64,000 nt of DNA, taken from contig JAZSPC010000052.1 of the NCBI GenBank assembly GCA_045537285.1, positions 1,873-65,872 on the forward strand, written 5' to 3'. Of the stretch, positions 1-64,000 are shown one piece after another. The notes beneath the pieces were generated by a model. The model had not been told where the DNA came from. It saw only the letters and a list, made by a program, of their open reading frames with translations, and ran no database searches. Numbering within the stretch: position 1 is the stretch's first letter; every line of letters starts with the position of its first letter. A program made the position numbers and the translations under genes. The stretch comes from Clostridia bacterium. Its GTDB lineage: Bacteria; Bacillota; Clostridia; TANB77; CAG-508.

Positions 1-28
1 ATAATCTTTTGAATTTTTATTTAAATAT

Positions 29-55
29 AGGCGGCAGATTTAAACTATGCCGCCT
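29..55 (-). terminator. GC-rich stem-loop just downstream of rpsB (rpsB-tsf spacer hairpin)
   Basis: aggcggca / tgccgcct 8-bp inverted repeat about 15 nt past the rpsB stop. The U-tract is weak, so this may be an attenuator or processing site. Confidence 0.4.
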
Positions 56-70
56 TAATATATTCTTAAA

Positions 71-844
71 TTATTCTTCTACTATTTCTTCGCTGTTTGA
101 AACAACTTCTTCCATAGATTCTTCTTTGTTTTCTTCTGAATCAACAGTTAAATCTATTGCTTCACCTTGTTTTGCTTCTATAACAGCATTAGCTATTACT
201 TGTGCTATTAATTTTACTGAACGAATAGCATCATCATTTCCTGGTATTACATAGTCGATATTTTCTGGGCTACAGTTTGTATCTACTAATCCTACTACTG
301 GAATATTTAATTTATTAGCTTCTTTTATAGCTATTTCTTCTTTTTTAGAATCTACTATGAATATTACTCCTGGTAATTCTTCCATATCTTTGATTCCACC
401 TAAGTTAGTTTCTAATTTAGCCATTTCTTTCTTTAAAAGAATAACTTCTTTTTTAGGTAATACTTCAAAAGTACCATCTTGTTCCATAGCTTCTAATTTT
501 TTAAGTCTTTCAACTCTTGTTCTAATTGTTTTGAAGTTAGTTAACATTCCTCCTAACCATCTTTGATCAATGTAGAACATTCCACAAGTTATTGCTGCTT
601 CTTTCATGCATTCTTGTGCTTGTTTTTTAGTTCCTACAAATAGAACATTTTTTCCTGCTTCAACTTGTTCTCTAACGAATGCATATGCTTCGTCAATTTT
701 CTTTGAAGTCTTTTGTAAATCGATGATGTGGATTCCGTTTCTAGCTTGGAAAATGTACTCAGACATTTTAGGATCCCATCTTCTTGTTTGATGCCCAAAA
801 TGAATATCTGCTTCTAGTAATTGTTTCATTGCAACTACTGCCAT
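71..844 (-). CDS. rpsB: 30S ribosomal protein S2
   Basis: 257 aa. Canonical N-terminus [27 protein letters not shown]. Acidic C-terminal tail of about 30 aa. Confidence 0.97.
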
Positions 845-1019
845 TTTAAATTCCTCCTTTTAGTTTCACTTCCACAAGGTTTACGTTAGGTTACCAACCT
901 AAGATCTTAGGCACTAGGATTAACTGACCTTATGTGTAATTTTTTAATAACCATTAGATTATACCAGAAATCAATTGTAATTGCAATACTTTTTTATATA
1001 TTTTTCTAATTCTTTTACA

Positions 1020-1048
1020 TTGCATTTACATAATTAGTATGATATAAT
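1020..1048 (+). promoter_or_regulatory. Sigma-A-type promoter for the PfkB kinase gene
   Basis: TTGCAT - 17 nt - TATAAT with an extended -10 (TGATATAAT), about 100 nt upstream of the ATG. Confidence 0.5.
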
Positions 1049-1147
1049 CTTATAAACATTATTTTATTAATTTCAAACTTTATTTAGTTTGAAGCAAATC
1101 TAATGTTTACCCTATTATCTTAATAATTTAATTAAAGGAGAAATATT

Positions 1148-2176
1148 ATGTTTAATGAAGCTTTTGAAGTCGTATCCTTAGGAGAAATCATATGTAGACT
1201 TTCTCCTTCTGACCGTAACGAGCGGTTATCTCGTTGTGATGAATTCAAACGTCAAATAGGTGGTGCTGAATTAAATGTTGTTACAGCACTTTCAAACGTA
1301 GGTCTTCGTACAGGAATGATTACAAAAATACCTGATAATGATTTGGGTGTTTATGTCAAAAATTCTTTGCGCTCCTTCGGTGTAAGTGATGACTTATTAA
1401 TTTACGATCACTCAGATGACGCAAGGCTTGCTATCTATTACTCAGAAGCAGGCGCTTACCCCAGAAAGCCCAGTGTAGTATATGACAGAAAGAACTCTTC
1501 TTTCTGTAATTTAAAATTAGAAGATATTGATTCTGATATGTTCAATTCTTCTAAGGTATTCCATACAACCGGAATCACTCTTGCACTGGGAGAACAAATA
1601 CGAAAAAATACAATTGAAATAATTAAGCGTTTTCATCAAGCAGGAGTAAAAATATCGTTTGATGTAAATTTCAGAGCTAATTTATGGGATGAAACCTTAG
1701 CACGTGAAACCATAACTGAAATTTTACCTTATGTAGATATTTTCTTCTGTTCAGAAGAAACTGCTAATAAGACCTTCAAAAAGACTGGTCCTATCGAGGA
1801 AATTCTTAGAGAATTTTCAAGAGATTTCAATATTCCTATCGTATGTTCTACTAAAAGAACTGTACATTCACCAAAATTGCATTCTTTTACATCTTATGTA
1901 TATGATGCAAATACCGATACCGTATATACCGAAGAACCTTACAATAACATAGACGTTATTGACCGTATAGGAAGTGGCGATGCTTACATTGCGGGTGTTC
2001 TTTATGGACTTATCAGTAACAATTATGATTGTTTTAAGGCACTTCAATATGGTAACGCTTTCAGTGTTTTAAAGAACACCATTCCCGGTGATACATTATG
2101 TAGTAGCTTAGCAGAAATCAACTCTATAATAGCTACTCATAACGGTACAGGTTCTACTTCGGAAATAAACCGATAA
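1148..2176 (+). CDS. PfkB-family sugar kinase (2-keto-3-deoxygluconate kinase-like)
   Basis: 342 aa. Has GGAELNV near the N-terminus and the PfkB signature DRIGSGDAYIAGVLYG near the C-terminus. AAAGGAG RBS. Confidence 0.8.
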   Translation: MFNEAFEVVSLGEIICRLSPSDRNERLSRCDEFKRQIGGAELNVVTALSNVGLRTGMITKIPDNDLGVYVKNSLRSFGVSDDLLIYDHSDDARLAIYYSEAGAYPRKPSVVYDRKNSSFCNLKLEDIDSDMFNSSKVFHTTGITLALGEQIRKNTIEIIKRFHQAGVKISFDVNFRANLWDETLARETITEILPYVDIFFCSEETANKTFKKTGPIEEILREFSRDFNIPIVCSTKRTVHSPKLHSFTSYVYDANTDTVYTEEPYNNIDVIDRIGSGDAYIAGVLYGLISNNYDCFKALQYGNAFSVLKNTIPGDTLCSSLAEINSIIATHNGTGSTSEINR

Positions 2177-2201
2177 ACTTAAAAAAGATAATAGGTAATT
2201 T

Positions 2202-2231
2202 AAAAGGAAGTCAAATTTGGCTTCCTTTTTC
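2202..2231 (+). terminator. Rho-independent terminator after the kinase gene
   Basis: aaaaGGAAGTCaaatttgGCTTCCttttt hairpin followed by a T-run. Confidence 0.7.
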
Positions 2232-2302
2232 TTTTATATAAATATTCACCTTATTCGTATTTTTTCTTTTTACCTTAATATATTTATATTGGAGGTTATT
2301 TT

Positions 2303-2851
2303 ATGAAAGATGATAAAAGCTTTTCTAAGTTTCAAATTTTCTCAACTATTTTTTCATTAATATTAGGAGTAGTACTTCACTTTGCATATGAATGGTCTGT
2401 CAACAATATTTTTGTAGGATTATTTAGTGCTGTTAATGAAAGTACTTGGGAACATTTAAAACTAATATTTTTTCCTATGTTAATTACTTTAATTGTTGGA
2501 TACATTATTTTTAAAAATGATTTTCCAAGTTATATATGTGCTAAAACAATTGGTATTATTAGCGCTATGCTTTTTACTATTATATTTTTCTATACATACA
2601 CTGGAATTATTGGTACAAATTATGATTTTCTAAATATAGCTACATTTATCATTGCAGTTATCTTAGGAGAATATATAACATATATACTAACATTTAATCA
2701 TATAGATTGTAATAAATCATCTAGCATTATTATATTAATTTTACTTACTTTTGCTTTCCTAATTTTTACTTTTAATCCCCCAAAAATTAATTTATTTAAA
2801 AGTCCTATTGATAACTCTTATGGCATACAAAAAGCTTTTAGTTCTCTCTAA
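2303..2851 (+). CDS. Polytopic membrane protein, function unknown
   Basis: 182 aa with about 5 hydrophobic segments. GGAGG RBS 8 nt upstream. Confidence 0.5.
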   Translation: MKDDKSFSKFQIFSTIFSLILGVVLHFAYEWSVNNIFVGLFSAVNESTWEHLKLIFFPMLITLIVGYIIFKNDFPSYICAKTIGIISAMLFTIIFFYTYTGIIGTNYDFLNIATFIIAVILGEYITYILTFNHIDCNKSSSIIILILLTFAFLIFTFNPPKINLFKSPIDNSYGIQKAFSSL

Positions 2852-2867
2852 AAGCTTTTATCTTCTA

Positions 2868-3506
2868 CTATTTATACCTATTACAAACCTCTTCTATTTG
2901 TTCTTTTGTAATAGAACCTTCTCTTAATATATGTGGTACACCATCTATTACTTGTACAATAGTAGAAGCAACACCTATTTTACTTTTACCGCCATCTATA
3001 TAGCAATCCACATTTTCTTTAAATTCATCTATAATAGTATTTAATTCTGTTCCACTTGGATGACCTGATATATTAGCACTAGGTGCAGCTATCGGAACGC
3101 CTCCATATTCTATTAATCTTAAAGCAATTTCATTTTCTGGCATACGAACCCCAACAGTACTTCCACCAGCAGTCACTATATCTGGCACATTATCTTTTTT
3201 ATTTAAAATAATTGTTAATGGACCTGGAAAAAACTCTTTTATTAAAACATATTCCATATCAGTTATATCTTTTGCTAATTGTTCTATCATTTCTACATTA
3301 CTTACTAGTAAGCTAATTGCTTTATCTACTGGCCTTTGCTTTACTTTGTATAACCTTTTTACTGCATCTTTATCTAAGCCATTTGCGCCTATACCATATA
3401 CTGTTTCTGTTGGAAATACAACTATTCCACAATTTTTAATTATCTCAGCCACATCTTTTAATTTTGTATAATCTTTATCTTCTCTTAAATCTAAATATTT
3501 TTGCAT
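2868..3506 (-). CDS. tsaC: L-threonylcarbamoyladenylate synthase (Sua5/YrdC/YwlC family)
   Basis: 212 aa. Motifs VFPTETVYGIGAN, KQRPVDKAISLLV, GPLTIIL, VGVRMP, APSANISG. Confidence 0.9.
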   Translation of the reverse strand: MQKYLDLREDKDYTKLKDVAEIIKNCGIVVFPTETVYGIGANGLDKDAVKRLYKVKQRPVDKAISLLVSNVEMIEQLAKDITDMEYVLIKEFFPGPLTIILNKKDNVPDIVTAGGSTVGVRMPENEIALRLIEYGGVPIAAPSANISGHPSGTELNTIIDEFKENVDCYIDGGKSKIGVASTIVQVIDGVPHILREGSITKEQIEEVCNRYK

Positions 3507-3556
3507 TTTATTTTCCTTTTAATAATTTATACTAAATATTTTAACATAATTATATA

Positions 3557-3590
3557 GAAAAAGAAAGCTTTTAAAATTAAAGCTTTCTCT
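3557..3590 (-). terminator. Terminator after the cotJ operon (bidirectional-looking)
   Basis: agaaagcttt / aaagctttct 10-bp stem flanked by A- and T-runs. Confidence 0.65.
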
Positions 3591-3595
3591 TTTTA

Positions 3596-4243
3596 CTAGT
3601 TACATCCACAATCATTTTTTGATGAAATAACATTGTTATCTCTATCTACTAAATTGTTTAAATTATTCATATAGAATTTCTTTTGTGCTAATTTATCTTG
3701 AACTCCACGAAGAGCTTCACCAAATCTTTGGAAGTGAACTATTTCTCTTTCTCTTAGGAATTTTAATGGATCTATAACATCTGGATCATCTGCACATAAA
3801 TCTATTAATTTTTCATAAGTTGCTCTTGCTTTTTGTTCAGCAGCTAAATCTTCTTGTAAATCCGCTATTGGATCACCTTTTACAGCTAATACAGCTGCAT
3901 TAAATGGCCAACCAGCAGCAGCCTGAGGATATACTCCATTTCCATGGTCTGTATAATATGCACCTAATCCTGCTCTTTCCATCTCCTCAGGTGATACACC
4001 ATCTGTTAATTGGTGTACTATTGTTCCTACCATTTCTAAGTGAGCAAGTTCCTCTGTACCTATATCATTTAATATAGCTTTTGATTTTTGGTCTGGCATA
4101 CCAAATCTTTGAGATAAATATCTAAGTGATGCTGCAAGTTCGCCATCAGGTCCTCCATATTGAGATATTATAAACTTTGCAAGTCTTGGATTTTTATTTT
4201 TAACATTTATTGGATATTCCAATGTTTTGTGATAATTCCACAT
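3596..4243 (-). CDS. cotJC: Spore coat protein CotJC (manganese catalase family)
   Basis: 215 aa. Motifs PRLAKFIISQYGGPDGELAASLRYLSQRF, EELAHLEMV, EIVHFQRFGEAL. Confidence 0.9.
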   Translation of the reverse strand: MWNYHKTLEYPINVKNKNPRLAKFIISQYGGPDGELAASLRYLSQRFGMPDQKSKAILNDIGTEELAHLEMVGTIVHQLTDGVSPEEMERAGLGAYYTDHGNGVYPQAAAGWPFNAAVLAVKGDPIADLQEDLAAEQKARATYEKLIDLCADDPDVIDPLKFLREREIVHFQRFGEALRGVQDKLAQKKFYMNNLNNLVDRDNNVISSKNDCGCN

Positions 4244-4245
4244 AA

Positions 4246-4518
4246 TTAACAGTCACTTCTCCTTTCCCATGGCCATGGTTCTTCTAGCCATCTCCATTTG
4301 TTACATGGATAGTTTATTGTTAATGGTCCATATACTTTTTGATATTTATCCATTAAATCTTTTAAAATATTTGCATAATGTCTGTGTAAGCATAAAGCTT
4401 TTTCATCTTCTGGATGAGTGTCTAAATAAAGGCCTAATTCTATTATTGAAAATTGATATTCTTTAATCTTACATAACATTTCTTCTTGTCTCATATCATC
4501 ACAATCATAATTATTCAT
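4246..4518 (-). CDS. cotJB: Spore coat protein CotJB
   Basis: 90 aa. YQFSIIELGLYLDTHPEDEKAL motif. Sits between cotJA and cotJC. Confidence 0.85.
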   Translation of the reverse strand: MNNYDCDDMRQEEMLCKIKEYQFSIIELGLYLDTHPEDEKALCLHRHYANILKDLMDKYQKVYGPLTINYPCNKWRWLEEPWPWERRSDC

Positions 4519-4871
4519 TATTTATTACACCCCTCTCCTATTTTATTAGTCATCTTAATAAACTCAATTTCTTCTATTGATTGATTTGGGCAATAAGGAC
4601 TAACTAATTCTGGAAATATAGTTCCTTTCTTTAAACCGACTTCTGGTCTAAAAACTTGATTCATTTGTTGAATTGGAACATAGCTTTGTGCATACATTGG
4701 ATATTCTGGAAAACCGTTATAATCTTCATCATATCCGCAGCTACATGCATCTGTTTCATAGTGGTAATTACTAACATCATAGCAGTTTTCTTCTAAGTCA
4801 CATTTATCATATTCCATAGAAGGACAATTGTTGTAATTTTTGAAACATTTGCTACATTTTCTATAAAACAT
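4518..4871 (-). CDS. cotJA: Spore coat-associated protein CotJA
   Basis: 117 aa. C-terminal YAQSYVPIQ...GLKKGTIFPELVSPY motif. Translationally coupled to cotJB through an overlapping stop and start. Confidence 0.8.
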   Translation of the reverse strand: MFYRKCSKCFKNYNNCPSMEYDKCDLEENCYDVSNYHYETDACSCGYDEDYNGFPEYPMYAQSYVPIQQMNQVFRPEVGLKKGTIFPELVSPYCPNQSIEEIEFIKMTNKIGEGCNK

Positions 4872-4939
4872 ATTTATTCCTCCTTTAAATAAGTTTATAG
4901 TATATATTATGACTTTTTTCTACAAAGTGTTAATGAAAT

Positions 4940-4970
4940 ACAAAAACAGACCAACTTCAAATTGGTCTGT
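4940..4970 (-). terminator. Rho-independent terminator after pyk
   Basis: acagaccaa / ttggtctgt stem followed by a T-run on the minus strand. Confidence 0.7.
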
Positions 4971-4993
4971 TATATATTTTTTAATATATTAAA

Positions 4994-6439
4994 TTATATT
5001 TTTAATACTCCATCAATTACTTGGTTTTCAGAATTTGTATTTAATATTTTAGCTCCTCCTGATATAACTACTATATCACCTTTTTCTAAAATATCAAATT
5101 TTTTGAATTCTTCTATACCAGCTTCAACAGTTTCATCTATTGATGCTTTTCCTGTAACTAATACTGGTGTTACATTCCATACTAATCCTAATTGATTAAA
5201 TGTTTTTTCATCATCTGTTACAGCAAGTATTGGGCATCCGGGTCCCATACCAGCTAATCTTCTTGCTGAATTTCCGCAGTGTGTATATACAACTATTGCA
5301 TCAGCATTTAAATTTTTAGCTGTTGCTGTTGCTATATATGCAACATGTCTTTTTATATCATTTCTATCCATAGCTAATTCTGTATTAGCAAATCTTTTCC
5401 AGTAATTTAAATCTGATTCGACAGTTTTAGAAATTTTAACCATTGTATCAACACATAATGCTGGGTGTTTACCCATAGCAGATTCTCCTGAAAGCATTAT
5501 AGCTCCTGTTCTATCATAAACAGCGTTTGCAACGTCACTAACTTCTGCTCTTGTTGGTCTTGGGTTAGATGTCATTGATTCTAACATTTGTGTTGCTGTT
5601 ATTATTGGTTTTCCAACTTCATTACATCTTTTTATAAATCTTTTTTGGATAACTGGAACTTGTTCAAATGGAACTTCAACCGCCATATCTCCACGAGCTA
5701 CCATTATACCATCAGCTAATTCTAATATTTCTTCGAAATTATCTATACCTTCTTGGCTTTCGATTTTAGCTATTATTTTAACAGCTTGACCACCATTGTC
5801 ATCTAATAATTTTCTCATTTGAATTACGTCATCTGCTCTTCTTACAAATGAAGCAAATATATAATCAAATCCTGCTTTTACACCATTTGTTAAGTCATTT
5901 ATATCTTTTTCTGATAATGCTGGTAAATTTAATACTAATCCAGGTACGTTAACAGTTTTTCTACTTCCTAACATTCCTGTATTTACTGCTGTACAAACAA
6001 CATCTTTACCTACTATTTCATCTACTCTAAATTCGATAGCTCCATCGTCTACTAATATTGTAGAACCTGGTTTAACATCTTCTGATAAACCTTTATAACT
6101 GATAGATGCTTTTGTATTATTTCCTATAACATCTTCATAAAGGAAAGTAAATTTTTGTCCTTCTTCTATTTTTACTTTTACATCCCCTGATTCTAATTTT
6201 CCTGTTCTTATTTCTGGACCTTTTGTATCTAAACATAAAGGAATTGGCCTATTTAATGTTTCTCTTACTTTTTTAATTGTAGCTATTTTTGTAGCATTTT
6301 CTTCATATCCACCATGTGAGAAGTTAATTCTTGCAACATTCATTCCTGTGTTTACTAATTTTGTTAACATTTCTTCGCTTTCACTAGCTGGTCCTATTGT
6401 ACAAACTATTTTTGTTTTTCTTAAATTTTCTTTTTTCAT
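4994..6439 (-). CDS. pyk: Pyruvate kinase
   Basis: 481 aa. Motifs KTKIVCTIGPAS, MNVARINFSHG, IIAKIESQEG, MVARGDMAVE. Confidence 0.96.
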   Translation of the reverse strand: MKKENLRKTKIVCTIGPASESEEMLTKLVNTGMNVARINFSHGGYEENATKIATIKKVRETLNRPIPLCLDTKGPEIRTGKLESGDVKVKIEEGQKFTFLYEDVIGNNTKASISYKGLSEDVKPGSTILVDDGAIEFRVDEIVGKDVVCTAVNTGMLGSRKTVNVPGLVLNLPALSEKDINDLTNGVKAGFDYIFASFVRRADDVIQMRKLLDDNGGQAVKIIAKIESQEGIDNFEEILELADGIMVARGDMAVEVPFEQVPVIQKRFIKRCNEVGKPIITATQMLESMTSNPRPTRAEVSDVANAVYDRTGAIMLSGESAMGKHPALCVDTMVKISKTVESDLNYWKRFANTELAMDRNDIKRHVAYIATATAKNLNADAIVVYTHCGNSARRLAGMGPGCPILAVTDDEKTFNQLGLVWNVTPVLVTGKASIDETVEAGIEEFKKFDILEKGDIVVISGGAKILNTNSENQVIDGVLKI

Positions 6440-6478
6440 TTTATTATCCCTCTTTCCTCTTTTTAAAAGACATCGATT

Positions 6479-6508
6479 ATTATATCACACCATTTATTTA
6501 ATATTCAA
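6479..6508 (-). promoter_or_regulatory. Promoter for pyk
   Basis: Minus strand reads TTGAAT - 18 nt - TATAAT with an extended -10 TG. Confidence 0.5.
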
Positions 6509-6554
6509 TAGTTTACTTTATTTTTTTATAATTTTTTTACTATTTGTATTAAAA

Positions 6555-6606
6555 ATATACAAAGTTAGAGATTGAAATCCATTGTTTAGCATTTCAATAC
6601 TCTAAC
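6555..6606 (-). terminator. Long hairpin after glgP
   Basis: gttagagattgaaat / atttcaatactctaac stem of about 15 bp. The U-tract is imperfect. Confidence 0.55.
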
Positions 6607-6623
6607 TTATTTAATAATCTAAG

Positions 6624-9194
6624 CTATTTTGTTATCCATTTTACTAGATTCAAATTTTCTGCATCTAATAACATTTCGTGTTTTGGCATAACTCTAAATG
6701 TATAACCATAATTTCCACCTGTTGTTAATTCTATTTTTGTTTTATATGTATATTCTTTTGTTTCGTCATTTTTATCAATTAATTCCATTGGTATTATAGT
6801 TATATTCTCTATTGTACCTTTTTCTGTTATTTTACCTGCATACACTTCAACATCTATATTATCTACTGAAATATCATTTGGTAATGTTATTTTACAATTA
6901 ACTTCAATATTATTACCTGCATCTATTGAAATATTATCTAAGTTATTAAATTGTTCTATTTTTATGCTATCCCAATTTAAATTCATACTATTTTTCCAAG
7001 CATTATAGTTTTCAACATTTGATAAATCAGTATAATATTTATTATTTAACTCAACTAATGGCATATATAGCTTATCTGTATAATCGCATACCATTCTAGA
7101 TGTACTATATTTTCCACCTGTTGATATAATTGAATTTTTCATTAACTGTATCCATTTATCTGATATACCATTTCTATTTTTATCATAATATGCTGGTATA
7201 ATTTTTTCTTCTAATGTATTATAGATGCTTGCTGAATCTGCATTATCTTGGATTTCATAAGATTCATATTCATCGTTTGTTCCAATTGTCCAACCGTTTT
7301 CTCCGTTATATCCTTCTGCCCACCATCCATCTAGTACACTAAAATTGATAACACCATTTACAGATGCTTTCTGTCCACTTGTTCCAGAAGCTTCCATTGG
7401 TCTTCTTGGGTTATTTAGCCACACATCAACACCACTAACTAAATATCTTGCTACACCTATATTGTAGTTTTCTAATATGAATATTTTTCCTTTAAATTGT
7501 GGCTTCATAGATATTTCATTTATATATCTGATTAAATCTTGCCCTGCTTTATCTGCCGGGTGCGCTTTCCCTGCAAATATTATTTGAACTGGTCTATCAG
7601 TATTATTTAATATTTGAGTTATTCTTTCTAAATCTCTAAATATTAATGTTGCTCTTTTATATGTAGCAAATCTTCTTGCGAATCCTATTGTTAATGCATT
7701 TGGATTAAGTTTTGATGTAATTTCATTTATCTCATCATAGTTTTTTCCGTTATTTTTCATTGTAGTAGTAATGTTTTGTTTAACAAGTTCAAACAATTTT
7801 ACTTTTCTTTTCATGTGCTCTTCCCAAAGTTTATCATTTGGGATGCATTCTATTTTCTTCCATGTCTCATCTACTTGTATACAATCTTGCCAGTAAGGCA
7901 TTAGATATTTATTATATAATTGTTTCAAGTTTGGAGCAAGCCATGTACATGTATGTATACCATTTGTTATATGTGTGATTGGTGATTCATTTGGTGCAAT
8001 ATTAGGCCATACATCTCCAAATAATTCTCTTGATACAGCTCCATGTAATTCACTAACACCATTTTTCTTTCCTGCAATTTTTAGTGCAAGAATTCCCATA
8101 TTGAATCCTGCATCTAATGTATCGTTTGGTTTTGTTCCTAATTTCAAGAATGTTTCTTTATCTATACCAAGTTTTGTCCAGTATCCTTTTAAATGTTTTT
8201 CAACTAATGCCATTGGGAATATATCATTTCCGGCTGGAACTGGTGTGTGTGTTGTAAATACTGTTTGAGAAGAAGTTATACTTCTTGCTATATCAAAAGA
8301 TACTTTTTGTTCTTTGATTATATTTTTCATTACTTCTAGAAGTAAGAAAGAAGAATGTCCTTCATTCATATGGTAAACTGATGGATTTAATCCTAATGTT
8401 TTTAACAAGTTTACTCCACCCATTCCAAGAACTATTTCTTGTTTAATTCTCATTTCTTGGTCTCCGCCATATAATCTTAGAGTAATTTCTTTATAGCTTG
8501 GATCATCATTTTCTGGTATATCTGAGTCTAATAGATATAATGTAACTCTACCAACTTTTATATTCCAAACTTTTAAATATAAGTTCTTTCCCGGTAATTT
8601 TAAAAGAATTTTTAAGTCTTCTCCTTTTTTGTCTTTAACAGGATTAATTGGCATATTTGTTAATTCTATATCTTTATATACACTTTGTTGATTTCCATTA
8701 GCATCTATTTTTTGGTGGAAATATCCATTTTTATATAAAAGTCCAACAGCAACAAAAGGTAATCCCAAATCACTTGCTGATTTTAAGTGATCACCAGATA
8801 ATATTCCAAGTCCACCAGAATAAATTGGTATAGTTTCATCTAAACCATATTCTGCTGAAAAATATGCTATTAAATTTTCTGTATTATTTGGATATTTTCT
8901 AGAAAACCAAGTATTTTTGCTGTTCATATATCCTTCAAAGTCTTCTACCATTTTATCATATTGTTTTAATATAGAAGGATTAGAAACTGCTGCTTCTAAC
9001 TTTTCCTGAGAAACTAATTTTAAAAATTTAACAGGGTTTTTACCAACTTTTCCCCATAAATCTTCATCTATTTCTTTAAAAATTTTAAGAAAGTCTGTAT
9101 TCCAAGACCACCAAAGGTTATTTGATATTTCCATAAGTTTGCTTATTCTACTAGGTAACTGCGGATTTACAGTTATTCTATTAAACATGTACAT
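6624..9194 (-). CDS. glgP: Alpha-glucan (glycogen/maltodextrin) phosphorylase, GT35
   Basis: 856 aa. Motifs WWSWN, SGGLGILSGDHLKSASD, and the PLP-lysine motif EASGTSGQK. Confidence 0.9.
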   Translation of the reverse strand: MYMFNRITVNPQLPSRISKLMEISNNLWWSWNTDFLKIFKEIDEDLWGKVGKNPVKFLKLVSQEKLEAAVSNPSILKQYDKMVEDFEGYMNSKNTWFSRKYPNNTENLIAYFSAEYGLDETIPIYSGGLGILSGDHLKSASDLGLPFVAVGLLYKNGYFHQKIDANGNQQSVYKDIELTNMPINPVKDKKGEDLKILLKLPGKNLYLKVWNIKVGRVTLYLLDSDIPENDDPSYKEITLRLYGGDQEMRIKQEIVLGMGGVNLLKTLGLNPSVYHMNEGHSSFLLLEVMKNIIKEQKVSFDIARSITSSQTVFTTHTPVPAGNDIFPMALVEKHLKGYWTKLGIDKETFLKLGTKPNDTLDAGFNMGILALKIAGKKNGVSELHGAVSRELFGDVWPNIAPNESPITHITNGIHTCTWLAPNLKQLYNKYLMPYWQDCIQVDETWKKIECIPNDKLWEEHMKRKVKLFELVKQNITTTMKNNGKNYDEINEITSKLNPNALTIGFARRFATYKRATLIFRDLERITQILNNTDRPVQIIFAGKAHPADKAGQDLIRYINEISMKPQFKGKIFILENYNIGVARYLVSGVDVWLNNPRRPMEASGTSGQKASVNGVINFSVLDGWWAEGYNGENGWTIGTNDEYESYEIQDNADSASIYNTLEEKIIPAYYDKNRNGISDKWIQLMKNSIISTGGKYSTSRMVCDYTDKLYMPLVELNNKYYTDLSNVENYNAWKNSMNLNWDSIKIEQFNNLDNISIDAGNNIEVNCKITLPNDISVDNIDVEVYAGKITEKGTIENITIIPMELIDKNDETKEYTYKTKIELTTGGNYGYTFRVMPKHEMLLDAENLNLVKWITK

Positions 9195-9302
9195 TCGATA
9201 TTTCCTCCCTTGTTTATTTGCTATTTATTCATTAGTAATATTAATACAATTATTATCTATTAAAAAGTATAAAATGTCAAATAATTTTGAAGAATTTTTT
9301 AA

Positions 9303-9680
9303 TTATTTTAAGTTATATTTTTCACTTTCTTCTTCCAAAATACCAACTCTACTTCTAATATCATTTATTATTATTCTATTAAATTCTTTTATCTTAGAAA
9401 CATCAATCTTTCTATCTTCTATTTCGCTATTTATTTTTTCTTCTAAATTATTTGTTCTTTTTTCACTTATCTCATAAAAAGTCTTAAATTCTTCTGAAAT
9501 TTCTTTAACTAATGCATTTTGTGTATTGTCAATTTTTTCATCTAAATAATTGAATTTATCATTTAGTTCTTTTCTAACATCTTTTATTTCTTCTCTATTT
9601 TCTTTTACTTCTTCATAAATTAATTTAAGTAACTCCATTGCATTTAATTCTTCTATTTTCACTTCTTCTTTCATATACAT
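9303..9680 (-). CDS. Small coiled-coil protein, unknown function
   Basis: 125 aa, Glu/Lys-rich with heptad character. The start may be the third codon (ATG 9674), which has better RBS spacing. Confidence 0.5.
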   Translation of the reverse strand: MYMKEEVKIEELNAMELLKLIYEEVKENREEIKDVRKELNDKFNYLDEKIDNTQNALVKEISEEFKTFYEISEKRTNNLEEKINSEIEDRKIDVSKIKEFNRIIINDIRSRVGILEEESEKYNLK

Positions 9681-9736
9681 TTCTCCTTTTTAAAATTGTT
9701 GTTTTGTCAATTTTATTATAATTCTTTTTGACAATT

Positions 9737-12700
9737 TTAGCAACCGGTTTTTGGTAATTTTTTTACAATTTCTTTTTCTATAATTATTGTTTCAAAATTA
9801 CTACTATCTCTAACAACATATTCTTCTATATTACCTGATAAATTCGCGTTGTTTACAAGTTTATCATCTTTTTTTACATCATTATCAATTTTTGTATATA
9901 CAATTGGTTTTACTATTGCTTCAAAATCTTTTGAAACTGTTTTATATTCCACTTTTATTTCAGTAATTATTTCTTTATTTTCCAAATTTAGCTCATCAAA
10001 ACTTAAATACTCACTGGTTAAACTATTTACAGTTTTAAATAATCTATAATCATTTTGATTTGTTTTGTAATATATTTCATAATTTATATCTTCGTTATAT
10101 ATTCCTGTTATCATTTTGGTTACTTTACTATCTTCATAAGGAATATATTCTATCCAAGTGAAATCATCTAATTTAGTATTACTTGTGTTTTTAATTTCAA
10201 ATTCGTATTTTATCTCTTCATTTCTTTCTACTGTTTGTTGCCCTCTTATTTCAATGTTTAGGTTTGGAACTACCGCTTCATTTTTTATTTCTAAAACTTT
10301 AACCTCATTATTTTTATCTATATTTACAATAAATTCATTTTTATTTAATATATAATATCGGTTTGTAGCTTTTTCTTTTACTATGTATTTTCCTATTTCT
10401 AAATCTTTTGATATAGCTTTTCCTGATTCATCAGTAATTAAAGTTTCTACTAATTCATTATTAAAATCAAATATTTCAAACTCAACATTTTTTAAACTTT
10501 CTCCTTGTTTAATTTCTAATATTGGGCTATCATTACTGCTCGTTTTTATTATTTGAATCTTACCCCTTATTTTTTCGTTTTCGATTTGTAGTTTTACCAC
10601 TTCATTTGCTTTTATATTTATAGTTATAACTTTTTCATTTAATACATAATTACTATTTGTTTTAACTTCTTTTAAATGATATTTTCCAATCGGTAATCTT
10701 TTACTTATTGCATATCCTTTTTCATTAGTAACCAGCTTATCTACCACTTCATTATTTTTATCTAATATTTCAAATTCCACATTAGGTATTTTTATATTGC
10801 TATCATTTTTATCAGCTTTATATATTTCTACTTGTCCTTTTAATTTTTCATTTTCCACTATAACATTTGTTATTTCATTGTGTTTAACTTCTGCATTAAA
10901 TTCATTTTCTAATAATTCATATCCTTGGTTAGTTTCTATCTCTCGAATTAATATATTTCCAACTCTAATATCCTCAACTATCACGACTCCTTGTTCATTT
11001 GTTTTAGCCTCGTATGTAAATCCGTCTTTATCGGTTATCTTAAACTTAACACCTTCTAATACAATCTCAGGATTATCTTTATCTACTTTTGTTATTTCTA
11101 AACTTCCTTTTTTGTGTTCATTTTTTATAACTAATTCTGTAACCTTTTCATTTTCGACTTGCAATGTATAAATTTCATTATTCATTAGATAATTTGTGTT
11201 AATTCCTAAGTCTACTTCTTTTACTGTATATTCACCTATTAATAACCTTGAAGATGTAGCCTTACCCTTACTATCTGTTACTATTTCGTCTACCACTTTG
11301 TTGTTTATATCTAATATATGAAATTTAACACCTTCAAGTTTTATCTCTTCTTTTTTTGCATCTTGTTTAGTGATTTGTATTTGGCCTTTTTTCTTTTCGT
11401 TTTCTATTACAATATCAGACGTTTTATTCCATTCTACAATAATATCTTTATTTTCACACAAATTGTATTCTTTCTTTGTTACAATTTCTCTTAAAGTATA
11501 TGCACCTGTATTTATATTTTCTATATATGCTTCACCATTTACATCTGTTATTAAATGTGCTATCATTTTTCCATTTGCATCTATTAAATTAAATTCTATT
11601 GCACCTAATGTAATGGTTTTATCATCTTTATCCACTTTTGTAATCTTTAAGTTTCCTTTTTTATGTATGTTTTCAATAACTAGTTCTGTTATCTTTTCAT
11701 CTTCTATTCTTGTTTTATATTCTGTTTCTTCCAATATGTATTCCACATTGTCTCCTAAACTTATTTCTTTAATTGTATATTCTCCAATAGGTAATCTTTT
11801 AGTTATACCTACACCTGCCAAATCAGTTTTAATTTCATCCACAACATTGTTATTACTATCTATTATTTGGAATTCTACACCCTCTAATTTAATTTCATTA
11901 TTTTCTTTATCTTGTTTTGTAATTTGGATTTGCCCTTTTTTCTTTTCATTTTGAATTGTCATTTCTGTTGTTTCATTCCATTTAACCTCTATATTATTAT
12001 CTGTACAAAGATTATAGTTTTCTTTTGTTTTAGTTTCTTTTAATGTATAACTCCCTATATTTATATTATTAATTTGTGCTTCACCATTTATATCTGTAAT
12101 CAAATGTGCAACTTTATTTTTATTTAAATCTATTAAATCAAATTCAATTCCTTCTAGCACCACATTATTTTCATCTTTATCAACTTTTGTTATTTTTAAA
12201 TTTCCTTTTTTATGGGTATTTGTTATAGTTCTACTTACTTCTTTATTGTATTCTGTTTTCATCTCATATACCGTTTCATCTTTTTCATAATTTTCGTTTG
12301 CAGTAAGTTCTCTGATTTTATATGTACCTTGATATATATTTTTAAAAGTAACCACTCCATTTGTATTTGTTTTGCCACTTGTTATATATTCATCATTATT
12401 GTTATACAACCCAAATTCAACATCTTTTATAGGGTTAGAACTTTCTGCATCTTTTTTTACTATCTTTATACTCGATGTGTTTGTAGTCTTATTAAATTCT
12501 GTACTTGATTCATAACTTGCATACGGACTACAAGTTACAGCATAATTTTGCAATGTATTCTTAGGTGCTTGTCCGAAAAATACTGCATTTGTTTTACATT
12601 CCGCTACGACATTAATTTTCCCTGATATATCTTTATCTAATTCTGTTTTGGGTATCATTATCCTAAATTTTTCAGATGGCGAGAATGTATTTTTACTCAC

Positions 12701-13387
12701 TCCTATATTATTTGCTACATAGCTTCCTTCTGGAAAATTTTCTATGCTTTTCACAGTATATTGGCTAATATTTACATCTGCATTTACACTATATTCTTGG
12801 TAATAATAGTTACCATTTTCTATTAAATCTCCTAATTTATTTATGGCTATTACTGGCTCTTTATATTCTGCATTACCTGCTTTTCCTTTTTCTGTTATTT
12901 CATATATTGCATTTATTATTTTTTCACCTCTTACATCAGCTGCTTTATAGAAACTTTTCACATCTCTGCCTAACATAACGCATTTAATTGCATGTTTTGT
13001 TGCAACATATGCATCATCTTCTGTTTCTACACCCAGTTGTTCAATTGTTTTATATGGATATCCGTTTATTACAATGTTGTATAATAATTTATCTGTTAAT
13101 AGTTTATCTGTTGTAACTGTATATGAACCCTCTTCATCAACGCCATTAGCTCCAACTGTTATACAATATGCAGGATACTTTTTCCCATCTTCTTTATATG
13201 AAATATATCCAAATTGAATTTTACGCCATTCTTGTTTTTCTTCGTTATAGTACATAATATGAGTATCTAATTTGTGATCATATATTAAATTTGCTTTTGT
13301 AAGTTCGCTTATGGCATTTACTACTGGCATAAACGCATTCATTATTGTTATTAAAATCGTAAACATTACTATCCATTTTTTTATCAT
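9737..13387 (-). CDS. Large secreted surface adhesin: N-terminal Cys-containing domain, 8 tandem CnaB/SpaA-type domains, C-terminal beta-sandwich and LPKTG
   Basis: 1216 aa. Signal peptide ending in VNA. Eight repeats of the form KKG(N/Q)(L/I)(K/Q)ITK.DKD...LEGVEF.I.D...G....L..G.Y.(L/I)KE. Ends ...KKLPKTGC*. A sortase gene lies immediately upstream. Confidence 0.85.
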   Translation of the reverse strand: MIKKWIVMFTILITIMNAFMPVVNAISELTKANLIYDHKLDTHIMYYNEEKQEWRKIQFGYISYKEDGKKYPAYCITVGANGVDEEGSYTVTTDKLLTDKLLYNIVINGYPYKTIEQLGVETEDDAYVATKHAIKCVMLGRDVKSFYKAADVRGEKIINAIYEITEKGKAGNAEYKEPVIAINKLGDLIENGNYYYQEYSVNADVNISQYTVKSIENFPEGSYVANNIGVSKNTFSPSEKFRIMIPKTELDKDISGKINVVAECKTNAVFFGQAPKNTLQNYAVTCSPYASYESSTEFNKTTNTSSIKIVKKDAESSNPIKDVEFGLYNNNDEYITSGKTNTNGVVTFKNIYQGTYKIRELTANENYEKDETVYEMKTEYNKEVSRTITNTHKKGNLKITKVDKDENNVVLEGIEFDLIDLNKNKVAHLITDINGEAQINNINIGSYTLKETKTKENYNLCTDNNIEVKWNETTEMTIQNEKKKGQIQITKQDKENNEIKLEGVEFQIIDSNNNVVDEIKTDLAGVGITKRLPIGEYTIKEISLGDNVEYILEETEYKTRIEDEKITELVIENIHKKGNLKITKVDKDDKTITLGAIEFNLIDANGKMIAHLITDVNGEAYIENINTGAYTLREIVTKKEYNLCENKDIIVEWNKTSDIVIENEKKKGQIQITKQDAKKEEIKLEGVKFHILDINNKVVDEIVTDSKGKATSSRLLIGEYTVKEVDLGINTNYLMNNEIYTLQVENEKVTELVIKNEHKKGSLEITKVDKDNPEIVLEGVKFKITDKDGFTYEAKTNEQGVVIVEDIRVGNILIREIETNQGYELLENEFNAEVKHNEITNVIVENEKLKGQVEIYKADKNDSNIKIPNVEFEILDKNNEVVDKLVTNEKGYAISKRLPIGKYHLKEVKTNSNYVLNEKVITINIKANEVVKLQIENEKIRGKIQIIKTSSNDSPILEIKQGESLKNVEFEIFDFNNELVETLITDESGKAISKDLEIGKYIVKEKATNRYYILNKNEFIVNIDKNNEVKVLEIKNEAVVPNLNIEIRGQQTVERNEEIKYEFEIKNTSNTKLDDFTWIEYIPYEDSKVTKMITGIYNEDINYEIYYKTNQNDYRLFKTVNSLTSEYLSFDELNLENKEIITEIKVEYKTVSKDFEAIVKPIVYTKIDNDVKKDDKLVNNANLSGNIEEYVVRDSSNFETIIIEKEIVKKLPKTGC
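10274..12475 (-). repeat. Tandem array of 8 CnaB-type domain repeats, including a duplicated A-B two-domain block
   Basis: Domains start at residues 305, 393, 483, 576, 666, 759, 849 and 940. Residues 393-575 and 576-758 are both 183 aa and colinear. The DNA copies have diverged and are not identical. Confidence 0.8.
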
Positions 13388-13400
13388 AAAAATTCCTCCT

Positions 13401-13955
13401 TTATTTTTCTTCTACGGCTTGAACACATAATCTTTGATTTGGTTTATTTGCAATACACGTAATCATAGTTATTCTATTATCTTTTGTTGTTTGCAAATCT
13501 GACCAATCTGTATCATATATAACTTTCTTTTTAGTAACTATATATTTTCTTTCAAAAAACTTTGTTTTATATATTATCTTGTCTCCTTTTTCTAATTCAT
13601 TAAGTCTAGCAAAATACGAAAACTCCGTACCTCTATTATGAGCAGCTAAGCCAATATTTCCTTCATACTTTGCAGTTTCAGGCATATGACCTATGTACTC
13701 CATTAAAATATCTTGTGTGCTACCTTCCTTTACTTTTGCTTTTAACCCTATTTTATCTATTGTTAAAATTCCTAAAATACTTTCATCAATAATTTCTTCG
13801 TTTTCTTCATAAACAATATTTATATAATTCTCATCTGTTTTTACATCTTCTATTTGTGTTAATTCATATTCTTTTTTTGAAGATATAAAGGGTATGCTTA
13901 ATAAAAGTATTGCAATAAAAACAACACCTAAAATATATCTTAATATTTTACGCAT
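13401..13955 (-). CDS. Sortase (small class D/C-like transpeptidase)
   Basis: 184 aa with an N-terminal TM segment. Catalytic His in LAAHNRG, Cys in ITMITC (TLxTC-like), Arg in QRLCVQA. Confidence 0.85.
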   Translation of the reverse strand: MRKILRYILGVVFIAILLLSIPFISSKKEYELTQIEDVKTDENYINIVYEENEEIIDESILGILTIDKIGLKAKVKEGSTQDILMEYIGHMPETAKYEGNIGLAAHNRGTEFSYFARLNELEKGDKIIYKTKFFERKYIVTKKKVIYDTDWSDLQTTKDNRITMITCIANKPNQRLCVQAVEEK

Positions 13956-14067
13956 AGAACCTCCTTTCCTATTTAATTTTTAATTCTTTTTGTTGGAAAT
14001 TAAAAAGATTAAAATTTTAATTTTGTGTCTTTCCTAAGTTGTCTGTTAGATAAATAAACTTAATTAA

Positions 14068-14096
14068 ATAATACAATACATTTCCATTTTTTGCAA
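14068..14096 (-). promoter_or_regulatory. Candidate promoter for the sortase-adhesin operon
   Basis: Minus strand reads TTGCAA - 17 nt - TATTAT, about 110 nt upstream of the sortase ATG. Confidence 0.4.
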
Positions 14097-14129
14097 GAAA
14101 AATCGTTCGTCATAATTCGACAACTCCTA

Positions 14130-14161
14130 TTCAAAAAGAGCATTAATAATAAATGCTCTTT
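14130..14161 (-). terminator. Terminator after the GNAT gene
   Basis: aaagagcatt / aatgctcttt stem followed by a T-run. Confidence 0.7.
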
Positions 14162-14166
14162 TAGTT

Positions 14167-14637
14167 TTATATTAAGTTCTTATAGAATAATTCGCCATAT
14201 CCGCCTTCATTTTTTTCTACCACTTGTTTATATTTATATCCTAATTTTTTATAAAAATCTGGTACTTGATCTGTCCAAATATATACTTTTTCATATCCTA
14301 GTTCTTTTAATATTTTTTCACCATTTGAAATTAATATTCTTCCGTATCCTCTACCCCTATACTCTTCCAATATCATTATGTCTGACAACCATGGATATAT
14401 ATCTGGATATTTTTTTAAGTTTTCTAATTTAAATACACAAAAACCAACAATATTGTTGTAATCATCTAATAATGTAATTCCAAACGGCAATTTGTTTTTG
14501 GTATATAATTCTGAAAATTTATATTCTGTGTTTTCTCTTATCATTTTAGGATTAAATTTCTTCCAATAATTATAATGAATATCTATTATTTTATTAAGTT
14601 CTTCATTATTCAACTCACTAAATTTTTTAATTTTCAT
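14167..14637 (-). CDS. GNAT-family N-acetyltransferase
   Basis: 156 aa. Acetyl-CoA-binding motif ILEEYRGRGYGRILI. Confidence 0.8.
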   Translation of the reverse strand: MKIKKFSELNNEELNKIIDIHYNYWKKFNPKMIRENTEYKFSELYTKNKLPFGITLLDDYNNIVGFCVFKLENLKKYPDIYPWLSDIMILEEYRGRGYGRILISNGEKILKELGYEKVYIWTDQVPDFYKKLGYKYKQVVEKNEGGYGELFYKNLI

Positions 14638-14689
14638 TTTCCCTCCAAATATTTATTAATAAAAAAGCAGCTATATATGCTGCTTTGAC

Positions 14690-15045
14690 TGGTGGAGATG
14701 AGGAGATTCGAACTCCTGTCCAACAACCTTTCCACATAAACTTCTCCGAGTTCAGTTTGTTATTAAAATTCCCTTATTTTAAGTTAGCAAACAAACTTAT
14801 AAACAAGGTAGTTTCTAAAATACCTACTATTTGTGAAACAACAAATAGCTTCGTTTCCCACTAAGTCGTCGCCTTATCCTATAACGTGGGAATTATTGGT
14901 AAGACGTCGCCGCGACTAGGCAGCGTATGCTAATTCTCTATTATCAGCGTTTATTTTTAATTTCGCTTTTTTATAGTGGCCAAAGCGACCATCCACTACT
15001 CGCTATTTATACTTCTAGGTTGCTGTCGAAACCAAGCACATCCCC
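14690..15045 (-). ncRNA. ssrA: tmRNA (SsrA)
   Basis: 5' end GGGGATGTGCTTGGTTTCGACAG and 3' end GGAGTTCGAATCTCCTCATCTCCACCA (tRNA-Ala-like acceptor and T-arm). The internal tag ORF reads ...GCT GAT AAT AGA GAA TTA GCA TAC GCT GCC TAG, giving (A)DNRELAYAA*. The resume codon is uncertain, and an upstream GCG would give AKLKINADNRELAYAA. Confidence 0.93.
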
Positions 15046-15083
15046 ATGTACTTATTTAGTATAACACATAAAGTCAAAAAAGT

Positions 15084-15830
15084 CTAGCTAATTTCTTTGG
15101 TATATTTTACTTTTCTTTGTATTAATTTTCTTAGCCCATATATAGTGTAAAATGGTAAAATTGATTGTGAAAGTATTGTAAATAATGTGTAGTATTTTCC
15201 AGTTAGATTATATAAAACTTCTAACGGCATACCTGGGAAGTTTTGAGATATAAACATTAAGTTACTATCAAATATATTGTTCACAATATATGCAATAGCA
15301 CAAATTATACTAACCATGCTAAAATAGTAAACTATATCCTTCTTTTCTAATTCAATATAATTAGTTATATTTACTAACAACGCTAAATATAGCATAATTC
15401 CATGATATATAAAACTATGAATACTTACTAAATGGAACATTGGATAAGTAGGTAGTGATGTATATGGAAATAATATAAATATAATTCCTCCTGCAATTCC
15501 ACCAGTTGCTATAAATACGTCTCCTACTCTTTTTAATTTTCCTTTACAAAATGAACTAAGTCCTCCTGCATAAAGTAACAAAGAACAATAATACAAAGGA
15601 ACCCAATTATTAATATGACCTATTCCTCCTGTACTAATTTTAAATGCTGTTTTTATACATTCAAAAATCCATACAAATATTGTACAATTTCTTATTATAT
15701 TCTTTACATCTTTTTTTATCGTATATTTTAAAGCTACTATTATTGATACAATTGTTATTGCCATTAATATAAAATGCTTAATTGTAAATATTCCACATGC
15801 TTCATATTCTCCTGCTTTTGATAAAAACAT
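15084..15830 (-). CDS. Integral membrane protein (possibly YwaF/TMEM164-like)
   Basis: 248 aa with about 7 TM segments. VPLYYCSLLLY resembles the LPLHLCS motif of that family. Weak call. Confidence 0.4.
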   Translation of the reverse strand: MFLSKAGEYEACGIFTIKHFILMAITIVSIIVALKYTIKKDVKNIIRNCTIFVWIFECIKTAFKISTGGIGHINNWVPLYYCSLLLYAGGLSSFCKGKLKRVGDVFIATGGIAGGIIFILFPYTSLPTYPMFHLVSIHSFIYHGIMLYLALLVNITNYIELEKKDIVYYFSMVSIICAIAYIVNNIFDSNLMFISQNFPGMPLEVLYNLTGKYYTLFTILSQSILPFYTIYGLRKLIQRKVKYTKEIS

Positions 15831-16023
15831 TTTTATTTCACTTCCTATTTTATTTCATTTAATTTCTACATATTTTTTAATTTATGTAATATATTATATA
15901 TCAAATTAATAATTTCGTACACAACGTTTAATATAAAATTTTAATTTTTTAAATAATAATTTTCTTTTTCTCTCTTGCATATAATAAAAATATATGTTAA
16001 GATAAATAATGTACTAATTAGAT

Positions 16024-16097
16024 AGGGGCATAGTACATCGGTAGTATAATGGTCTCCAAAACCACTGAGCTAGGTTCGACTCCTAGTGCCCCTGCCA
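16024..16097 (+). tRNA. trnW: tRNA-Trp (anticodon CCA)
   Basis: 74 nt. Acceptor AGGGGCA/TGCCCCT, anticodon loop CTCCAAA, T-loop GGTTCGACTCC, encoded CCA. Confidence 0.92.
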
Positions 16098-16101
16098 ATA
16101 A

Positions 16102-16136
16102 ACAGACTTTGCAGAGGCAAGGTCTGTATTTTTTAT
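16102..16136 (+). terminator. Terminator after tRNA-Trp
   Basis: ACAGACTTTGC-AGAG-GCAAGGTCTGT stem followed by ATTTTTTATT. Confidence 0.75.
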
Positions 16137-16165
16137 TCAAATTTATTCTTTTTCTTGGAGGTTTT

Positions 16166-16756
16166 ATGTCTTTTAATATTGTTTCTAAATCTCTTATTCC
16201 TTTTGTCTCAATAATTTTAATTGTTCCAACACTCTTTATTCCTACATTTTCAAATAATTCTAATTTAGAAATTAATCCCGAATTACTAGAAAGTTTTAAT
16301 ATATCTGGTTCTGTTTTTTATTGGCCTATACCTGGTTATACTAGAATAAGTTCATATTTCGGAAACCGTAACTCTCCCACCGCTGGTGCCAGTTCATTTC
16401 ATCAAGGAATTGATATTCCTGCACCTGCTGGCACAAATTTGGTTGCTGTTTTTAGTGGAATTGTATCATATATTGGTTTTAATGGTTCAGGCGGTTATGC
16501 TATACATATAGAAAACAATAATCTTAAATTTATATATCACCATGTTTCACCTAATTATATTGTTGATATTGGAGATTACGTATATTCTGGTCAAGTTATT
16601 GGACAAGTTGGTCCTAAAAATGTTTATGGAGTTAAAAATAATCCATATAAAGATAGTAGTGGTAAGCCAACAAATGGCGCAACTACTGGACCACACTTGC
16701 ATTTCACAATAAAAAAAGACGGCAGAGCCGTCAATCCTTTAAATTATTTTAAATAA
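16166..16756 (+). CDS. M23 (LytM) family metallopeptidase, secreted or membrane-anchored
   Basis: The start was moved to ATG 16166 (GGAGG RBS), because the track ORF start at 16049 runs through the tRNA. Motifs HQGIDIPAPAGT and GPHLHFTI. Confidence 0.85.
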   Translation: MSFNIVSKSLIPFVSIILIVPTLFIPTFSNNSNLEINPELLESFNISGSVFYWPIPGYTRISSYFGNRNSPTAGASSFHQGIDIPAPAGTNLVAVFSGIVSYIGFNGSGGYAIHIENNNLKFIYHHVSPNYIVDIGDYVYSGQVIGQVGPKNVYGVKNNPYKDSSGKPTNGATTGPHLHFTIKKDGRAVNPLNYFK

Positions 16757-17242
16757 TTACATATCGTCATCTTCATCTTCTTCATCGTGGTCATGACCGC
16801 AGTCTCCACCGCAATCGTGACAATGACCTGAGCAACCTTCATGGTCGTGTTCGTCATTCCAATCAAGTTCTATTGTATTTTCACATTCTGGACATACAAC
16901 ACTTTCTTTTGGACCTTCTGAAAAATCTACTGAAAATTCCGCATCGCAATAAGGACATATAACATCAAAATCATATTCCTCATTTTCTTTAATATATATA
17001 TCACTTTCTATTTTTTGTATTGAATCTTCAATTTCACTCATTCTATCATCTAAAACTTTGCATCTAACAGCAATATCTTCCATTTTTTCATTGCATTTTG
17101 CTTCTAATTTATCAAACTCATCTAAAAATATCGTGTATATATTGTATATTTGAGTTTTTACATACTCAAAGTCTTCTTTGTTTGTTATTCTTTTTTCGAT
17201 ATCTGAAATAACTTTATCAAGCTTTTCTTTTAATTCTGACAT
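16757..17242 (-). CDS. Coiled-coil and zinc-ribbon protein with a His/Cys/Asp-rich tail
   Basis: 161 aa. Zinc-ribbon motif CPYC...x20...CPEC. Tail HDHEGCSGHCHDCGGDCGHDHDEEDEDDDM. Lies directly downstream of efp. Confidence 0.6.
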   Translation of the reverse strand: MSELKEKLDKVISDIEKRITNKEDFEYVKTQIYNIYTIFLDEFDKLEAKCNEKMEDIAVRCKVLDDRMSEIEDSIQKIESDIYIKENEEYDFDVICPYCDAEFSVDFSEGPKESVVCPECENTIELDWNDEHDHEGCSGHCHDCGGDCGHDHDEEDEDDDM

Positions 17243-17253
17243 TAAACTATCTC

Positions 17254-17820
17254 CTATACTCTTTCCATATATTCACCAGTTCTTGTATCTATTTTTATAA
17301 CATCTCCGATGTTTATAAATAATGGAACTGATATTTCATAACCGTTTTCTAGTGTAGCTGGTTTTCCAGATGTTGTAGTTGTATTTCCACTAAATCCTGG
17401 TTCTGTATATGTAACTTCTAATTCTACGAACATTGGTGGTTCAACTGAGAAAACTTTTCCTTTAAAAGATAATACTTTAACACTCATATTTTCTTTTATG
17501 TATTTTAAACTATCTCCTAATTGCTCTTTGTTTAATGGTAATTGTTCATAGCTTTCATTATCCATGAAATAGTATAAATCTCCATCATTGTATAAGTATT
17601 GCATTTCTCTTTTTTCGATTTCTGCACCTTGTAATTTTTCTGATGGGTTAAATGTTTTTTCTAAAACTGCTCCTGTTATAACATTTTTTAATTTTGTTCT
17701 AACAAATGCTGCTCCTTTTCCTGGTTTAACATGTTGGAATTCTACTACTTTATATACTCCATTATCCATTTCAAATGTTGTTCCATTTCTTACATCTCCT
17801 GCCATATATACTTCTGCCAT
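17254..17820 (-). CDS. efp: Elongation factor P
   Basis: 188 aa. Motif [25 protein letters not shown]. Confidence 0.95.
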
Positions 17821-17929
17821 TTGTATCTACCTCCATAATATTATAATTAAATCTTATATATTTTATACTATTTTTGCTTGAAAATCAATATTTTTCTTAA
17901 TATTATTGATATTTTTATTATTTTTAATG

Positions 17930-17970
17930 CAAAACAAAAAGGAAAATGCAAAATTTACACTTTCCTTTTT
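17930..17970 (-). terminator. Terminator after the pilin-like gene, positioned just past the out-of-frame C-terminal segment
   Basis: Minus strand GGAAAGTG-TAAATTTTG-CATTTTCC followed by TTTTTGTTTT, about 30 nt beyond the TAA at 18001. Confidence 0.7.
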
Positions 17971-18000
17971 ATATAAAATTCTTTATATTTTCATAAAACT

Positions 18001-18210
18001 TTAAATTCCAGATGGGTTCATTACTATTGGTCGAACCCCTAATGTATCCACTTTCCCAATTATAAATGATGAATCACCATAAGTTTGTTTCCATAAACAT
18101 TCGGATGGAAACATACCGCATTTCCTTCCAAATGTAAAAATTTCACCTCCCACACTAGCACTATCTTCAAATAGACGCCTCGAAGCAACCCAGTATCTAT
18201 CGCCGTATAT
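18001..18210 (-). pseudogene. Out-of-frame C-terminal domain of the pilin-like protein (69 codons in the +1 frame)
   Basis: Hand translation gives IYGDRYWVASRRLFEDSASVGGEIFTFGRKCGMFPSECLWKQTYGDSSFIIGKVDTLGVRPIVMNPSGI*. This aligns with the C-terminus of the paralog at 54691 (…NYWVSARN…LGVRPVVINPTGI…). Confidence 0.8.
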
Positions 18211-20413
18211 CTAAATACCCCAAACTCTCTATTTGTGTTCGATCCGCGTCTCCGTTATCGTCACTTTCTTTTACTTTCAAGTCTTCAACTTCAAAATACT
18301 TTTTACTAAATTCTGAAAAAGTGTGATATTTTGCTATATCAATACTTCCCCCCACACTTCTTACTCCTTCATTGTCTGTTGCAGTTACTAAACTTTTACA
18401 ATAATTATTTATTGTTGTTATTGCATTATTATATGACGCTATTGCTATGTCATCAGGGTCTGATGTTTTATATCCATCTTTGTTATAGTCAATATCACCT
18501 TCCTCTATTTCTCCATCTCCATTCAAATCATCTGGTATATTGTCGTTGTCTAAATCTAAATATTTTAATAGGTTTCCTTTTATTTCTTGGTCATCGTATC
18601 CTAATGTTAAACTTCCTATTGCACTTTTGCTTATTATTTCTACTAAGTCAATTCTATCTGTTAATATTATCCAATCTTCTGGCGTTCCGTCCATGTTACT
18701 ATCATATTTTACAGTTTGACCTTCTCTACTTTCTGCTTTTACTGTACAAGTTACGCTATAACTTCCACATGTTGCTGTTATTATTGCTTCACCCTTTGAT
18801 TTTATTACTATATTTACACTTGTTCCTGTTCCCTCAATGGTTGCTACATCTTCATTTGACGTTGTCCAAGTTATTTCTCCGTCTATATTTGTTAGTGAAG
18901 CTGTTAACTCCTCTGTTAATTCTTCTCCTTTTTTTATTGTTTTAGTTGTTTCTGTTTTATCTAGTGTAATTTTTCCTTCTAGCTGAGTTATTTTGCATGT
19001 TGCACTATATTCTCCACATGCTACTGTTATTGTTGCTTCTCCTTTTGATTTTATTACAACATTTACACTTGTTCCCGTTCCTTCCGCTACTGCTACACTT
19101 TCATTTGATGTAGTCCAGGTTATTTCTCCTTCCACATTAATTAATGATGCCGTTAATGTTTCTGTTCCTCCTATTTTTCCATTTGTTATCTCTGTTTTAT
19201 CTAGTTTTATACCATCTATTAAAGCTGTTATTTTCTCTTTTTGTCCACTTGGTGATGTTACTTCAAATACATATTCTCCTGCTTCTGTTGTTGCATAACT
19301 TGTTGTTACATAATTTCTAGCAAACCAATCTATATTTTGTGTGCTTCCATCTGGTTTTGTTACTACTACTGGATGTGTTCTTGTATATGCTTGTCCTGCT
19401 ACATATATTAATGCATGTTCTCTTGTAAAGAATTTTATTGATTCAACTCCTACATCTATATTATAATTTAATTGTGCTCGATATTCTTCTAATGTTGTTT
19501 TTCCTGTTATTTCAGTTAATATTGTATCAAATGTTTTCTCATTGTTATACCAGCCTTCTACTGTACTCTTTATCTCTTCTTCTGTTTTTCCTACTAGATC
19601 TGGTAATAACTTTTTAGAATATACTACTTTGGCACCATCGCCATGTACTACATACAAACTTCCAATCCATGCACTTTCTGTAAGAGATTGAATCATAACA
19701 AGCTTAACATATGAAGCTGCTGATGGATATCCATGTTTTTCTAGTACCTTTGCATCTCCTTGTTCTGTTATAAAGTCTTCATATGCCATATCATCAACGT
19801 TAGATTTTATTAATTCATCATATACAACGTCTGGTCCTACTCCTAATAAACTTCCACCTAATGTTAGTATTTGCTCGGCTGTCATACCTGGTAAATATTC
19901 ATATTCTAAATATTCATATCCAAACTTAGTACTATCATATTCTGGTAAACCTACTAAATCTATCCTTAAATTTATGTTATGTCCATTGTTTGTTTTAGAT
20001 ACTGTATAACTTACATCTATATCTTCTGCATCTGTGCTTCCTTCCTCTGCCTTCTCTACTGTAATATTCAAATTTTCATCTACTACTATCTTGTATTTTC
20101 CTTCTTCTGTTATTACTGCATTTCCTTCTATTGTACTTCCTTCAAAATGCTCATTTATTAATCTTAATAACTCTGCTTGGTTTAATGTTCTTCCATTCAT
20201 GAAATATTCTGTTTGTGCTTTCATTTTTACTAATTCTGCATCTTCTTTTAGTTGTGCCATTTTATGATTTTCAGTTGCAGTTATTGCATATGTTATTATT
20301 CCATCTCCTGTTATTTCTTGTATCGCCACAACTGCTAGTATTAATAGCAGTACTACTGTTATTATTAATGCTATTAATGTGATACCTTTTGGTGTTTTAC
20401 TTTTTCCTTTCAT
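18197..20413 (-). CDS. Large surface protein with a prepilin-like N-terminus and two Big_2 (Ig-like) domains; 3' end frameshifted
   Basis: 738 aa in frame. The N-terminus MKGKSKTPKG|ITLIALIITVVLLLILA resembles a class III (type IV pilin) signal but has Ala at +5. Tandem ITWTTSNE..V....GTGTSVN.VIKSKGEA.IT..CG modules. Asp-rich DxDxDG-like segment. Confidence 0.75.
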   Translation of the reverse strand: MKGKSKTPKGITLIALIITVVLLLILAVVAIQEITGDGIITYAITATENHKMAQLKEDAELVKMKAQTEYFMNGRTLNQAELLRLINEHFEGSTIEGNAVITEEGKYKIVVDENLNITVEKAEEGSTDAEDIDVSYTVSKTNNGHNINLRIDLVGLPEYDSTKFGYEYLEYEYLPGMTAEQILTLGGSLLGVGPDVVYDELIKSNVDDMAYEDFITEQGDAKVLEKHGYPSAASYVKLVMIQSLTESAWIGSLYVVHGDGAKVVYSKKLLPDLVGKTEEEIKSTVEGWYNNEKTFDTILTEITGKTTLEEYRAQLNYNIDVGVESIKFFTREHALIYVAGQAYTRTHPVVVTKPDGSTQNIDWFARNYVTTSYATTEAGEYVFEVTSPSGQKEKITALIDGIKLDKTEITNGKIGGTETLTASLINVEGEITWTTSNESVAVAEGTGTSVNVVIKSKGEATITVACGEYSATCKITQLEGKITLDKTETTKTIKKGEELTEELTASLTNIDGEITWTTSNEDVATIEGTGTSVNIVIKSKGEAIITATCGSYSVTCTVKAESREGQTVKYDSNMDGTPEDWIILTDRIDLVEIISKSAIGSLTLGYDDQEIKGNLLKYLDLDNDNIPDDLNGDGEIEEGDIDYNKDGYKTSDPDDIAIASYNNAITTINNYCKSLVTATDNEGVRSVGGSIDIAKYHTFSEFSKKYFEVEDLKVKESDDNGDADRTQIESLGYLDIRR
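18734..19210 (-). repeat. Two tandem Big_2-type Ig-like domain repeats
   Basis: Residues 402-480 and 481-560 are colinear (…LTASL.N..GEITWTTSNE.VA..EGTGTSVN.VIKSKGEA.IT..CG.YS.TC…). Confidence 0.8.
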
Positions 20414-20507
20414 TTTTATTCCTCCTTTGAAAAATTAAATTTATATTTTTTATTTAGATGTTGTTAGGGTTATTTAACATCTTTAACATTAAAAACTTTT
20501 TTAGACG

Positions 20508-20538
20508 CAAAAAAGACAGGTAAATATTTTTACCTATC
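20508..20538 (-). terminator. Intrinsic terminator between the leader ORF and the pilin-like gene
   Basis: Minus strand GATAGGTAAA-AATA-TTTACCTGTC (10-bp stem with one G-U pair) followed by TTTTTTG. Confidence 0.75.
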
Positions 20539-20591
20539 TTTTATTCGTATATTTAATAAAGCATATTTTATGCTTGCTTCTTTTTTATTTA

Positions 20592-20654
20592 TTAAATTAC
20601 CTTGTGTGTGTGTGTGTGTGTGTGTACTCTCTCAACGGTTTCAAGGTTTTGCAT
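20592..20654 (-). CDS. 20-codon leader ORF, MQNLETVERVHTHTHTHKVI
   Basis: AAAGGAG RBS 9 nt upstream of the ATG. The His-Thr run is encoded by the (CA)n tract. Not in the ORF track because it is below the length cut-off. Confidence 0.45.
   Translation of the reverse strand: MQNLETVERVHTHTHTHKVI
20603..20625 (-). repeat. Dinucleotide microsatellite: (TG)11T on the + strand, (AC)11A on the coding strand
   Basis: 23 nt of uninterrupted tgtgtg..., counted directly. Confidence 0.98.
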
Positions 20655-20697
20655 CTTTTATTTCTCCTTTGTTTCTTCTTTTATTTTTATATTTCAA

Positions 20698-20727
20698 ATT
20701 ATATATTTAATAAGTTCGTTTTGTCAA
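20698..20727 (-). promoter_or_regulatory. Near-consensus sigma-A promoter driving the leader ORF, and probably the pilin-like gene
   Basis: Minus strand reads TTGACA - 18 nt - TATAAT. Confidence 0.6.
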
Positions 20728-20763
20728 TATTTTTTATTAAATGTAATACAATTGTAATATTTA

Positions 20764-20946
20764 TTATCTACTAAAAAATATAATTAATGCTCCAATTATT
20801 GCTACTACAAACCCTAAAATTTTAAAACCTGCTGTCGCTTCGTTTTGGTCACCAAAACCAAAAAACTTTTGTGTTAAAAATCTTGCATCAAATATCATAA
20901 TTGTTCCTAACATCGCAATTATTAATCCTATTATTAATTTCCACAT
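20764..20946 (-). CDS. Small two-TM membrane protein, unknown function
   Basis: 60 aa from ATG 20946. The track start at 20955 is a GTG lying inside the AAGGTG RBS. Confidence 0.4.
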   Translation of the reverse strand: MWKLIIGLIIAMLGTIMIFDARFLTQKFFGFGDQNEATAGFKILGFVVAIIGALIIFFSR

Positions 20947-20958
20947 ATTGTTCACCTT

Positions 20959-23007
20959 CTATATTTCAATTCTGTTTTTTAATTTTTCTTCTACCAACTT
21001 CTTTAATCTTATGTTCTTTTCATCTTCTAACAATGGGTCTTCTTGCAAAATTTTTATAGATACACTTTGTACTAATTTTAACATTTTAATATCTTCAAAA
21101 AGATTTGCAATTTTAAACTCTGGAAGTCCATGTTGTTTTGTTCCAAAAAATTCTCCTGAACCTCTTAATTCTAAATCTTTTTCAGATATTATGAAGCCAT
21201 CATTAGTATCTTGCATAACTTGCATTCTTTTTCTTATTACTTCTGAATTTCCTTCATATTTTAGAATACAATATGATTGATACTCTCCTCTACCAACTCT
21301 TCCTCTTAATTGGTGAAGTTGAGCTAGCCCAAATCTTTCTGCATTTTCTATAACCATAATATTTGCATTTGGAATATTTACACCAACTTCGATTACAGTA
21401 GTAGAAATTAATATATCTATTTCTTTGTTTTTGAATTTTTCCATTATTTCATCTTTTTCTTTTGGTCTCATCTTACCATGTAAATATTCTACTTTATATT
21501 CTTTAAATATTTCTGTTTTATATTTTTCTGCAAGTTCTAATACAGATTTTGCATTTATTTCTTCGTTTTCTTCAACAAGTGGACATACAATATATGCTTG
21601 TCTTCCTTCATCTATTTGTTTTTTTATAAAGTTATTTACTCTTTCGTCCATAGATTTTCTTACAGCAAACGTGTCTATTTTCTTTCTGTTTGGTGGAAGT
21701 TCATCTATTATTGATATATCTAAATCGCCATATAGTATTAAGGCAAGTGTTCTTGGAATTGGTGTTGCTGTCATAACTAATACATCTGGATTTTTTCCTT
21801 TTGATGCGATTGTACTTCTTTGTCTTACACCAAATCTATGTTGCTCGTCTGTTACAACTAATCCTAAATTTTTAAACACTACATTTTCTTCTAATAGAGA
21901 ATGTGTTCCTATTAATATATCTATTTCTCCATTTTTTAATCTTTCTAATATATCTTCTTTTTTCTTTTTAGTAGTACTACCAAGTAATAGATCACATCTA
22001 ATACCATGTTTTGAAAGAACTGCTTCAAAACTTTCTAAATGTTGAGTTGCCAAAATTGAAGTTGGTGCCATTATAGCCATTTGATAACCAGACTTTACCG
22101 CTTTATATGCTGCAATTATTGCTACAATTGTTTTACCAGAACCAACATCCCCTTGAAGAAGTCTATTCATAGCTTTTTCAGATTCCATATCTTTATCTAT
22201 TTCTTCTAAAACTCTAAGTTGTGCTTTTGTAAGTTTAAATGGTAATTCATTTATTAATTCAGACATTTTTACATCTTTATTAAAACATATTCCTGTTTCA
22301 TCATTTTTGTATTTATTCTTTAAACTTAAAAGTAATAACTGCATTGTCAAAAGTTCTTCAAACACCAATCTATTTCTAGCTTTATTAAAATCCGAAAACT
22401 CGCTTGGAAAATGTATCTTATTTATTGCATCTTTTAAACTCAATAGTTTATACTCTTCTAGCAAATACTCTGGCATTGTTTCATCTAATTGGTCTCTTGT
22501 AAGTTCTAAACCATTTTCAATTATCTGCCTAATTGTATTTTGAGAAAGATTATATGTTACAGGATATAGTGGTATTATTTTTCCTGTATTTTTAGATTTT
22601 TCTTCTTCATCATATACAGGAGAAATCATCTCAGTCATCCCTATTTTTCTATTTATTTTCCCATAGAATTTATACTTTTTACCCATTTGAAACATATTTT
22701 TTAAATATGACTGATTATACCATACAAGTTCGCAAGAGTCTGTTTCGTCTCTTACTATTAACTTATATATAGTCATATTTTTTCTGTATGTTCTTATCTC
22801 ACGCATTTTAGAAGTAACTATTGCTTCTATTAAAACTTCTTCACCATCAACAGTATCAGCAATTTTTTTAGGTTTACTTCTATCTTCATAATCACGTGGG
22901 TAATATGTAATTAAATCCTCCAAATTATATATATTTAATTTATTTAAGAGTTTAACTCTGTTTGGTCCAACTCCTTTAACAAATTTAACATCATCAGATA
23001 AATTCAT
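20959..23007 (-). CDS. recG: ATP-dependent DNA helicase RecG
   Basis: 682 aa. Wedge/OB N-terminus, Walker [28 protein letters not shown]. Confidence 0.95.
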
Positions 23008-23119
23008 ATATTTCTCCTTAACATAATTTATTGTATCATACCAAGTATTTTTTTACAATATTTTATTCTTTATTGGACTTATTCTTTTATTTATGTTAAA
23101 ATATATTTAGAGTAAATTT

Positions 23120-23194
<75 letters not shown>

Positions 23195-23237
23195 TTTATG
23201 ATAAATCGGACTTTTTAGTTCGATTTTTTAACTTCAT

Positions 23238-23266
23238 TTGAAAATTTATGTTAATAATGATATAAT
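23238..23266 (+). promoter_or_regulatory. Promoter for the 113-aa ORF
   Basis: TTGAAA - 17 nt - TATAAT with an extended -10 (TGATATAAT). Confidence 0.55.
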
Positions 23267-23355
23267 ATTTTTGTTATCATTCGTAGCTATACGAACTACA
23301 ACAAGAATAGCAAGTTTATAGTTTCTCTCAAAACAATTGTTAGGAGGAAAAAACA

Positions 23356-23697
23356 ATGGCAAATGAATTTTTAGCAATATCAGATGGAACTTTTACTTTG
23401 TCAGAAACCGAAAATAAAAATCAATTTTATTTTTATCGGAATGATGGAGAAGTCTTATCTAATATAGGCAGAGAACCAATGGATTTGTATCACGCATATA
23501 TTATGCGAAAGATGATGAATGGTGAAATAACTGAGATAGTTATGAATAACATCTATTCAGAAACATCTGACGATGGCAAATGCATAAGATTAACCATCTC
23601 TGACGTTAGTAAAAAAACATCAAGTACCAATTCAACTGTCAACAGCGCAAAAAAGCCTAATTTTTTTAAGCGTTTGTTTCATAAAATTTGGGGCTAA
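23356..23697 (+). CDS. Hypothetical protein
   Basis: 113 aa. AGGAGG RBS. Ser/Thr-rich basic C-terminus. No motif recognised. Confidence 0.45.
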   Translation: MANEFLAISDGTFTLSETENKNQFYFYRNDGEVLSNIGREPMDLYHAYIMRKMMNGEITEIVMNNIYSETSDDGKCIRLTISDVSKKTSSTNSTVNSAKKPNFFKRLFHKIWG

Positions 23698-23698
23698 T

Positions 23699-23740
23699 AA
23701 ATAACAGGTAGATAAATTAAATTGTCTACCTGTTATTTAT
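23699..23740 (+). terminator. Terminator after the 113-aa ORF
   Basis: ataacaggtaga / tctacctgttat 12-bp stem. Confidence 0.7.
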
Positions 23741-23844
23741 ATATGTAGCTTTTCTTTATTCTTTCTATTTAAATAGCTTATATGATAATTTTCCCTTTGA
23801 CATTATTTTGTTTTATGATATACTTTAATAAAAGGAGTAAACAT

Positions 23845-24909
23845 ATGATGAAATTTATTTATAAAATATTAAAATTTATATTTACGGTATTTATAGCATT
23901 TCTTGCTTTTGCATATATGTTTTCATTAAAAAGCAATATGTCTTTTCAAAGTACTATTTCATATTTCAAATCAGTTAGTGGGGAACTTTTTGATATTAAT
24001 AACTCAAAAAACATATTAGAAGATGATAATAATATAATTGTAACATCTAGTAATAACAATTATTATTATAATCAACTAGATAATAATGGAAAAATTATAT
24101 ATTCTTCATTAGAAAAAAATATTGATAATTTGAAAACAGATAATTATATTTTAGATTTTTCAACCACATTTAATGATTTACTAAATACAACTACTGGTCA
24201 GTATAAACTAAACAAGGCTTTTCAAAGTGCATTAGATGCTTTCTTTTATGACCACCCTGAATTATTTTATTTAGATTTAAGTAATTTTACACTAAATACA
24301 AAATGTATTTCTATTGGAGCATTAAAAACATATACTGTTGAAATTACTCCAAAGAATAATTGCTATTTACATAGTAGTTTTCCTACTATACAAGAAGCTA
24401 CTGTTGCAATTAATCTTGTTGAAAATATTAAAAATATTATTGTTGATAATGTCTACGGATATAATATATATGATAAAATCAAATATGTTCATGATACATT
24501 GATAAAGTCTATTGAATATGATTCAGATTTTAAAAATTCTCATAATATATACGGCGCATTTGTAGATCAAAAAGTAGTATGCGAAGGATATGCAAAAGCT
24601 TTTAAATATTTAATGGATGAATTAGATATAGAATGTATATTGGTTAGTGGAACAGCTACTAATTCTTCTGGTAAAGAAGAATCACATATGTGGAACTATG
24701 TGAAACTAAATAATCAATGGTATGGTGTTGATGTTACATGGGATGACCCTATTATTAACGGTGGGGCTTATAAAAATAATTTAAGACATTATTATTTCTT
24801 AAAAGGTAAATCTACTTTTAATACATCGCATAGCTCAAATGGTAAAATATCTGAAACAGGAATGTTCTTTAATTTACCTATTTTATCAAATAGTAATTAT
24901 AAAAAATAA
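23845..24909 (+). CDS. Membrane-anchored transglutaminase-like (Cys protease fold) protein
   Basis: The start was moved to ATG 23845 (AAAGGAG RBS). N-terminal TM segment. Core VVCEGYAKAFKYLMD...SHMWNYVKLNNQWYGVDVTWDD provides the Cys/His/Asp triad. Confidence 0.75.
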   Translation: MMKFIYKILKFIFTVFIAFLAFAYMFSLKSNMSFQSTISYFKSVSGELFDINNSKNILEDDNNIIVTSSNNNYYYNQLDNNGKIIYSSLEKNIDNLKTDNYILDFSTTFNDLLNTTTGQYKLNKAFQSALDAFFYDHPELFYLDLSNFTLNTKCISIGALKTYTVEITPKNNCYLHSSFPTIQEATVAINLVENIKNIIVDNVYGYNIYDKIKYVHDTLIKSIEYDSDFKNSHNIYGAFVDQKVVCEGYAKAFKYLMDELDIECILVSGTATNSSGKEESHMWNYVKLNNQWYGVDVTWDDPIINGGAYKNNLRHYYFLKGKSTFNTSHSSNGKISETGMFFNLPILSNSNYKK

Positions 24910-24937
24910 AGACCAGCTATCTGGTCTTTATTTTTAT
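24904..24937. terminator. Bidirectional terminator between the transglutaminase-like gene and rplS
   Basis: aaagaccag-ctat-ctggtcttt stem with T-runs on both strands. Confidence 0.75.
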
Positions 24938-24938
24938 A

Positions 24939-25463
24939 TTATTCAGCTTTTGGTTCTTCTGCTACTGTTTCAACAACTTCTTCTTTTACTGTGTCAACAG
25001 TTTCTTCAACAACAACTTCTGTTGTTTCTACTGCTGGTGCTTCTTCTGGTGCACTAGCAACTTCTACAGGTTCTTCAACTAATTCTTCTTTTAATATTAT
25101 TTCAGCGTTTTCAATTCTTGCTCCTAATTTTTCTTTTGTCTTAGAAGCTTTTCCAACTCTATCTCTTAAATAGTAAAGTTTAGCTCTTCTTGCTTTACCA
25201 ACTCTTACTACTTCAACTTTTTCTACCATTGGAGAGTGAACTAAGAATGTTTTTTCAACACCTACACCGTAAGATATTTTTCTTACAGTAAATGTTTCGT
25301 TAGATCCTCCTCCTTGTTTTTTAATTATTATTCCTTCAAAAACCTGTATTCTTTCACGATTTCCTTCTTTAACTTTAACATGAACTTTTACTGTGTTTCC
25401 AACTGTTAATACTGGAACTTTGTTTTTTAATTGTTCATGTTCAATTGATTTTATTATGTCCAT
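24939..25463 (-). CDS. rplS: 50S ribosomal protein L19 with an acidic C-terminal extension of about 58 aa
   Basis: 174 aa. The core contains [28 protein letters not shown] and YLRDRVGKA. Tail [49 protein letters not shown]. Confidence 0.95.
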
Positions 25464-25465
25464 CG

Positions 25466-26137
25466 TTATTCTCCTTTCTTTAATAAGTCTGGTCTATTTG
25501 ACCTTGTAATTTTGAGAGACTGTTCTTCTCTCCATTTTTTTATGTTTTCGTGGTGACCACTTAACAATATTTCTGGTACTTTTTTATCTAAAAATATTTC
25601 TGGTCTAGTATATTGTGGGTATTCTAATAACCCATTTGAAAAAGATTCCTCTTCAACAGATTCACTAGTAATTACTCCATCAACATATCTACTAACAGAA
25701 TCAATTAGCACCATTGCTGGAATTTCTCCACCTGTTAATACATAATCACCTATTGATATTTCTTCGTCTACAATTTCATCTAAGACACGTTGGTCTATTC
25801 CTTCATAGTGTCCACATAAAAGTATAATATGATTTTCTTTACTTAATTCTTTTACTTTCTCTTGATTTAATGTTTTTCCTTTTGGTGATAAGTATATAAC
25901 TTTTGCATTATTAGCTTTTATAGATTGGTAAGCATCATACACCACATCTGGCCTCATTACCATTCCGGCACCACCACCATAAGGTGTATCATCTACTTTC
26001 TTGTGCTTATCTTTTGAAAAATCTCTAATATTAATTAAATTAATTTTTATCAAATCTTTCTCTATTGCTTTTCCAATAATACTTTTATTTATCCCTTCAA
26101 ACATTTCAGGAAAAAGTGTTAATATATCAAATTTCAT
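25466..26137 (-). CDS. trmD: tRNA (guanine37-N1)-methyltransferase
   Basis: 223 aa. Motifs [35 protein letters not shown]. Confidence 0.96.
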
Positions 26138-26138
26138 A

Positions 26139-26642
26139 TTAAATTAATCCTTCTAATAATTTAACAATTACTTTTTTACCTTCTATATCAACTTGTTTTA
26201 CAACATCTGGTATAACTGGTAATAAAATTTCTTCTTTCGCTTCATTTACTACTACATATACATCATTTGCACCAGGTTGAAGTACCTCTTTTAGTATTCC
26301 TAAAAGTTTTCCTTCTTCTGTGTAAACTTCTAATCCTATTAAGTCTACTATGAAATACGCTCCTTTTTCTAATTTAATATCACTTCTTTTTGCTTGAAGA
26401 TAATAATTTCTTAATTCTTCTGCTTGTTCAATAGTTTCTATTCCTTTGAATTTAAGTAATACTAAATTTTTAGAAATTTTAACTTCTTCTACTTGTAACT
26501 CTCTTAGATTGTTTTTTACTTGTATATACAATATTTTAAAGCTTTTAAATTGATTATTGTTATCTACTAATGGATTGACTTTTACAAAGCCTTTTATTCC
26601 ATATGTATTCACTATTTGACCAACTTCTAATAAACCTTCCAT
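26139..26642 (-). CDS. rimM: 16S rRNA processing protein RimM
   Basis: 167 aa. GIKGFVKV N-terminus and a PRC-barrel C-terminus. Conserved operon position. Confidence 0.88.
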
Positions 26643-26655
26643 AATAGTTTATCTC

Positions 26656-26886
26656 CTAGTCTAAGAATTCAACTGATACTCTTTTGTTTTCTTTTGATGC
26701 AGCTGCTTTCATTATTGTTCTAATAGATTTTGCAATTACACCTTGTTTTCCTATTACTTTACCCATATCAGCATCTGCAACTTTAACTTCAAATATAATA
26801 GATTGTTCTCCATCTATTTGTTTAATACTTACAGAGTCTTTATCGCTAACTAATGTAGTAATAATAGTTTCTAAAATTTCTTTCAT
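26656..26886 (-). CDS. ylqC: KH-domain RNA-binding protein (UPF0109)
   Basis: 76 aa. GKVIGKQGVIAKSIRT (GxxG loop). Sits between rpsP and rimM. Confidence 0.85.
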   Translation of the reverse strand: MKEILETIITTLVSDKDSVSIKQIDGEQSIIFEVKVADADMGKVIGKQGVIAKSIRTIMKAAASKENKRVSVEFLD

Positions 26887-26906
26887 CTTTTATGTCCTCC
26901 CAATAA

Positions 26907-27137
26907 TTAAGCTTTCTCTATTAATGCTTTAACTGTATCTGTTGGTTTTGCACCATTTTTTATCCAAGTTTCAACTTTTGCTTTATCTAATACAATAGTT
27001 TCTGGATTTGTCATAGGATCATAAGTTCCTAATTGTTCAATTATTTTACCATCTCTTGGAGATTTTGAATCTGCAACTACTATGTGATAGAAAGGTGCTT
27101 TTTTCTTACCAAATCTTTGTAATCTTATTTTTACCAT
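26907..27137 (-). CDS. rpsP: 30S ribosomal protein S16
   Basis: Start at ATG 27137 ([24 protein letters not shown]) behind AAGGAGGTG. The track start is a GTG inside the RBS. Confidence 0.95.
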
Positions 27138-27183
27138 ACCTTTCACCTCCTTAAACTTAAATCTATATTAAAAATTTTAATAA

Positions 27184-28533
27184 CTACATCATGCCTTTAA
27201 GTTGGTTAATATCCATACCTTTAAGCATTTTATTCATTCCACCTTTTTGACTTTTCATTTTTTTCATCATTGTTTGTGTCATTTCAAAAGATTTCATGAA
27301 TTTATTTACTTCTTGTACTGTTGTACCAGAACCTTTTGCTATTCTTAATCTTCTACTTCCATTTAATATTTTAGGATTTCTTCTTTCTTTCTTAGTCATA
27401 GAACATATAATAGCTTCTATTCTTACAAATTCTTTATCATCAACCTTAACATCTTTTAACCCATTCATACCTGGTATCATTTTTAATAATCCTGAAAAAG
27501 AACCCATTTTTTTAATTTGTCTTAGTTGTGACAAATAATCATCTAAATCAAATTCTTGTTTTCTTAATTTTTGTTCTAATTTTTCTGCTTCTTCAATATC
27601 AAATGCTTCTTCTGCTTTCTCAATTACTGAAAGTATATCTCCCATTCCAAGTATTCTTGATGCCATTCTTTCTGGATGGAAGTTTTCTATATCATTTAGT
27701 TTTTCACCTGTTGCCGCAAATTTTATTGGTCTTCCTGTAACTTCTTTAACTGATAACGCTGCACCACCACGAGTATCACCATCAAGTTTTGTAAGTATTA
27801 CACCATCTATTCCTATATTCTCATTAAATGATGAAGCAACATTTACTGCATCCTGACCTGTCATACTATCTACTACTAATAGTATTTCATGTGGTTTTAC
27901 ATTTGATTTTACATTTTTTAATTCTTGCATTAATTCTTCATCTATATGAAGACGACCAGCTGTATCTAGTATAACTACATCATTCATTTTTGATATTGCT
28001 AAGTTCATTGCTTGTTTTGCAATATGCACTACATCTTTTGAATTTTCGTTAGCGTGTACTGGTATATTTAATTGATTTCCAATTACCTGTAATTGTTTTA
28101 TAGCAGCTGGACGATATACGTCACAAGCTACTAATAATGGCTTTTTACCTTGTTTTCTAAGTAAATTTGCAAGTTTTCCTGCTGTTGTTGTTTTACCAGA
28201 ACCTTGAAGACCAACTAACATTATTACTGTTGGTGGGTTTGGTGTAAAATTAATTTTACTTTCTGTTCCACCTAATAATTCTACAAGTTCGTCTTTTACA
28301 ATTTTAATAACTTGTTGCCCTGGTGTTAAAGATTTTAATACATCTTGGCCTACTGCTTTTTCTTGTATCGTGTTTATAAATTGTTTTACTATTTTATAGT
28401 TAACATCTGCTTCTAACAATGCAAGTTTAACTTCTCTAAGCATTTCTTTTAAGTCTGATTCTGATATTCTTGCTTGCCCTTTTAATTTTCTAGTTATTTC
28501 TTGTAATCTTGATGATAAACCTTCAAAAGCCAT
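27184..28533 (-). CDS. ffh: Signal recognition particle protein Ffh
   Basis: 449 aa. Motifs GLQGSGKTTT, DTAGR, TKLDGD. Met-rich M domain. Confidence 0.97.
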   Translation of the reverse strand: MAFEGLSSRLQEITRKLKGQARISESDLKEMLREVKLALLEADVNYKIVKQFINTIQEKAVGQDVLKSLTPGQQVIKIVKDELVELLGGTESKINFTPNPPTVIMLVGLQGSGKTTTAGKLANLLRKQGKKPLLVACDVYRPAAIKQLQVIGNQLNIPVHANENSKDVVHIAKQAMNLAISKMNDVVILDTAGRLHIDEELMQELKNVKSNVKPHEILLVVDSMTGQDAVNVASSFNENIGIDGVILTKLDGDTRGGAALSVKEVTGRPIKFAATGEKLNDIENFHPERMASRILGMGDILSVIEKAEEAFDIEEAEKLEQKLRKQEFDLDDYLSQLRQIKKMGSFSGLLKMIPGMNGLKDVKVDDKEFVRIEAIICSMTKKERRNPKILNGSRRLRIAKGSGTTVQEVNKFMKSFEMTQTMMKKMKSQKGGMNKMLKGMDINQLKGMM

Positions 28534-28565
28534 TTATCTTTCTCCCTTCATTTAAAGGATTTTTT

Positions 28566-28913
28566 CTAAACTATTTCTGCTAATTCGTTTTTTATGTTTT
28601 CAAGTATTTCAGCTATTTCTTCATCTGAGTTTTGTGTGTTTATTGTGGCAATTTGTGCTAGTATTTTTCCTATTTTCTTTTCTGTATTAATTGTCGTTTT
28701 CATGATTTGTAGCTTTTCCTCGTATTCGAAAAGTTTATTTTCCCCCTTCTTTATATTATCTCTAGCTGCTTGCCTTGTAATTCCATAATTTTCTGCAAGT
28801 TCTGCCAAAGATAAATCATTATTGTAGTAATCATTAATATATTCAAATTGTTTTTCAGTTAAAAGCTTACCATATATTTGGCATAACATACTTATCTCAA
28901 TTTTTTTATCCAT
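28566..28913 (-). CDS. ylxM: YlxM/UPF0122 putative HTH protein
   Basis: 115 aa. Sigma-70 region-4-like HTH LSLAELAENYGITRQAARDNIK. Upstream of ffh. Confidence 0.85.
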   Translation of the reverse strand: MDKKIEISMLCQIYGKLLTEKQFEYINDYYNNDLSLAELAENYGITRQAARDNIKKGENKLFEYEEKLQIMKTTINTEKKIGKILAQIATINTQNSDEEIAEILENIKNELAEIV

Positions 28914-28943
28914 GATTACCTCCTTTTAATGTAATGCTATAAT

Positions 28944-28972
28944 ACTTTACACCATTTTTACTGATTTGTCAA
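28944..28972 (-). promoter_or_regulatory. Candidate promoter of the ylxM-ffh operon
   Basis: Minus strand reads TTGACA - 17 nt - TAAAGT. Confidence 0.45.
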
Positions 28973-29051
28973 GTGAAAAGTATAAAATAGTAGAAAAAAA
29001 GTATAATTTACATTACTTTTAGTCTATAATATATTACGTTTATATAATATA

Positions 29052-29102
29052 AAGCCAGCTTGTATAAATTATCTTTTTTAAATAACTTATATAAGCTGGC
29101 TT
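29052..29102 (-). terminator. Long hairpin after the 153-aa coiled-coil gene
   Basis: aagccagcttgtataa / ttatataagctggctt stem. The T-run is better on the plus side. Confidence 0.5.
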
Positions 29103-29123
29103 CTTTTTAGTGAAAAATTGATA

Positions 29124-29585
29124 TTAGTTCATAGCAAAAAGTTTAGCATTTTTACTATAATCTTCTAAAACCGAGATTCTAATATCATGATTAAAAGTTT
29201 TTGTATTTAAAGAAACAATACTTTTTTCGAATACATCGTGTTTTTCATTGTTAGCTGCAATTGCATCAAATAAAGTATCAATTTTTTTGTTGATTTCATA
29301 ATCAAACTTTGTAAAATTTTGATTTAAATAGTTGACAACTTCTCCGGTGTCTTTAACTTCCATTTCTAAATTGCCTAATCTTTTGTTAGTATCTTTGATT
29401 TCTGTTTTTAAGCTACCAACCTCTGTTTTCAAACCACTTACTTCTGTTTCTAGATTAATAAATTTAGTTTCTAATATATCTAGTTTCTCTAAAATAACAT
29501 CTTTAATAACTTTATCAGTATTAGTAGCCTTATTATCTAATGCATTTAGTTTCTCTAAAACAATTTCTTCAAATTCTTTTGACAT
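29124..29585 (-). CDS. Coiled-coil protein with short internal repeats
   Basis: 153 aa. LETEVSGLKTEVGSLKTEIKDTNKRLGNLEMEVKDT. AGGAGG RBS. Confidence 0.5.
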   Translation of the reverse strand: MSKEFEEIVLEKLNALDNKATNTDKVIKDVILEKLDILETKFINLETEVSGLKTEVGSLKTEIKDTNKRLGNLEMEVKDTGEVVNYLNQNFTKFDYEINKKIDTLFDAIAANNEKHDVFEKSIVSLNTKTFNHDIRISVLEDYSKNAKLFAMN

Positions 29586-29720
29586 ATTTTTTACCTCCTT
29601 TCTTAAAATTTATATGCATTATATATTTGATTAATTTCAGTGTCAATATTTTTTATTTATTTTATGACAAGATTCTTTCGACAAATTTTGCATAAAACAA
29701 AAACCTTAATACTGTATTTG

Positions 29721-30431
29721 TTATAAATTCAAATCTTCTCTTATATATATTTCATTTTGTAATATATTTGTTTTTACATATCCTATTTTACCATTCTTTG
29801 TTCTTATTTTTGACCAGTTATTTTCTAGGTGTTCTATAACAACAACTTTTTCTGCCTTTTGTAATTTATCAACTGTTGTTGAATAAGCTGTTGTTTTATA
29901 TTTTACACTACAATTCTTTGAAATATCTGCTTTTACAATTTTTTTTATTCTTGAATCTATTAATAAAATTTTTTCATCTTCTATATATTCTATATCTACT
30001 TCATATATTTTTTCCATTGCAGTTATAGGTATATAGTATGTCCCATCTTTTTCTACCGCACCTGATAACACATCTTGTTTTCTATTATTTATATATATAA
30101 TATTTTTATCTATTGGTAGTTTTACTTCTTTTTCTCCATAAGTAGTTATTATTTGCTTATTTCCCTCATCATAAGTTACAGAATTATCAAAATAACCTGC
30201 TATATCTTCTATACTAATATATATTACTTTTTTATTGTTGATAAATAATTCATGTTTTAAATTCTTAGTAATATTTTCATTATCTATAATTAGATTTATT
30301 TTATCTTCTATATAATAATCATCACTTTTTTCATAATTAGGAGCTATACTAAATACAATTATTAAAGATATTAGATATACGATTACTTTTATTAATTTAC
30401 TTTGTTTTTTACTTTTTTTCTTTTTAGGCAT
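29721..30431 (-). CDS. Membrane-anchored protein with a copper-amine-oxidase-N-like 'stalk' domain and a C-terminal SH3b-like domain
   Basis: 236 aa. Lys-rich N-terminus plus a TM segment. C-terminal NNWSKIRTKNGKIGYVKTN. Confidence 0.5.
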   Translation of the reverse strand: MPKKKKSKKQSKLIKVIVYLISLIIVFSIAPNYEKSDDYYIEDKINLIIDNENITKNLKHELFINNKKVIYISIEDIAGYFDNSVTYDEGNKQIITTYGEKEVKLPIDKNIIYINNRKQDVLSGAVEKDGTYYIPITAMEKIYEVDIEYIEDEKILLIDSRIKKIVKADISKNCSVKYKTTAYSTTVDKLQKAEKVVVIEHLENNWSKIRTKNGKIGYVKTNILQNEIYIREDLNL

Positions 30432-30597
30432 TTTATTTCTCCAATAATATTTTTTCTCAATATATCATAATTTACTTTTTTATGGAATATCTACAATAAA
30501 AATATTTTTTATATTTTTTTCGTCAAAATATTTTATTTTAAACAGTATTATGTTATAATTTATATGTAATGTGTATTTTATTAGGAGGTAAAAAATT

Positions 30598-31017
30598 ATG
30601 TGGCAATTTTGGATTATAATAGCAGGAATATTCTTTGTTATTGAAATGGCTACTGTTGGCTTCTTAGTTTTTTGGTTTGGTATTGGTGCATTAGCTGCCA
30701 TGGTTGTAAGTCTATTTACAACTAATATTGCAATTCAAACAGCTGTATTCGTTATATCATCAGCAATATTACTTTTCTTTACTCGACCACTCGTTAACAA
30801 ATTTATAAAAAATGATGAAGAAGTACAAACAAATGCTTATTCTATTATAGGTAAAAAAGGTATTGTAATAAAAGAAATAGACCCTATTTTAGGTCAAGGT
30901 CAAGTAAAAATCGGTACTGAAATTTGGTCAGCCAAAACTTTAAATGATAAAAAAATTAAAGAAGGTACTCAAATAGAAGTTACTCAAATAGATGGTGTTA
31001 AAGCCGTAGTTGAATAA
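30598..31017 (+). CDS. NfeD-family membrane protein
   Basis: 139 aa. Two or three TM segments plus a C-terminal OB-like GQVKIGTEIWSAK. Directly upstream of the SPFH gene. Confidence 0.8.
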   Translation: MWQFWIIIAGIFFVIEMATVGFLVFWFGIGALAAMVVSLFTTNIAIQTAVFVISSAILLFFTRPLVNKFIKNDEEVQTNAYSIIGKKGIVIKEIDPILGQGQVKIGTEIWSAKTLNDKKIKEGTQIEVTQIDGVKAVVE

Positions 31018-31066
31018 GTTTTTAATATTTTAATATAAATAAAAATTTTTAAGGAGGAAAAATTTT

Positions 31067-31966
31067 ATGACATTTTTATTAATTTTATTAGTAATCATCG
31101 CAGTCATAGCATTCAAATCAATCAAGATTGTTAAACAATCAGAAGTTTACGTTATAGAAAGGTTAGGAAAATTTCACAAAATAGCTGATGCTGGTCTTAC
31201 AATTATAGTTCCTTTTATGGACCAAGTTCGTTCAGTTGTTAGTTTAAAACAACAAACAATGGACGTTCCACCACAAGGTGTTATTACACAAGACAACGTT
31301 ACAATTACAATTGATACAGTTGTTTTCTACAAAATTACAGACCCTGCAAAAGCAGTTTACGAAATTCAATCTTTGAAAAAAGGTATTGAATACCTAGCTA
31401 TCACAACAATCCGTGATATCGTTGGTAAAATGGATTTAGATGAAACATTTAGTTCAAGAGATGCTATTAATGACCAATTAAGAGTAATCTTAGATGAAGC
31501 TACTGACCCTTGGGGATGTAAAGTAGACAGAGTTGAAATCAAAGACATCACTCCACCTTCTGACATTAGAGATGCGATGGAAAAACAAATGAATGCTGAA
31601 AGAAATAAAAGAGCATTAATATTACAAGCAGAAGGTGAAAGACAATCTGCAATTACAATAGCAGAAGGACAAAAAGAAGCTGCTATATTACAAGCTGATG
31701 CTGATAGAGAAGCTAGAATTAGAAGAGCAACTGGTGAAGCTGATGCAATTCAAAAAATAGCTGATGCAAAAGCAAAAGAAATCGAATTAGTTTATGGAGC
31801 TTTAAAAGCTGCAAAACCAGATGATAAAATCATTCAATTAAAATCATTAGAAACTTTAAAAGAAGTTGCAAATGGTGCAGCAAACAAAGTATTTATTCCA
31901 TTTGATGCTACATCTACATTAAGTAGCTTGGGTGCAATAAAAGAAGTTATGAAAGATAATAAATAA
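31067..31966 (+). CDS. SPFH/band-7 (stomatin/prohibitin-like) protein
   Basis: 299 aa. N-terminal TM segment, QSEVYVIERLGKF, and an Ala/Glu-rich coiled coil (AERNKRALILQAEGERQ). Confidence 0.9.
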   Translation: MTFLLILLVIIAVIAFKSIKIVKQSEVYVIERLGKFHKIADAGLTIIVPFMDQVRSVVSLKQQTMDVPPQGVITQDNVTITIDTVVFYKITDPAKAVYEIQSLKKGIEYLAITTIRDIVGKMDLDETFSSRDAINDQLRVILDEATDPWGCKVDRVEIKDITPPSDIRDAMEKQMNAERNKRALILQAEGERQSAITIAEGQKEAAILQADADREARIRRATGEADAIQKIADAKAKEIELVYGALKAAKPDDKIIQLKSLETLKEVANGAANKVFIPFDATSTLSSLGAIKEVMKDNK

Positions 31967-31967
31967 T

Positions 31968-31997
31968 AAAAATCTCGGGTTTACCGAGATTTTTTAT
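31968..31997. terminator. Bidirectional terminator
   Basis: aatctcgg-gttta-ccgagatt stem with flanking A- and T-runs. Confidence 0.75.
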
Positions 31998-32004
31998 TTT
32001 ATTT

Positions 32005-32391
32005 TCATGTATTCACAGCTATAATGCCTCCTACAATACCAGCTATAATACCTACTATAATCATTCCAATTGTATATCCATTTAGTGCAAACCCTGTATT
32101 TAAAGAACTAGAAATTATATATAGTAATATTACATATACGCCTCCTATTATAGCGCCATTTATCAAGCCGTTTTTTGATGTTTTCTTCATACTTATAATC
32201 GCACCTATTAATATGCTCACAAATGTTAAAACTATTATTACAGTTGGTATTACAGACTCTGAAATATTTGTATATGTTAATAATATTGAAAACAAAAATA
32301 AACTTACGAGTGTAACAATAAATGAAATCATCAGCCCTTTAATTATTTTAATAGGTACACTGTTATTTTTCTCTACTTGAATATTATTCAT
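32005..32391 (-). CDS. Small four-TM membrane protein (TIGR04086/YrzE-like)
   Basis: 128 aa. Pattern …LMISFIVTLVSLFLFSILLTYTNISE…KNGLINGAIIGG…. Confidence 0.55.
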   Translation of the reverse strand: MNNIQVEKNNSVPIKIIKGLMISFIVTLVSLFLFSILLTYTNISESVIPTVIIVLTFVSILIGAIISMKKTSKNGLINGAIIGGVYVILLYIISSSLNTGFALNGYTIGMIIVGIIAGIVGGIIAVNT

Positions 32392-32448
32392 TTAAACTCC
32401 TTCTCCTTTCTTAAAAACATTTTATGATGGTTTAATTATATTTAGAAT

Positions 32449-32485
32449 AAAAAATAACAAGTGTATTTAACACTTGTTATTTTTA
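32449..32485 (-). terminator. Terminator after the WG-repeat gene
   Basis: aataacaagtg / cacttgttatt stem followed by a T-run. Confidence 0.75.
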
Positions 32486-32521
32486 TTGTTTAAACTTCAT
32501 TGTTTACTATATTTAAATTTT

Positions 32522-33952
32522 CTACTCTGTACCACTTACTTCATTTGTTGTTATGTTTGTATCAATAGCATTTCCTATTGAGTTTTCTAAATCTTCGCTT
32601 GGAGTGTCTTCAACTTTTTCTTTGATTAATCCAACATCTATTAACCTTTTAATAAGGTCTATCTCTTCTCCGTTATATAGCATAAAATATTTTTCTTCTT
32701 TATCTATTCCATTTATTGCATATATTCCTTCAACCGCTATTGGAACTAATTCTCTTCCATTTACATCTAATAGTCCATATTTATCTACTTTCTTTACTAT
32801 TACTCCATTTGCTCTTTCTATTACAATAACCGGTTGTACAACCTCTTTAACTCCATCTATCTCTATGCTATTTGAATTATATCCAAGCTCATCATATTCC
32901 ACATTAAATACTAGATTTCCGTTTACATTAAATGCTCCCCATTTTTTATCTTTGCATACAGGTATTAATTGATTTAGCAATAAATATCTATTATCTACTA
33001 CACTACTATTATTTAATCCTATACTATCATATTCAGGATAAATAACTGATCTTCCTTCACTTGATACCACTCCATATTTTCTGCCTTGCTCTACTATATA
33101 TAATCCATATTCTTTACTTAATAAAGATATAGAATCATACATTGGGTCTATTTGAGTTGTACCATCTAAATTAATAACTCCCACTTTGTTTGAACTATCT
33201 GTAACAAAAAATTGTTGCGTATTTTCATAAAATTTAATTGATGAATATCTATCTAAAACAATTTCTTTACTATTATTTGTATCTATTATTTTATACAAAC
33301 CGCCTTCTTTCTTTACTATTAAGCATCCATATAGTAAGGCTTTTTGGTTATTAAAACTTTGATCTTTTATCTCTACATAACCCCAATTGGTTACGTTAGT
33401 ATTATATATACTTATTAAATAATTTAATGTATATATTTGAAAATCATTACTTGTTTCAGATATTAAAACATTAAATGCTCTTGATACTGCCTCTATTGAA
33501 GCATACATAACTCCATTTATCTCTTTTGTAGGAGTTGATAATGTATGTACTTCATATTGTTCATTTTGCTCATTAATAGGTAATTTATATATTTTTTTAT
33601 CATTTAAATAAAAACTAGTAGTTTCTTTATCGCCTTCAACATAGCACTTATCGTTTTCTATTATTGACGATTTATATTCTCCTCTGTGATATTCATATCT
33701 AACAATTTTAGCAAATTGTTCTATATTTATATATGTTATACCATCTATTGTAGTTAATAATGTAGTCCTATCAACATCAGCAACCACTTGTCCATCTGCA
33801 TATATCTTAAATGTCGTTTGCTTTGTATTCATTAATAATATTATTAATAAAATTATTATTAATATTATACAAGCTATAATAGCAAGTAAAACCTTTGAAG
33901 ATGTACTCATGCCTTTCTTTACATTTCTTGTTTCTTCATCATTCCATCCCAT
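32522..33952 (-). CDS. Membrane-anchored WG-repeat (KWG) protein
   Basis: Probable start at ATG 33952 (GAGGAAG RBS; abuts the tgt stop). Repeats KYGVVSSEGRSVIYPEYDSI, KWGAFNVNGNLVFNVEYD, KYGLLDVNGRELVP. Confidence 0.7.
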   Translation of the reverse strand: MGWNDEETRNVKKGMSTSSKVLLAIIACIILIIILLIILLMNTKQTTFKIYADGQVVADVDRTTLLTTIDGITYINIEQFAKIVRYEYHRGEYKSSIIENDKCYVEGDKETTSFYLNDKKIYKLPINEQNEQYEVHTLSTPTKEINGVMYASIEAVSRAFNVLISETSNDFQIYTLNYLISIYNTNVTNWGYVEIKDQSFNNQKALLYGCLIVKKEGGLYKIIDTNNSKEIVLDRYSSIKFYENTQQFFVTDSSNKVGVINLDGTTQIDPMYDSISLLSKEYGLYIVEQGRKYGVVSSEGRSVIYPEYDSIGLNNSSVVDNRYLLLNQLIPVCKDKKWGAFNVNGNLVFNVEYDELGYNSNSIEIDGVKEVVQPVIVIERANGVIVKKVDKYGLLDVNGRELVPIAVEGIYAINGIDKEEKYFMLYNGEEIDLIKRLIDVGLIKEKVEDTPSEDLENSIGNAIDTNITTNEVSGTE

Positions 33953-33953
33953 A

Positions 33954-35096
<1,143 letters not shown>

Positions 35097-36119
35097 CTAT
35101 TGTATAAACATTGCATCTCCAAAACTAAAAAATCTATACTTTTCTTTTACAGCTTCTTCGTAAGCACTCATTATGTAGTCTTTTCCTGCTAACGCTGATA
35201 CTAGCATTAATAGTGTTGATTCTGGTAAATGGAAGTTTGTTATAAGTGCATCAACACATTTAAATTTATATCCTGGATAAATAAATATATTAGTATCTCC
35301 TTCAACTTCTCTTACTAGTCCTTGTTCATTAGCTACACTTTCTAGCACTCTTGTAGAGGTTGTCCCAACACTTATAATTCTTCCACCATTTTTCTTTGTT
35401 TTGTTTATCTTTTCTACATCTTCTGGTTTTATATAAAAATGTTCTGTATGCATATGATGATCTTCTATTTTCTCTACTTTTACTGGTCTAAAAGTTCCTA
35501 TTCCAACATGAAGTGTTACATTTGCAATTTCCACACCTTTTTCTTTTATCTTTTCTAAAAGTTCATCTGTAAAATGTAGTCCTGCTGTTGGTGCAGCAGC
35601 TGACCCTTTATATTTTGCATATACAGTTTGATATCTGTCTTTTTCTTTTAATTCTTCATGTATATATGGTGGTAATGGCATTAATCCTATTTGGTCTAAT
35701 ATCTCATTAAATATACCGTTATATGTAAATTTAACTTTTCTTGTCCCACCTTCCATTAATTCTAATATTTCTGCTGTTAATAATCCATCTCCAAAGATTA
35801 CTTTTGTTCCTACATGAAGTTTATTTCCTGGTCTTACAATACTTTCCCAGATATCACCTTCAATATTATTTAAAAGTAAAAACTCAACATTTGCTCCTGT
35901 TTCTTTTTTTCCATAAATTCTAGCTGGTAACACCTTTGTATTATTTCTTACTAAACAATCTCCTGGTTTTAAATAATCTAATATATCTTTAAATATTTTG
36001 TGTTCTATTGTTTTATTTTCTCTATCTAATACCAAAAGTCTTGATTCATCTCTTTTTGCAATTGGTACTTGTGCTATTAATTCTTCTGGTAAATTATAGT
36101 AAAATTCTTTTAGGTCCAT
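35097..36119 (-). CDS. queA: S-adenosylmethionine:tRNA ribosyltransferase-isomerase
   Basis: 340 aa. Motifs [38 protein letters not shown]. Confidence 0.96.
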
Positions 36120-36184
36120 TTCTATTTTCCTTTCTATTTTTACCTAAATATTATACTAAATTTTTAAGTATTATACAAGTATAA

Positions 36185-36218
36185 ATATGAAAATAAGGTG
36201 GCAATTGCCACCTTATTT
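36185..36218 (-). terminator. Terminator overlapping the stop of the 100-aa ORF
   Basis: aaataaggtggcaattgccaccttattt, a perfect palindrome. Confidence 0.7.
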
Positions 36219-36515
36219 AGTTTCTTCTGGAAAGTATTGGTATACCATATTGTGTCCGATTCCAATAATAACTAATGCCTCCGTTTTAGGTTTAAAATCA
36301 GATTTACTTTTGACTTTTTCTCCATTTTGAATAACGATTACATTTTTTGCATCAAATGCTTCATTAATTTCATGTAAATTCACATTACAATCTTCAACAG
36401 ATACGCAAATGTTCATATCATCTACATTGTTGCGTAACCATGTCTTGTTTTCGTATTCGATGCTCCGTCTGTTCGAATCTTCCAATACCTTAATTACCCA
36501 TGTTGCATGTTCCAT
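36213..36515 (-). CDS. Hypothetical protein
   Basis: 100 aa from ATG 36515. The track start is a TTG inside the GGAGG RBS. No motif recognised. Confidence 0.4.
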   Translation of the reverse strand: MEHATWVIKVLEDSNRRSIEYENKTWLRNNVDDMNICVSVEDCNVNLHEINEAFDAKNVIVIQNGEKVKSKSDFKPKTEALVIIGIGHNMVYQYFPEETK

Positions 36516-36572
36516 AAAGAATACCTCCAAAAAAATTTTGTGAAGTAATTATATCACACATTATGTAACTTT

Positions 36573-36920
36573 TTAACTCTCTTTTATATTCTCCATTAAC
36601 TCCTTACAATCTTTCCAATTTATAAGATTAATTTGCTCATATTCTTTTTCTAACTTTTCAACTATTTTCTTTGTATTATCTTTTGAATTCAAATCTACAA
36701 CTAAAATATTTTTAACATCTTCTTTTCCATAAATAATTCTAAACAAAAGATTTCTTAAATAGCATTCTATACTTTCTTCTTGGTTCTTAACTGCAACCAT
36801 AAGGTATATTCCTTTTGAATTTAAATTCGTATATGTACAAATATATATAATATTTTTAATAATTTCAAATAAGCCGTAAATTGCCAAAGTCCATATTATT
36901 ACAGATATAAACGTTTCCAT
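36573..36920 (-). CDS. Hypothetical N-terminally anchored protein
   Basis: 115 aa with one TM segment. The soluble part faintly resembles the first beta-alpha-beta of GT2 enzymes (LVVDLNSKDNT). Confidence 0.4.
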   Translation of the reverse strand: METFISVIIWTLAIYGLFEIIKNIIYICTYTNLNSKGIYLMVAVKNQEESIECYLRNLLFRIIYGKEDVKNILVVDLNSKDNTKKIVEKLEKEYEQINLINWKDCKELMENIKES

Positions 36921-37031
36921 AAATTATCACCTTATATATTATATTATTTTTTAAAATTTTTGTGATTTTTGCTTTACTTATATGGGAACAATATAATATA
37001 ATACACTTGAAATTTTAGGAGGTATTAATAA

Positions 37032-39266
37032 ATGGAATTTAAACAATGGGAAGGATTTAATAAAGGAAATTGGACAGAAACTGTTGATGTTAGAGAATTT
37101 ATTCAAAAGAACTATACACCATATGAAGGTGATGATTCTTTTTTGGCTAATGCAACAGATAAAACAACAAAACTATGGAATATTGTTTTAGATTTATATA
37201 AAAAAGAAAAAGCAAATGGTGGAGTCTTAGATATTGATACAGATACAGTATCTACAATGACTAGCCATAATGCTGGATATATTCAAAAAGATTTAGAAGA
37301 AATTGTTGGTCTTCAAACAGATGCACCTTTAAAAAGAGCTATTATGCCTTTTGGTGGTATTAGAATAGTAGAAAAATCTTGTGAAGCATATGGAAGAAAA
37401 GTTTCACCAGAAGTTGAGCAAATTTTCCATAAGTATAGAAAAACACATAATGATGGTGTATTTGATGCATATACACCTGATGTAAGAGCTGCAAGAAGCT
37501 CTCACCTATTAACAGGTCTTCCTGATGGATATGGACGTGGAAGAATAATCGGTGATTACAGAAGAGTTGCTCTATACGGTGTAGATTTCTTAGTTGATAA
37601 GAAAAAAGAAAATTTAAAATATTATGACCCAGATTTATTTGATGAAGCAATAATTAGAGAGCGTGAAGAAATATCTGAACAAATTAAAGCATTAAATGAA
37701 TTAAAGCAAATGGCTGCAAGCTATGGATTTGATATTTCTGTTCCTGCTTCAAATGCCAAAGAAGCTATACAATGGACATATTTTGGATATTTAGGTGCAA
37801 TTAAAGAACAAAATGGTGCTGCAATGAGTTTAGGTAGAGTTTCTACTTTCTTAGATATATTTATAGAAAGAGATTTAGCAAATGGTACTTTAACAGAAGA
37901 ACAAGCACAAGAATTAATGGACCACTTTGTTATGAAATTAAGATTGGTAAGATTTTTAAGAACACCAGAATATGATGAATTATTCAGTGGAGACCCTGTT
38001 TGGGTTACAGAATCTATTGGCGGTATGGGAATTGATGGAAGAACATTAGTTACTAAAAACTCTTTTAGAATGCTTCATACATTAACAACATTGGGACCTG
38101 CGCCTGAACCAAACTTAACAGTTCTTTGGTCTACAAGATTACCAGAAGGATTTAAAAAATTCACATCTAGCCTATCTATTAAAACATCTTCTATTCAATA
38201 TGAAAACGATGATTTAATGATAAAATATTGGGGTGACGATTATGGAATAGCATGTTGTGTTTCTGCTATGGAAATTGGAAAACAAATGCAATTCTTTGGT
38301 GCTAGATGTAACTTAGCCAAAACTTTACTATATGCAATAAATGGTGGTAAAGACGAAATATCTGGTAAACAAGTAGCTCCAAAATTTGAAGGAATTACTT
38401 CTGAATATTTAGATTACAATGAAGTAATGGAAAAGTTCGAAAATATGATGGATTATGTTACAAGAATATATATTAAAGCATTAAATACTATTCATTATAT
38501 GCATGATAGATATTGCTACGAAAAACTAGAAATGGCTTTACATGATACTCATGTATTAAGAACTATGGCATGTGGTATTGCAGGTTTATCTGTTGTGGCA
38601 GATTCTTTAAGCGCAATCAAATATGCAAAAGTTAAAACAATTAGAAATGAAGATGGACTAGTTGTTGATTACGAAGTTGAAGGTGATTACCCTAAATTTG
38701 GTAATGATGATGACAGAGTAGATGATATAGCTGTTGATTTAGTAAGAATATTTATCAAAAAATTAAGAAAACACAAAACATATAGAAATGCAAAAACAAC
38801 AATGTCAATATTAACTATAACTTCTAATGTTGTTTATGGTAAAAATACTGGTAATACTCCTGATGGAAGACGTGCAGGTAGCCCATTTGGACCTGGTGCT
38901 AACCCATTACACGGTAGAGATACTCATGGTGCTCTTGCAGTGTTAAACTCAATATCAAAATTACCATATAAACATTCAGAAGATGGTATTTCATACACAT
39001 TCTCTATTACTCCAAAAACATTAGGAAAAACTGATGAAGATAGAGTAAACAACTTAGTTACAATGCTTGATGGTTTCTTTGAAAAAGAAGGGCATCATAT
39101 AAATGTAAACGTATTTGACAGAGAATTATTATTAGATGCTATGGATCATCCTGAAAAATATCCTCAACTTACAATTAGAGTTTCTGGATATGCTGTTAAC
39201 TTCACAAAATTAACTCGTGAACAACAATTAGATGTTATTAACAGAACAATACACGAATCTATATAA
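37032..39266 (+). CDS. pflB: Pyruvate formate-lyase (formate C-acetyltransferase)
   Basis: 744 aa. Active-site Cys pair IACCVSAM. Glycyl-radical motif RVSGYAV near the C-terminus. Confidence 0.97.
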
Positions 39267-39320
39267 AAATACAATATGGGCAGGCATCTTACCTGCCCTA
39301 CATTTTATTAGGAGATTTAA

Positions 39321-40040
39321 ATGGATAAAAGAAATTATGCTAAAATTCATTCAATAGAAACTTTTGGTACAGTTGATGGGCCTGGTGTTAGGTTTGTTAC
39401 TTTCTTTCAAGGTTGTAATTTACAATGTAAATACTGCCATAACCGAGATACTTGGGATATTAATGATGGTACATACATAAGTGTTGATGAATTATTTGAA
39501 AATATATTAAGATATAAAACATATATTATGCCTAATGGTGGTTTTACTGCTTCTGGTGGTGAACCTTTACTTCAACCATATTTTTTAATTTCTCTATTTA
39601 AAAAATTAAAAGATGCTGGAATACATACTGCAATAGATACTTCTGGTATGATAGAAATTACTGAGCCTATTAAAGAATTACTTTCTTTAACTGATTTAGT
39701 TTTACTTGATATAAAACATATTAATTCTGAGAAATCAAAAGATTTAATTGGCTTTTCTAATGAAAAAGAATTAGCTTTTGCAAGATATTTAAGTGATAAT
39801 AGTATACCTATTTGGATAAGACAAGTAATAATTCCAGGTATTACTGATAGTAAAGAAGATTTATTAGAACTAAAAAGATTTATCTTTTCTTTAAAAACTA
39901 TAAAAAAAGTGGAACTTCTTCCCTACCACAATTTAGGTAAGCATAAATGGGAAACATTGGGTTTTGAATATAAATTAAAAGATGTAAGAACTGCTAATGA
40001 TGAAGATATAAAAAGAGCAAAAGAAATTTTAGAAATTTAA
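39321..40040 (+). CDS. pflA: Pyruvate formate-lyase activating enzyme (radical SAM)
   Basis: 239 aa. Motifs GPGVRFVTFFQGCNLQCKYCHN and GGFTASGGEPLLQ. Confidence 0.95.
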   Translation: MDKRNYAKIHSIETFGTVDGPGVRFVTFFQGCNLQCKYCHNRDTWDINDGTYISVDELFENILRYKTYIMPNGGFTASGGEPLLQPYFLISLFKKLKDAGIHTAIDTSGMIEITEPIKELLSLTDLVLLDIKHINSEKSKDLIGFSNEKELAFARYLSDNSIPIWIRQVIIPGITDSKEDLLELKRFIFSLKTIKKVELLPYHNLGKHKWETLGFEYKLKDVRTANDEDIKRAKEILEI

Positions 40041-40047
40041 TTTTAAA

Positions 40048-40080
40048 TAGGCAAGCAAAAAAGCTTGCCATTTTTATTTT
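40048..40080 (+). terminator. Terminator after pflA
   Basis: ggcaagc-aaaaaa-gcttgcc stem followed by a T-run. Confidence 0.75.
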
Positions 40081-40170
40081 TTTTATAGAAAACTATTGTC
40101 TTTTTTCTTTTTATATGTTAAAATATTACTTAGTCTAATTTAGATTTAACAATTCGGAGGTGTTATAAAA

Positions 40171-40368
40171 ATGGCAAAATGCGCAATTTGTGAAAAATCT
40201 TTAAGCTATGGAAACAAATTAAGTATAGCTCGTTCTCACGTTAGTAACAGAGCTACTAGAACATGGAAACCAAATTTAAGAACTGTAAAAGCAATGGTTG
40301 ATGGTCAACCAAAAAGAATACATGTATGTGCTAAATGTTTACGTTCTGGAAAAGTTACAAGAGCTTAA
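40171..40368 (+). CDS. rpmB: 50S ribosomal protein L28
   Basis: 65 aa. Contains SHVSNRATRTWKPNL and VCAKCLRSGKV. Confidence 0.92.
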   Translation: MAKCAICEKSLSYGNKLSIARSHVSNRATRTWKPNLRTVKAMVDGQPKRIHVCAKCLRSGKVTRA

Positions 40369-40381
40369 TAATTGTATATAT

Positions 40382-40412
40382 AAAAACACATAGATATCCT
40401 ATGTGTTTTTTA
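40382..40412. terminator. Bidirectional terminator between rpmB and spoVM
   Basis: acacatag-atatc-ctatgtgt stem with T-runs on both strands. Confidence 0.75.
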
Positions 40413-40430
40413 TTACATAAAAATATGTAT

Positions 40431-40505
40431 TTAGTCCTTTATTCCAAAAAGAAGTTTCACTATTCCTCGTAAGCATTTTGGAACTTTTTTTACTACAATA
40501 TTCAT
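40431..40505 (-). CDS. spoVM: Stage V sporulation protein M-like 24-aa peptide
   Basis: Hand translation gives MNIVVKKVPKCLRGIVKLLFGIKD, compared with B. subtilis SpoVM MKFYTIKLPKFLGGIVRAMLGSFRKD. RBS GGAGAGTGGGAG. Convergent with rpmB, as in B. subtilis. Confidence 0.75.
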   Translation of the reverse strand: MNIVVKKVPKCLRGIVKLLFGIKD

Positions 40506-40523
40506 ACTCCCACTCTCCTAACC

Positions 40524-40676
40524 TTAACAAGATATACAGGCAAATCCACAAATAATTATACCCAACCCGAATATAAATAACCACCAAGATAAAGGAAGTA
40601 ATAATACAGCTAGTATTCCAGCGCCTAATCCTATTAAACATATTGCTATTGTTTTTTTAAAAAATTTAAAGCACAT
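40524..40676 (-). CDS. 50-aa two-TM mini-protein upstream of spoVM
   Basis: MCFKFFKKTIAICLIGLGAGILAVLLLPLSWWLFIFGLGIIICGFACISC. Strong RBS GAGGAGGGAG 5 nt upstream. Same frame as spoVM. Confidence 0.45.
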   Translation of the reverse strand: MCFKFFKKTIAICLIGLGAGILAVLLLPLSWWLFIFGLGIIICGFACISC

Positions 40677-40729
40677 ATTCTCCCTCCTCTAATTTATTAT
40701 ATTAATTTTTTATGTAAAAGGTGATTCAA

Positions 40730-41368
40730 ATGTACAATAAAAAAGATGCCATAAAAGTTGTAGAAATTTTAAAAGAATATTATCCTGATGCACAATGTAG
40801 TTTAGATTTTAAAACTCCTTTTGAATTAGTAGTTGCAACTATTCTTTCTGCACAATGTACAGATGAAAGAGTTAATAAAACTACTCCATCTATATTTTCT
40901 AAATACTCTACACCAGAAGATTTTGCAAATATAGATATAGAAGAACTAGAAAATTTAATTCATCCTTGTGGATTTTATAAAAATAAAGCTAAGAATATTA
41001 AAGCATGTGCTCAAAAGGTATTAACTGATTTTAATGGAGAGGTACCAAAAAACGCAGAAGATTTACTTACACTTCCTGGTGTTGGTAGAAAAACTGCAAA
41101 TGTTGTTATGTTAGAAGCTTTTGGTATTGCACAAGGAATCGCTGTTGATACGCACGCAAAAAGAATATCTAATTTAATAGGTTTATCAAAAGAAAAAGAC
41201 CCATTAAAAATTGAACAAAATTTATTAAAGCTATTTCCACAAGAATATTTAAAAGATATTAATCACTTATTTATGTGGCACGGTAGAAATATTTGTGTGG
41301 CAAGAAATCCAAAATGTGATATCTGCCCTATAAATAAATATTGTAATAATTTTTCAAAACTTCAATAA
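40730..41368 (+). CDS. nth: Endonuclease III
   Basis: Start at ATG 40730. HhH motif LPGVGRKTANVV, catalytic Lys/Asp region, and the [4Fe-4S] cluster C..ARNPKCDICPINKYC. Confidence 0.93.
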   Translation: MYNKKDAIKVVEILKEYYPDAQCSLDFKTPFELVVATILSAQCTDERVNKTTPSIFSKYSTPEDFANIDIEELENLIHPCGFYKNKAKNIKACAQKVLTDFNGEVPKNAEDLLTLPGVGRKTANVVMLEAFGIAQGIAVDTHAKRISNLIGLSKEKDPLKIEQNLLKLFPQEYLKDINHLFMWHGRNICVARNPKCDICPINKYCNNFSKLQ

Positions 41369-41469
41369 TTATATTATTGGAGTTTTGTGTTTTTTGTATG
41401 AATTCAATTGACAAATGCTATTATTGGCTATAAAATAAGTGCACAAATATTTTATTTAGGAGGATTAAA

Positions 41470-42747
41470 ATGCTTAAAAGATTTTCAAAATTTTTATTAA
41501 TTATGTTAGTTATGTTTGTAGTTTCGTCATCTTGTTTTACATGTTTCGCAGATGAAACACATGACCACGAACATACAAATACAACAAGTACAACAGAAAC
41601 TGATACTAATAATGAAACAACTTCTACGGAAGAAGAAATGCATGAAGGAGATTTATATATTTTTGATAATAATATTGTTATGGATAAATATGTAGATGGA
41701 AATGTATTTCTATTTGGTAATGATATTGAAATTACCGGTAGAGTAAATGGAAACTTATTTGTTTTTGGAAACAATGTAAAATTTGATAAATCTGTTGTAA
41801 GATATTCTATTTTTGTATGTGCAAATTCAGTATATTACAATGGTGGATGTGGTACAGATTATGATTACGGAAATTTATATGTTACAGCTTCAAAATTCGA
41901 AGGTACATATAGCTCTTTTGTAACTGGTGATCTTAAATGTGTTGCCTCAACTATTATACTTAAATCAGCTATTTATAGAGATGTTGATTTAATATGTAGT
42001 AATGTTAACTTTGGTGAAGGAGAAGACATTCCTATTATATGTGGCAATTTAAATTATACTGCTAATAACGAATTAATTATTCCAGAAAATGTAATGGCCG
42101 GAGAAGGCAATATTACATACACTGCTACTTATGATTTCACTAATGTAGAATCAATATTTGATACTCTTATAGGATTTGGAACTTGCATACTTACAGCCTT
42201 AGCACTATATATAATACTAAACAAACTTGCACCAAAATTTGTAGAAAAAGTAAATAATAATAAATTTTCTGTACTTTCATTGCTTAAAGCTTTTGGAATC
42301 GGTTTAGCTACAATATCTATTGTTTCAATATTTATTGTGCTTTTAGCAGGTACTATGGTTGGTGTTTCATTAGCAGTTATATTAGCATTGTTATTTGCTA
42401 TACTATGTATAATTGCAACACCTATATTAACAATTAAAATTACAAATACTTTAAAACCAGTATTAAAAATAGAGAAAACTTCTATATTCTATCTTGTTAT
42501 TGTATTAGTAAGCATAATTTTACATGGAATTACTTTAATACCTTTTGTTGGTGGATTGTTAGGTTTAATAATAAATATTACCGCAATTGGATTAATAGTA
42601 ACTGCATACCTACCACATAAAGAACTTTCTGATGAAAAAAAATTAGCCTTAGAAGAAGCAAAAAAACAAGCTAAGGAAAATAAAGAAAAAAGAAAACAAG
42701 AAAAACTTGAAGCAAAAGCAAATAAAAAAGAACAAAAACATTTATAA
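41470..42747 (+). CDS. Secreted/membrane protein with a bactofilin-like (polymer-forming, beta-helical) repeat domain, multi-TM C-terminal half and Lys-rich tail
   Basis: 425 aa. Signal peptide, His/Thr/Glu-rich segment DETHDHEHTNTTSTTETD, DGNVFLFGNDIEITGRVNGNLFVFGNNVKFD, about 5 TM segments, then KKQAKENKEKRKQEKLEAKANKKEQK. Confidence 0.55.
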   Translation: MLKRFSKFLLIMLVMFVVSSSCFTCFADETHDHEHTNTTSTTETDTNNETTSTEEEMHEGDLYIFDNNIVMDKYVDGNVFLFGNDIEITGRVNGNLFVFGNNVKFDKSVVRYSIFVCANSVYYNGGCGTDYDYGNLYVTASKFEGTYSSFVTGDLKCVASTIILKSAIYRDVDLICSNVNFGEGEDIPIICGNLNYTANNELIIPENVMAGEGNITYTATYDFTNVESIFDTLIGFGTCILTALALYIILNKLAPKFVEKVNNNKFSVLSLLKAFGIGLATISIVSIFIVLLAGTMVGVSLAVILALLFAILCIIATPILTIKITNTLKPVLKIEKTSIFYLVIVLVSIILHGITLIPFVGGLLGLIINITAIGLIVTAYLPHKELSDEKKLALEEAKKQAKENKEKRKQEKLEAKANKKEQKHL

Positions 42748-42750
42748 TAT

Positions 42751-42785
42751 AAAAATAGGAAGAATTTAAATTTCTTCCTATTTTT
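42751..42785. terminator. Bidirectional terminator
   Basis: ataggaaga-atttaaat-ttcttcctat stem with flanking A- and T-runs. Confidence 0.75.
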
Positions 42786-42790
42786 ATTAT

Positions 42791-43729
42791 TTATTCTAAT
42801 AATTTTAATTTTATTTTTTCAGCTTTATATTTATTTGTATTTTCATCAAGTACAAATTCTGTTAATGTTTCCACTAAACTTTCCTCATTTTGTTTTAAAT
42901 CTGTTGTATAGTATAATTTTAATTCTGGTATTTCTAATTTCTTAGTAACCATTTCTTTGAATGTTTCTGCCATGTGTTTATCATCTTCACATACTAATAT
43001 TAATTGTGGCATACTTCCAAAACCAGAATCTCCTGGCACAAAATTTTTGTAGAAATCTTGGTATAGCTTCATTTTATCAGATAATTTCTTTTGCCATTCT
43101 TCTTCTCTTCTTATAGTTTCAAATAAGAAAGTTATTGATTTACTTGCTTTTGTTAATTTTACACTTCCACCTGTTGGCTTAAATATTTTTCCTAAACTTT
43201 TTGCATTTAATGATGGTTTTGCTGTATATCCATCAAACGCTTTTACTTTTCTTAAATATGCAATAATTATTTGATTTCCAGCTAATCTTTTCTTAATCAT
43301 TCCTATTGGTTTTGTGTTATCTGTTTGTTGCCATTTACATTCTTGTTCTCTTGATGTTAATAAATATTTTCCCATTTTTTCTAAGCAATAAACTTTAAAT
43401 ATTCCTTTTCCCTCTTCTGATGAAAAATAATATCTTGTTAATATTTTAGATTTAACCATTTGATCTAATTTATTATTTAATTTGTCTTGTGATTTGTAAT
43501 CTATACCTTTGTGCTCTAATAACTGACATAACTGTCTTGATGTTACAAATTCTAATTCATTTACTATATTTAATATTTCAAAATGAATATCTGTAATATG
43601 CCCAATATTAATTTTGTTAATTATTTGGTTCATAGATACATATCCATCTTTCCCATCAAATACTTTTATTTCACCTTTTCGCACCGCAAATGGTGATTCG
43701 GTTGCTTCAATTTGGTTATCTTCTACCAT
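42791..43729 (-). CDS. Replication-relaxation-family-like protein (wHTH plus nuclease-like core)
   Basis: 312 aa. The pattern ITDIHFEILNIVNELEFVTSRQLCQLL…KLDQMVKSKILTRYYF resembles the winged-helix N-terminus of that plasmid/ICE family. Followed by FLFETIRREEEW and LILVCEDD. Called from memory of the family only. Confidence 0.45.
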   Translation of the reverse strand: MVEDNQIEATESPFAVRKGEIKVFDGKDGYVSMNQIINKINIGHITDIHFEILNIVNELEFVTSRQLCQLLEHKGIDYKSQDKLNNKLDQMVKSKILTRYYFSSEEGKGIFKVYCLEKMGKYLLTSREQECKWQQTDNTKPIGMIKKRLAGNQIIIAYLRKVKAFDGYTAKPSLNAKSLGKIFKPTGGSVKLTKASKSITFLFETIRREEEWQKKLSDKMKLYQDFYKNFVPGDSGFGSMPQLILVCEDDKHMAETFKEMVTKKLEIPELKLYYTTDLKQNEESLVETLTEFVLDENTNKYKAEKIKLKLLE

Positions 43730-43805
43730 AAATACCTCCTACAAAAACAGTAAATAACTGTTTCTTTAATATATTTTAAATTTTATCACAAACATTTTTG
43801 TTTGT

Positions 43806-44525
43806 CTATTTATTATTTAATAAATATTTTATTTCTTTTTCGTTTAAGTATCTCCATGTACCTAACTTTAAATCTTTTACTTCAATGTTGCCAATTTTGC
43901 TTCTGTGTAACGCTTGTACTTTTCTTCCAACTGCTTCACACATCTTTCTTACTTGTCTGTTTTTCCCTTCATGTATTGTTATTTCTAGTCTTGAAATATC
44001 TTTTTCTATATCAGTTTTTAATATTCTAACTTTTGCTGGTTTTGTAACATAATCTTCTATTTCTACACCTTTTTCTAATTGTTCTACTTCTTCGTTCGTT
44101 ACGATACCTTTTACAGTTACTGTATATGTTTTATTTGTTTCATGTTTTGGATGTGTAATTTTATATACAAAATCACCATCATTCGATAAAAGTAGAGCAC
44201 CTGATGTATACATATCAAGTCTTCCTACTGGAACAATTCTTTGTTTTACTTTTACTAAATCCAAAACCGAATCTCTTGAAAATTGGTCTTTTGATGTTGT
44301 TACATATCCTATTGGTTTGTTTAATAAAATATATACTAATTCTTCTTTTTTATCTATCTTTTTATTATCAAAAAGAACTATATCCTCTTCTGGATTTACT
44401 TTTGTTCCAAGTATAGCTACTTCGTTATTTACTTTTACTCTACCTTGTTCAATGTATTCTTCACATTTTCTTCTTGAAGCAATTCCTGCTTCTGCAAGAT
44501 ATTTTTGTAACCTGATTTCTTCCAT
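43806..44525 (-). CDS. rluB: Pseudouridine synthase, RsuA/RluB family
   Basis: 239 aa. S4 domain RLQKYLAEAGIASRRK and catalytic VGRLDMYTSGALLL. Confidence 0.9.
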   Translation of the reverse strand: MEEIRLQKYLAEAGIASRRKCEEYIEQGRVKVNNEVAILGTKVNPEEDIVLFDNKKIDKKEELVYILLNKPIGYVTTSKDQFSRDSVLDLVKVKQRIVPVGRLDMYTSGALLLSNDGDFVYKITHPKHETNKTYTVTVKGIVTNEEVEQLEKGVEIEDYVTKPAKVRILKTDIEKDISRLEITIHEGKNRQVRKMCEAVGRKVQALHRSKIGNIEVKDLKLGTWRYLNEKEIKYLLNNK

Positions 44526-45434
44526 TTATTCTTCCTCTAATTTATTTAAAACTTTTTCAAAATACTCCGGTATTGGTGCTTCTAGTTTTAAAACTTTACC
44601 TGTTGTTGGGTGCTTAAATTCTAACGATTTAGCATGTAACATTTGTCCCTCAACTCCAAATGGATTTCTTCCATTTGAGTATACACTATCTCCTACAATT
44701 GGATATCCAATTTCAGCTAAATGTACTCTAATTTGATGTGTTCTACCAGTGTCTATCTTTATATCTAAATATGTATAACCGTTATATCTTCTTATTACAT
44801 CAAAATGTGTTACTGCATTTTTACCATCTTTTCTAACTGCCATTTTTTTTCTGTCTTTATCACTTCTACCAATTGGCATATTTATTGTAGCAGTATTTTC
44901 TTTTATTACACCTCTTGCTAATGCAACATACTTTTTAGTTATTTCTCTATTTTTTATTTGCTCACTTAGATTAATATGTGCTTTATCATTTTTAGCAATT
45001 ATTAACAATCCAGAAGTATCTTTATCAATTCTATGTACTATTCCAGGTCTAATCTCTCCGCCTATTCCAGACAAAGAATCTTTGCAAATATTCATTATTG
45101 CATTAACTAATGTTCCATCTGGATTACCATTTGCAGGATGTACGACCATTCCCTTTGGTTTATTTACAACTATAATATCTGTATCTTCATAAATAACATT
45201 AATTGGAATATCTTGTGCTTTTAGTTCTATTTCCTTTGCAATAACTTCTTGGACTTCAATTTTATCATTTAGTTTTGTTTTATATGATGCTTTCTCTTGT
45301 TTACCGTTTACTAGAATATTACCATCATCTAACATTTTTTGTATCATACTTCTTGATAAATCTGGATTTAGTATAGTTATTACTTTATCTAATCTTATAT
45401 TTTGTGTATCAAGGTCTATTATATATTCCTTCAA
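44526..45434 (-). CDS. rluD: Pseudouridine synthase, RluA/RluD family
   Basis: 302 aa. Motifs HRIDKDTSGLLI and TGRTHQIRVHL. Confidence 0.9.
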   Translation of the reverse strand: MKEYIIDLDTQNIRLDKVITILNPDLSRSMIQKMLDDGNILVNGKQEKASYKTKLNDKIEVQEVIAKEIELKAQDIPINVIYEDTDIIVVNKPKGMVVHPANGNPDGTLVNAIMNICKDSLSGIGGEIRPGIVHRIDKDTSGLLIIAKNDKAHINLSEQIKNREITKKYVALARGVIKENTATINMPIGRSDKDRKKMAVRKDGKNAVTHFDVIRRYNGYTYLDIKIDTGRTHQIRVHLAEIGYPIVGDSVYSNGRNPFGVEGQMLHAKSLEFKHPTTGKVLKLEAPIPEYFEKVLNKLEEE

Positions 45435-45445
45435 TTTTCTCTCCT

Positions 45446-47101
45446 TTAATTTGCATTTAATCTTTCATAAATTATGAATTTTTCATCTTTATATAGTTCG
45501 TTATAGTCTGTATCTAGTCTTAGAACTTTATCTAATGTTGAATTTCTATAAATTAATAAATGTGTTATTCCATAGTGTTCAAATTTTTCTTCATAATCAT
45601 TAGATGCATTTGATAGGTTTATAAAGTCTCTAAAAATATCATCTTCCCAACCATTAAATGCTGGATCATATACATCTGCTCTTGAATCAATAAATACTGG
45701 AATATCTTTAAATAATATATAACTTCCAAAATTATATTCATTAAATAATTTCATATTTTCTATATCCAAATTTTCTTGTATATATTCTACCGCTTCTATC
45801 GGATAAGCTTTATCACTTACAATCTCTACATCTTTTAACTTGTTTAAAGCAAATATCATATATGCTACAAATACTGTATAAATAATTATTTTAGCTAGAA
45901 TTGAAGTTAAATATTTAAGTATCTCTTTTACTCCATTACTGTCATACTTTTCTATCATCTGACAAACCATTTTATTAATAACCACTATTCCAACAAAGAA
46001 CATCATTGATTGCTGTCTTCTAGACATTATGGTTAAAAACATTAGTCCACCTAATAGAAATAAGTCACTTAATCTAACTTTAACTTTTGTAAAACTTATT
46101 AGACCTACTGAGATAATAATAAATCCAAAAACATATATAGAACTATATAATACTATTGGTAAATGTTCTGATATATTTTGTGTTGTAGTACCTTGCATAG
46201 TATTTATTAAATATGTATATGGTGTATCTCCAATTGGAGTTAACAATCCCATAGCTAATGCTATAACCATTATTCCAATTAAATGTATAACATTTTTATT
46301 ATCTTGTACAATTATTTTATACGGTTCTTTTTTAACCTTCTCTGTTTCATTTTGTACTAATATTGCTTCATTTTTTTCTATTCTAGATTTTATTAATGCT
46401 AGTTCTTTTTCTTGTTTTTCATTTAACTTTTCTTTCTTTTCAAGCATTTTTAAATTTGCTTTATCTAACTTTAAACATACCTTTGTTATTATATCTTTTC
46501 CAATAAATGTGCTTATAGCATATTCGGCTATGTATGGCATGTATAATATAAAATAGAATGGAAATACTGCTGCATGTATATTAGCAATTGCAACTGGTAT
46601 TAATAATAATCCCACTACAAACCTTTTCTTATTTGTTTCTAAAAATCCTTCTATATAATATATTTCTAAAACAAATAAGATAAATGTAATAAGCTGTGCT
46701 CTTGCAGTAAAAAACGCTTTTCCAACATACATCATTAATATTGTTGTAAAAAATGGTATAACTGTATTTTTAGTTAACTTTGCATTAGTTAAATACATTA
46801 TAATTCCTAATACCGCCGTAAGTACGATTGTTGATATATATAACCCATTAAATCCACCAACCATATATACCAAATACATAATAATATCATATAACCAGTG
46901 TGGATATGTATATGGTAAGCCTTCATGCCATGCAAAATGCTCTTGCATATCTATCCCATTTTCTAATATTAATTCTCCTAATTTAATTGTGTAAAACGTA
47001 TCGTTTTGTAAATCCTTTGGTACTATGGCAATTGAAAATAAACAAATGCATATAATTGCCATAATTATAAATTTGATATTTAGTACTTTTTCTTCTTTCA
47101 T
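45446..47101 (-). CDS. Large polytopic membrane protein (possibly a GT-C-fold glycosyltransferase) with an internal coiled-coil insert
   Basis: 551 aa with more than 10 TM segments and a soluble C-terminal domain. Central Lys/Glu insert KANLKMLEKKEKLNEKQEKELALIKSRIEKNE. Confidence 0.4.
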   Translation of the reverse strand: MKEEKVLNIKFIIMAIICICLFSIAIVPKDLQNDTFYTIKLGELILENGIDMQEHFAWHEGLPYTYPHWLYDIIMYLVYMVGGFNGLYISTIVLTAVLGIIMYLTNAKLTKNTVIPFFTTILMMYVGKAFFTARAQLITFILFVLEIYYIEGFLETNKKRFVVGLLLIPVAIANIHAAVFPFYFILYMPYIAEYAISTFIGKDIITKVCLKLDKANLKMLEKKEKLNEKQEKELALIKSRIEKNEAILVQNETEKVKKEPYKIIVQDNKNVIHLIGIMVIALAMGLLTPIGDTPYTYLINTMQGTTTQNISEHLPIVLYSSIYVFGFIIISVGLISFTKVKVRLSDLFLLGGLMFLTIMSRRQQSMMFFVGIVVINKMVCQMIEKYDSNGVKEILKYLTSILAKIIIYTVFVAYMIFALNKLKDVEIVSDKAYPIEAVEYIQENLDIENMKLFNEYNFGSYILFKDIPVFIDSRADVYDPAFNGWEDDIFRDFINLSNASNDYEEKFEHYGITHLLIYRNSTLDKVLRLDTDYNELYKDEKFIIYERLNAN

Positions 47102-47164
47102 TTTAGTTCTCCTATATTTATTATTTTACTTGTATATTCTATAATAAAAAGTTGCTATTGTAAA

Positions 47165-47195
47165 GAAAAAACTAGCCAAATTTGACTAGTTTTTC
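47165..47195 (-). terminator. Terminator after pgi
   Basis: Minus strand AAAAACTAGTC-AAATTT-GGCTAGTTTTTTC. Confidence 0.7.
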
Positions 47196-47210
47196 TTTAT
47201 ATATATAATT

Positions 47211-48518
47211 TTATTTGTTCTCATACCCTGGTTTTCCTAAAAGTTTAAACATATTAGTTTTATACTTTTCAACACCCGGTTGATTAAATGGATTTACTCC
47301 TAATATTTTTCCAGACATTGCACAAGCAAGTTCGAAGAAATATATTAATTCTCCTACTCCTTCTTCATTTAAATTTTCAACATTTATCACTATGTTTGGA
47401 ACATCTCCATCAACATGTGCTTGAATTGTTCCTTCCATTGCTTTTTTATTAATATAGTCTAATGTTTTGTCTGTTAAATAATTTAATCCATCTAAATTAT
47501 CTTCATCTGGTTTTATATTAATATCTTGGTCTGTATTTACTATATTTAATACTGTTTCAAATAAATTCCTTCTTCCTTCTTGAATATATTGCCCCATAGA
47601 ATGAAGGTCTGTTGATAAATCTACCCCTGCTGGGAATATTCCTTTTAAGTCTTTTCCTTCACTTTCTCCATATAGTTGCTTCCACCACTCTGTTAAGAAA
47701 TGAAGTTTTGGCTCATAATTAGCTAATATTTCAATATATTTTTCATTTGAATACAAAATATTTCTTGCAACTGCATATTGGTAACATTCATTATACTTTA
47801 CATTACTATCCGAATATTTTTCTTTTGCAAATCTCGCACCAGACATTAATTTATCAATATTAATTCCAGCTACTGCTATTGGTAATAACCCAACTGCTGT
47901 TAAAACAGAATATCTTCCACCAACATTATCTGGAATAACAAAAGTTTCATATTCTTCTTCTGTTGATAAAGTTTTTAATGCTCCTTTTACTTTATCTGTT
48001 GTAACATATATCCTTTTTCTTGCTTCTTCTATTCCATATTTATTTTCTAAAATTTCTCTAAATACTCTAAATGCAATAGCCGGTTCCGTAGTTGTTCCAG
48101 ATTTCGATATTACATTTACAGAAAAATCTTTATCACCTATTAAATCTATTAAATCTAATATATATCTTGGGCTCATATTATTTCCTGCAAATAATACTCT
48201 TGGTGTTTTTCTTTTTTCTAGGTTATAGAAAGAATGTGTTAAACTTTCTATAACAGCTCTTGCTCCTAAGTATGAACCACCAATTCCAATTACAACTAAT
48301 ATCTCAGAATGCTTTTGAATATTTTTTGCTGCTCTTTTTATTCTTTCAAACTCTTCTTTATCATAATTTGTAGGTAAATCTATCCACCCTAAAAATTCTT
48401 TTTCATCATTTTTATTTGCTTGAAGCTCCTCATGGATTTGTTTTACTTGTTCACCATAATTTAATATTTCGTTTATAGCTATTCCTGTGTTTGACAAATC
48501 AATTTTAATATTTGACAT
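47211..48518 (-). CDS. pgi: Glucose-6-phosphate isomerase
   Basis: 435 aa. Motifs [35 protein letters not shown]. Confidence 0.94.
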
Positions 48519-48544
48519 ATTTATACCTCACTTCTTTATATTAT

Positions 48545-49318
48545 TTATTTTTCTTCTTTTCCGTAAAGTTTTTCCGCTAACCTTTGCTCTTCTTCTCTTA
48601 ATTTTTCAAAATATTCTGTATAACACCCTATTTTTCTTATTTTCTCTTCTCTTTTACTTTTAGAATTTTCTTTTTCATATGTTAATTGTTCTTTTTCTCT
48701 TTGAGCAGCTTTTAACGCTTTTACTCTCTCTTCTTTTTTATCACTAAAATCAAAAATCGACTCATACTTTCCGTTTTTATCAAATCCATCTACTGTATAT
48801 CCATAAGCATTATACCCTTGCCTATCATAGTCATTTTTATCAAAACCTCTTATATCATATCCACTTATATCATACCCTTCTGAATTATATCCATACTTAT
48901 CAAATCCATCTGGTCCATATCGGCTCATAGTTTCTCTATGAATTCCTTTTTTATTAAAACCTTTTCTATCAAAACCTTCTGCATCATATCCTTTTGAATC
49001 AAAACCTTCTGCATCATAGTAGTTTTCATCAAACGTATTGGGCGTTTGTTGTAAATTTTGAGATTCCATTTCACTTATCACTTTTTCTTTTGCTTGCTTT
49101 ATCTGTTCTTTCCAATTTTCTTCTTGCTCTAATAATTTCCTTAATTCTTCTATTTTTTTATCATATTCAATTCTTGCTTGATCAATTTGAATTTCTAATT
49201 TTTCAATTCTTATATTAGCTCCTCTAATAGCTTCTTGATACATCTTTAGTTTTTCATTGTTATTTTCAATACTGGCAATTTGTTCTAATAATTCTTCCAC
49301 ATAATCAATTTCTTGCAT
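48545..49318 (-). CDS. Coiled-coil protein with a central pentapeptide-periodic G[FY][DN] repeat region
   Basis: 257 aa. EGFDSKGYDAEGFDRKGFNKKG…DGFDKYGYNSEGYDISGYDIRGFDKNDYDRQGYNAYGYTVDGFDKNG, flanked by Glu/Lys/Gln-rich helices. Confidence 0.55.
   Translation of the reverse strand: MQEIDYVEELLEQIASIENNNEKLKMYQEAIRGANIRIEKLEIQIDQARIEYDKKIEELRKLLEQEENWKEQIKQAKEKVISEMESQNLQQTPNTFDENYYDAEGFDSKGYDAEGFDRKGFNKKGIHRETMSRYGPDGFDKYGYNSEGYDISGYDIRGFDKNDYDRQGYNAYGYTVDGFDKNGKYESIFDFSDKKEERVKALKAAQREKEQLTYEKENSKSKREEKIRKIGCYTEYFEKLREEEQRLAEKLYGKEEK
48758..49033 (-). repeat. Array of about 16 five-residue x-G-[FY]-[DN]-x repeats (coding)
   Basis: Read from the translation (residues 96-187). The period of 5 is interrupted once by IHRETMSRYGP. 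Confidence 0.7.
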
Positions 49319-49331
49319 ATGGTATCTCCTT

Positions 49332-49682
49332 TTAATTTTTCAATAATCTTTCTTTATAAAATCTTATCTTATTTTCTTTTTCTTTTATCTGACTTTCATA
49401 TAATTTTATAATTTCGTCTAATTGATCATCTGTCAGATCGGATATTTCCATCTGCTTTTCATTTATCTTTCTTTGTAACGCTAATATTACATCTTTACTT
49501 TCAACTTTTATTTCTTCTCTAAAATCATTCTTTTCAATCTCTGCCAAATTATTTTTTTCTTGGTCTATTACTTCATGTATAGATTCTTCTATAATTTCAC
49601 TAATACCTAATATGTTTTTTAACCATTTTTTAATTCTAGTAAATATTTTTTCTTTTCTTATCTGCGGTAAATTACTATTCAT
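49332..49682 (-). CDS. Small coiled-coil protein
   Basis: 116 aa. Basic N-terminus (IFTRIKKWLKNILG) followed by a Glu/Lys helix. Confidence 0.5.
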   Translation of the reverse strand: MNSNLPQIRKEKIFTRIKKWLKNILGISEIIEESIHEVIDQEKNNLAEIEKNDFREEIKVESKDVILALQRKINEKQMEISDLTDDQLDEIIKLYESQIKEKENKIRFYKERLLKN

Positions 49683-49767
49683 TTGTTTTCCTTCTCTCTT
49701 TTGCTTAATAATTATTTTTAAGTATTATTATATATAGATATTTTATAATTATTTATTATTTGTGTCA

Positions 49768-49804
49768 AGAAAAAAGACTTAAAAGGTATGAACCTTTTAA
49801 GTCT
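49768..49804 (-). terminator. Terminator overlapping the rnr stop codon
   Basis: Minus strand AGACTTAAAAGG-TTCATA-CCTTTTAAGTCT followed by TTTTTC. Confidence 0.75.
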
Positions 49805-51560
49805 CTTCTGTAATCTGATTGTCATATTTCGCAAAAGCTACTCTTTTTAAAAGTTTATTTGCTTCTATAACTTGAATTGTAATTTTATCTCCCATTTTAT
49901 ATACTGTATTTGTATGTTCTCCTATTAATTGTTTGCGTTCATCATTATATATAAAATATTCATTTCCTAAGTTTTCAAATCGAATTAGGCCTTCTACTGT
50001 ATTTTCTAGCTCTACAAATATCCCGAATTGTGTTACACCACTTATTATTCCTTCATAAATTTCACCAATTTTATTTTCCATGTATTCAGCTTTTTTTAAA
50101 TCAATTGATTCTCTTTCTGCTTTTTGTGCTATTTTTTCTTTCTCAGAAGATTTTTCTGCATATTTTACTGCAATTTCATTTTGTTCTTCTTTGAATTGTT
50201 CATCTACTAAATAGTTATTCTCTAAATATTTAGATATTATTCTATGAATATATAAATCCGGATATCTTCTTATTGGTGATGTAAAGTGACAGTAGTATTT
50301 ACCAGCTATTCCAAAATGTCCTTTGTTTTCCGCTTCATATCTTGCAACTTTTAGAGTTCTTAATATTAAATTTGAAATTACCTTTTCTTCATCTTTTCCT
50401 TTTATATCTTCTAGAATACTTGCAAATACTTTTGGGTGTATATTTTCTTTACTTCCTTTTATTTTATAACCAAAATTATATAAAAAGCTATTTAATTCTT
50501 TTACTTTTTCTTCGTCTGGTGCTTCGTGAACTCTGTATATAAATGGTGCTTCTAACCAGAAGAACTTTTCTGCAACAGCTTCATTTGCTGTAAGCATAAA
50601 TTGCTCAATGATTGTGTTTGAAAATTTAATTTCATATCTTCCTACATTTATTGCATAACCATTTTTGCTTAATGTTACTTTACTCTCTGGTATATCTAAA
50701 TCTAGGTATCCGTGTTCTTTTCTTTTATTTTCTAGAATATGGGCAAGCTCTGCCATTAATCTAAAATGTTCTATATATTGTATATAAGGGTTTAAATCTT
50801 CTTGTATTTCTTCTTTTTTATCTAAATCAAGTAATGCTTGTACAATATTATATGACATTCTTTTAGTAACATTAATTACACCTTTTGTCACATCTGCTGA
50901 TATTGTATTTCCGTTTTTATCTATTTCCGTTATAACTGAAAGTGTAAGTCTATCTACACCTTCATTTAAACTACAAATACCATTTGATAATTTTTTAGGA
51001 AGCATTGGTATAACTCTATCTAGCATATACACACTAGTCCCCCTAACTACTGCTTCTTTATCTATTAGACTGCTTGCTTTTACATAGTGGCTTACATCAG
51101 CAATATGCACTTTTAATATATATGTTCCGCTTTCAGTTCTTTCTACTGAAACAGCATCATCTAAGTCTTTTGCATCTTCACCATCTATTGTAAATATAGT
51201 TTCTCCTCTAAAATCACGTCTACCTTTAATTTCATTTTCTGAAACTTCTTGTGCTATTTTCTTAGCTTCATCTAATACTGGTTTTGGAAATTCATTAGGC
51301 AGGTTATATTGCTTTATAATTGAAAGCATATCAACTCCTGCAACATCTATATTTCCTATTACCTCTACTATTTTACCTTCTGGTTTTTTACCATTTTCCT
51401 CTGGTTTTGTTATTTCTACAACTACTTTATCATCATTTTTTGCTCCACTAAAATACTTCTTTGATATAAAAATATCTTTACTATCTTTTTTGTTATCTGG
51501 AATAACAAAACCAAAGCTTTTATTGTTTTTAAAAGTTCCTACTAATCTTATTTTTTCCAT
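49797..51560 (-). CDS. rnr: Ribonuclease R (short form)
   Basis: Start at ATG 51560 (MEKIRLVG…). Cold-shock/OB N-terminus, RNB motifs FTIDGEDAKDLDDAV and HFTSPIRRYPD, and a C-terminal S1 domain. Confidence 0.9.
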   Translation of the reverse strand: MEKIRLVGTFKNNKSFGFVIPDNKKDSKDIFISKKYFSGAKNDDKVVVEITKPEENGKKPEGKIVEVIGNIDVAGVDMLSIIKQYNLPNEFPKPVLDEAKKIAQEVSENEIKGRRDFRGETIFTIDGEDAKDLDDAVSVERTESGTYILKVHIADVSHYVKASSLIDKEAVVRGTSVYMLDRVIPMLPKKLSNGICSLNEGVDRLTLSVITEIDKNGNTISADVTKGVINVTKRMSYNIVQALLDLDKKEEIQEDLNPYIQYIEHFRLMAELAHILENKRKEHGYLDLDIPESKVTLSKNGYAINVGRYEIKFSNTIIEQFMLTANEAVAEKFFWLEAPFIYRVHEAPDEEKVKELNSFLYNFGYKIKGSKENIHPKVFASILEDIKGKDEEKVISNLILRTLKVARYEAENKGHFGIAGKYYCHFTSPIRRYPDLYIHRIISKYLENNYLVDEQFKEEQNEIAVKYAEKSSEKEKIAQKAERESIDLKKAEYMENKIGEIYEGIISGVTQFGIFVELENTVEGLIRFENLGNEYFIYNDERKQLIGEHTNTVYKMGDKITIQVIEANKLLKRVAFAKYDNQITEET

Positions 51561-51621
51561 TTTTTCTTCCTTACAAATTATTAAAAAAGAGGCTATCAAA
51601 ATTATAGCCTCATATTATTAT

Positions 51622-51879
51622 TTACATTTGTGCTAAAGGATATACAATGTTTAAAGCAACTGTTACAATAGCTAACGCTATTCCAAATATAACTGTTAAT
51701 CTTCTTAACATACCACTTCTTGTTCTTCCTTTATTTTTATCTAAGAAATTGTTTGCTGCTGCTCCTGTTATTGTTCCTGACAATCCTTGATCTTCTTTGT
51801 TTTGTGACATTGTAAGTATTATTACTCCTAAGGCTAATATGATATCTACTATAATTAAAAATATTTTTAAAATTTGCAT
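51622..51879 (-). CDS. secG: Preprotein translocase subunit SecG
   Basis: 85 aa with two TM segments joined by a Gly-rich loop (GLSGTITGAAANNF). Confidence 0.8.
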   Translation of the reverse strand: MQILKIFLIIVDIILALGVIILTMSQNKEDQGLSGTITGAAANNFLDKNKGRTRSGMLRRLTVIFGIALAIVTVALNIVYPLAQM

Positions 51880-51968
51880 TTTGTTTCCTCCCTAAGCTAC
51901 TGCTATTATTAATTAACATATGTTATTTTAACACATTATTCCAATAATTGCAACATTTATTGAAAATT

Positions 51969-52051
51969 TGGTACCGATGGTGGGACTCGAACCCACATGG
52001 TTTCCCGCTGGATTTTGAGTCCAGTGCGTCTACCGATTCCGCCACATCGGC
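51969..52051 (-). tRNA. trnL: tRNA-Leu (anticodon CAA)
   Basis: 83 nt. GCCGATG…CATCGGTACCA, anticodon loop CTCAAAA, long variable arm, T-arm GGGTTCGAGTCCC. Confidence 0.92.
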
Positions 52052-52061
52052 TTATATATAC

Positions 52062-52097
52062 AAAAAGTATGCTAATAAATATTAGCATACTTTTTTA
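52062..52097 (-). terminator. Terminator after tsaE
   Basis: agtatgctaat-aaat-attagcatact stem followed by T-runs. Confidence 0.75.
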
Positions 52098-52109
52098 TAA
52101 AAATCAAGA

Positions 52110-52532
52110 CTATTTTTCTTCTATAATAATTATTCTTTTTTCAAGGTTTTCTTCATCTTTTTGTATATCTATTTTTATATAATGCCCTGGTAAAGCATCT
52201 TCTATTATCTCTCCCCATTCTATTATACAAATACCTCTTGAAAAATATTCTTCTCCACCTATTGCATAAAATTCATCTATGTCAGACAATCTGTATACAT
52301 CAAAGTGATATATATTTGCTTTCTCATTTTTATATTCATTTACTATTGTAAATGTTGGGCTTGATATTTCACTTTCTAATCCAAAATATGATAAAAAACC
52401 TTCTGTAAATTTTGTTTTTCCAGCTCCCAATTCACCATTTAAAATAATTAATGCATTACTCTCTATTTTACTTGCTATTTCTCTTGCTATATTTTTTGTT
52501 TCTTGTTCTGAATATGATTCTAATCTTTTCAT
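52110..52532 (-). CDS. tsaE: tRNA t6A biosynthesis ATPase TsaE (YjeE)
   Basis: 140 aa. P-loop LNGELGAGKTKF, SPTFTIVNEY, HFDVYR. Confidence 0.9.
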   Translation of the reverse strand: MKRLESYSEQETKNIAREIASKIESNALIILNGELGAGKTKFTEGFLSYFGLESEISSPTFTIVNEYKNEKANIYHFDVYRLSDIDEFYAIGGEEYFSRGICIIEWGEIIEDALPGHYIKIDIQKDEENLEKRIIIIEEK

Positions 52533-52586
52533 TTTTTCTCCTAAATATTTTATACTCTAATATTTTAGCAGATTTTATAAAATTAA

Positions 52587-53426
52587 TCAAGTTCGTATAA
52601 TTTCCTTTATCTTTTCCAAATTATCTATTACTGCATTATATCCATATTTATAGCATGAATCTAACTTTTCTGTATCTAATAAACCGGTTTTATCTGTGTA
52701 AACATTTAATACAAAATCTGCTTGTTTTAGATTTTCTTCTGATATTTTTTCTCCCATTATATCTATCGTTTTCATTGTCATATCCATTATATTACTATCT
52801 TCATTTATTTTTTCACTATTAAATTTCACACCAATTACAATATCTGCCCCTTGTTTTTTTACTTCTTCCACAGGAATATTATCCAATGCACCTCCATCTA
52901 TAAATGCATGATTTTTATACTCACATGGACTAAATACAGCAGTAAAACTACTACTTGCTCTTATTGCTTTTCCAACAGATATATCTGTAATATATTTTTC
53001 TTCTTCTTTTGGTGGATTATTAGTAAATACATATTCTTTACAATTCATTAAATCAACCGTTGGTATAACCACAGGCATTTTTATATCACTTATATTATAT
53101 ATTCCCTGCCTATTAATAACCTCATCAAATATTTTTTCAACACTATTTCCTGTTTTTAACCCTTTTAATGTTATTCTCTTATTTAACATATAACTCTTTA
53201 TTATGGGCTTTGTATTAATTCTTGCAATATCTGCTGAATACTTTTTAAATAGTGTATATATATTGTATGGTGAATATCCAGAAGCATATAGCATTGCTAT
53301 CATGCTTCCTGAACTTGTTCCACCTATTATATCTATTTTAATTCCATTATCTTCTAATGCTTTAAGCACACCCGCATGTGCAATTCCACGTATTCCTCCA
53401 CCCGATAAAGCAATTCCTAATTTCAT
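52587..53426 (-). CDS. Patatin-like phospholipase
   Basis: 279 aa. Oxyanion GGGIRGIAHAGV, nucleophile GTSSGS, catalytic Asp in IDGGALDN. Confidence 0.88.
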   Translation of the reverse strand: MKLGIALSGGGIRGIAHAGVLKALEDNGIKIDIIGGTSSGSMIAMLYASGYSPYNIYTLFKKYSADIARINTKPIIKSYMLNKRITLKGLKTGNSVEKIFDEVINRQGIYNISDIKMPVVIPTVDLMNCKEYVFTNNPPKEEEKYITDISVGKAIRASSSFTAVFSPCEYKNHAFIDGGALDNIPVEEVKKQGADIVIGVKFNSEKINEDSNIMDMTMKTIDIMGEKISEENLKQADFVLNVYTDKTGLLDTEKLDSCYKYGYNAVIDNLEKIKEIIRT

Positions 53427-53483
53427 AAAAAACCCCTTCTAAAATAATATTTATATATATTATTCACAAAAAGGATTTTGTTT

Positions 53484-53513
53484 AAACAAAAAAGACGACT
53501 TTATCGTCGTCTT
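53484..53513 (-). terminator. Terminator after rpsR
   Basis: Minus strand AAGACGAC-GATAAA-GTCGTCTT followed by TTTTG. Confidence 0.75.
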
Positions 53514-53518
53514 CTTTA

Positions 53519-53800
53519 TTAGTTTTGTGCGTATGGTAATATAGCTATATGTCTTGCTCTTTTTACTGCTAATGTTATATCTCTTTGATGTTTTGCGCAA
53601 GCACCTGTTGCTCTTCTTGGTAATATTTTACCTTTTTCGTTAACATACTTTTTCATTTGGTCTGCGTTTTTGTAATCTAATACTAAATCTTTATTAGCAC
53701 ATAAAGCACAAACTTTTTTTCTCATTTTTCTGAATTTTGGATTGAAATCCTCATCATTATTTCTGTTATTTCTTCTATTATTTTGCTTTTTATCAGCCAT
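53519..53800 (-). CDS. rpsR: 30S ribosomal protein S18 (with an Asn/Arg-rich N-terminal extension)
   Basis: 93 aa. Core [33 protein letters not shown]. Confidence 0.95.
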
Positions 53801-53815
53801 TTTTATTCCTCCCTA

Positions 53816-54238
53816 TTAGAATGGTAGGTCATCAGAAGATGTTACTTCAAATTCCGGGCTTGAACTAGCAATACTGCTTCCAAAAGTATTTTCAAAGCTT
53901 GCTGATGCATCTCCATCTCTTTTGCTATCTGCAAAATATGCTTCTTCTGCAACTACTTCTGTAACATATCTTTTTTGTCCTTGTTCATCTTCCCAATTTC
54001 TTACTTGTAATCTTCCTATTACACCTACTTGTTGTCCCTTTTTAAAATATTTACTGCAAAACTCCCCCAGTTTGCTCCAAGCAACTACATTTATAAAGTC
54101 TGCTTGTCTTTCTTCCCCAGGTCTTGTAAATCTTCTATTTACAGCTATACTAAAACTTGCTACTAATGTATTGTTTGTTTGAGTATATCTAACCTCTGGA
54201 TCTCTTGTTAATCTTCCCATTAAAATTACTTTGTTCAT
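53816..54238 (-). CDS. ssb: Single-stranded DNA-binding protein
   Basis: 140 aa. MNKVILMGRLTRDPEVRYT, OB fold, acidic tip DDLPF. Confidence 0.95.
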   Translation of the reverse strand: MNKVILMGRLTRDPEVRYTQTNNTLVASFSIAVNRRFTRPGEERQADFINVVAWSKLGEFCSKYFKKGQQVGVIGRLQVRNWEDEQGQKRYVTEVVAEEAYFADSKRDGDASASFENTFGSSIASSSPEFEVTSSDDLPF

Positions 54239-54262
54239 ATTTTACTCCTTAAACTAATATAA

Positions 54263-54547
54263 TTAGTCTTCTTTTTTAACTGTTATAAATTTCATAACAC
54301 TGTCGTCTATTCTGTAATTTCTTTCAAGTTCTGCAATTAATTCTGGTTTAGCTTCGAAATTGAATACTGCATAAAAACCTTCTTTGTTTTTAGCTATTTC
54401 ATAAGCTAATCTTCTTTTTCCTAATTCGTCAACAGATTCTACTTTTCCGTCATTATTAATTATATCTGTAAATTTTTTAATTAAAGTTTTGATTCCTTCA
54501 TCATCTACAGATGGATTAATAATGATAACACTTTCGTATTTGTTCAT
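54263..54547 (-). CDS. rpsF: 30S ribosomal protein S6
   Basis: Start at ATG 54547 (MNKYESVIIINPS…) behind GGAGGTG. The track's longer ORF is a 5' over-extension. Confidence 0.94.
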   Translation of the reverse strand: MNKYESVIIINPSVDDEGIKTLIKKFTDIINNDGKVESVDELGKRRLAYEIAKNKEGFYAVFNFEAKPELIAELERNYRIDDSVMKFITVKKED

Positions 54548-54572
54548 TATTTTCACCTCCTCTTGGATATAT

Positions 54573-54602
54573 AACCCACTTAGGTTTAAGTGAGTAAGGG
54601 TT
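54573..54602 (-). promoter_or_regulatory. Possible rpsF 5' leader stem-loop
   Basis: Minus strand AACCC-TTACT-CACTTA-AACC-TAAGTG-GGGTT, a bulged hairpin directly upstream of the SD. Any role as an S6:S18 autoregulatory site is only an inference. Confidence 0.3.
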
Positions 54603-54636
54603 AAAAAATAGTCAATGTATTTTTTAACATTGACTA
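54603..54636 (-). terminator. Terminator of the upstream pilin-like gene
   Basis: Minus strand TAGTCAATGT-TAAAAAAT-ACATTGACTA followed by TTTTTT. It overlaps the -10 of the rpsF promoter. Confidence 0.7.
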
Positions 54637-54664
54637 TTATACTATATATTCTTAAAATTTGCAA
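54636..54664 (-). promoter_or_regulatory. Consensus promoter for rpsF-ssb-rpsR
   Basis: Minus strand reads TTGCAA - 17 nt - TATAAT. Confidence 0.6.
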
Positions 54665-54690
54665 GCGTTTTTATAATTCTAAAAATTTAT

Positions 54691-56829
54691 TTATTCTTCT
54701 ACATATTGTATCCCTGTTGGATTAATTACTACTGGACGTACACCCAAAGTTATTGAGTTCCACCCGGAAGCATGATAAGTACCACCTGAATATCTTATAT
54801 TATGACTATATAAATATCCACTCCATCCATAATTTGTTCCTATTCTTAGATAAGTATCACAATCTAAATTTGAATATGTCCCATTTTCTTCGAAAGTTTC
54901 ATATCCTGTTTCCAAAATATTCCTAGCAGATACCCAATAATTTACTCCTACATTTAATATACCAAGTTCCGTCAATTTATTAACATCTACCTTATATATT
55001 GATTCATCACTTGAAGCTTTTAAAGTTATATTTGTAAATCTTTTAAAAACTCCATTATATCCTACCGAGCTATGTTCTCCTGCTGTATCAGTGCTCTCCC
55101 CTATACTTCTAACACCTTCATTATCTGATGCTGTTATTATATTTTTGCAAAAATTATTAATTGTTGTTATAGCATTATTATAGGAAGTTACTGCTACTTC
55201 ATTATACTCTCCTGTAATTCCATCTCCATCCAAGTCTTCTGGCTCTGTTATTGTTGGATCTGTATGTCCTAATGTTAATCCATTACCATTTTTATCGTAC
55301 ATTACATTTGAACTTACTATTTCTAATTTTCCTTCCTCTGATGTTAATACTACCCAATCTTCTAAGGTTCCATCTTTATTACTATCATATTTCACGATTT
55401 CCCCTTCTTTTGCTATTTTATTGTATGTGTCACCGCATTTACTACATGTATATATTCTCTTTTCAGCTTTTATTGTAATATTATAACTATGTCCTAACAT
55501 ACTTCCATATTCAAATGTACTTGTCCCTTTCGCTCCACAATTTACGCAACTGTAATAATATACTGACGCCGATGTACATGTAGCTGCTGTTTTTAAGTAT
55601 TGTGATGATGTATCTTGTTTTGTATAAGTATGTTCTAAGGTAGAAACAGTCTCTGTTTTAGTTGCTCCACAATTTGTACACGTGTATGTTTTCACACCTG
55701 TTGTTGTACATGTAGCTGCTGTTGTTACTGTTCCTTCATCAAAATCATGTCCTAATACACTTCCATATTCAAATGTACTTGTTCCTTTTGCTCCGCAATC
55801 TACGCAACTGTAATAATATACTGCCGTTGATGTACATGTGGCACCTGTTTTTAAATATTGTGATGATGTATCTTGTTTTGTATATCTATGTTCTAATGCA
55901 GAAACAGTTTCTGTTTTAGTTGCAGTACATCCATTATAAGTACATGCATATTCTATCTTTCCTTCTTCTGTACATGTTGCTGCTTTTGTTGTTTCACCAC
56001 TATCCCATATATGTGTAATATGAGTTTCTAATGTTATTGTTGTAATCTCTGAATAATTTGGAGTACTTGCATTATCGTAAGTTCTTGCTTCTATATTATA
56101 CAGACCATTTTCTGATATAGTAAACAATACCCTGCTATCTTCATTATGATTAATTTCTTCTTCACTTGATTCGTTTTCAACTGTATAGCTAGTCCCTCCT
56201 ACACCAGACCAGCTATCTTCTCCCGGTACAATTTCTACTTCTACCGCAGTTATATATACTCCTTCATCATTCCTTTCTCCTGAAATTATATTTATTTGTG
56301 GTCTGGAAGGTGGAATATTATCTGTTAATGTTCCACCTGGTTTTATATAATAATAGCTTTTTTCTTTTAAACTTATTCCTTCTACATAATAAATGGTATG
56401 AGTATTTTCATTAATAACATAAACATCTTCTAGGTTATATGGTATATCTTCCGAACCATTTTCCACATAATCTTTCCATGCTTCAAATCCGTCTTCTCCA
56501 TAGTTTAATGATATTCCATCCAAAGCTTCTAAGTCCAAAATATAGTAAACAGAATTATCTATTGGATTTCTTGTAAATGTTATTTTTGTCTCATCAAGTT
56601 GAAGTGGTTCATTAGAAGACCTGTCTCTTAATACTGGTAATCCCCCATATCTTAAATAGTAATTTGACACTTTATCTTCTAGCAATCCTATATCATTTAC
56701 CATTTTATTAAATTCATTAATTTGAAATCTATCTAATGATATATATACTACGGTTGAAGATATTATTAACATTAATCCTATTGTTATAATTAGTGATATT
56801 AGTGTTATTCCATTTTTTTTCTTTATCAT
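54691..56829 (-). CDS. Large surface protein with a prepilin-like N-terminus, Cys-rich tandem modules and the conserved C-terminal module shared with 18001..20413
   Basis: 712 aa. The N-terminus MIKKKNG|ITLISLIITIGLMLI is pilin-like with Ser at +5. Repeated ATCT…Y.C..CG…TETVS.LEH modules. C-terminal GEIVKYDSNKDGTLEDWVVL…SYNNAITTINNFCK…NEGVRS…YWVSARN…LGVRPVVINPTGI. Confidence 0.75.
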   Translation of the reverse strand: MIKKKNGITLISLIITIGLMLIISSTVVYISLDRFQINEFNKMVNDIGLLEDKVSNYYLRYGGLPVLRDRSSNEPLQLDETKITFTRNPIDNSVYYILDLEALDGISLNYGEDGFEAWKDYVENGSEDIPYNLEDVYVINENTHTIYYVEGISLKEKSYYYIKPGGTLTDNIPPSRPQINIISGERNDEGVYITAVEVEIVPGEDSWSGVGGTSYTVENESSEEEINHNEDSRVLFTISENGLYNIEARTYDNASTPNYSEITTITLETHITHIWDSGETTKAATCTEEGKIEYACTYNGCTATKTETVSALEHRYTKQDTSSQYLKTGATCTSTAVYYYSCVDCGAKGTSTFEYGSVLGHDFDEGTVTTAATCTTTGVKTYTCTNCGATKTETVSTLEHTYTKQDTSSQYLKTAATCTSASVYYYSCVNCGAKGTSTFEYGSMLGHSYNITIKAEKRIYTCSKCGDTYNKIAKEGEIVKYDSNKDGTLEDWVVLTSEEGKLEIVSSNVMYDKNGNGLTLGHTDPTITEPEDLDGDGITGEYNEVAVTSYNNAITTINNFCKNIITASDNEGVRSIGESTDTAGEHSSVGYNGVFKRFTNITLKASSDESIYKVDVNKLTELGILNVGVNYWVSARNILETGYETFEENGTYSNLDCDTYLRIGTNYGWSGYLYSHNIRYSGGTYHASGWNSITLGVRPVVINPTGIQYVEE
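55420..55983 (-). repeat. Tandem Cys-rich modules (86-aa / 258-bp period)
   Basis: TKTETVSALEHRYTKQDTSSQYLKTGATCTSTAVYYYSCVDCGAKGTSTFEYGSVLGH is repeated as TKTETVSTLEHTYTKQDTSSQYLKTAATCTSASVYYYSCVNCGAKGTSTFEYGSMLGH, with partial copies on either side. Confidence 0.85.
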
Positions 56830-56870
56830 TTGCTTATCTCCTTACAATTTACTATAATTTAATTTTATAA

Positions 56871-57512
56871 TTAATTATAAGTTTTGTCAATTATTTTACA
56901 TATTTTTCTATATGTGTAGTATTTTCTGTTTTCTTTAATTGTAATACTCCATAAAGCTATAACCAAGACTAATATTGCTATATTTTTATATATAATTATT
57001 AATATGCTTGCTAACATTGTTAATAGTATAACTAATGGATTTGTTATTAAGTTTATGTATTCATTTGATTTTCTATTTCCGAAAAAAACTTTTAACAAAT
57101 TTTTTAATATTCTTCCACCATCTAACGGATATATTGGTATTAAATTAAATATAAATATTAAAAAATTAGAATAAATTATATTGCTATCCATATTAAATAT
57201 TACTCCAAATATAGCAATTAATAAATTAACTAATGGTCCAACTAATGCTATAATTATTTTTTTAACAGCTATTATATTAGATTTTAAAATCTTTTTATTG
57301 TAATCTTCTACTTTGGTATGAAAATCTATCGAAAATCCTAATGGCATTATTCTTAAAGTATCTGGTTTAAAACCCAAAAGCACTCCACATACTAAATGTG
57401 CAAGCTCATGTAAAAGAGCAAATAACATAGCAAGTGCATAAATTTCTATTTGATTGGTTAGTATAAACAATATTAAAATCAAAAAAATATTTAAATTTAA
57501 TCTTATCTTCAC
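56871..57512 (-). CDS. spoIVFB: M50 site-2 protease, SpoIVFB-like
   Basis: 213 aa, polytopic. HELAHLVCG (HExxH) in a TM helix and a second motif PIYPLDGGRIL. Confidence 0.7.
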   Translation of the reverse strand: MKIRLNLNIFLILILFILTNQIEIYALAMLFALLHELAHLVCGVLLGFKPDTLRIMPLGFSIDFHTKVEDYNKKILKSNIIAVKKIIIALVGPLVNLLIAIFGVIFNMDSNIIYSNFLIFIFNLIPIYPLDGGRILKNLLKVFFGNRKSNEYINLITNPLVILLTMLASILIIIYKNIAILVLVIALWSITIKENRKYYTYRKICKIIDKTYN

Positions 57513-57531
57513 TTTATCACCGCTCCTTCTT

Positions 57532-58470
57532 TTAGAATTGTATTACTAATTTAGGATTAATATATCTATTTTTGTATCGAATTTCTAAATGAAGGTGTGG
57601 GCCTGTTGATGTTCCTGTTGACCCAACAGTTGCTATTGTTTGTCCTATTTTTATTTTATCTCCTACTTTTACTTTTAATTTTTGGCAATGTGCATAAACT
57701 GTCATTACATCACCATTTACAATTTTTATAAACTTACCATATTCTTTATTTTCTTCTGCAACTTTAACAGTACCTTCCATTGCAGCTTTTATATATGTCC
57801 CCAAATTTGCTGCAATATCTATGCCTTTATGATCAGTTGTCATTCCATCTATTATAGCTTCTCTATCTCCAAATTCTGATGTAATAGTTCCATTTAATGG
57901 CTTTTGGAATTGGCATAATTGGGATAATTTCTCCACATCTAATTCCATTTGAGTTTTAGCTGTTTCTTCTACTTTCTGTTCTTCAACATCTTCCAAATTT
58001 TTATTATCTGATGTTTCATTTTCTTTATTTTCATTATCTTCTTTTATTACATTTTCTGTTTGAATAGAATTATTTTCTATTATTACAGTATTTTGTACCG
58101 CACTATTTTCTAATATATTTTGAACTATATTATTTTTTTCGATAGCTTGATTTGAATCTATTGGTGAAGATATAAATAGCATAAAATTATTATAAAGTTC
58201 TCCAAAATTTATATCATGATTTAATATTTCACTTGTGTTTTTAATTATATCTGCCGAAAAAACATAATTAGTTGTAGATATTAAATAAAAAACTGTATAT
58301 ATTAACAAACAAATTATAATTTGTATTATCATTTTTTTAAATAATTTATAATCCTTTTTCTCATTTACATTTACTCGTGTTGCGTTGGTTTTATAATTAT
58401 TATTGTTTCTTCTTTGTGATATTTCTATTGCTCGTCTTATTTTTTCTTCATCTGATAGTATTCTTTCCAT
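57532..58470 (-). CDS. M23/LytM-domain protein (occupies the SpoIVFA position)
   Basis: Start at ATG 58470. One TM segment, an Asn/Glu-rich linker, then HKGIDIAANLGT and GPHLHLEI. Confidence 0.8.
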   Translation of the reverse strand: MERILSDEEKIRRAIEISQRRNNNNYKTNATRVNVNEKKDYKLFKKMIIQIIICLLIYTVFYLISTTNYVFSADIIKNTSEILNHDINFGELYNNFMLFISSPIDSNQAIEKNNIVQNILENSAVQNTVIIENNSIQTENVIKEDNENKENETSDNKNLEDVEEQKVEETAKTQMELDVEKLSQLCQFQKPLNGTITSEFGDREAIIDGMTTDHKGIDIAANLGTYIKAAMEGTVKVAEENKEYGKFIKIVNGDVMTVYAHCQKLKVKVGDKIKIGQTIATVGSTGTSTGPHLHLEIRYKNRYINPKLVIQF

Positions 58471-58538
58471 AAAAAACACCTCTTCTTTATCAATAGTTTT
58501 GTAAACTATATTCTAAAAAAGAGGTTTTATTCCATAAT

Positions 58539-58742
58539 TTATTTAAAAAATATATTAAGTATCATGCTAGCTATAAGAGTAAGTAAACTAATAGTTGTTA
58601 ATATTCTTAACTTTTCATATTTTTCTTTTAATTGATAATATTTTTTTAGATTTCCAAGCTCTCTATTGGTCAAATATTTTTCTATTATGTTTTCAGCTTC
58701 TCTTACAATATAACTTTCAGATTTAGAATTTTTATTTTTCAT
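58539..58742 (-). CDS. Small C-terminally anchored protein
   Basis: 67 aa from ATG 58742 (GGAGG RBS). C-terminal TM segment. Confidence 0.35.
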   Translation of the reverse strand: MKNKNSKSESYIVREAENIIEKYLTNRELGNLKKYYQLKEKYEKLRILTTISLLTLIASMILNIFFK

Positions 58743-58810
58743 TCTCGCCTCCAATGAAACTTTTTGTTCTTAATTTAAATATTCCCAAATCTTTTTTGTT
58801 ATATACATTT

Positions 58811-59992
58811 TTAATTTCCACAAATATGTTTTCTTGTAAGCTCTAATAAATTTAATTTAGAAAATCCTATTATTTGTGTTTTGGTTCTATCTTTTTTGAA
58901 TTCTTCTTTTAAAACTTCTATAATTTTTTGATTATTTTCTTCTGATTGCATATTTATATAGTCAATTATAATTATTCCACCTATGTCACGAAGTTTTAAT
59001 TGCTTTGCAATTTCTATGCTTGCTTCTTTATTTACTTTATATACAGTAGATTCCACATTGTCAATTCCTATGTATTTACCTGAGTTAACATCTATCGCAG
59101 TTAATGCTTCTGTTTTATCTATGGTTATAAATCCACCACATTTAAGCCATACTTTTCTTCTTTCTGCTTTTTCTATTTGCTCTTTAATAATAGGTCTTTC
59201 TTCTATAAAATCCTTGTCTTCTTTTATTAGTTGAACTTTTGAATTAAACTCTTTTAAAGTTTTTTCTATATATTCAAAATCTTCTATTGAATTTACTGTT
59301 ATTTTTTCTAAATCTTTATCTAACAAATCAATTAATAGTTTTTTTATAACATTATGTGATTTATATATTAGTTTGGGAAAATTATCTTTAACTATGCTTT
59401 CTTCATATGATTTATTTATATTGTTCCATTTTTGATTTACATTCTCTATATCTTTTTTTATAATTTCTTCTGGTTGATTTTCTGCTGATGTCCTAATAAT
59501 TACCCCACAGTTTGGTGGTAAATATTTTTTAGCAATATTAGTTAATCTTATTTTTTCTTGCTCATCTTCTATTTTTTGAGAAATTGTAACTATTGTTGTA
59601 TTAGGCATAAATACAATATATCTACTATTTAAACTTATATGTGTGGATACTTTCGCCCCTTTTGATTCTGTAAAATCTTTCTTAACTTGAATTAATATTG
59701 GCATACCAGGTTTAACTACATCTTTTATATTTTTAGTTTCTTCCTGAATTCCATCTTTTATATCGACTTTTGGAAGAATATCTTTTAAGTGTATGAAAGT
59801 ATTTTTTTCATGACCTATGTTTATAAATGCTGATTGCATTCCTTGTATAACATTTTCAACTTTTCCTACATATATATTTCCTTCAATTCTATTAATGCTC
59901 TCATCTTCATTATATTTTTCAACAAGATTTCCGTCTTCTATTAATAATATTTGTCGTTTATTTTCTTGTCTGTTTATTATTATTTCTTTCAT
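58811..59992 (-). CDS. rng: Ribonuclease G/E family (short form)
   Basis: 393 aa. S1 domain GNIYVGKVENVIQGMQSAFINIG. Catalytic region TEALTAIDVNSGK and GGIIIIDYI. Confidence 0.85.
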   Translation of the reverse strand: MKEIIINRQENKRQILLIEDGNLVEKYNEDESINRIEGNIYVGKVENVIQGMQSAFINIGHEKNTFIHLKDILPKVDIKDGIQEETKNIKDVVKPGMPILIQVKKDFTESKGAKVSTHISLNSRYIVFMPNTTIVTISQKIEDEQEKIRLTNIAKKYLPPNCGVIIRTSAENQPEEIIKKDIENVNQKWNNINKSYEESIVKDNFPKLIYKSHNVIKKLLIDLLDKDLEKITVNSIEDFEYIEKTLKEFNSKVQLIKEDKDFIEERPIIKEQIEKAERRKVWLKCGGFITIDKTEALTAIDVNSGKYIGIDNVESTVYKVNKEASIEIAKQLKLRDIGGIIIIDYINMQSEENNQKIIEVLKEEFKKDRTKTQIIGFSKLNLLELTRKHICGN

Positions 59993-60002
59993 TTAGTTTC
60001 TC

Positions 60003-60560
60003 CTAATTGTATTTATTCATAGCACTATCTATACCTGATTTAATTATTTCGTTTACTGCTTTTGCTGCGTTTTCAGTAGCTTCTTCTAGTATTTTATATT
60101 CTTCATCTGGTATACGAGTTAATATATGATTTAATAAATCATTTTTATATTGTGGATTACCAATTCCAACTCTAACTCTTGCAAAATTTTCTGTTTGTAT
60201 TTCGTGTACTACCGATTTCATTCCATTATGAGTTCCTGGTCCGCCTTTTTTTCTTATTTTTATAACCCCAGGCTCTATATCTAAATCATCATAAATTACT
60301 ATTAATTCATCCTCTTTTATTTTATAGAAATTCATAAAATCACGTACTGCATTTCCACTTAAATTCATATATGTTTGAGGTTTTAATAGAACCACTTTTT
60401 CACCTTCTATTGTTCCTGTTCCATATAGTGCTTCAAATTTCTTTTTATTTATTTCTATATTATTATTAATCGCTATTTTGTTTATTGTATCAAATCCCAT
60501 ATTATGCCTTGTTCTTGCATATTCTTCTTCTGGATTTCCAAGTCCAACTATTAAATACAT
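60003..60560 (-). CDS. pth: Peptidyl-tRNA hydrolase
   Basis: 185 aa. MYLIVGLGNPEEEYARTRHNMGF and GGPGTHNGMKS. Confidence 0.95.
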   Translation of the reverse strand: MYLIVGLGNPEEEYARTRHNMGFDTINKIAINNNIEINKKKFEALYGTGTIEGEKVVLLKPQTYMNLSGNAVRDFMNFYKIKEDELIVIYDDLDIEPGVIKIRKKGGPGTHNGMKSVVHEIQTENFARVRVGIGNPQYKNDLLNHILTRIPDEEYKILEEATENAAKAVNEIIKSGIDSAMNKYN

Positions 60561-60688
60561 ATTCTATTCTCCTTTTTGTATTTCATATACTATATTTTAC
60601 AATGTTTTTACAATATTTACAAGTTTTATTTTTAAAATTTGATATTTACATAAAATCATGATATAATTAAGGTTAGATGGTAAATTTA

Positions 60689-60701
60689 TTTTTAATGCCG
60701 T
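60689..60701. repeat. Left arm of a 13-bp perfect inverted repeat (TTTTTAATGCCGT)
   Basis: It is the exact reverse complement of 61060..61072. Confidence 0.9.
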
Positions 60702-60756
60702 CCGATATTTCGGAGGCATTCCTCCGAAGTAATTAAAACAAGTAGGAGGATTTACT
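60701..60756 (+). promoter_or_regulatory. Structured 5' leader with mutually exclusive hairpins and a decoy SD / anti-SD
   Basis: TCCGA-TATT-TCGGA competes with TTCGGAGG-CATT-CCTCCGAA. The CCTCC at 60721..60725 is complementary to the real SD GGAGG at 60745..60749. Confidence 0.35.
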
Positions 60757-61053
60757 ATGAATGATGTCAAAGTTGATTACGAATTGTTGAAATTTGACCC
60801 CAAACTCGATTTTAACCATAAATTCGTTAGTTTCCCTTTGGATACAGAAATTCTTTCTGTTGAACTAAGAGGAAATTCACCCGAATTATGTATTAATTAT
60901 ATGGCTCCAAACGAGAGCTTTGAAATTGATACTTCCAAGCGTTTCCACTTTATTGTTTGTAAATGCGAATATAGTAAGGATGTTATGGATAAATATCGGT
61001 ATTTAGCCAATGTAACTGTTAATCGAGAAAAATTTGCGGTATTTTGCAATTAA
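60757..61053 (+). CDS. Hypothetical 98-aa protein
   Basis: AGGAGG RBS 7 nt upstream. No motif recognised with confidence. Codons look more G/C-rich than in neighbouring genes. Confidence 0.5.
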   Translation: MNDVKVDYELLKFDPKLDFNHKFVSFPLDTEILSVELRGNSPELCINYMAPNESFEIDTSKRFHFIVCKCEYSKDVMDKYRYLANVTVNREKFAVFCN

Positions 61054-61059
61054 AACAAC

Positions 61060-61072
61060 ACGGCATTAAAAA
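61060..61072. repeat. Right arm of the 13-bp inverted repeat (ACGGCATTAAAAA)
   Basis: Reverse complement of 60689..60701. Confidence 0.9.
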
Positions 61073-61100
61073 GGTATACACTAATTGTGTATACCTTTTA
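61068..61100. terminator. Bidirectional terminator
   Basis: aaaggtatacac-taatt-gtgtataccttt stem. Confidence 0.75.
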
Positions 61101-61104
61101 TCTT

Positions 61105-62199
61105 TTATACATTTTCTAATGGATGATCCAAAATTTCTTTATACATTTGTGTATATGGTTTTGACATACTATATCTCACATCCGCTTCCATATATGTTCT
61201 CATTTCAGCAATGATTTTACATATATCTAGTGCTTCTTCGTATTTTTCTTTTATGATTATATTTATTAGTGTCATTAAAGAATTTTGTACTGCTGGAACT
61301 TTTAGCGTATTACTCAATTCTAAAAACCATCTAATATCACTCATAAGTTCTAGTCTATCTTCATCTGATAACTGTGTAGAATCTATAAATCTATATAATA
61401 AATAAGTCATGTTTCTTGCGTATAAAAACCTATAAAATTGTAGTTGTTTTTTCTCTACAAATAATTGATAAGTTCTTCTATATGCTTCATTTTGTCCTAC
61501 AAAGAATTTTTTAGAACAATTCCATGATGTAGATGCAGCTTTGTTTCTCACATTTCTTTGTCTATAATAATATATTATATTTGGAATGTAATATATTTTA
61601 TTTGCACATAAAAAAGAGTGCATTGTGAAATATGTATCTTCTCCTGGTAATCCTTCTAAACATCTTATATTGTTTCTTTTAATAAATTCTGTATTAAATA
61701 TTTTATTACACATTGATGAATTCATTACCCAGAATGATTCTGAATCAATTAAGCTTAATTTAAATTCTTTAAATCTTTCTTTATCAAAAACTGGTTTTTC
61801 CCATGGTGTACCATCTTCATCTGCATAATTCCAATTAGCTATTATTACATCTGCTTGTTCTTTTTCAATTTTTTCATACATTACTTTAAAAGCATCTATT
61901 GCAAAATAATCGTCTGCATCTGAGAACATTAAATATTTTCCAGTTGCATAAGCTAATCCATCATTTCTTGGTTTTCCACCAGAACCAGTATTTACGTCTG
62001 TTTTCTTTACTATAACATTGTTAGGATATTTTTTAGCATATTCCATGGCTATCTCAAAACTTTTATCTGTTGAATGGTCATCAATAAGAATTAACTGAAT
62101 ATTCTCAAACCCCAAATCTTGATTTATTATATGCTCAATACATTCTCTTAAATATTCTTCCGCATTATACATCGGTATAATCACACTTATTTTAAACAT
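61105..62199 (-). CDS. Family 2 glycosyltransferase with a C-terminal helical extension
   Basis: Start at ATG 62199 (GGGAGG RBS). Motifs ISVIIPMYNAEEYL, LILIDDHSTD, MFSDADD. Confidence 0.85.
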   Translation of the reverse strand: MFKISVIIPMYNAEEYLRECIEHIINQDLGFENIQLILIDDHSTDKSFEIAMEYAKKYPNNVIVKKTDVNTGSGGKPRNDGLAYATGKYLMFSDADDYFAIDAFKVMYEKIEKEQADVIIANWNYADEDGTPWEKPVFDKERFKEFKLSLIDSESFWVMNSSMCNKIFNTEFIKRNNIRCLEGLPGEDTYFTMHSFLCANKIYYIPNIIYYYRQRNVRNKAASTSWNCSKKFFVGQNEAYRRTYQLFVEKKQLQFYRFLYARNMTYLLYRFIDSTQLSDEDRLELMSDIRWFLELSNTLKVPAVQNSLMTLINIIIKEKYEEALDICKIIAEMRTYMEADVRYSMSKPYTQMYKEILDHPLENV

Positions 62200-62299
62200 T
62201 GATTTTACCTCCCATTTTCCAATTATACTTTTATTCTTTTTAGTTGTCAAATCTTAGATTACAATTTTAATTACATATATTAAGTATAATTTTATAATT

Positions 62300-62348
62300 A
62301 AAATACCTTTTATCTATTACTTTTTAGTTAATAAATAAAAGGTATTTT
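62300..62348 (-). terminator. Hairpin after spo0A
   Basis: aaaatacctttta / taaaaggtatttt 13-bp stem with a 23-nt loop. Confidence 0.4.
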
Positions 62349-62361
62349 TTATATTAATAAA

Positions 62362-63222
62362 TTATGCTGTTTTTAATTCTAAGCGTAGCTTATCACTAAT
62401 CATTGCGATAAATTCACTGTTTGTTGGTTTTCCTTTTGCTGCCGAAATTGTATATCCGAAGATGTTTTCAACAGTCTCTGATTGACCACGTCCCCAAGCA
62501 ACTTCTATTGCATGTCTTATTGCACGTTCAACTCTACTTGGTGTCGTATTATATTTCATTGCTATCTCTGGATATAATTGTTTAGTTATTTGGTTAATAA
62601 TATCTATATTATTAACTACCATCATTATGGCCTCTCTTAAATATTGATATCCTTTAATATGTGCTGGTACACCAACTTCATGGATAACATTAGTAACTAA
62701 TGCTTCCAGATTCTCTTGATTTTTTTTCTTTTCTGGCGAAATCTCTATGTAAGGTGCTTTAATTTCTCTTGCTATATAGCTATTTGTGTTGTTATTTATA
62801 TTATAATTATTTATATTACTATTTAAAAATTGTGGTTGTTGTCTGTATTTTCTTATTTCTTTTATTCGTTGTAGTAGTGTTATTATATCGAATGGTTTTA
62901 TTGCGTAATATTCTGCTCCCAATTCTAATGCTCTTTGAGTTATTTTATCTTGTCCTACTGCTGATAACATTATACAAAGTGGATTCTTTTTCATTTTAGC
63001 AGCATTAATTCTTTCTAAAACACCTATCCCATCTAAATGTGGCATTATTACGTCTAATAAAACTACTTCTGGCTCGGTGCTTGTTATCATCTCAACTGCT
63101 TCTTTTCCATCTCTTGCAATTGCTATTATCTCAAACTCATTATCATCCTCGATATAACCAGTTAATGTCTTAGCAAATTCTGGATTGTCGTCTGCGATTA
63201 AAATTGTAATTTTGTCGTTCAC
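62362..63222 (-). CDS. spo0A: Sporulation master regulator Spo0A
   Basis: Start at GTG 63222 behind AGGAGGA. Receiver domain [10 protein letters not shown]…DVIMPHLDG…SA. Asn-rich linker. C-terminal domain [19 protein letters not shown] and [15 protein letters not shown]. Confidence 0.95.
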
Positions 63223-63324
63223 TTTTTCTCCTCCTAAAATAAAAATTGTAAATATTTTACATTTTTGTATTATAATATGTTTTAAAATATAATGCAATAG
63301 TTTTTTGGAAATTTTTTCAAGTTA

Positions 63325-63352
63325 TGAAAAAAGTGCCGTATTTTCGGCACTT
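63325..63352 (-). terminator. Terminator after the yigZ-like gene
   Basis: agtgccg-tatttt-cggcact stem followed by a T-run on the minus strand. Confidence 0.75.
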
Positions 63353-63958
63353 TTATACATATATTTTTTTTATAAATTCTATTTTTTTAACATTTATTTC
63401 TTTTTCTGAAATATTTTTTAAAGCATTTCGTTCTTTAATTCCAATTTCTAAAATAACATTTTCCAAGTATTCTTCTTTTAATATTATTATATCATTATTT
63501 TTTGCAAAATATTTGAATTTATCTACATCTGTATAATTAATTTGTATTTGATATAAATCTCCAATATTTTTTTCTATTATGCCTGCATTTTCTAATCCTA
63601 ATGAACATGCAGAAGAATATGCCTTCACTAATCCACCTGTTCCTAAAAGTATACCACCAAAATATCTTGTTACTACAACTAATACATTGCCTAGATTATT
63701 TTTAGATAGTATATTAAGCATTGGTGCACCTGCTGTCCCAGAAGGCTCCCCGTCATCACTTGCTTTTTCTATTACTCCTTCTTCTGTGACGATTCTATAT
63801 GCATAACAATTATGTCTTGCATCATGATATTTTTTATTAACTTCTTTCATCTTTTCTTCCGCTTCTTCTCTTGATTCTACATAGAAAATATTTGCTATAA
63901 ACTTTGATTTCTTTTCTACTACCTCAGCGGTAGCATTTTCTTTAATTGTTTTAAACAT
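63353..63958 (-). CDS. yigZ: YigZ/IMPACT-family protein (UPF0029)
   Basis: 201 aa. Motifs KSKFIA, ARHNCYAYR, DDGEPSGTAGAPML. Confidence 0.85.
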   Translation of the reverse strand: MFKTIKENATAEVVEKKSKFIANIFYVESREEAEEKMKEVNKKYHDARHNCYAYRIVTEEGVIEKASDDGEPSGTAGAPMLNILSKNNLGNVLVVVTRYFGGILLGTGGLVKAYSSACSLGLENAGIIEKNIGDLYQIQINYTDVDKFKYFAKNNDIIILKEEYLENVILEIGIKERNALKNISEKEINVKKIEFIKKIYV

Positions 63959-64000
63959 ATACTTCTCCTATTTTAACATTCCTGCTGTAAACCCTGTTGA

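Follow-up and report, generated by a model that had tools for sequence, protein, structure and literature searches.

The window analysed here is a bacterial stretch of 64,000 nucleotides from a low-GC metagenome-assembled genome of a Clostridia bacterium (GCA_045537285.1, JAZSPC010000052.1:1873-65872) and carries a tmRNA and tRNAs. The local gene order is recG, a gene for a 57-aa membrane protein, a leader with a dinucleotide repeat, a gene for a 738-aa surface protein, and efp. The recG block and the efp block lie apart from each other in relatives, and the leader and the surface-protein gene therefore occupy a variable spot. Identical or near-identical EF-P and RecG proteins are present in many ENA and JGI metagenome assemblies; exact look-ups of the 738-aa protein, of its identical entry P0001 and of the 57-aa membrane protein found no contig. 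Stop-codon read-through after recG was considered for an in-frame ORF and rejected, since this ORF begins with an ATG of its own and gene calls in relatives list it separately, at 62–68 aa; it is simply an independent gene. Coordinates follow the numbering of the whole window, and all leader features lie on the minus strand:

20727–20698, minus strand: leader promoter of sigma-70 type, TTGACA-18 nt-TATAAT (−35 hexamer at 20727–20722, −10 hexamer at 20703–20698)
20670–20664, minus strand: leader ribosome-binding site (RBS) AAAGGAG, read from the sequence, 9 nt before the ATG at 20654
20654–20592, minus strand: leader ORF as assembled, MQNLETVERVHTHTHTHKVI and a stop, 20 aa; short frame, predicted OFF
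20654–20530, minus strand: long alternative leader frame, 40 aa; predicted ON state
20625–20603, minus strand: uninterrupted (AC)11A tract, found with TRF; candidate slippage site setting the leader frame
20602–20583, minus strand: stop-codon cluster AGGTAATTTAATAAATAAAA after the repeat, closing two of the three frames and leaving the third open
20575–20559, minus strand: small hairpin AAGCATA-AAA-TATGCTT, 7 bp, inside the long frame (−5.1 kcal/mol, z −2.0)
20541–20509, minus strand: intrinsic terminator (putative attenuator), a 14-bp hairpin at 20541–20512 with a 4-nt loop, then T6
20481–20457, minus strand: hairpin GATGTT-N13-AACATC, downstream of the terminator and ahead of the gene RBS (z −6.6)
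20428–18197, minus strand: 738-aa surface-protein gene with its RBS AAAGGAGG (20428–20421) and ATG at 20413
17972–17934, minus strand: terminator closing the transcription unit of the 738-aa gene (−18.2 kcal/mol, z −8.1)

A preliminary description of this DNA had named the promoter, the RBS and ATG, the ORF, the (AC)11A tract, the small hairpin, the terminator and the gene start, and each of them is found at the position listed. The leader promoter is the only 12/12 match between 17500 and 23500 and also the best site in these 6 kb. Beginning 73 nt downstream of the −10 hexamer, the repeat tract lies wholly inside the leader ORF, and the length of its unit is not divisible by three. An 11-unit repeat had been judged unexpected in so AT-rich a genome, and 100 shuffles of the window, which has 27% GC, indeed put the chance expectation for such tracts at 0.00. 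Phase variation by a repeat in the promoter spacer or upstream of the promoter was rejected for this locus, the tract being downstream of the −10 hexamer and not between or upstream of the hexamers.

The hairpin of the terminator folds at −15.0 kcal/mol (z −6.9). It was absent from the list of an automated terminator scan, probably since the stem, extended by A/T pairs, takes up some of the T run. The small hairpin at 20575–20559 is weak; it is almost unchanged across the window and two homologous loci, L004 and L012, and was not recognised in more distant leaders. A role for it as an RNA polymerase pause site is speculative. The hairpin GATGTT-N13-AACATC is also present in L012 and overlaps the decayed copy of a proximal promoter known from L004 and L012. 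Consensus scanning of the interval between the terminator and the gene (20508–20414) returned no promoter-like site of at least 9/12, in agreement with the earlier failure to find a convincing promoter there. The end of the leader ORF lies 179 nt from the ATG of the gene with the terminator in between, and no frame joins the leader ORF to the 738-aa gene. Translational phase variation within the coding sequence was accordingly rejected for the window, where the leader stops at 20592, the gene starts at 20413 and the terminator separates them.

The reading frames were recomputed for changes in repeat number, and the frame arithmetic of the preliminary description proved correct. With (AC)11A as assembled, the leader encodes 20 aa and stops 9 nt past the repeat. 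One additional unit yields 19 aa (ending HTHTR), with a stop 4 nt past the repeat (AGG TAA). Removal of one unit, or addition of two, opens a frame of 40 aa that ends in QGNLINKKEASIKYALLNIRIKDR, with its TAA (20532–20530) in the 5′ arm of the terminator. The stops in the cluster are at 20599–20597 and 20594–20592. Hence the short frames of the window end 50–55 nt before the hairpin and the long frame ends inside it.

The 738-aa protein displays a prepilin-like N-terminus (KGITLIALIITVVLLLILA; KG/ITLIALIITVVLLLILA) and two Big_2 domains, and its C-terminal domain is common to the 380–394-aa proteins of L004 and L012. The gene had been labelled pilin-like. This label needs a qualification: KG/ITLIALIIT is motif-like and resembles a prepilin signal, but Glu5 is replaced by Ala, prepilin models remained below threshold on this N-terminus (E about 0.05–0.1, far under the cut-offs), and Pfam returned Big_2 only, with no N_methyl.

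To place the leader among related sequences, we compared it with homologous loci. By BLAST with the region, L004 and L012 were found to carry this module in front of related genes. The N-terminus of the family was found at 313 places among the GTDB representative genomes, of which 80 loci were taken forward, and many of these 80 have a dinucleotide repeat shortly before the gene. At least 13 complete leaders from different species or loci were obtained, the window included (the others being L004, L012, L032, L040, L042, L043, L048, L054, L057, L061, L066 and L096), and L059 contributes an additional copy that is incomplete at a contig end. All share one build, in which a promoter is followed by an RBS and ATG, a short repeat-bearing ORF, a terminator and then a surface-protein gene. 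The leader is absent at other homologues of the 738-aa protein (L001 and L002) and at L105, L106 and L107, which were found through the L012 protein. Similar DNA was not detected in plasmid and phage collections. Scans of metagenome, genome and viral contig collections with the repeat-flank patterns AGAGTACAC-N{4,34}-ACAAGGTAATTTAATAAATA and CACACACAAGGTAATTTAATAAATA gave no exact match; as L012 comes from a JGI sample, these collections evidently lack the contigs in question.

At one same position the leaders carry (AC)5–18, (AG)8–13 or (TA)7–10. The AC leaders have 5 units in L032, 7.5 in L043, 11 in L096, 16.5 in L059 and 18 in L056; the AG leaders have 8 in L061, 11 in both L042 and L057, 12 in L079 and 13 in L040; and the TA leaders have 7 in L066, 9 in L054 and 10 in L048. 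Even the close relatives L096 and L032 differ, with 11 versus 5 units. The flanks are homologous whatever the unit, with CTTGAGGCTGT (peptide ..SLEAV) on the 5′ side and TTTA(A/G)TAAATAAA, a family-wide motif related to the stop cluster of the window, on the 3′ side. Since both the unit and its number vary among leaders that share these flanks, it is the repetitiveness that is conserved, not the sequence or the peptide. The repeats are also concentrated in front of the family genes: of the 69 genes for which 300 nt or more of upstream sequence was available (30.9 kb in total), 11 have a dinucleotide repeat within 400 nt upstream, and the remaining 397 kb contain only three, each also in front of a gene.

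These replacements bear on a conventional attenuator of fixed length, in which the His/Thr codon run or the CA-rich RNA would sense tRNA charging or bind a protein. The his and thr operons have leader peptides, which the alternating His/Thr residues recall, and the (AC)11A tract is invariant over six assemblies and three paralogous loci. Nevertheless, we regard this explanation as very unlikely. The downstream gene encodes a Big_2 surface protein and belongs to no biosynthetic operon, and homologues bear runs of AG (Arg/Glu) or TA (Tyr/Ile) at the same site, with lengths of 5–18 units across the family. His/Thr sensing in particular was rejected on the type of the downstream gene and on the RE and YI versions of the leader. 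No antiterminator pairing shared between leaders was seen when their flanks were compared by eye. A conserved antiterminator helix, in which a motif preceding the repeat would pair with the 5′ arm of the terminator, was likewise examined by eye and dropped because GCUGU recurs in both elements in some leaders and not in the window lineage. Moreover, no Rfam family matches the leader region, with nothing at the gathering thresholds and noise only at E up to 10.

Each of the 13 complete leaders keeps one frame, and only one, open between repeat and hairpin. Eleven have the stop of this frame within the hairpin; in L048 and L040 it falls 8 or 32 nt beyond. The remaining two frames always end ahead of the hairpin, and in 10 of the 13 leaders both do so no more than 17 nt after the repeat; the longer closed frame runs 37 nt in L048 and L066. 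Closed frames end 21–65 nt before the hairpin in all leaders except L066, where the assembled frame ends 1 nt before it. Dinucleotide shuffles of each spacer gave a chance of 0.05–0.53 per locus for exactly one open frame; multiplied over 10 lineages, these chances come to about 1.6e-6, a rough figure given that the lineages share ancestry and are not fully independent. The attenuator reading of the preliminary description is thus supported by the comparison of related intergenic regions, in which 13 leaders exhibit the predicted pattern of one open frame.

As assembled, 11 of the 13 leaders are in a frame that ends well short of the hairpin, which makes the ON frame an infrequent state among them; the long frame is assembled in L054, and the frame of L066 falls 1 nt short. 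These proportions fit a 2:1 expectation for short versus long frames (binomial P about 0.14). The peptide of the long frame is unconserved, indicating that the selected feature is the open frame and not a product. After the repeat no frame encodes a conserved peptide, and the residues encoded by the repeat itself switch from HT to RE to YI between leaders.

The signals around the repeat persist in all 13 leaders: a promoter of 10–12/12 at the same place, a Shine-Dalgarno-like sequence followed by ATG, and, despite sequence turnover, a hairpin with a T run (−12 to −25.5 kcal/mol). In an alignment of nine terminators a basal stem of 13 pairs is common, with compensatory changes at 4 pairs; the upper stems are wholly different between leaders, yet each folds. 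Between the terminator and the gene, 9 of the 13 leaders, the window among them, have no site of at least 9/12. The leader is also consistently associated with one kind of gene, as 13 of 14 unfused leaders (counting the partial L059) precede a member of a single protein family. Two further loci, L056 and L079, have the leader start and repeat joined directly to the family gene; the L056 fusion is in frame as assembled, and the L079 fusion, which is not, would require one additional unit. The fused forms tie the repeat to expression of the family gene.

The repeat might instead act as a non-B-DNA element that modulates transcription through supercoiling or a polymerase block, independently of translation. 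AC tracts can form Z-DNA, AG tracts H-DNA and TA tracts cruciforms; all three unit types of the family are thus capable of non-B structures, and L064 has TA tracts that precede a −35 hexamer and belong to no leader ORF. Such an element would leave unexplained the conserved RBS and ATG, the arrangement of two short frames and one long one, the placement of the stop in the hairpin and the in-frame fusions, and we consider it the least probable of the alternatives.

In the lineage of the window, the repeat has a single length. The (AC)11A tract is identical in the window, in L004 and L104, and in L012 and L101–L103, that is, at three paralogous loci in six assemblies, of which L101–L103 are strains with 99.9–100% identity. 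Sister loci occur in the JGI samples 3300029305, 3300031555 and 3300032167 and in ENA ERZ28654305 and ERZ28018951. No variation in repeat length was seen among the consensus sequences of these six assemblies, a uniformity to be read with caution because a metagenome consensus hides minority alleles. The comparison of repeat lengths proposed earlier gives a divided answer: number and unit differ between homologous leaders, but (AC)11A is constant in the window lineage. The leader frame is conserved in L004 and L012, and a 6-nt deletion in L012 preserves it. Around the repeat, a core of about 100 nt hardly varies between the window, L004 and L012, although their flanks differ by 17–26%, which suggests gene conversion or strong selection. 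L004 and L012 further carry an 11/12 promoter, TTGACA-17-TACAAT, between terminator and gene; at this site the window has a 9-nt deletion and TAACAA in place of TTGACA, a decayed copy. Owing to this proximal promoter, the attenuator cannot be the sole control in L004 and L012, and the leader there could be an independent unit.

This brings up the alternative already named in the preliminary description, a free-standing gene that encodes a small peptide or RNA. Such a gene, perhaps itself phase-variable, would sit beside surface-protein genes without controlling them. The leader unit does have its own strong promoter, RBS and terminator, the near-consensus promoter after the terminator in L004 and L012 would serve the downstream gene, and a near-invariant core within diverging flanks fits a functional RNA or peptide. 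We find such a gene less likely than an attenuator, and unlikely overall. A peptide product is difficult to reconcile with the absence of conservation after the repeat in any frame and with the HT/RE/YI swap. A free-standing unit would not be expected to precede one protein family in 13 of 14 unfused cases, to provide the only detectable promoter for the downstream gene in 9 of 13 complete leaders, or to become part of that gene, as in the L056 and L079 fusions; and it leaves unexplained why in all 13 leaders a single frame extends to the hairpin. None of the three rival explanations accounts for the frame layout or for the fused forms.

Collectively, the data make it probable that the window holds a phase-variable transcription attenuator that works by the same mechanism as the pil1 and pil3 leaders of Streptococcus gallolyticus. 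From the anatomy of the locus, its frame arithmetic and the conservation across homologous leaders, we infer slippage of the repeat at the window locus, translation of the leader and an effect of that translation on termination. The strong promoter at 20727 would produce a leader transcript bearing a translated mini-ORF that holds (AC)11A, followed by the terminator at 20541–20509 and then by a surface-protein gene that appears to lack a promoter of its own. In two of the three frames set by the repeat, including the assembled one, the ribosome would stop 50–55 nt before the hairpin, the terminator would form, and the gene would be OFF or expressed at a basal level. Slipped-strand mispairing during replication may remove one AC unit or add two, giving the sole open frame, in which the ribosome would enter the 5′ arm of the hairpin and reach the stop at 20532–20530. 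The hairpin would then be blocked, RNA polymerase would read through, and the gene would be ON. (AC)11A is thus predicted to be OFF or basal, and (AC)10 or (AC)13 to be ON. In Bacillus subtilis transcription outruns translation ('runaway transcription'), which would disfavour antitermination mediated by a ribosome; this objection is countered by ribosome-dependent attenuators that do work in Firmicutes, the S. gallolyticus case included.

Several known systems share elements of this design. In E. coli pyrBI, the leader ORF extends through the terminator hairpin and a ribosome following closely prevents the hairpin from forming, just as the ribosome in the long frame would block the terminator here. 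By contrast, the pyrBI switch is physiological, depending on UTP-dependent polymerase pausing, and not a heritable change of repeat frame. The C. difficile cwpV gene encodes a phase-variable surface protein whose 5′ leader contains an intrinsic terminator, and a recombinase inverts the DNA between inverted repeats. The two systems are alike in that a clostridial surface protein is governed, or predicted to be governed, by a terminator that is formed or not in the 5′ leader; cwpV, however, relies on DNA inversion by a site-specific recombinase. An invertible switch of the cwpV type was rejected for the window, where no convincing flanking inverted repeats were found, only short AT-rich pairs that are 73–88% complementary. 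In Neisseria opa (CTCTT, in the signal-peptide region) and Haemophilus lic1 (CAAT), slippage shifts the frame at the 5′ end of the gene. The relatives L056 and L079 are built in that way with the same leader start, whereas the repeat ORF of the window is separate from the gene.

The closest counterpart is S. gallolyticus, in which pil1 and pil3 are preceded by GCAGA repeats within a leader-peptide ORF and by a stem-loop terminator downstream (Danne et al. 2014, PMC3894217). Out-of-frame changes in repeat number produce a longer leader with a stop within or after the hairpin, and the translating ribosome prevents termination, as was proven by mutating the start codon, inserting three stop codons and deleting the terminator (PMC3894217). 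Leaders with an end 28 nt or more upstream of the hairpin gave low expression (PMC3894217). The order of parts in the window is the same (promoter, RBS and ATG, repeat-containing leader ORF, terminator, surface-structure gene), as is the frame logic, in which short frames end well before the hairpin (OFF) and long frames end within or after it (ON, with the ribosome blocking the hairpin). The stops of the window at 50–55 nt before the hairpin exceed the 28-nt threshold, and the stop of the long frame lies inside the hairpin. Both systems reside in gut-associated Firmicutes. They differ in the repeat, which is a dinucleotide here (AC, with AG or TA in relatives) and a pentanucleotide, GCAGA repeated 13–22 times, in S. 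gallolyticus; judged from the repeat unit, AC versus GCAGA, the window leader is an analogue and not a homologue. They also differ in the number of states, with two frames OFF and one ON in the window and the reverse in S. gallolyticus, and in the gene served, a Big_2 protein gene with a prepilin-like signal rather than a sortase-assembled pilus operon. Furthermore, the leaders with this predicted switch form a family over many species and paralogues of uncultured Clostridia.

A full-text search of the literature retrieved only the S. gallolyticus system and reviews citing it, and nothing for Clostridia or for dinucleotide units. The leader family is thus apparently undescribed in Clostridia, and the mechanism is of a kind already known from S. 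gallolyticus. The novelty suggested earlier stands for the clostridial setting, as none was found described there, but not for the design, which has a precedent (PMC3894217).

A broader proposal, for which we see somewhat less than even chances, is that the promoter, the repeat-bearing leader ORF and the terminator constitute a modular, portable cassette that has spread among paralogous surface-protein genes and across species of uncultured low-GC Clostridia from gut and rumen. This cassette would swap AC, AG and TA while keeping its frame layout, and would interconvert with in-ORF forms such as L056 and L079. Copies at multiple loci could then generate a combinatorial ON/OFF repertoire hidden by consensus metagenome-assembled genomes (MAGs), and the identical 11.5-unit tract in three paralogues might stem from gene conversion or from selection for a particular rate of switching.

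In summary, the locus and its relatives provide a model in which a dinucleotide repeat in a leader ORF may decide between termination and read-through into a surface-protein gene. The hypothesis is testable on existing data, as one 150-nt metatranscriptome read can cover both the repeat allele and the terminator. Consensus MAG sequences would report only the majority state of such genes, mostly OFF. In the literature searched, attenuation by a repeat within a leader is a mechanism of a single species, and an independent, conserved family in Clostridia would make the design a recurrent one. The leaders described here thereby represent candidate contingency loci for uncultured Clostridia of the gut and rumen.

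The leader of the window, comprising a promoter, a short ORF with a dinucleotide repeat and a terminator ahead of the 738-aa surface-protein gene, lies between efp and recG, and this neighborhood was compared with that of relatives, alongside other features of the window:

20959-20961: stop codon of recG, with a small in-frame ORF downstream
20457-20481: hairpin GATGTT-N13-AACATC (z -6.6), downstream of the terminator and ahead of the gene RBS
9737-13955: two ORFs, 1216 aa and 184 aa long, matched to relatives by position

A 125-nt stretch that begins ahead of efp and extends into it (17801-17925) showed 94-98% identity to the sequence of relatives, in which the counterpart consists of the last 64 nt of spoIIIAA, a spacer and the start of efp. 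No spoIIIAA gene precedes this stretch in the window, and the adjacency of the recG and efp blocks (20764-23007 and 17801-17925) was absent from every relative seen. On this sequence comparison, the missing spoIIIAA and the separation of recG and efp in relatives suggest that the surroundings of the leader and the 738-aa gene were either rearranged or mis-joined in the MAG. The small ORF after recG (20764-20961) has its own ATG at 20937, and its 57-aa product contains two hydrophobic stretches; because relatives carry its counterpart as a separate gene of 62-68 aa, recoding at the recG stop was rejected. The positional counterparts of the 1216-aa and 184-aa ORFs are a TED/SpaA-domain protein and a sortase, respectively, in the relatives L003, L005 and L008, and by this correspondence the region would be a candidate sortase-assembled pilus locus near the leader. 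The hairpin GATGTT-N13-AACATC also occurs in another locus (L012:1299-1322).

Further repeats and palindromes were located in loci of other genomes or assemblies, where family genes are those sharing the prepilin-like N-terminus KG|ITL:

L107:190-345: family-gene promoter TTGACA-17-TACAAT, flanked by a pair of GC-rich palindromes (GGGGCAGGGCTCCGACCCTGCCC and a variant of it)
L056:2920-3060: fused leader start and repeat, (AC)18, in frame with the family gene
L079:2889-3040: fused leader start and repeat, (AG)12, one unit out of frame with the family gene
L064:2223-2248 and L064:4688-4711: (TA)13 and (TA)12 tracts, each ~20 nt upstream of a family-gene promoter TTGAAA-N17-TATAAT
L048:4807-5090: complete leader with (TA)10, ahead of a membrane-anchored protein, MNDIKVKKINKKTIVIISIVLVAIIL...

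The L107 contig is AT-rich apart from its palindrome pair, which by sequence looks like REP-type elements. In L059, an (AC)16.5 tract (L059:1-38) lies only 5 nt from the contig end, and this assembly break at the repeat could be a sign of length heterogeneity in the sample.

Both fusions share the leader start and repeat of the separate leaders, sit in the part of the family gene preceding the KG|ITL site and look like in-ORF versions, either derived from the attenuator form, in which a terminator separates leader ORF and gene, or ancestral to it. In L064, two family genes lie in tandem, and the TA tract ahead of each promoter is positioned upstream of the -35 hexamer, outside any leader ORF; these tracts may represent a second, promoter-level switch type within the KGITL gene family. 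Finally, the L048 leader precedes a gene outside this family, whose product is a different membrane-anchored protein, and the leader cassette is thus not bound to a single gene family.

Follow-up and report, generated by a model that had tools for sequence, protein, structure and literature searches.

Modular type IV pilins are an established class, represented in Streptococcus sanguinis by PilB, which has a vWA module, and PilC, which has a lectin module (PMC8179133; PMC9934059). As described by Raynaud et al. (2021), they have a class III signal and a small pilin module, followed by grafted modules that are not specific to pili; S. sanguinis, like the host considered here, is monoderm, and in both cases the predicted role is adhesion or binding. 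A Glu residue at position +5 is frequent, but not obligatory, in type IV pilins, and is held to be important for subunit docking (PMC10191384). The tip minor (pseudo)pilins of the GspK/PilX type have a pilin-type N terminus without Glu5 and are larger than the major pilin. Archaeal class III signal-peptide proteins (pilins, archaellins, and the bindosome) have prepilin-like signals that do not require Glu5 and that serve many surface proteins of diverse function whose genes lie apart from the assembly genes (PMC3047682). Uncultured low-GC gut Clostridia of the order TANB77 have a Tad-like cluster and "pilin 938," and their pilin-like proteins have one N-terminal transmembrane helix, one of these proteins being 621 amino acids (aa) long (Kim et al. 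2024, PMC11680825). The main text of that paper does not describe type IVa clusters or a head family without Glu5.

The DNA analyzed here, a single stretch of 64,000 nucleotides (nt) called the window below, is from a lineage of gut Clostridia that is uncultured, has a low GC content (27.7%), and belongs in or near TANB77. Such hosts are abundant uncultured gut bacteria, and a connection between the order and the response to immunotherapy, via a pilin-like protein, has been reported. The window contains two genes, gene 1 (18001..20413) and gene 2 (54691..56829), both on the minus strand. We consider it probable, although well short of certain, that they encode modular type IV pilin-like proteins, displayed either docked in a pilus or anchored in the membrane, and that some members of the family are switched by (AC)n repeats. 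Like those of the modular pilins, their pilin-type N termini are followed by additional modules: two Big_2 domains in gene 1, and an Ig-like domain, Cys-rich repeats, and a C-terminal module in gene 2. In contrast to the modular pilins, the genes are numerous and scattered instead of lying inside a pil locus, the grafted C-terminal domain belongs to no known family, and incorporation into pili, which is known for modular pilins, is a prediction for the proteins described here.

Organization of the two genes

A previous sequence-only reading of the window had placed two related ORFs at these positions, and both are there; gene 2 is intact, and gene 1 is frameshifted near its 3′ end. The neighbors were also correctly described: an M50 peptidase gene and rpsF adjoin gene 2, and recG and efp adjoin gene 1.

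Gene 2 encodes 712 aa. Its leader peptide, MIKKKNG (residues 1 to 7; 56809..56829, minus strand), was read from the sequence; in profile alignments it is in register with KKG↓FTLIE of solved pilins, and prepilin peptidase is predicted to cut behind Gly7. The hydrophobic alpha1-N segment follows (ITLISLIITIGLMLIISSTVVYISL; 56734..56808, minus strand), with Ser at +5 according to the sequence and the profile alignment. An AlphaFold model of residues 1 to 275 (pLDDT 87) has a 56-residue N-terminal helix leading to a small alpha/beta domain and then an Ig-like domain. Residues 6 to 61 form one continuous helix (pLDDT ~90), and beyond it, short strands and one helix are found at residues 95 to 159. 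The "head-A" domain, residues 33 to 170 (56320..56733, minus strand; pLDDT ~90), consists of alpha1-C plus the small alpha/beta domain and is kept across a family of 153 proteins. Its motif, NDIxLLEDKVSNYYLKYGxLP, is GspG-like and aligns to GspG alpha1-C when profiles are compared with the PDB.

Residues ~171 to 272 of gene 2 (56014..56319, minus strand) are an Ig/FN3-like beta-sandwich, with AlphaFold strands at 178 to 269, Foldseek matches to FN3, PKD, and Y_Y_Y, and a weak NCBIfam match of the OmpL47 type. This domain dominates the N-terminal model as a Foldseek query; the top 50 matches were all Ig/FN3, and no pilin was among them. Next are Cys-rich repeats, read from the sequence (residues 273 to 470; 55420..56013, minus strand), in which two repeat types of ~35 and ~45 aa alternate; both types have CxxC-type cysteines and end with a His. 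No recent tandem duplication was seen in the DNA of these repeats. Similar repeats are found in thousands of unrelated surface proteins, and they account for most of the 2,654 database matches of gene 2. The C-terminal module (residues 471 to 712; 54694..55419, minus strand) contains a DLDGDG insert, SYNNAITTINNFC, VRSIG, YWVSAR, and GVRPVVINPTGI. Upstream of the gene, a promoter-like site, TTGACA-17-TAAAAT (56862..56890, minus strand; 11 of 12 positions, a consensus match only), lies 33 nt from the ATG and overlaps the end of the M50 gene.

The main frame of gene 1 (18197..20413, minus strand) has 738 aa and ends at a TAG. It begins with what we call a class-B pilin head, MKGKSKTPKG↓ITLIALIITVV, with Ala at +5, and continues with a variable region, the two Big_2 stretches (Pfam E value of 4e-8), and the C-terminal module without its last quarter. 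Because the remaining 64 codons (YWVASRR...LGVRPIVMNPSGI and a stop) run on in another frame to 18001, the frameshift is real in the assembly. It falls between ~18196 and 18215, and the tail in the shifted frame, YWVASRR...GVRPIVMNPSGI followed by a stop, occupies 18001..18196 (minus strand). The best public sequencing runs contained ≤5% of the sampled words, and the frameshift is given here as it stands in the assembly. Gene 1 may be dead owing to it. A terminator-like hairpin is found downstream (17934..17972, minus strand).

As the sequence-only reading had noted, the two proteins share their ends and differ in their middles, which have the two Big_2 stretches in gene 1 and the Cys-rich repeats in gene 2. 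The common N terminus is K/N-G-ITLI(A/S)LIIT, and in a BLASTP comparison of gene 2 with read-through gene 1, the N-terminal alignment was limited to KGITLI(A/S)LIIT. The C-terminal modules aligned with 33% identity over 297 columns (E value of 1e-36). A six-frame regular-expression scan found this head in just these two ORFs of the window. Anchoring by sortase (LPXTG) was rejected: the proteins end in ...GVRPVVINPTGIQYVEE and ...NPSGI, and neither of them has a hydrophobic tail. A true sortase substrate is encoded elsewhere in the window.

The C-terminal module (~215 to 240 aa) with its calcium-loop-like DxDGDG insert defines a large unannotated domain family of 927 representative clusters. 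An intact head was seen on 79 of the top 149 representatives, and 74 of these heads carry Ala at +5; many of the representatives lacking an intact head are truncated gene calls. The module is almost always attached to pilin-type heads. No Pfam family was common to 29 diverse members that were scanned, and the module has no sequence match in the PDB. AlphaFold gave a poor model from a 10-sequence alignment (pLDDT 53), with which Foldseek returned nothing below an E value of 0.9. These searches gave no support to the comparison with C-type-lectin-like and DUF1566-type folds made in the sequence-only reading; only the motif order YWxASR...GVRPVV recalls families of the C-type-lectin-like, FGE, and DUF1566 types. 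The syntenic orthologue P0117 has another C-terminal domain, for which we do not claim kinship with the module (hhalign probability of 38%).

Homology of the heads to type IV pilins and pilus clusters of relatives

The leaders MIKKKN-G (gene 2) and MKGKSKTPK-G (gene 1) are short and hydrophilic and end in Gly, as in prepilins. In pilins, ~20 to 25 mainly hydrophobic residues follow the cleavage site and start a helix of ~53 residues; the two proteins agree with this in their sequences, as does the AlphaFold helix of gene 2 (residues 6 to 61). Position −1 of the heads is a conserved Gly, and positions +2 and +3 are a conserved Thr and Leu. We searched 177,635 PDB sequences with profiles of 29 class-B heads, that of gene 1 among them, and of 88 head-A sequences. 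Pilins made up 8 of the 10 matches to the class-B profile; the best were PilA-N (E value of 2e-4), MshA (3e-3), and PilA (0.025), with KKGITLiAL aligned to KKGFTLIEL. The head-A profile matched PilA-N over residues 2 to 62 (E value of 0.003) and GspG over residues 9 to 69, which include the alpha1-C motif. Both head families therefore match solved type IV pilins or pseudopilins in register, and the pilin-type N termini proposed from the sequence are borne out.

These relationships fall below the thresholds of standard models. Pfam N_methyl scored 11.6 and 13.2 bits in the two proteins against a cutoff of 21.2 bits, NCBIfam gave no pilin-model match in either protein, and searches of Pfam, NCBIfam, and the PDB with the whole proteins and their N- and C-terminal parts yielded just Big_2 and the subthreshold N_methyl. 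A text search of the literature for the head motif found no paper. With Ala or Ser in place of Glu at +5, the heads fall under the IPR012902/PF07963 threshold used in the survey of modular pilins (PMC8179133), and so the family would also have escaped that InterPro-based census. Consequently, both the head family and the C-terminal domain with its 927 clusters are effectively invisible to current annotation. A phage origin of the gene 1 head was rejected, as tblastn found no counterpart of it among 50,697 phage records.

Glu was absent from +5 in all 166 heads examined (58 heads from the first loci and the window, and 108 heads from the metagenome loci); 164 of these, from 1.7 Mb of related DNA, are additional to gene 1 and gene 2. 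The sequence-only reading took the missing Glu5 as the mark of a GspK-like tip cap and pointed out that no pilus machinery was nearby. The latter is true of the window: a reading of its ORFs of ≥100 aa revealed no recognizable pil, com, or tad genes, and tblastn with the Pil proteins of a relative found nothing in the 64 kb. Likewise, pilus genes are absent within 10 kb of all 54 related genome loci, and scans of related loci for T2SSE, T2SSF, and A24 motifs found nothing near the head-A genes. It does not hold for relatives. A metagenome scan seeded with the head gave 80 loci of 26 to 32% GC, 12 of which hold a complete or partial type IV pilus cluster. The gene order is PilMN-PilO-transmembrane protein-one to three pilins-PilD-two minor pilins-PilB-PilT-PilC, supported by Pfam matches to A24_N_bact (E value of 5e-31), T2SSE (8e-100), T2SSF (1e-25), and PilN (2e-5). 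The PilD homologues had no Pfam match to the A24 catalytic domain at an E value of ≤0.01; eight of them share two invariant Asp residues. In one cluster contig (L091), queA is 82% identical in DNA sequence to positions 35104 to 36155 of the window, and in another (L111), rpsB is 81% identical to positions 70 to 866; judged by such identities, the cluster-bearing contigs are from close relatives.

The short pilins of these clusters (132 to 155 aa; KGITLIALVITIIVLLILAGVSI) scored 20.3 to 20.4 bits with N_methyl, also just under the cutoff. The class-B head profile aligned with a cluster pilin over 65 residues (hhalign probability of 98.9%; E value of 1.5e-17); the gene 1 head is thus of the major-pilin type, homologous over this length to short pilins that adjoin PilD and PilB. 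The gene 2 head resembles a minor pilin with Ser at +5, over the hydrophobic segment only.

The residue at +5 is Ala in the short cluster pilins and is acidic (Asp) in one minor pilin only. Lack of Glu5 is accordingly characteristic of the lineage and of its system as a whole, and it does not mark a tip subunit. This leaves the tip-cap argument unsupported, as the short pilins that lack Glu5 are presumably major ones; in GspK/PilX-type systems, all the other subunits keep Glu5. Neither protein matched the GspK alpha-domain (Pfam T2SSK) at E values up to 1. Display of the gene 1 and gene 2 proteins at a pilus tip may still occur. The heads differ from the archaeal class III proteins in being bacterial and in having relatives whose machinery is type IVa (PilMNO, PilB, PilT, and PilC), with a PilD that has a bacterial A24 N-terminal domain and is not of the FlaK/PibD type. 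Glu5 has been treated as near-universal and critical for assembly; if a complete system lacking this residue does assemble, it would put current models of docking to the test and would link bacterial and archaeal filament chemistry.

Proposed anchoring and display of the proteins

Because the same N terminus occurs on the short pilins of complete clusters, pilus-associated or pilin-anchored display is the most likely fate of the proteins. The basic leader ending in Gly and the ~24 hydrophobic residues after it are, as homology shows, a lineage-specific class III signal with Ala or Ser at +5. The protein would be inserted by Sec with its leader left in the cytoplasm, and a divergent PilD, such as is seen in relatives beside pilins with the same head, would cleave after Gly. 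The alpha1 helix would then either dock the protein into the type IV pilus that PilB, PilC, and PilMNO assemble or keep it in the membrane. With either fate, the swappable outer modules (Ig-like and Big_2 domains, Cys-rich spacer repeats, and the C-terminal domain with its DxDGDG insert) would face the gut environment.

The membrane could be the only destination. The heads would then be no more than pilin-like signal anchors, processed by PilD or unprocessed, and the proteins would stay in the cytoplasmic membrane without ever entering a filament. They would then resemble the archaeal sugar-binding proteins with class III signal peptides (the bindosome; PMC3047682). The genes are scattered among housekeeping genes outside pil operons, and the proteins are large, up to ~1,130 aa. 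They are also numerous: in ~1 Mb of flanking DNA, there are 16 class-B heads besides the seeded gene, and the window has two heads. This density, ~1 head per 60 kb of flanking DNA, is above the plausible capacity of pilus tips and favors membrane anchoring for many heads. However, the homology of the gene 1 head to cluster pilins extends beyond the membrane segment through alpha1-C, which packs in filaments, and incorporation into pili is known for modular pilins of similar size (PMC8179133). We therefore regard confinement of all the proteins to the membrane as rather unlikely, though deserving serious consideration.

The surroundings of gene 2 raise the question of whether head-A proteins belong to a protease instead of a pilus. 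The SpoIVFB-like M50 metallopeptidase gene (213 aa; 56871..57512, minus strand; Pfam Peptidase_M50 E value of 1e-14) lies 41 nt upstream of gene 2 and is itself preceded by a SpoIVFA-like M23 peptidase gene (57532..58479, minus strand; Pfam Peptidase_M23 E value of 6e-31). In 28 of 51 related genome loci, the gene right after the M50 gene is a head-A gene, even where the M50 protein is just 33 to 45% identical to that of the window; L002 to L004 and the window have this order too. In ten other loci, a head-A gene directly follows sepF-divIVA. Most head-A family members are only 250 to 270 aa long and have no adhesin-like modules. Substrates of site-2 proteases have an N-in topology and a single transmembrane segment, and so would the head-A proteins. 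These proteins could thus be partners, regulators, or substrates of the M23-M50 protease at the sporulation or division septum, their likeness to pilins being merely ancestral. But the cytoplasmic tail of gene 2 has only 6 residues, so that cleavage would release nothing, and the gene has a near-consensus promoter-like site immediately before it. Furthermore, members gain variable modules that face outward, as would be expected of an extracellular role, and the conservation of gene order may reflect no more than inheritance. We find a function with the protease doubtful. As for the M50 peptidase processing the heads, we set this aside, since genuine PilD homologues adjoin the cluster pilins.

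That the N termini are ordinary Sec signal peptides or signal anchors, resembling prepilins by chance or convergence, is very improbable. The heads do miss the Pfam N_methyl and NCBIfam thresholds and do lack Glu5, but the PDB searches returned almost only pilins, in register; the hhalign match was to pilins within pil clusters; and the conserved residues at −1, +2, and +3 are those conserved in prepilins. Flp-type pilins have the motif G↓xxxxEY, which is absent from the heads. Hardly credible is a role as substrates of the TANB77 Tad-like cluster in place of a type IVa system: TANB77 genomes do carry CpaB-TadZ-CpaE-TadA-TadBC with seven pilin-like genes (PMC11680825), and at least one genome with a head-A relative, "Ca. 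Scatovivens" (L046), is of the TANB77 family CAG-508, but that machinery is of the Tad/Cpa type with clustered genes, and the homology found is to pilins encoded between PilO and PilD in PilB/PilT/PilC clusters.

Returning to modular pilin-like proteins in a pilus or the membrane, a broader proposal can be made only tentatively. The lineage may run a type IVa pilus in which essentially all subunits lack Glu5, one minor pilin with an acidic residue at +5 excepted, and may use an archaeal-style pilin N terminus to export or anchor dozens of modular proteins per genome, subsets of which would be switched by (AC)n through frame fusion or ribosome-dependent disruption of a terminator. Variable, phase-switched surface proteins anchored in this way would be candidates for contact with the host, phages, or glycans.

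A dinucleotide repeat in a conserved leader ORF

In Neisseria pilC, a poly-G tract in the signal-peptide coding region makes a pilus-associated adhesin phase variable. The region upstream of gene 1 is similar in that a short repeat in a 5′ coding or leader sequence would shift the frame of a pilus-associated surface protein, turning it on or off. It differs in having a dinucleotide tract, (AC)n, which codes for (His-Thr)n and lies in a conserved leader ORF, and in that some copies, including gene 1, have a terminator hairpin between the leader ORF and the gene.

Upstream of the gene 1 leader is a sigma-70-type promoter-like site, TTGACA-18-TATAAT (20698..20727, minus strand; 12 of 12 positions). 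The leader ORF, MQNLETVERV(HT)n... (20592..20654, minus strand), has 20 codons and a stop as assembled and contains (AC)11 at 20604..20625 (minus strand). A terminator-like hairpin with a 14-bp stem, an AAUA loop, and a U tract lies between the leader ORF and gene 1 (20511..20542, minus strand), and the leader folds with a z-score of −3.8. In the long leader frame (n = 10 or 13), translation stops at 20530 to 20532, within the 5′ arm of the hairpin.

The hairpin between leader ORF and gene suggests an attenuation-type switch, in which the length of (AC)n would decide for gene 1 whether the ribosome runs into the hairpin. In some genomes, the repeat determines whether the start codon and the pilin gene share a frame. 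Through the repeat, at least part of the family is probably phase variable in its expression, and the repeat with its leader ORF would be a compact regulatory device. The leader ORF is also conserved in front of pilin-headed genes elsewhere; in other genomes, (AC)n shifts the reading frame of the homologues, and a frame simulation supports a repeat-length switch. Across 1.8 Mb of DNA, eight of the nine dinucleotide repeats of ≥7 units are followed within 400 nt by a pilin-headed gene on the same strand.

The two genes and their N-termini

Gene 2 (54691..56829, minus strand) is an intact open reading frame (ORF) of 712 aa. The main frame of gene 1 (18197..20413, minus strand), an ORF of 738 aa, is terminated by a TAG, and the final 64 codons of homologous sequence, YWVASRR...LGVRPIVMNPSGI and a stop, continue in a shifted frame on the same strand down to 18001. 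The frameshift site is outside any homopolymer run. No public sequencing run contained more than 5% of the sampled words of the window DNA; the frameshift may be a genuine mutation or may have arisen in assembly.

When gene 1 was read through the frameshift and compared to gene 2 by BLASTP, the C-terminal modules were 33% identical over 297 columns (E = 1e-36), and the N-terminal match was limited to KGITLI(A/S)LIIT. This result bears out the claim, made in a sequence-only reading of the window, that the two proteins share a head and a C-terminal module. The rest of that description also held. The middles differ, with two Big_2 stretches in gene 1 and Cys-rich repeats in gene 2; genes for M23 and M50 peptidases lie 5′ of gene 2 and rpsF-ssb lies 3′, and recG and efp flank gene 1. 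A six-frame scan found the KGITLI(A/S)LIIT head on no window ORF beyond these two.

The Cys-rich repeats (55420-56013 in gene 2, and in the homologous proteins P0003-P0120) have the pattern xATCTxxGxxxYxCxxCGxxxTExIxALGH, with a 45-aa variant. They recur in thousands of ∼1,000-aa surface proteins that are not otherwise related to one another. In Pfam they gave a weak match to DUF7129 and to nothing else, and they may be small metal-binding spacer modules. The interval adjoining efp or recG, the site of gene 1 in the window, holds tandem arrays of two to four genes with pilin heads at the related loci L106 and L110 (10016-14300) and L036 (8115-11000), and is apparently an island in which the membership of the family varies.

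The two proteins scored 11.6 and 13.2 bits against the Pfam N_methyl model, which has a cut-off of 21.2, and no NCBIfam model matched either N-terminus. In a set of 5.8 billion proteins, the first ∼255 residues of gene 2 delimit a family of 153, and a profile built from 88 members (head A) was compared to every PDB sequence. Six of the 10 matches were type IV filament subunits (PilA-N, GspG, PilA, MshA, and PilE1). The match to PilA-N covered residues 2 to 62 (E = 0.003), and that to GspG covered residues 9 to 69, including the alpha1-C motif, with NDIELLEDKVSNYYLKYGELP opposite SDLVALEGALDMYKLDNSRYP. For a profile of 29 gene 1-type heads (class B), pilins were 8 of the 10 PDB matches, with E values of 2e-4 for PilA-N, 3e-3 for MshA, and 0.025 for PilA. 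All of these alignments were in register, placing Ser or Ala opposite Glu5, the residue usually found at +5, the fifth position after the predicted prepilin peptidase site. Thus, the prepilin-like N-terminus without Glu5 that had been proposed is supported by the in-register matches to pilins.

From the 88-sequence alignment, AlphaFold predicted for residues 1 to 275 of gene 2 (pLDDT of 87) a continuous helix from residue 6 to residue 61, then a small alpha/beta domain, and then a beta-sandwich. A Foldseek search with this model gave FN3, PKD, and Y_Y_Y matches to the beta-sandwich and no pilin among the top 50 matches. Because Foldseek saw the beta-sandwich alone, a pilin fold for the predicted head is no more than plausible.

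Type IVa pilus clusters in related genomes

A metagenome scan with the head as seed gave 80 loci, mostly from human gut, with 26 to 32% G+C; 12 of them contained all or part of a conserved pilus cluster. The gene order is a PilM/N fusion, PilO, a 150-aa transmembrane protein, one to three pilins, PilD, two minor pilins, PilB, PilT, and PilC. Among the cluster proteins, Pfam confirmed A24_N_bact (5e-31), T2SSE (8e-100), T2SSF (1e-25), and also PilN. Complete type IVa clusters are present on low-GC gut metagenome contigs in L134 (6076-16656) and in L069, L084, L091, L101, L107, L108, L121, and L136. The PilD homologues (L134 10539-11351 and seven other loci) strongly matched the A24 N-terminal zinc-finger domain; there was no Pfam match to the A24 catalytic domain at E ≤0.01, and two Asp residues in membrane segments (GID.E and D...LK motifs) are invariant across the eight aligned homologues.

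Two of the cluster-bearing contigs, judging from their DNA, come from close relatives of the window organism: queA in L091 is 82% identical to window 35104-36155, and in L111 the end of PilC lies near an rpsB that is 81% identical to window 70-866. The sequence-only reading had allowed that the genome might have neither a prepilin peptidase nor assembly genes; the lineage has both, since relatives carry complete clusters.

The cluster pilins are 132 to 155 aa long, start with M(K)NxKG/ITLIALVITIIVLLILAGVSI (the slash marks the predicted cleavage site), and have Ala at +5. The first minor pilin has Asp at +5 (G/ITGID and G/YTGVD), and the second has Ser (G/ITLISLTIYV). The class-B head profile, gene 1 included, aligned to a cluster pilin over 65 residues spanning the leader, alpha1-N, and alpha1-C (hhalign probability of 98.9%; E = 1.5e-17). 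The match between the gene 2 head and the minor pilin with Ser at +5 was limited to the 25-residue hydrophobic part.

We lean toward the view that both window proteins belong to the prepilin type and that they are processed by the type IVa system seen in the relatives and associate with it. Among known proteins, they come nearest to the modular type IV pilins, a class represented in Streptococcus sanguinis and, through relatives, across InterPro (PMC8179133). Like those, the window proteins have a leader ending in Gly, a hydrophobic alpha1-N, pilin homology, and grafted modules; unlike the usual type IV pilins, they lack Glu5 and score under the curated thresholds. We class genes 1 and 2 as modular pilins without Glu5, belonging to a type IVa system that likewise lacks it, and distinguished by a new C-terminal domain and by a leader under repeat control. 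The Tad-like cluster described in TANB77 is a different machinery from the type IVa set of the relatives (PMC11680825).

Distribution of the heads and of the C-terminal module

In ∼1 Mb of flanking DNA there were 16 class-B heads besides the seeded gene, or ∼1 per 60 kb. Their genes are dispersed among housekeeping genes, and no secretion ATPase was found within 10 kb of these head genes. Tip display of all class-B proteins is hard to reconcile with such a frequency, which keeps alive the alternative that the window proteins are held in the membrane by a pilin-type anchor and are never built into a filament; we consider this the less likely of the two, and association with the type IVa system remains our preferred reading.

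Relatives of head A were found at 54 genome loci, all in MAGs of uncultured gut Clostridia from human (Hadza), rabbit, rumen, mouse, and chicken sources. The hosts include Clostridium sp. CAG:575, CAG:389, and Candidatus Scatovivens, a member of the TANB77 family CAG-508 (PMC13106387). The window organism, too, probably falls within TANB77 or close to it. A typical head-A protein has 250 to 270 aa, consisting of the head and an Ig-like domain; gene 2, like its closest orthologue (86% identical, in L006), is a long version with the C-terminal module added. P0117, a syntenic orthologue of gene 2, has the same head and a different C-terminal domain, and therefore the carrier stays the same and the outer modules are exchanged. 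In 28 of the 51 loci with enough upstream DNA, the head-A gene is directly 3′ of the M50 gene of an M23-M50 pair resembling SpoIVFA/SpoIVFB (window 56871-58479; L002-L059), and this adjacency holds even when the M50 protein is only 33 to 45% identical to that of the window. In 10 other loci sepF-divIVA is directly 5′ of the head-A gene. The recurrent placement near septum and sporulation genes is the basis of a further and still less likely alternative, that the head-A protein works with the M23-M50 pair as a partner, regulator, or substrate of the intramembrane protease.

A GspK-like tip cap in the defining sense, which the absence of Glu5 had been taken to indicate, is ruled out because the short cluster pilins likewise lack Glu5. 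Related loci totaling 1.7 Mb contained another 164 heads, and not one of them had Glu at +5. In canonical systems, only the capping subunit is without Glu5 (PMC10191384). These clusters are the reverse of GspK-type systems, in which the acidic residue is missing from the tip subunit alone: nearly all of their predicted subunits lack Glu5, and one minor pilin has Asp. The absence of Glu5 is therefore uninformative about tip location.

The C-terminal module had 11 relatives at word-index sensitivity; a profile search of 1.84 billion representatives found 927 at E ≤1e-3 and 466 at E ≤1e-10. Among the best 149 of the 927, the GITLIAL head is intact in 79, of which 74 have Ala at +5, and many of the remaining proteins are truncated gene calls. 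Three matched stretches in P0249 (1,200 aa) and nine in P0270 (1,930 aa) indicate that the module can be tandemly repeated. In P0127, P0129, and P0250 it is joined to a different N-terminus, MSRTKTLYLLLITVAVLVMSIAYTAITN..., that looks like a TasA/camelysin-type signal; on that reading, the module has been shuffled between export routes. Positions of the module that are invariant, or almost so, include G6, W22, Y80-N81, N88, R104-S105-G107, D139, D145, W162, A164-S165-R166, and R228-P229. The Asp-rich stretch is a variable insert with only weak EF-hand, dockerin, and calmodulin matches. The module matched no Pfam family and had no sequence relative in the PDB; its AlphaFold model was poor (pLDDT of 53), and a Foldseek search with that model gave no match. 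These results speak neither for nor against the lectin role suggested in the sequence-only reading.

The repeat upstream of gene 1 and other features of the window

Upstream of gene 1, on the minus strand, are a perfect promoter-like site, TTGACA-18-TATAAT (20727..20698), a leader ORF with a Shine-Dalgarno sequence, MQNLETVERV(HT)n, containing (AC)11 at 20604..20625, and, between this ORF and gene 1, a hairpin with a 14-bp stem and a U tract (20511..20542). The hairpin is followed by the ribosome-binding site and ATG of gene 1 itself. The window and all loci together (1.8 Mb) contain only nine dinucleotide repeats of at least 7 units. Eight of the nine precede a gene with a pilin head by no more than 400 nt, on the strand of that gene, and these eight are spread over five different genomes (window 20511-20727, minus strand; L012 8956, 11060, and 13737; L013 9935; L035 19052; L039 14774; L072 2015). 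Seven of these eight are in clearly homologous leader ORFs, M(K/Q)N..T.E.V(HT)n; the exception, in L039, is (AG)18, encoding (Arg-Glu)n. There is no (AC)n-type repeat upstream of gene 2.

In L012 and L013 the leader ATG is the sole start codon. With n = 10 or 13 it is in frame with the pilin gene, MKNVVTIEAVHTHTHTHGNLIKEKINVFNNK-G/ITLVSL..., and as assembled (n = 11) the frame stops after 20 codons, a pattern of conventional phase variation at the level of translation. In the window and L072 the "long" leader frame ends inside the terminator hairpin, and the other two frames stop ∼60 nt earlier. Here the repeat length would determine whether or not the ribosome runs into the hairpin, making a ribosome-dependent attenuation switch. 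Gene 1 as assembled (n = 11) would be off, besides being frameshifted. Phase variation is typical of exposed surface structures under selection, and so the repeat fits display of the protein.

The window has a G+C content of 27.7% and genes like those for CotJC (manganese catalase), CotJA, and Spo0A (3596-4871 and 62362-63297), so the host belongs with the low-GC organisms of the Clostridia type and is probably a spore former; this gene content suggests that sporulation capacity has probably been kept in a small-genome gut lineage. A sortase gene (184 aa) adjoins the gene for a surface protein of 1,216 aa that combines a thioester domain with eight SpaA-type repeats (9737-13955, minus strand); thus, the classical sortase route is also used for a large adhesin. 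A tmRNA gene (14690-15045, minus strand) encodes the tag peptide ADNRELAYAA.
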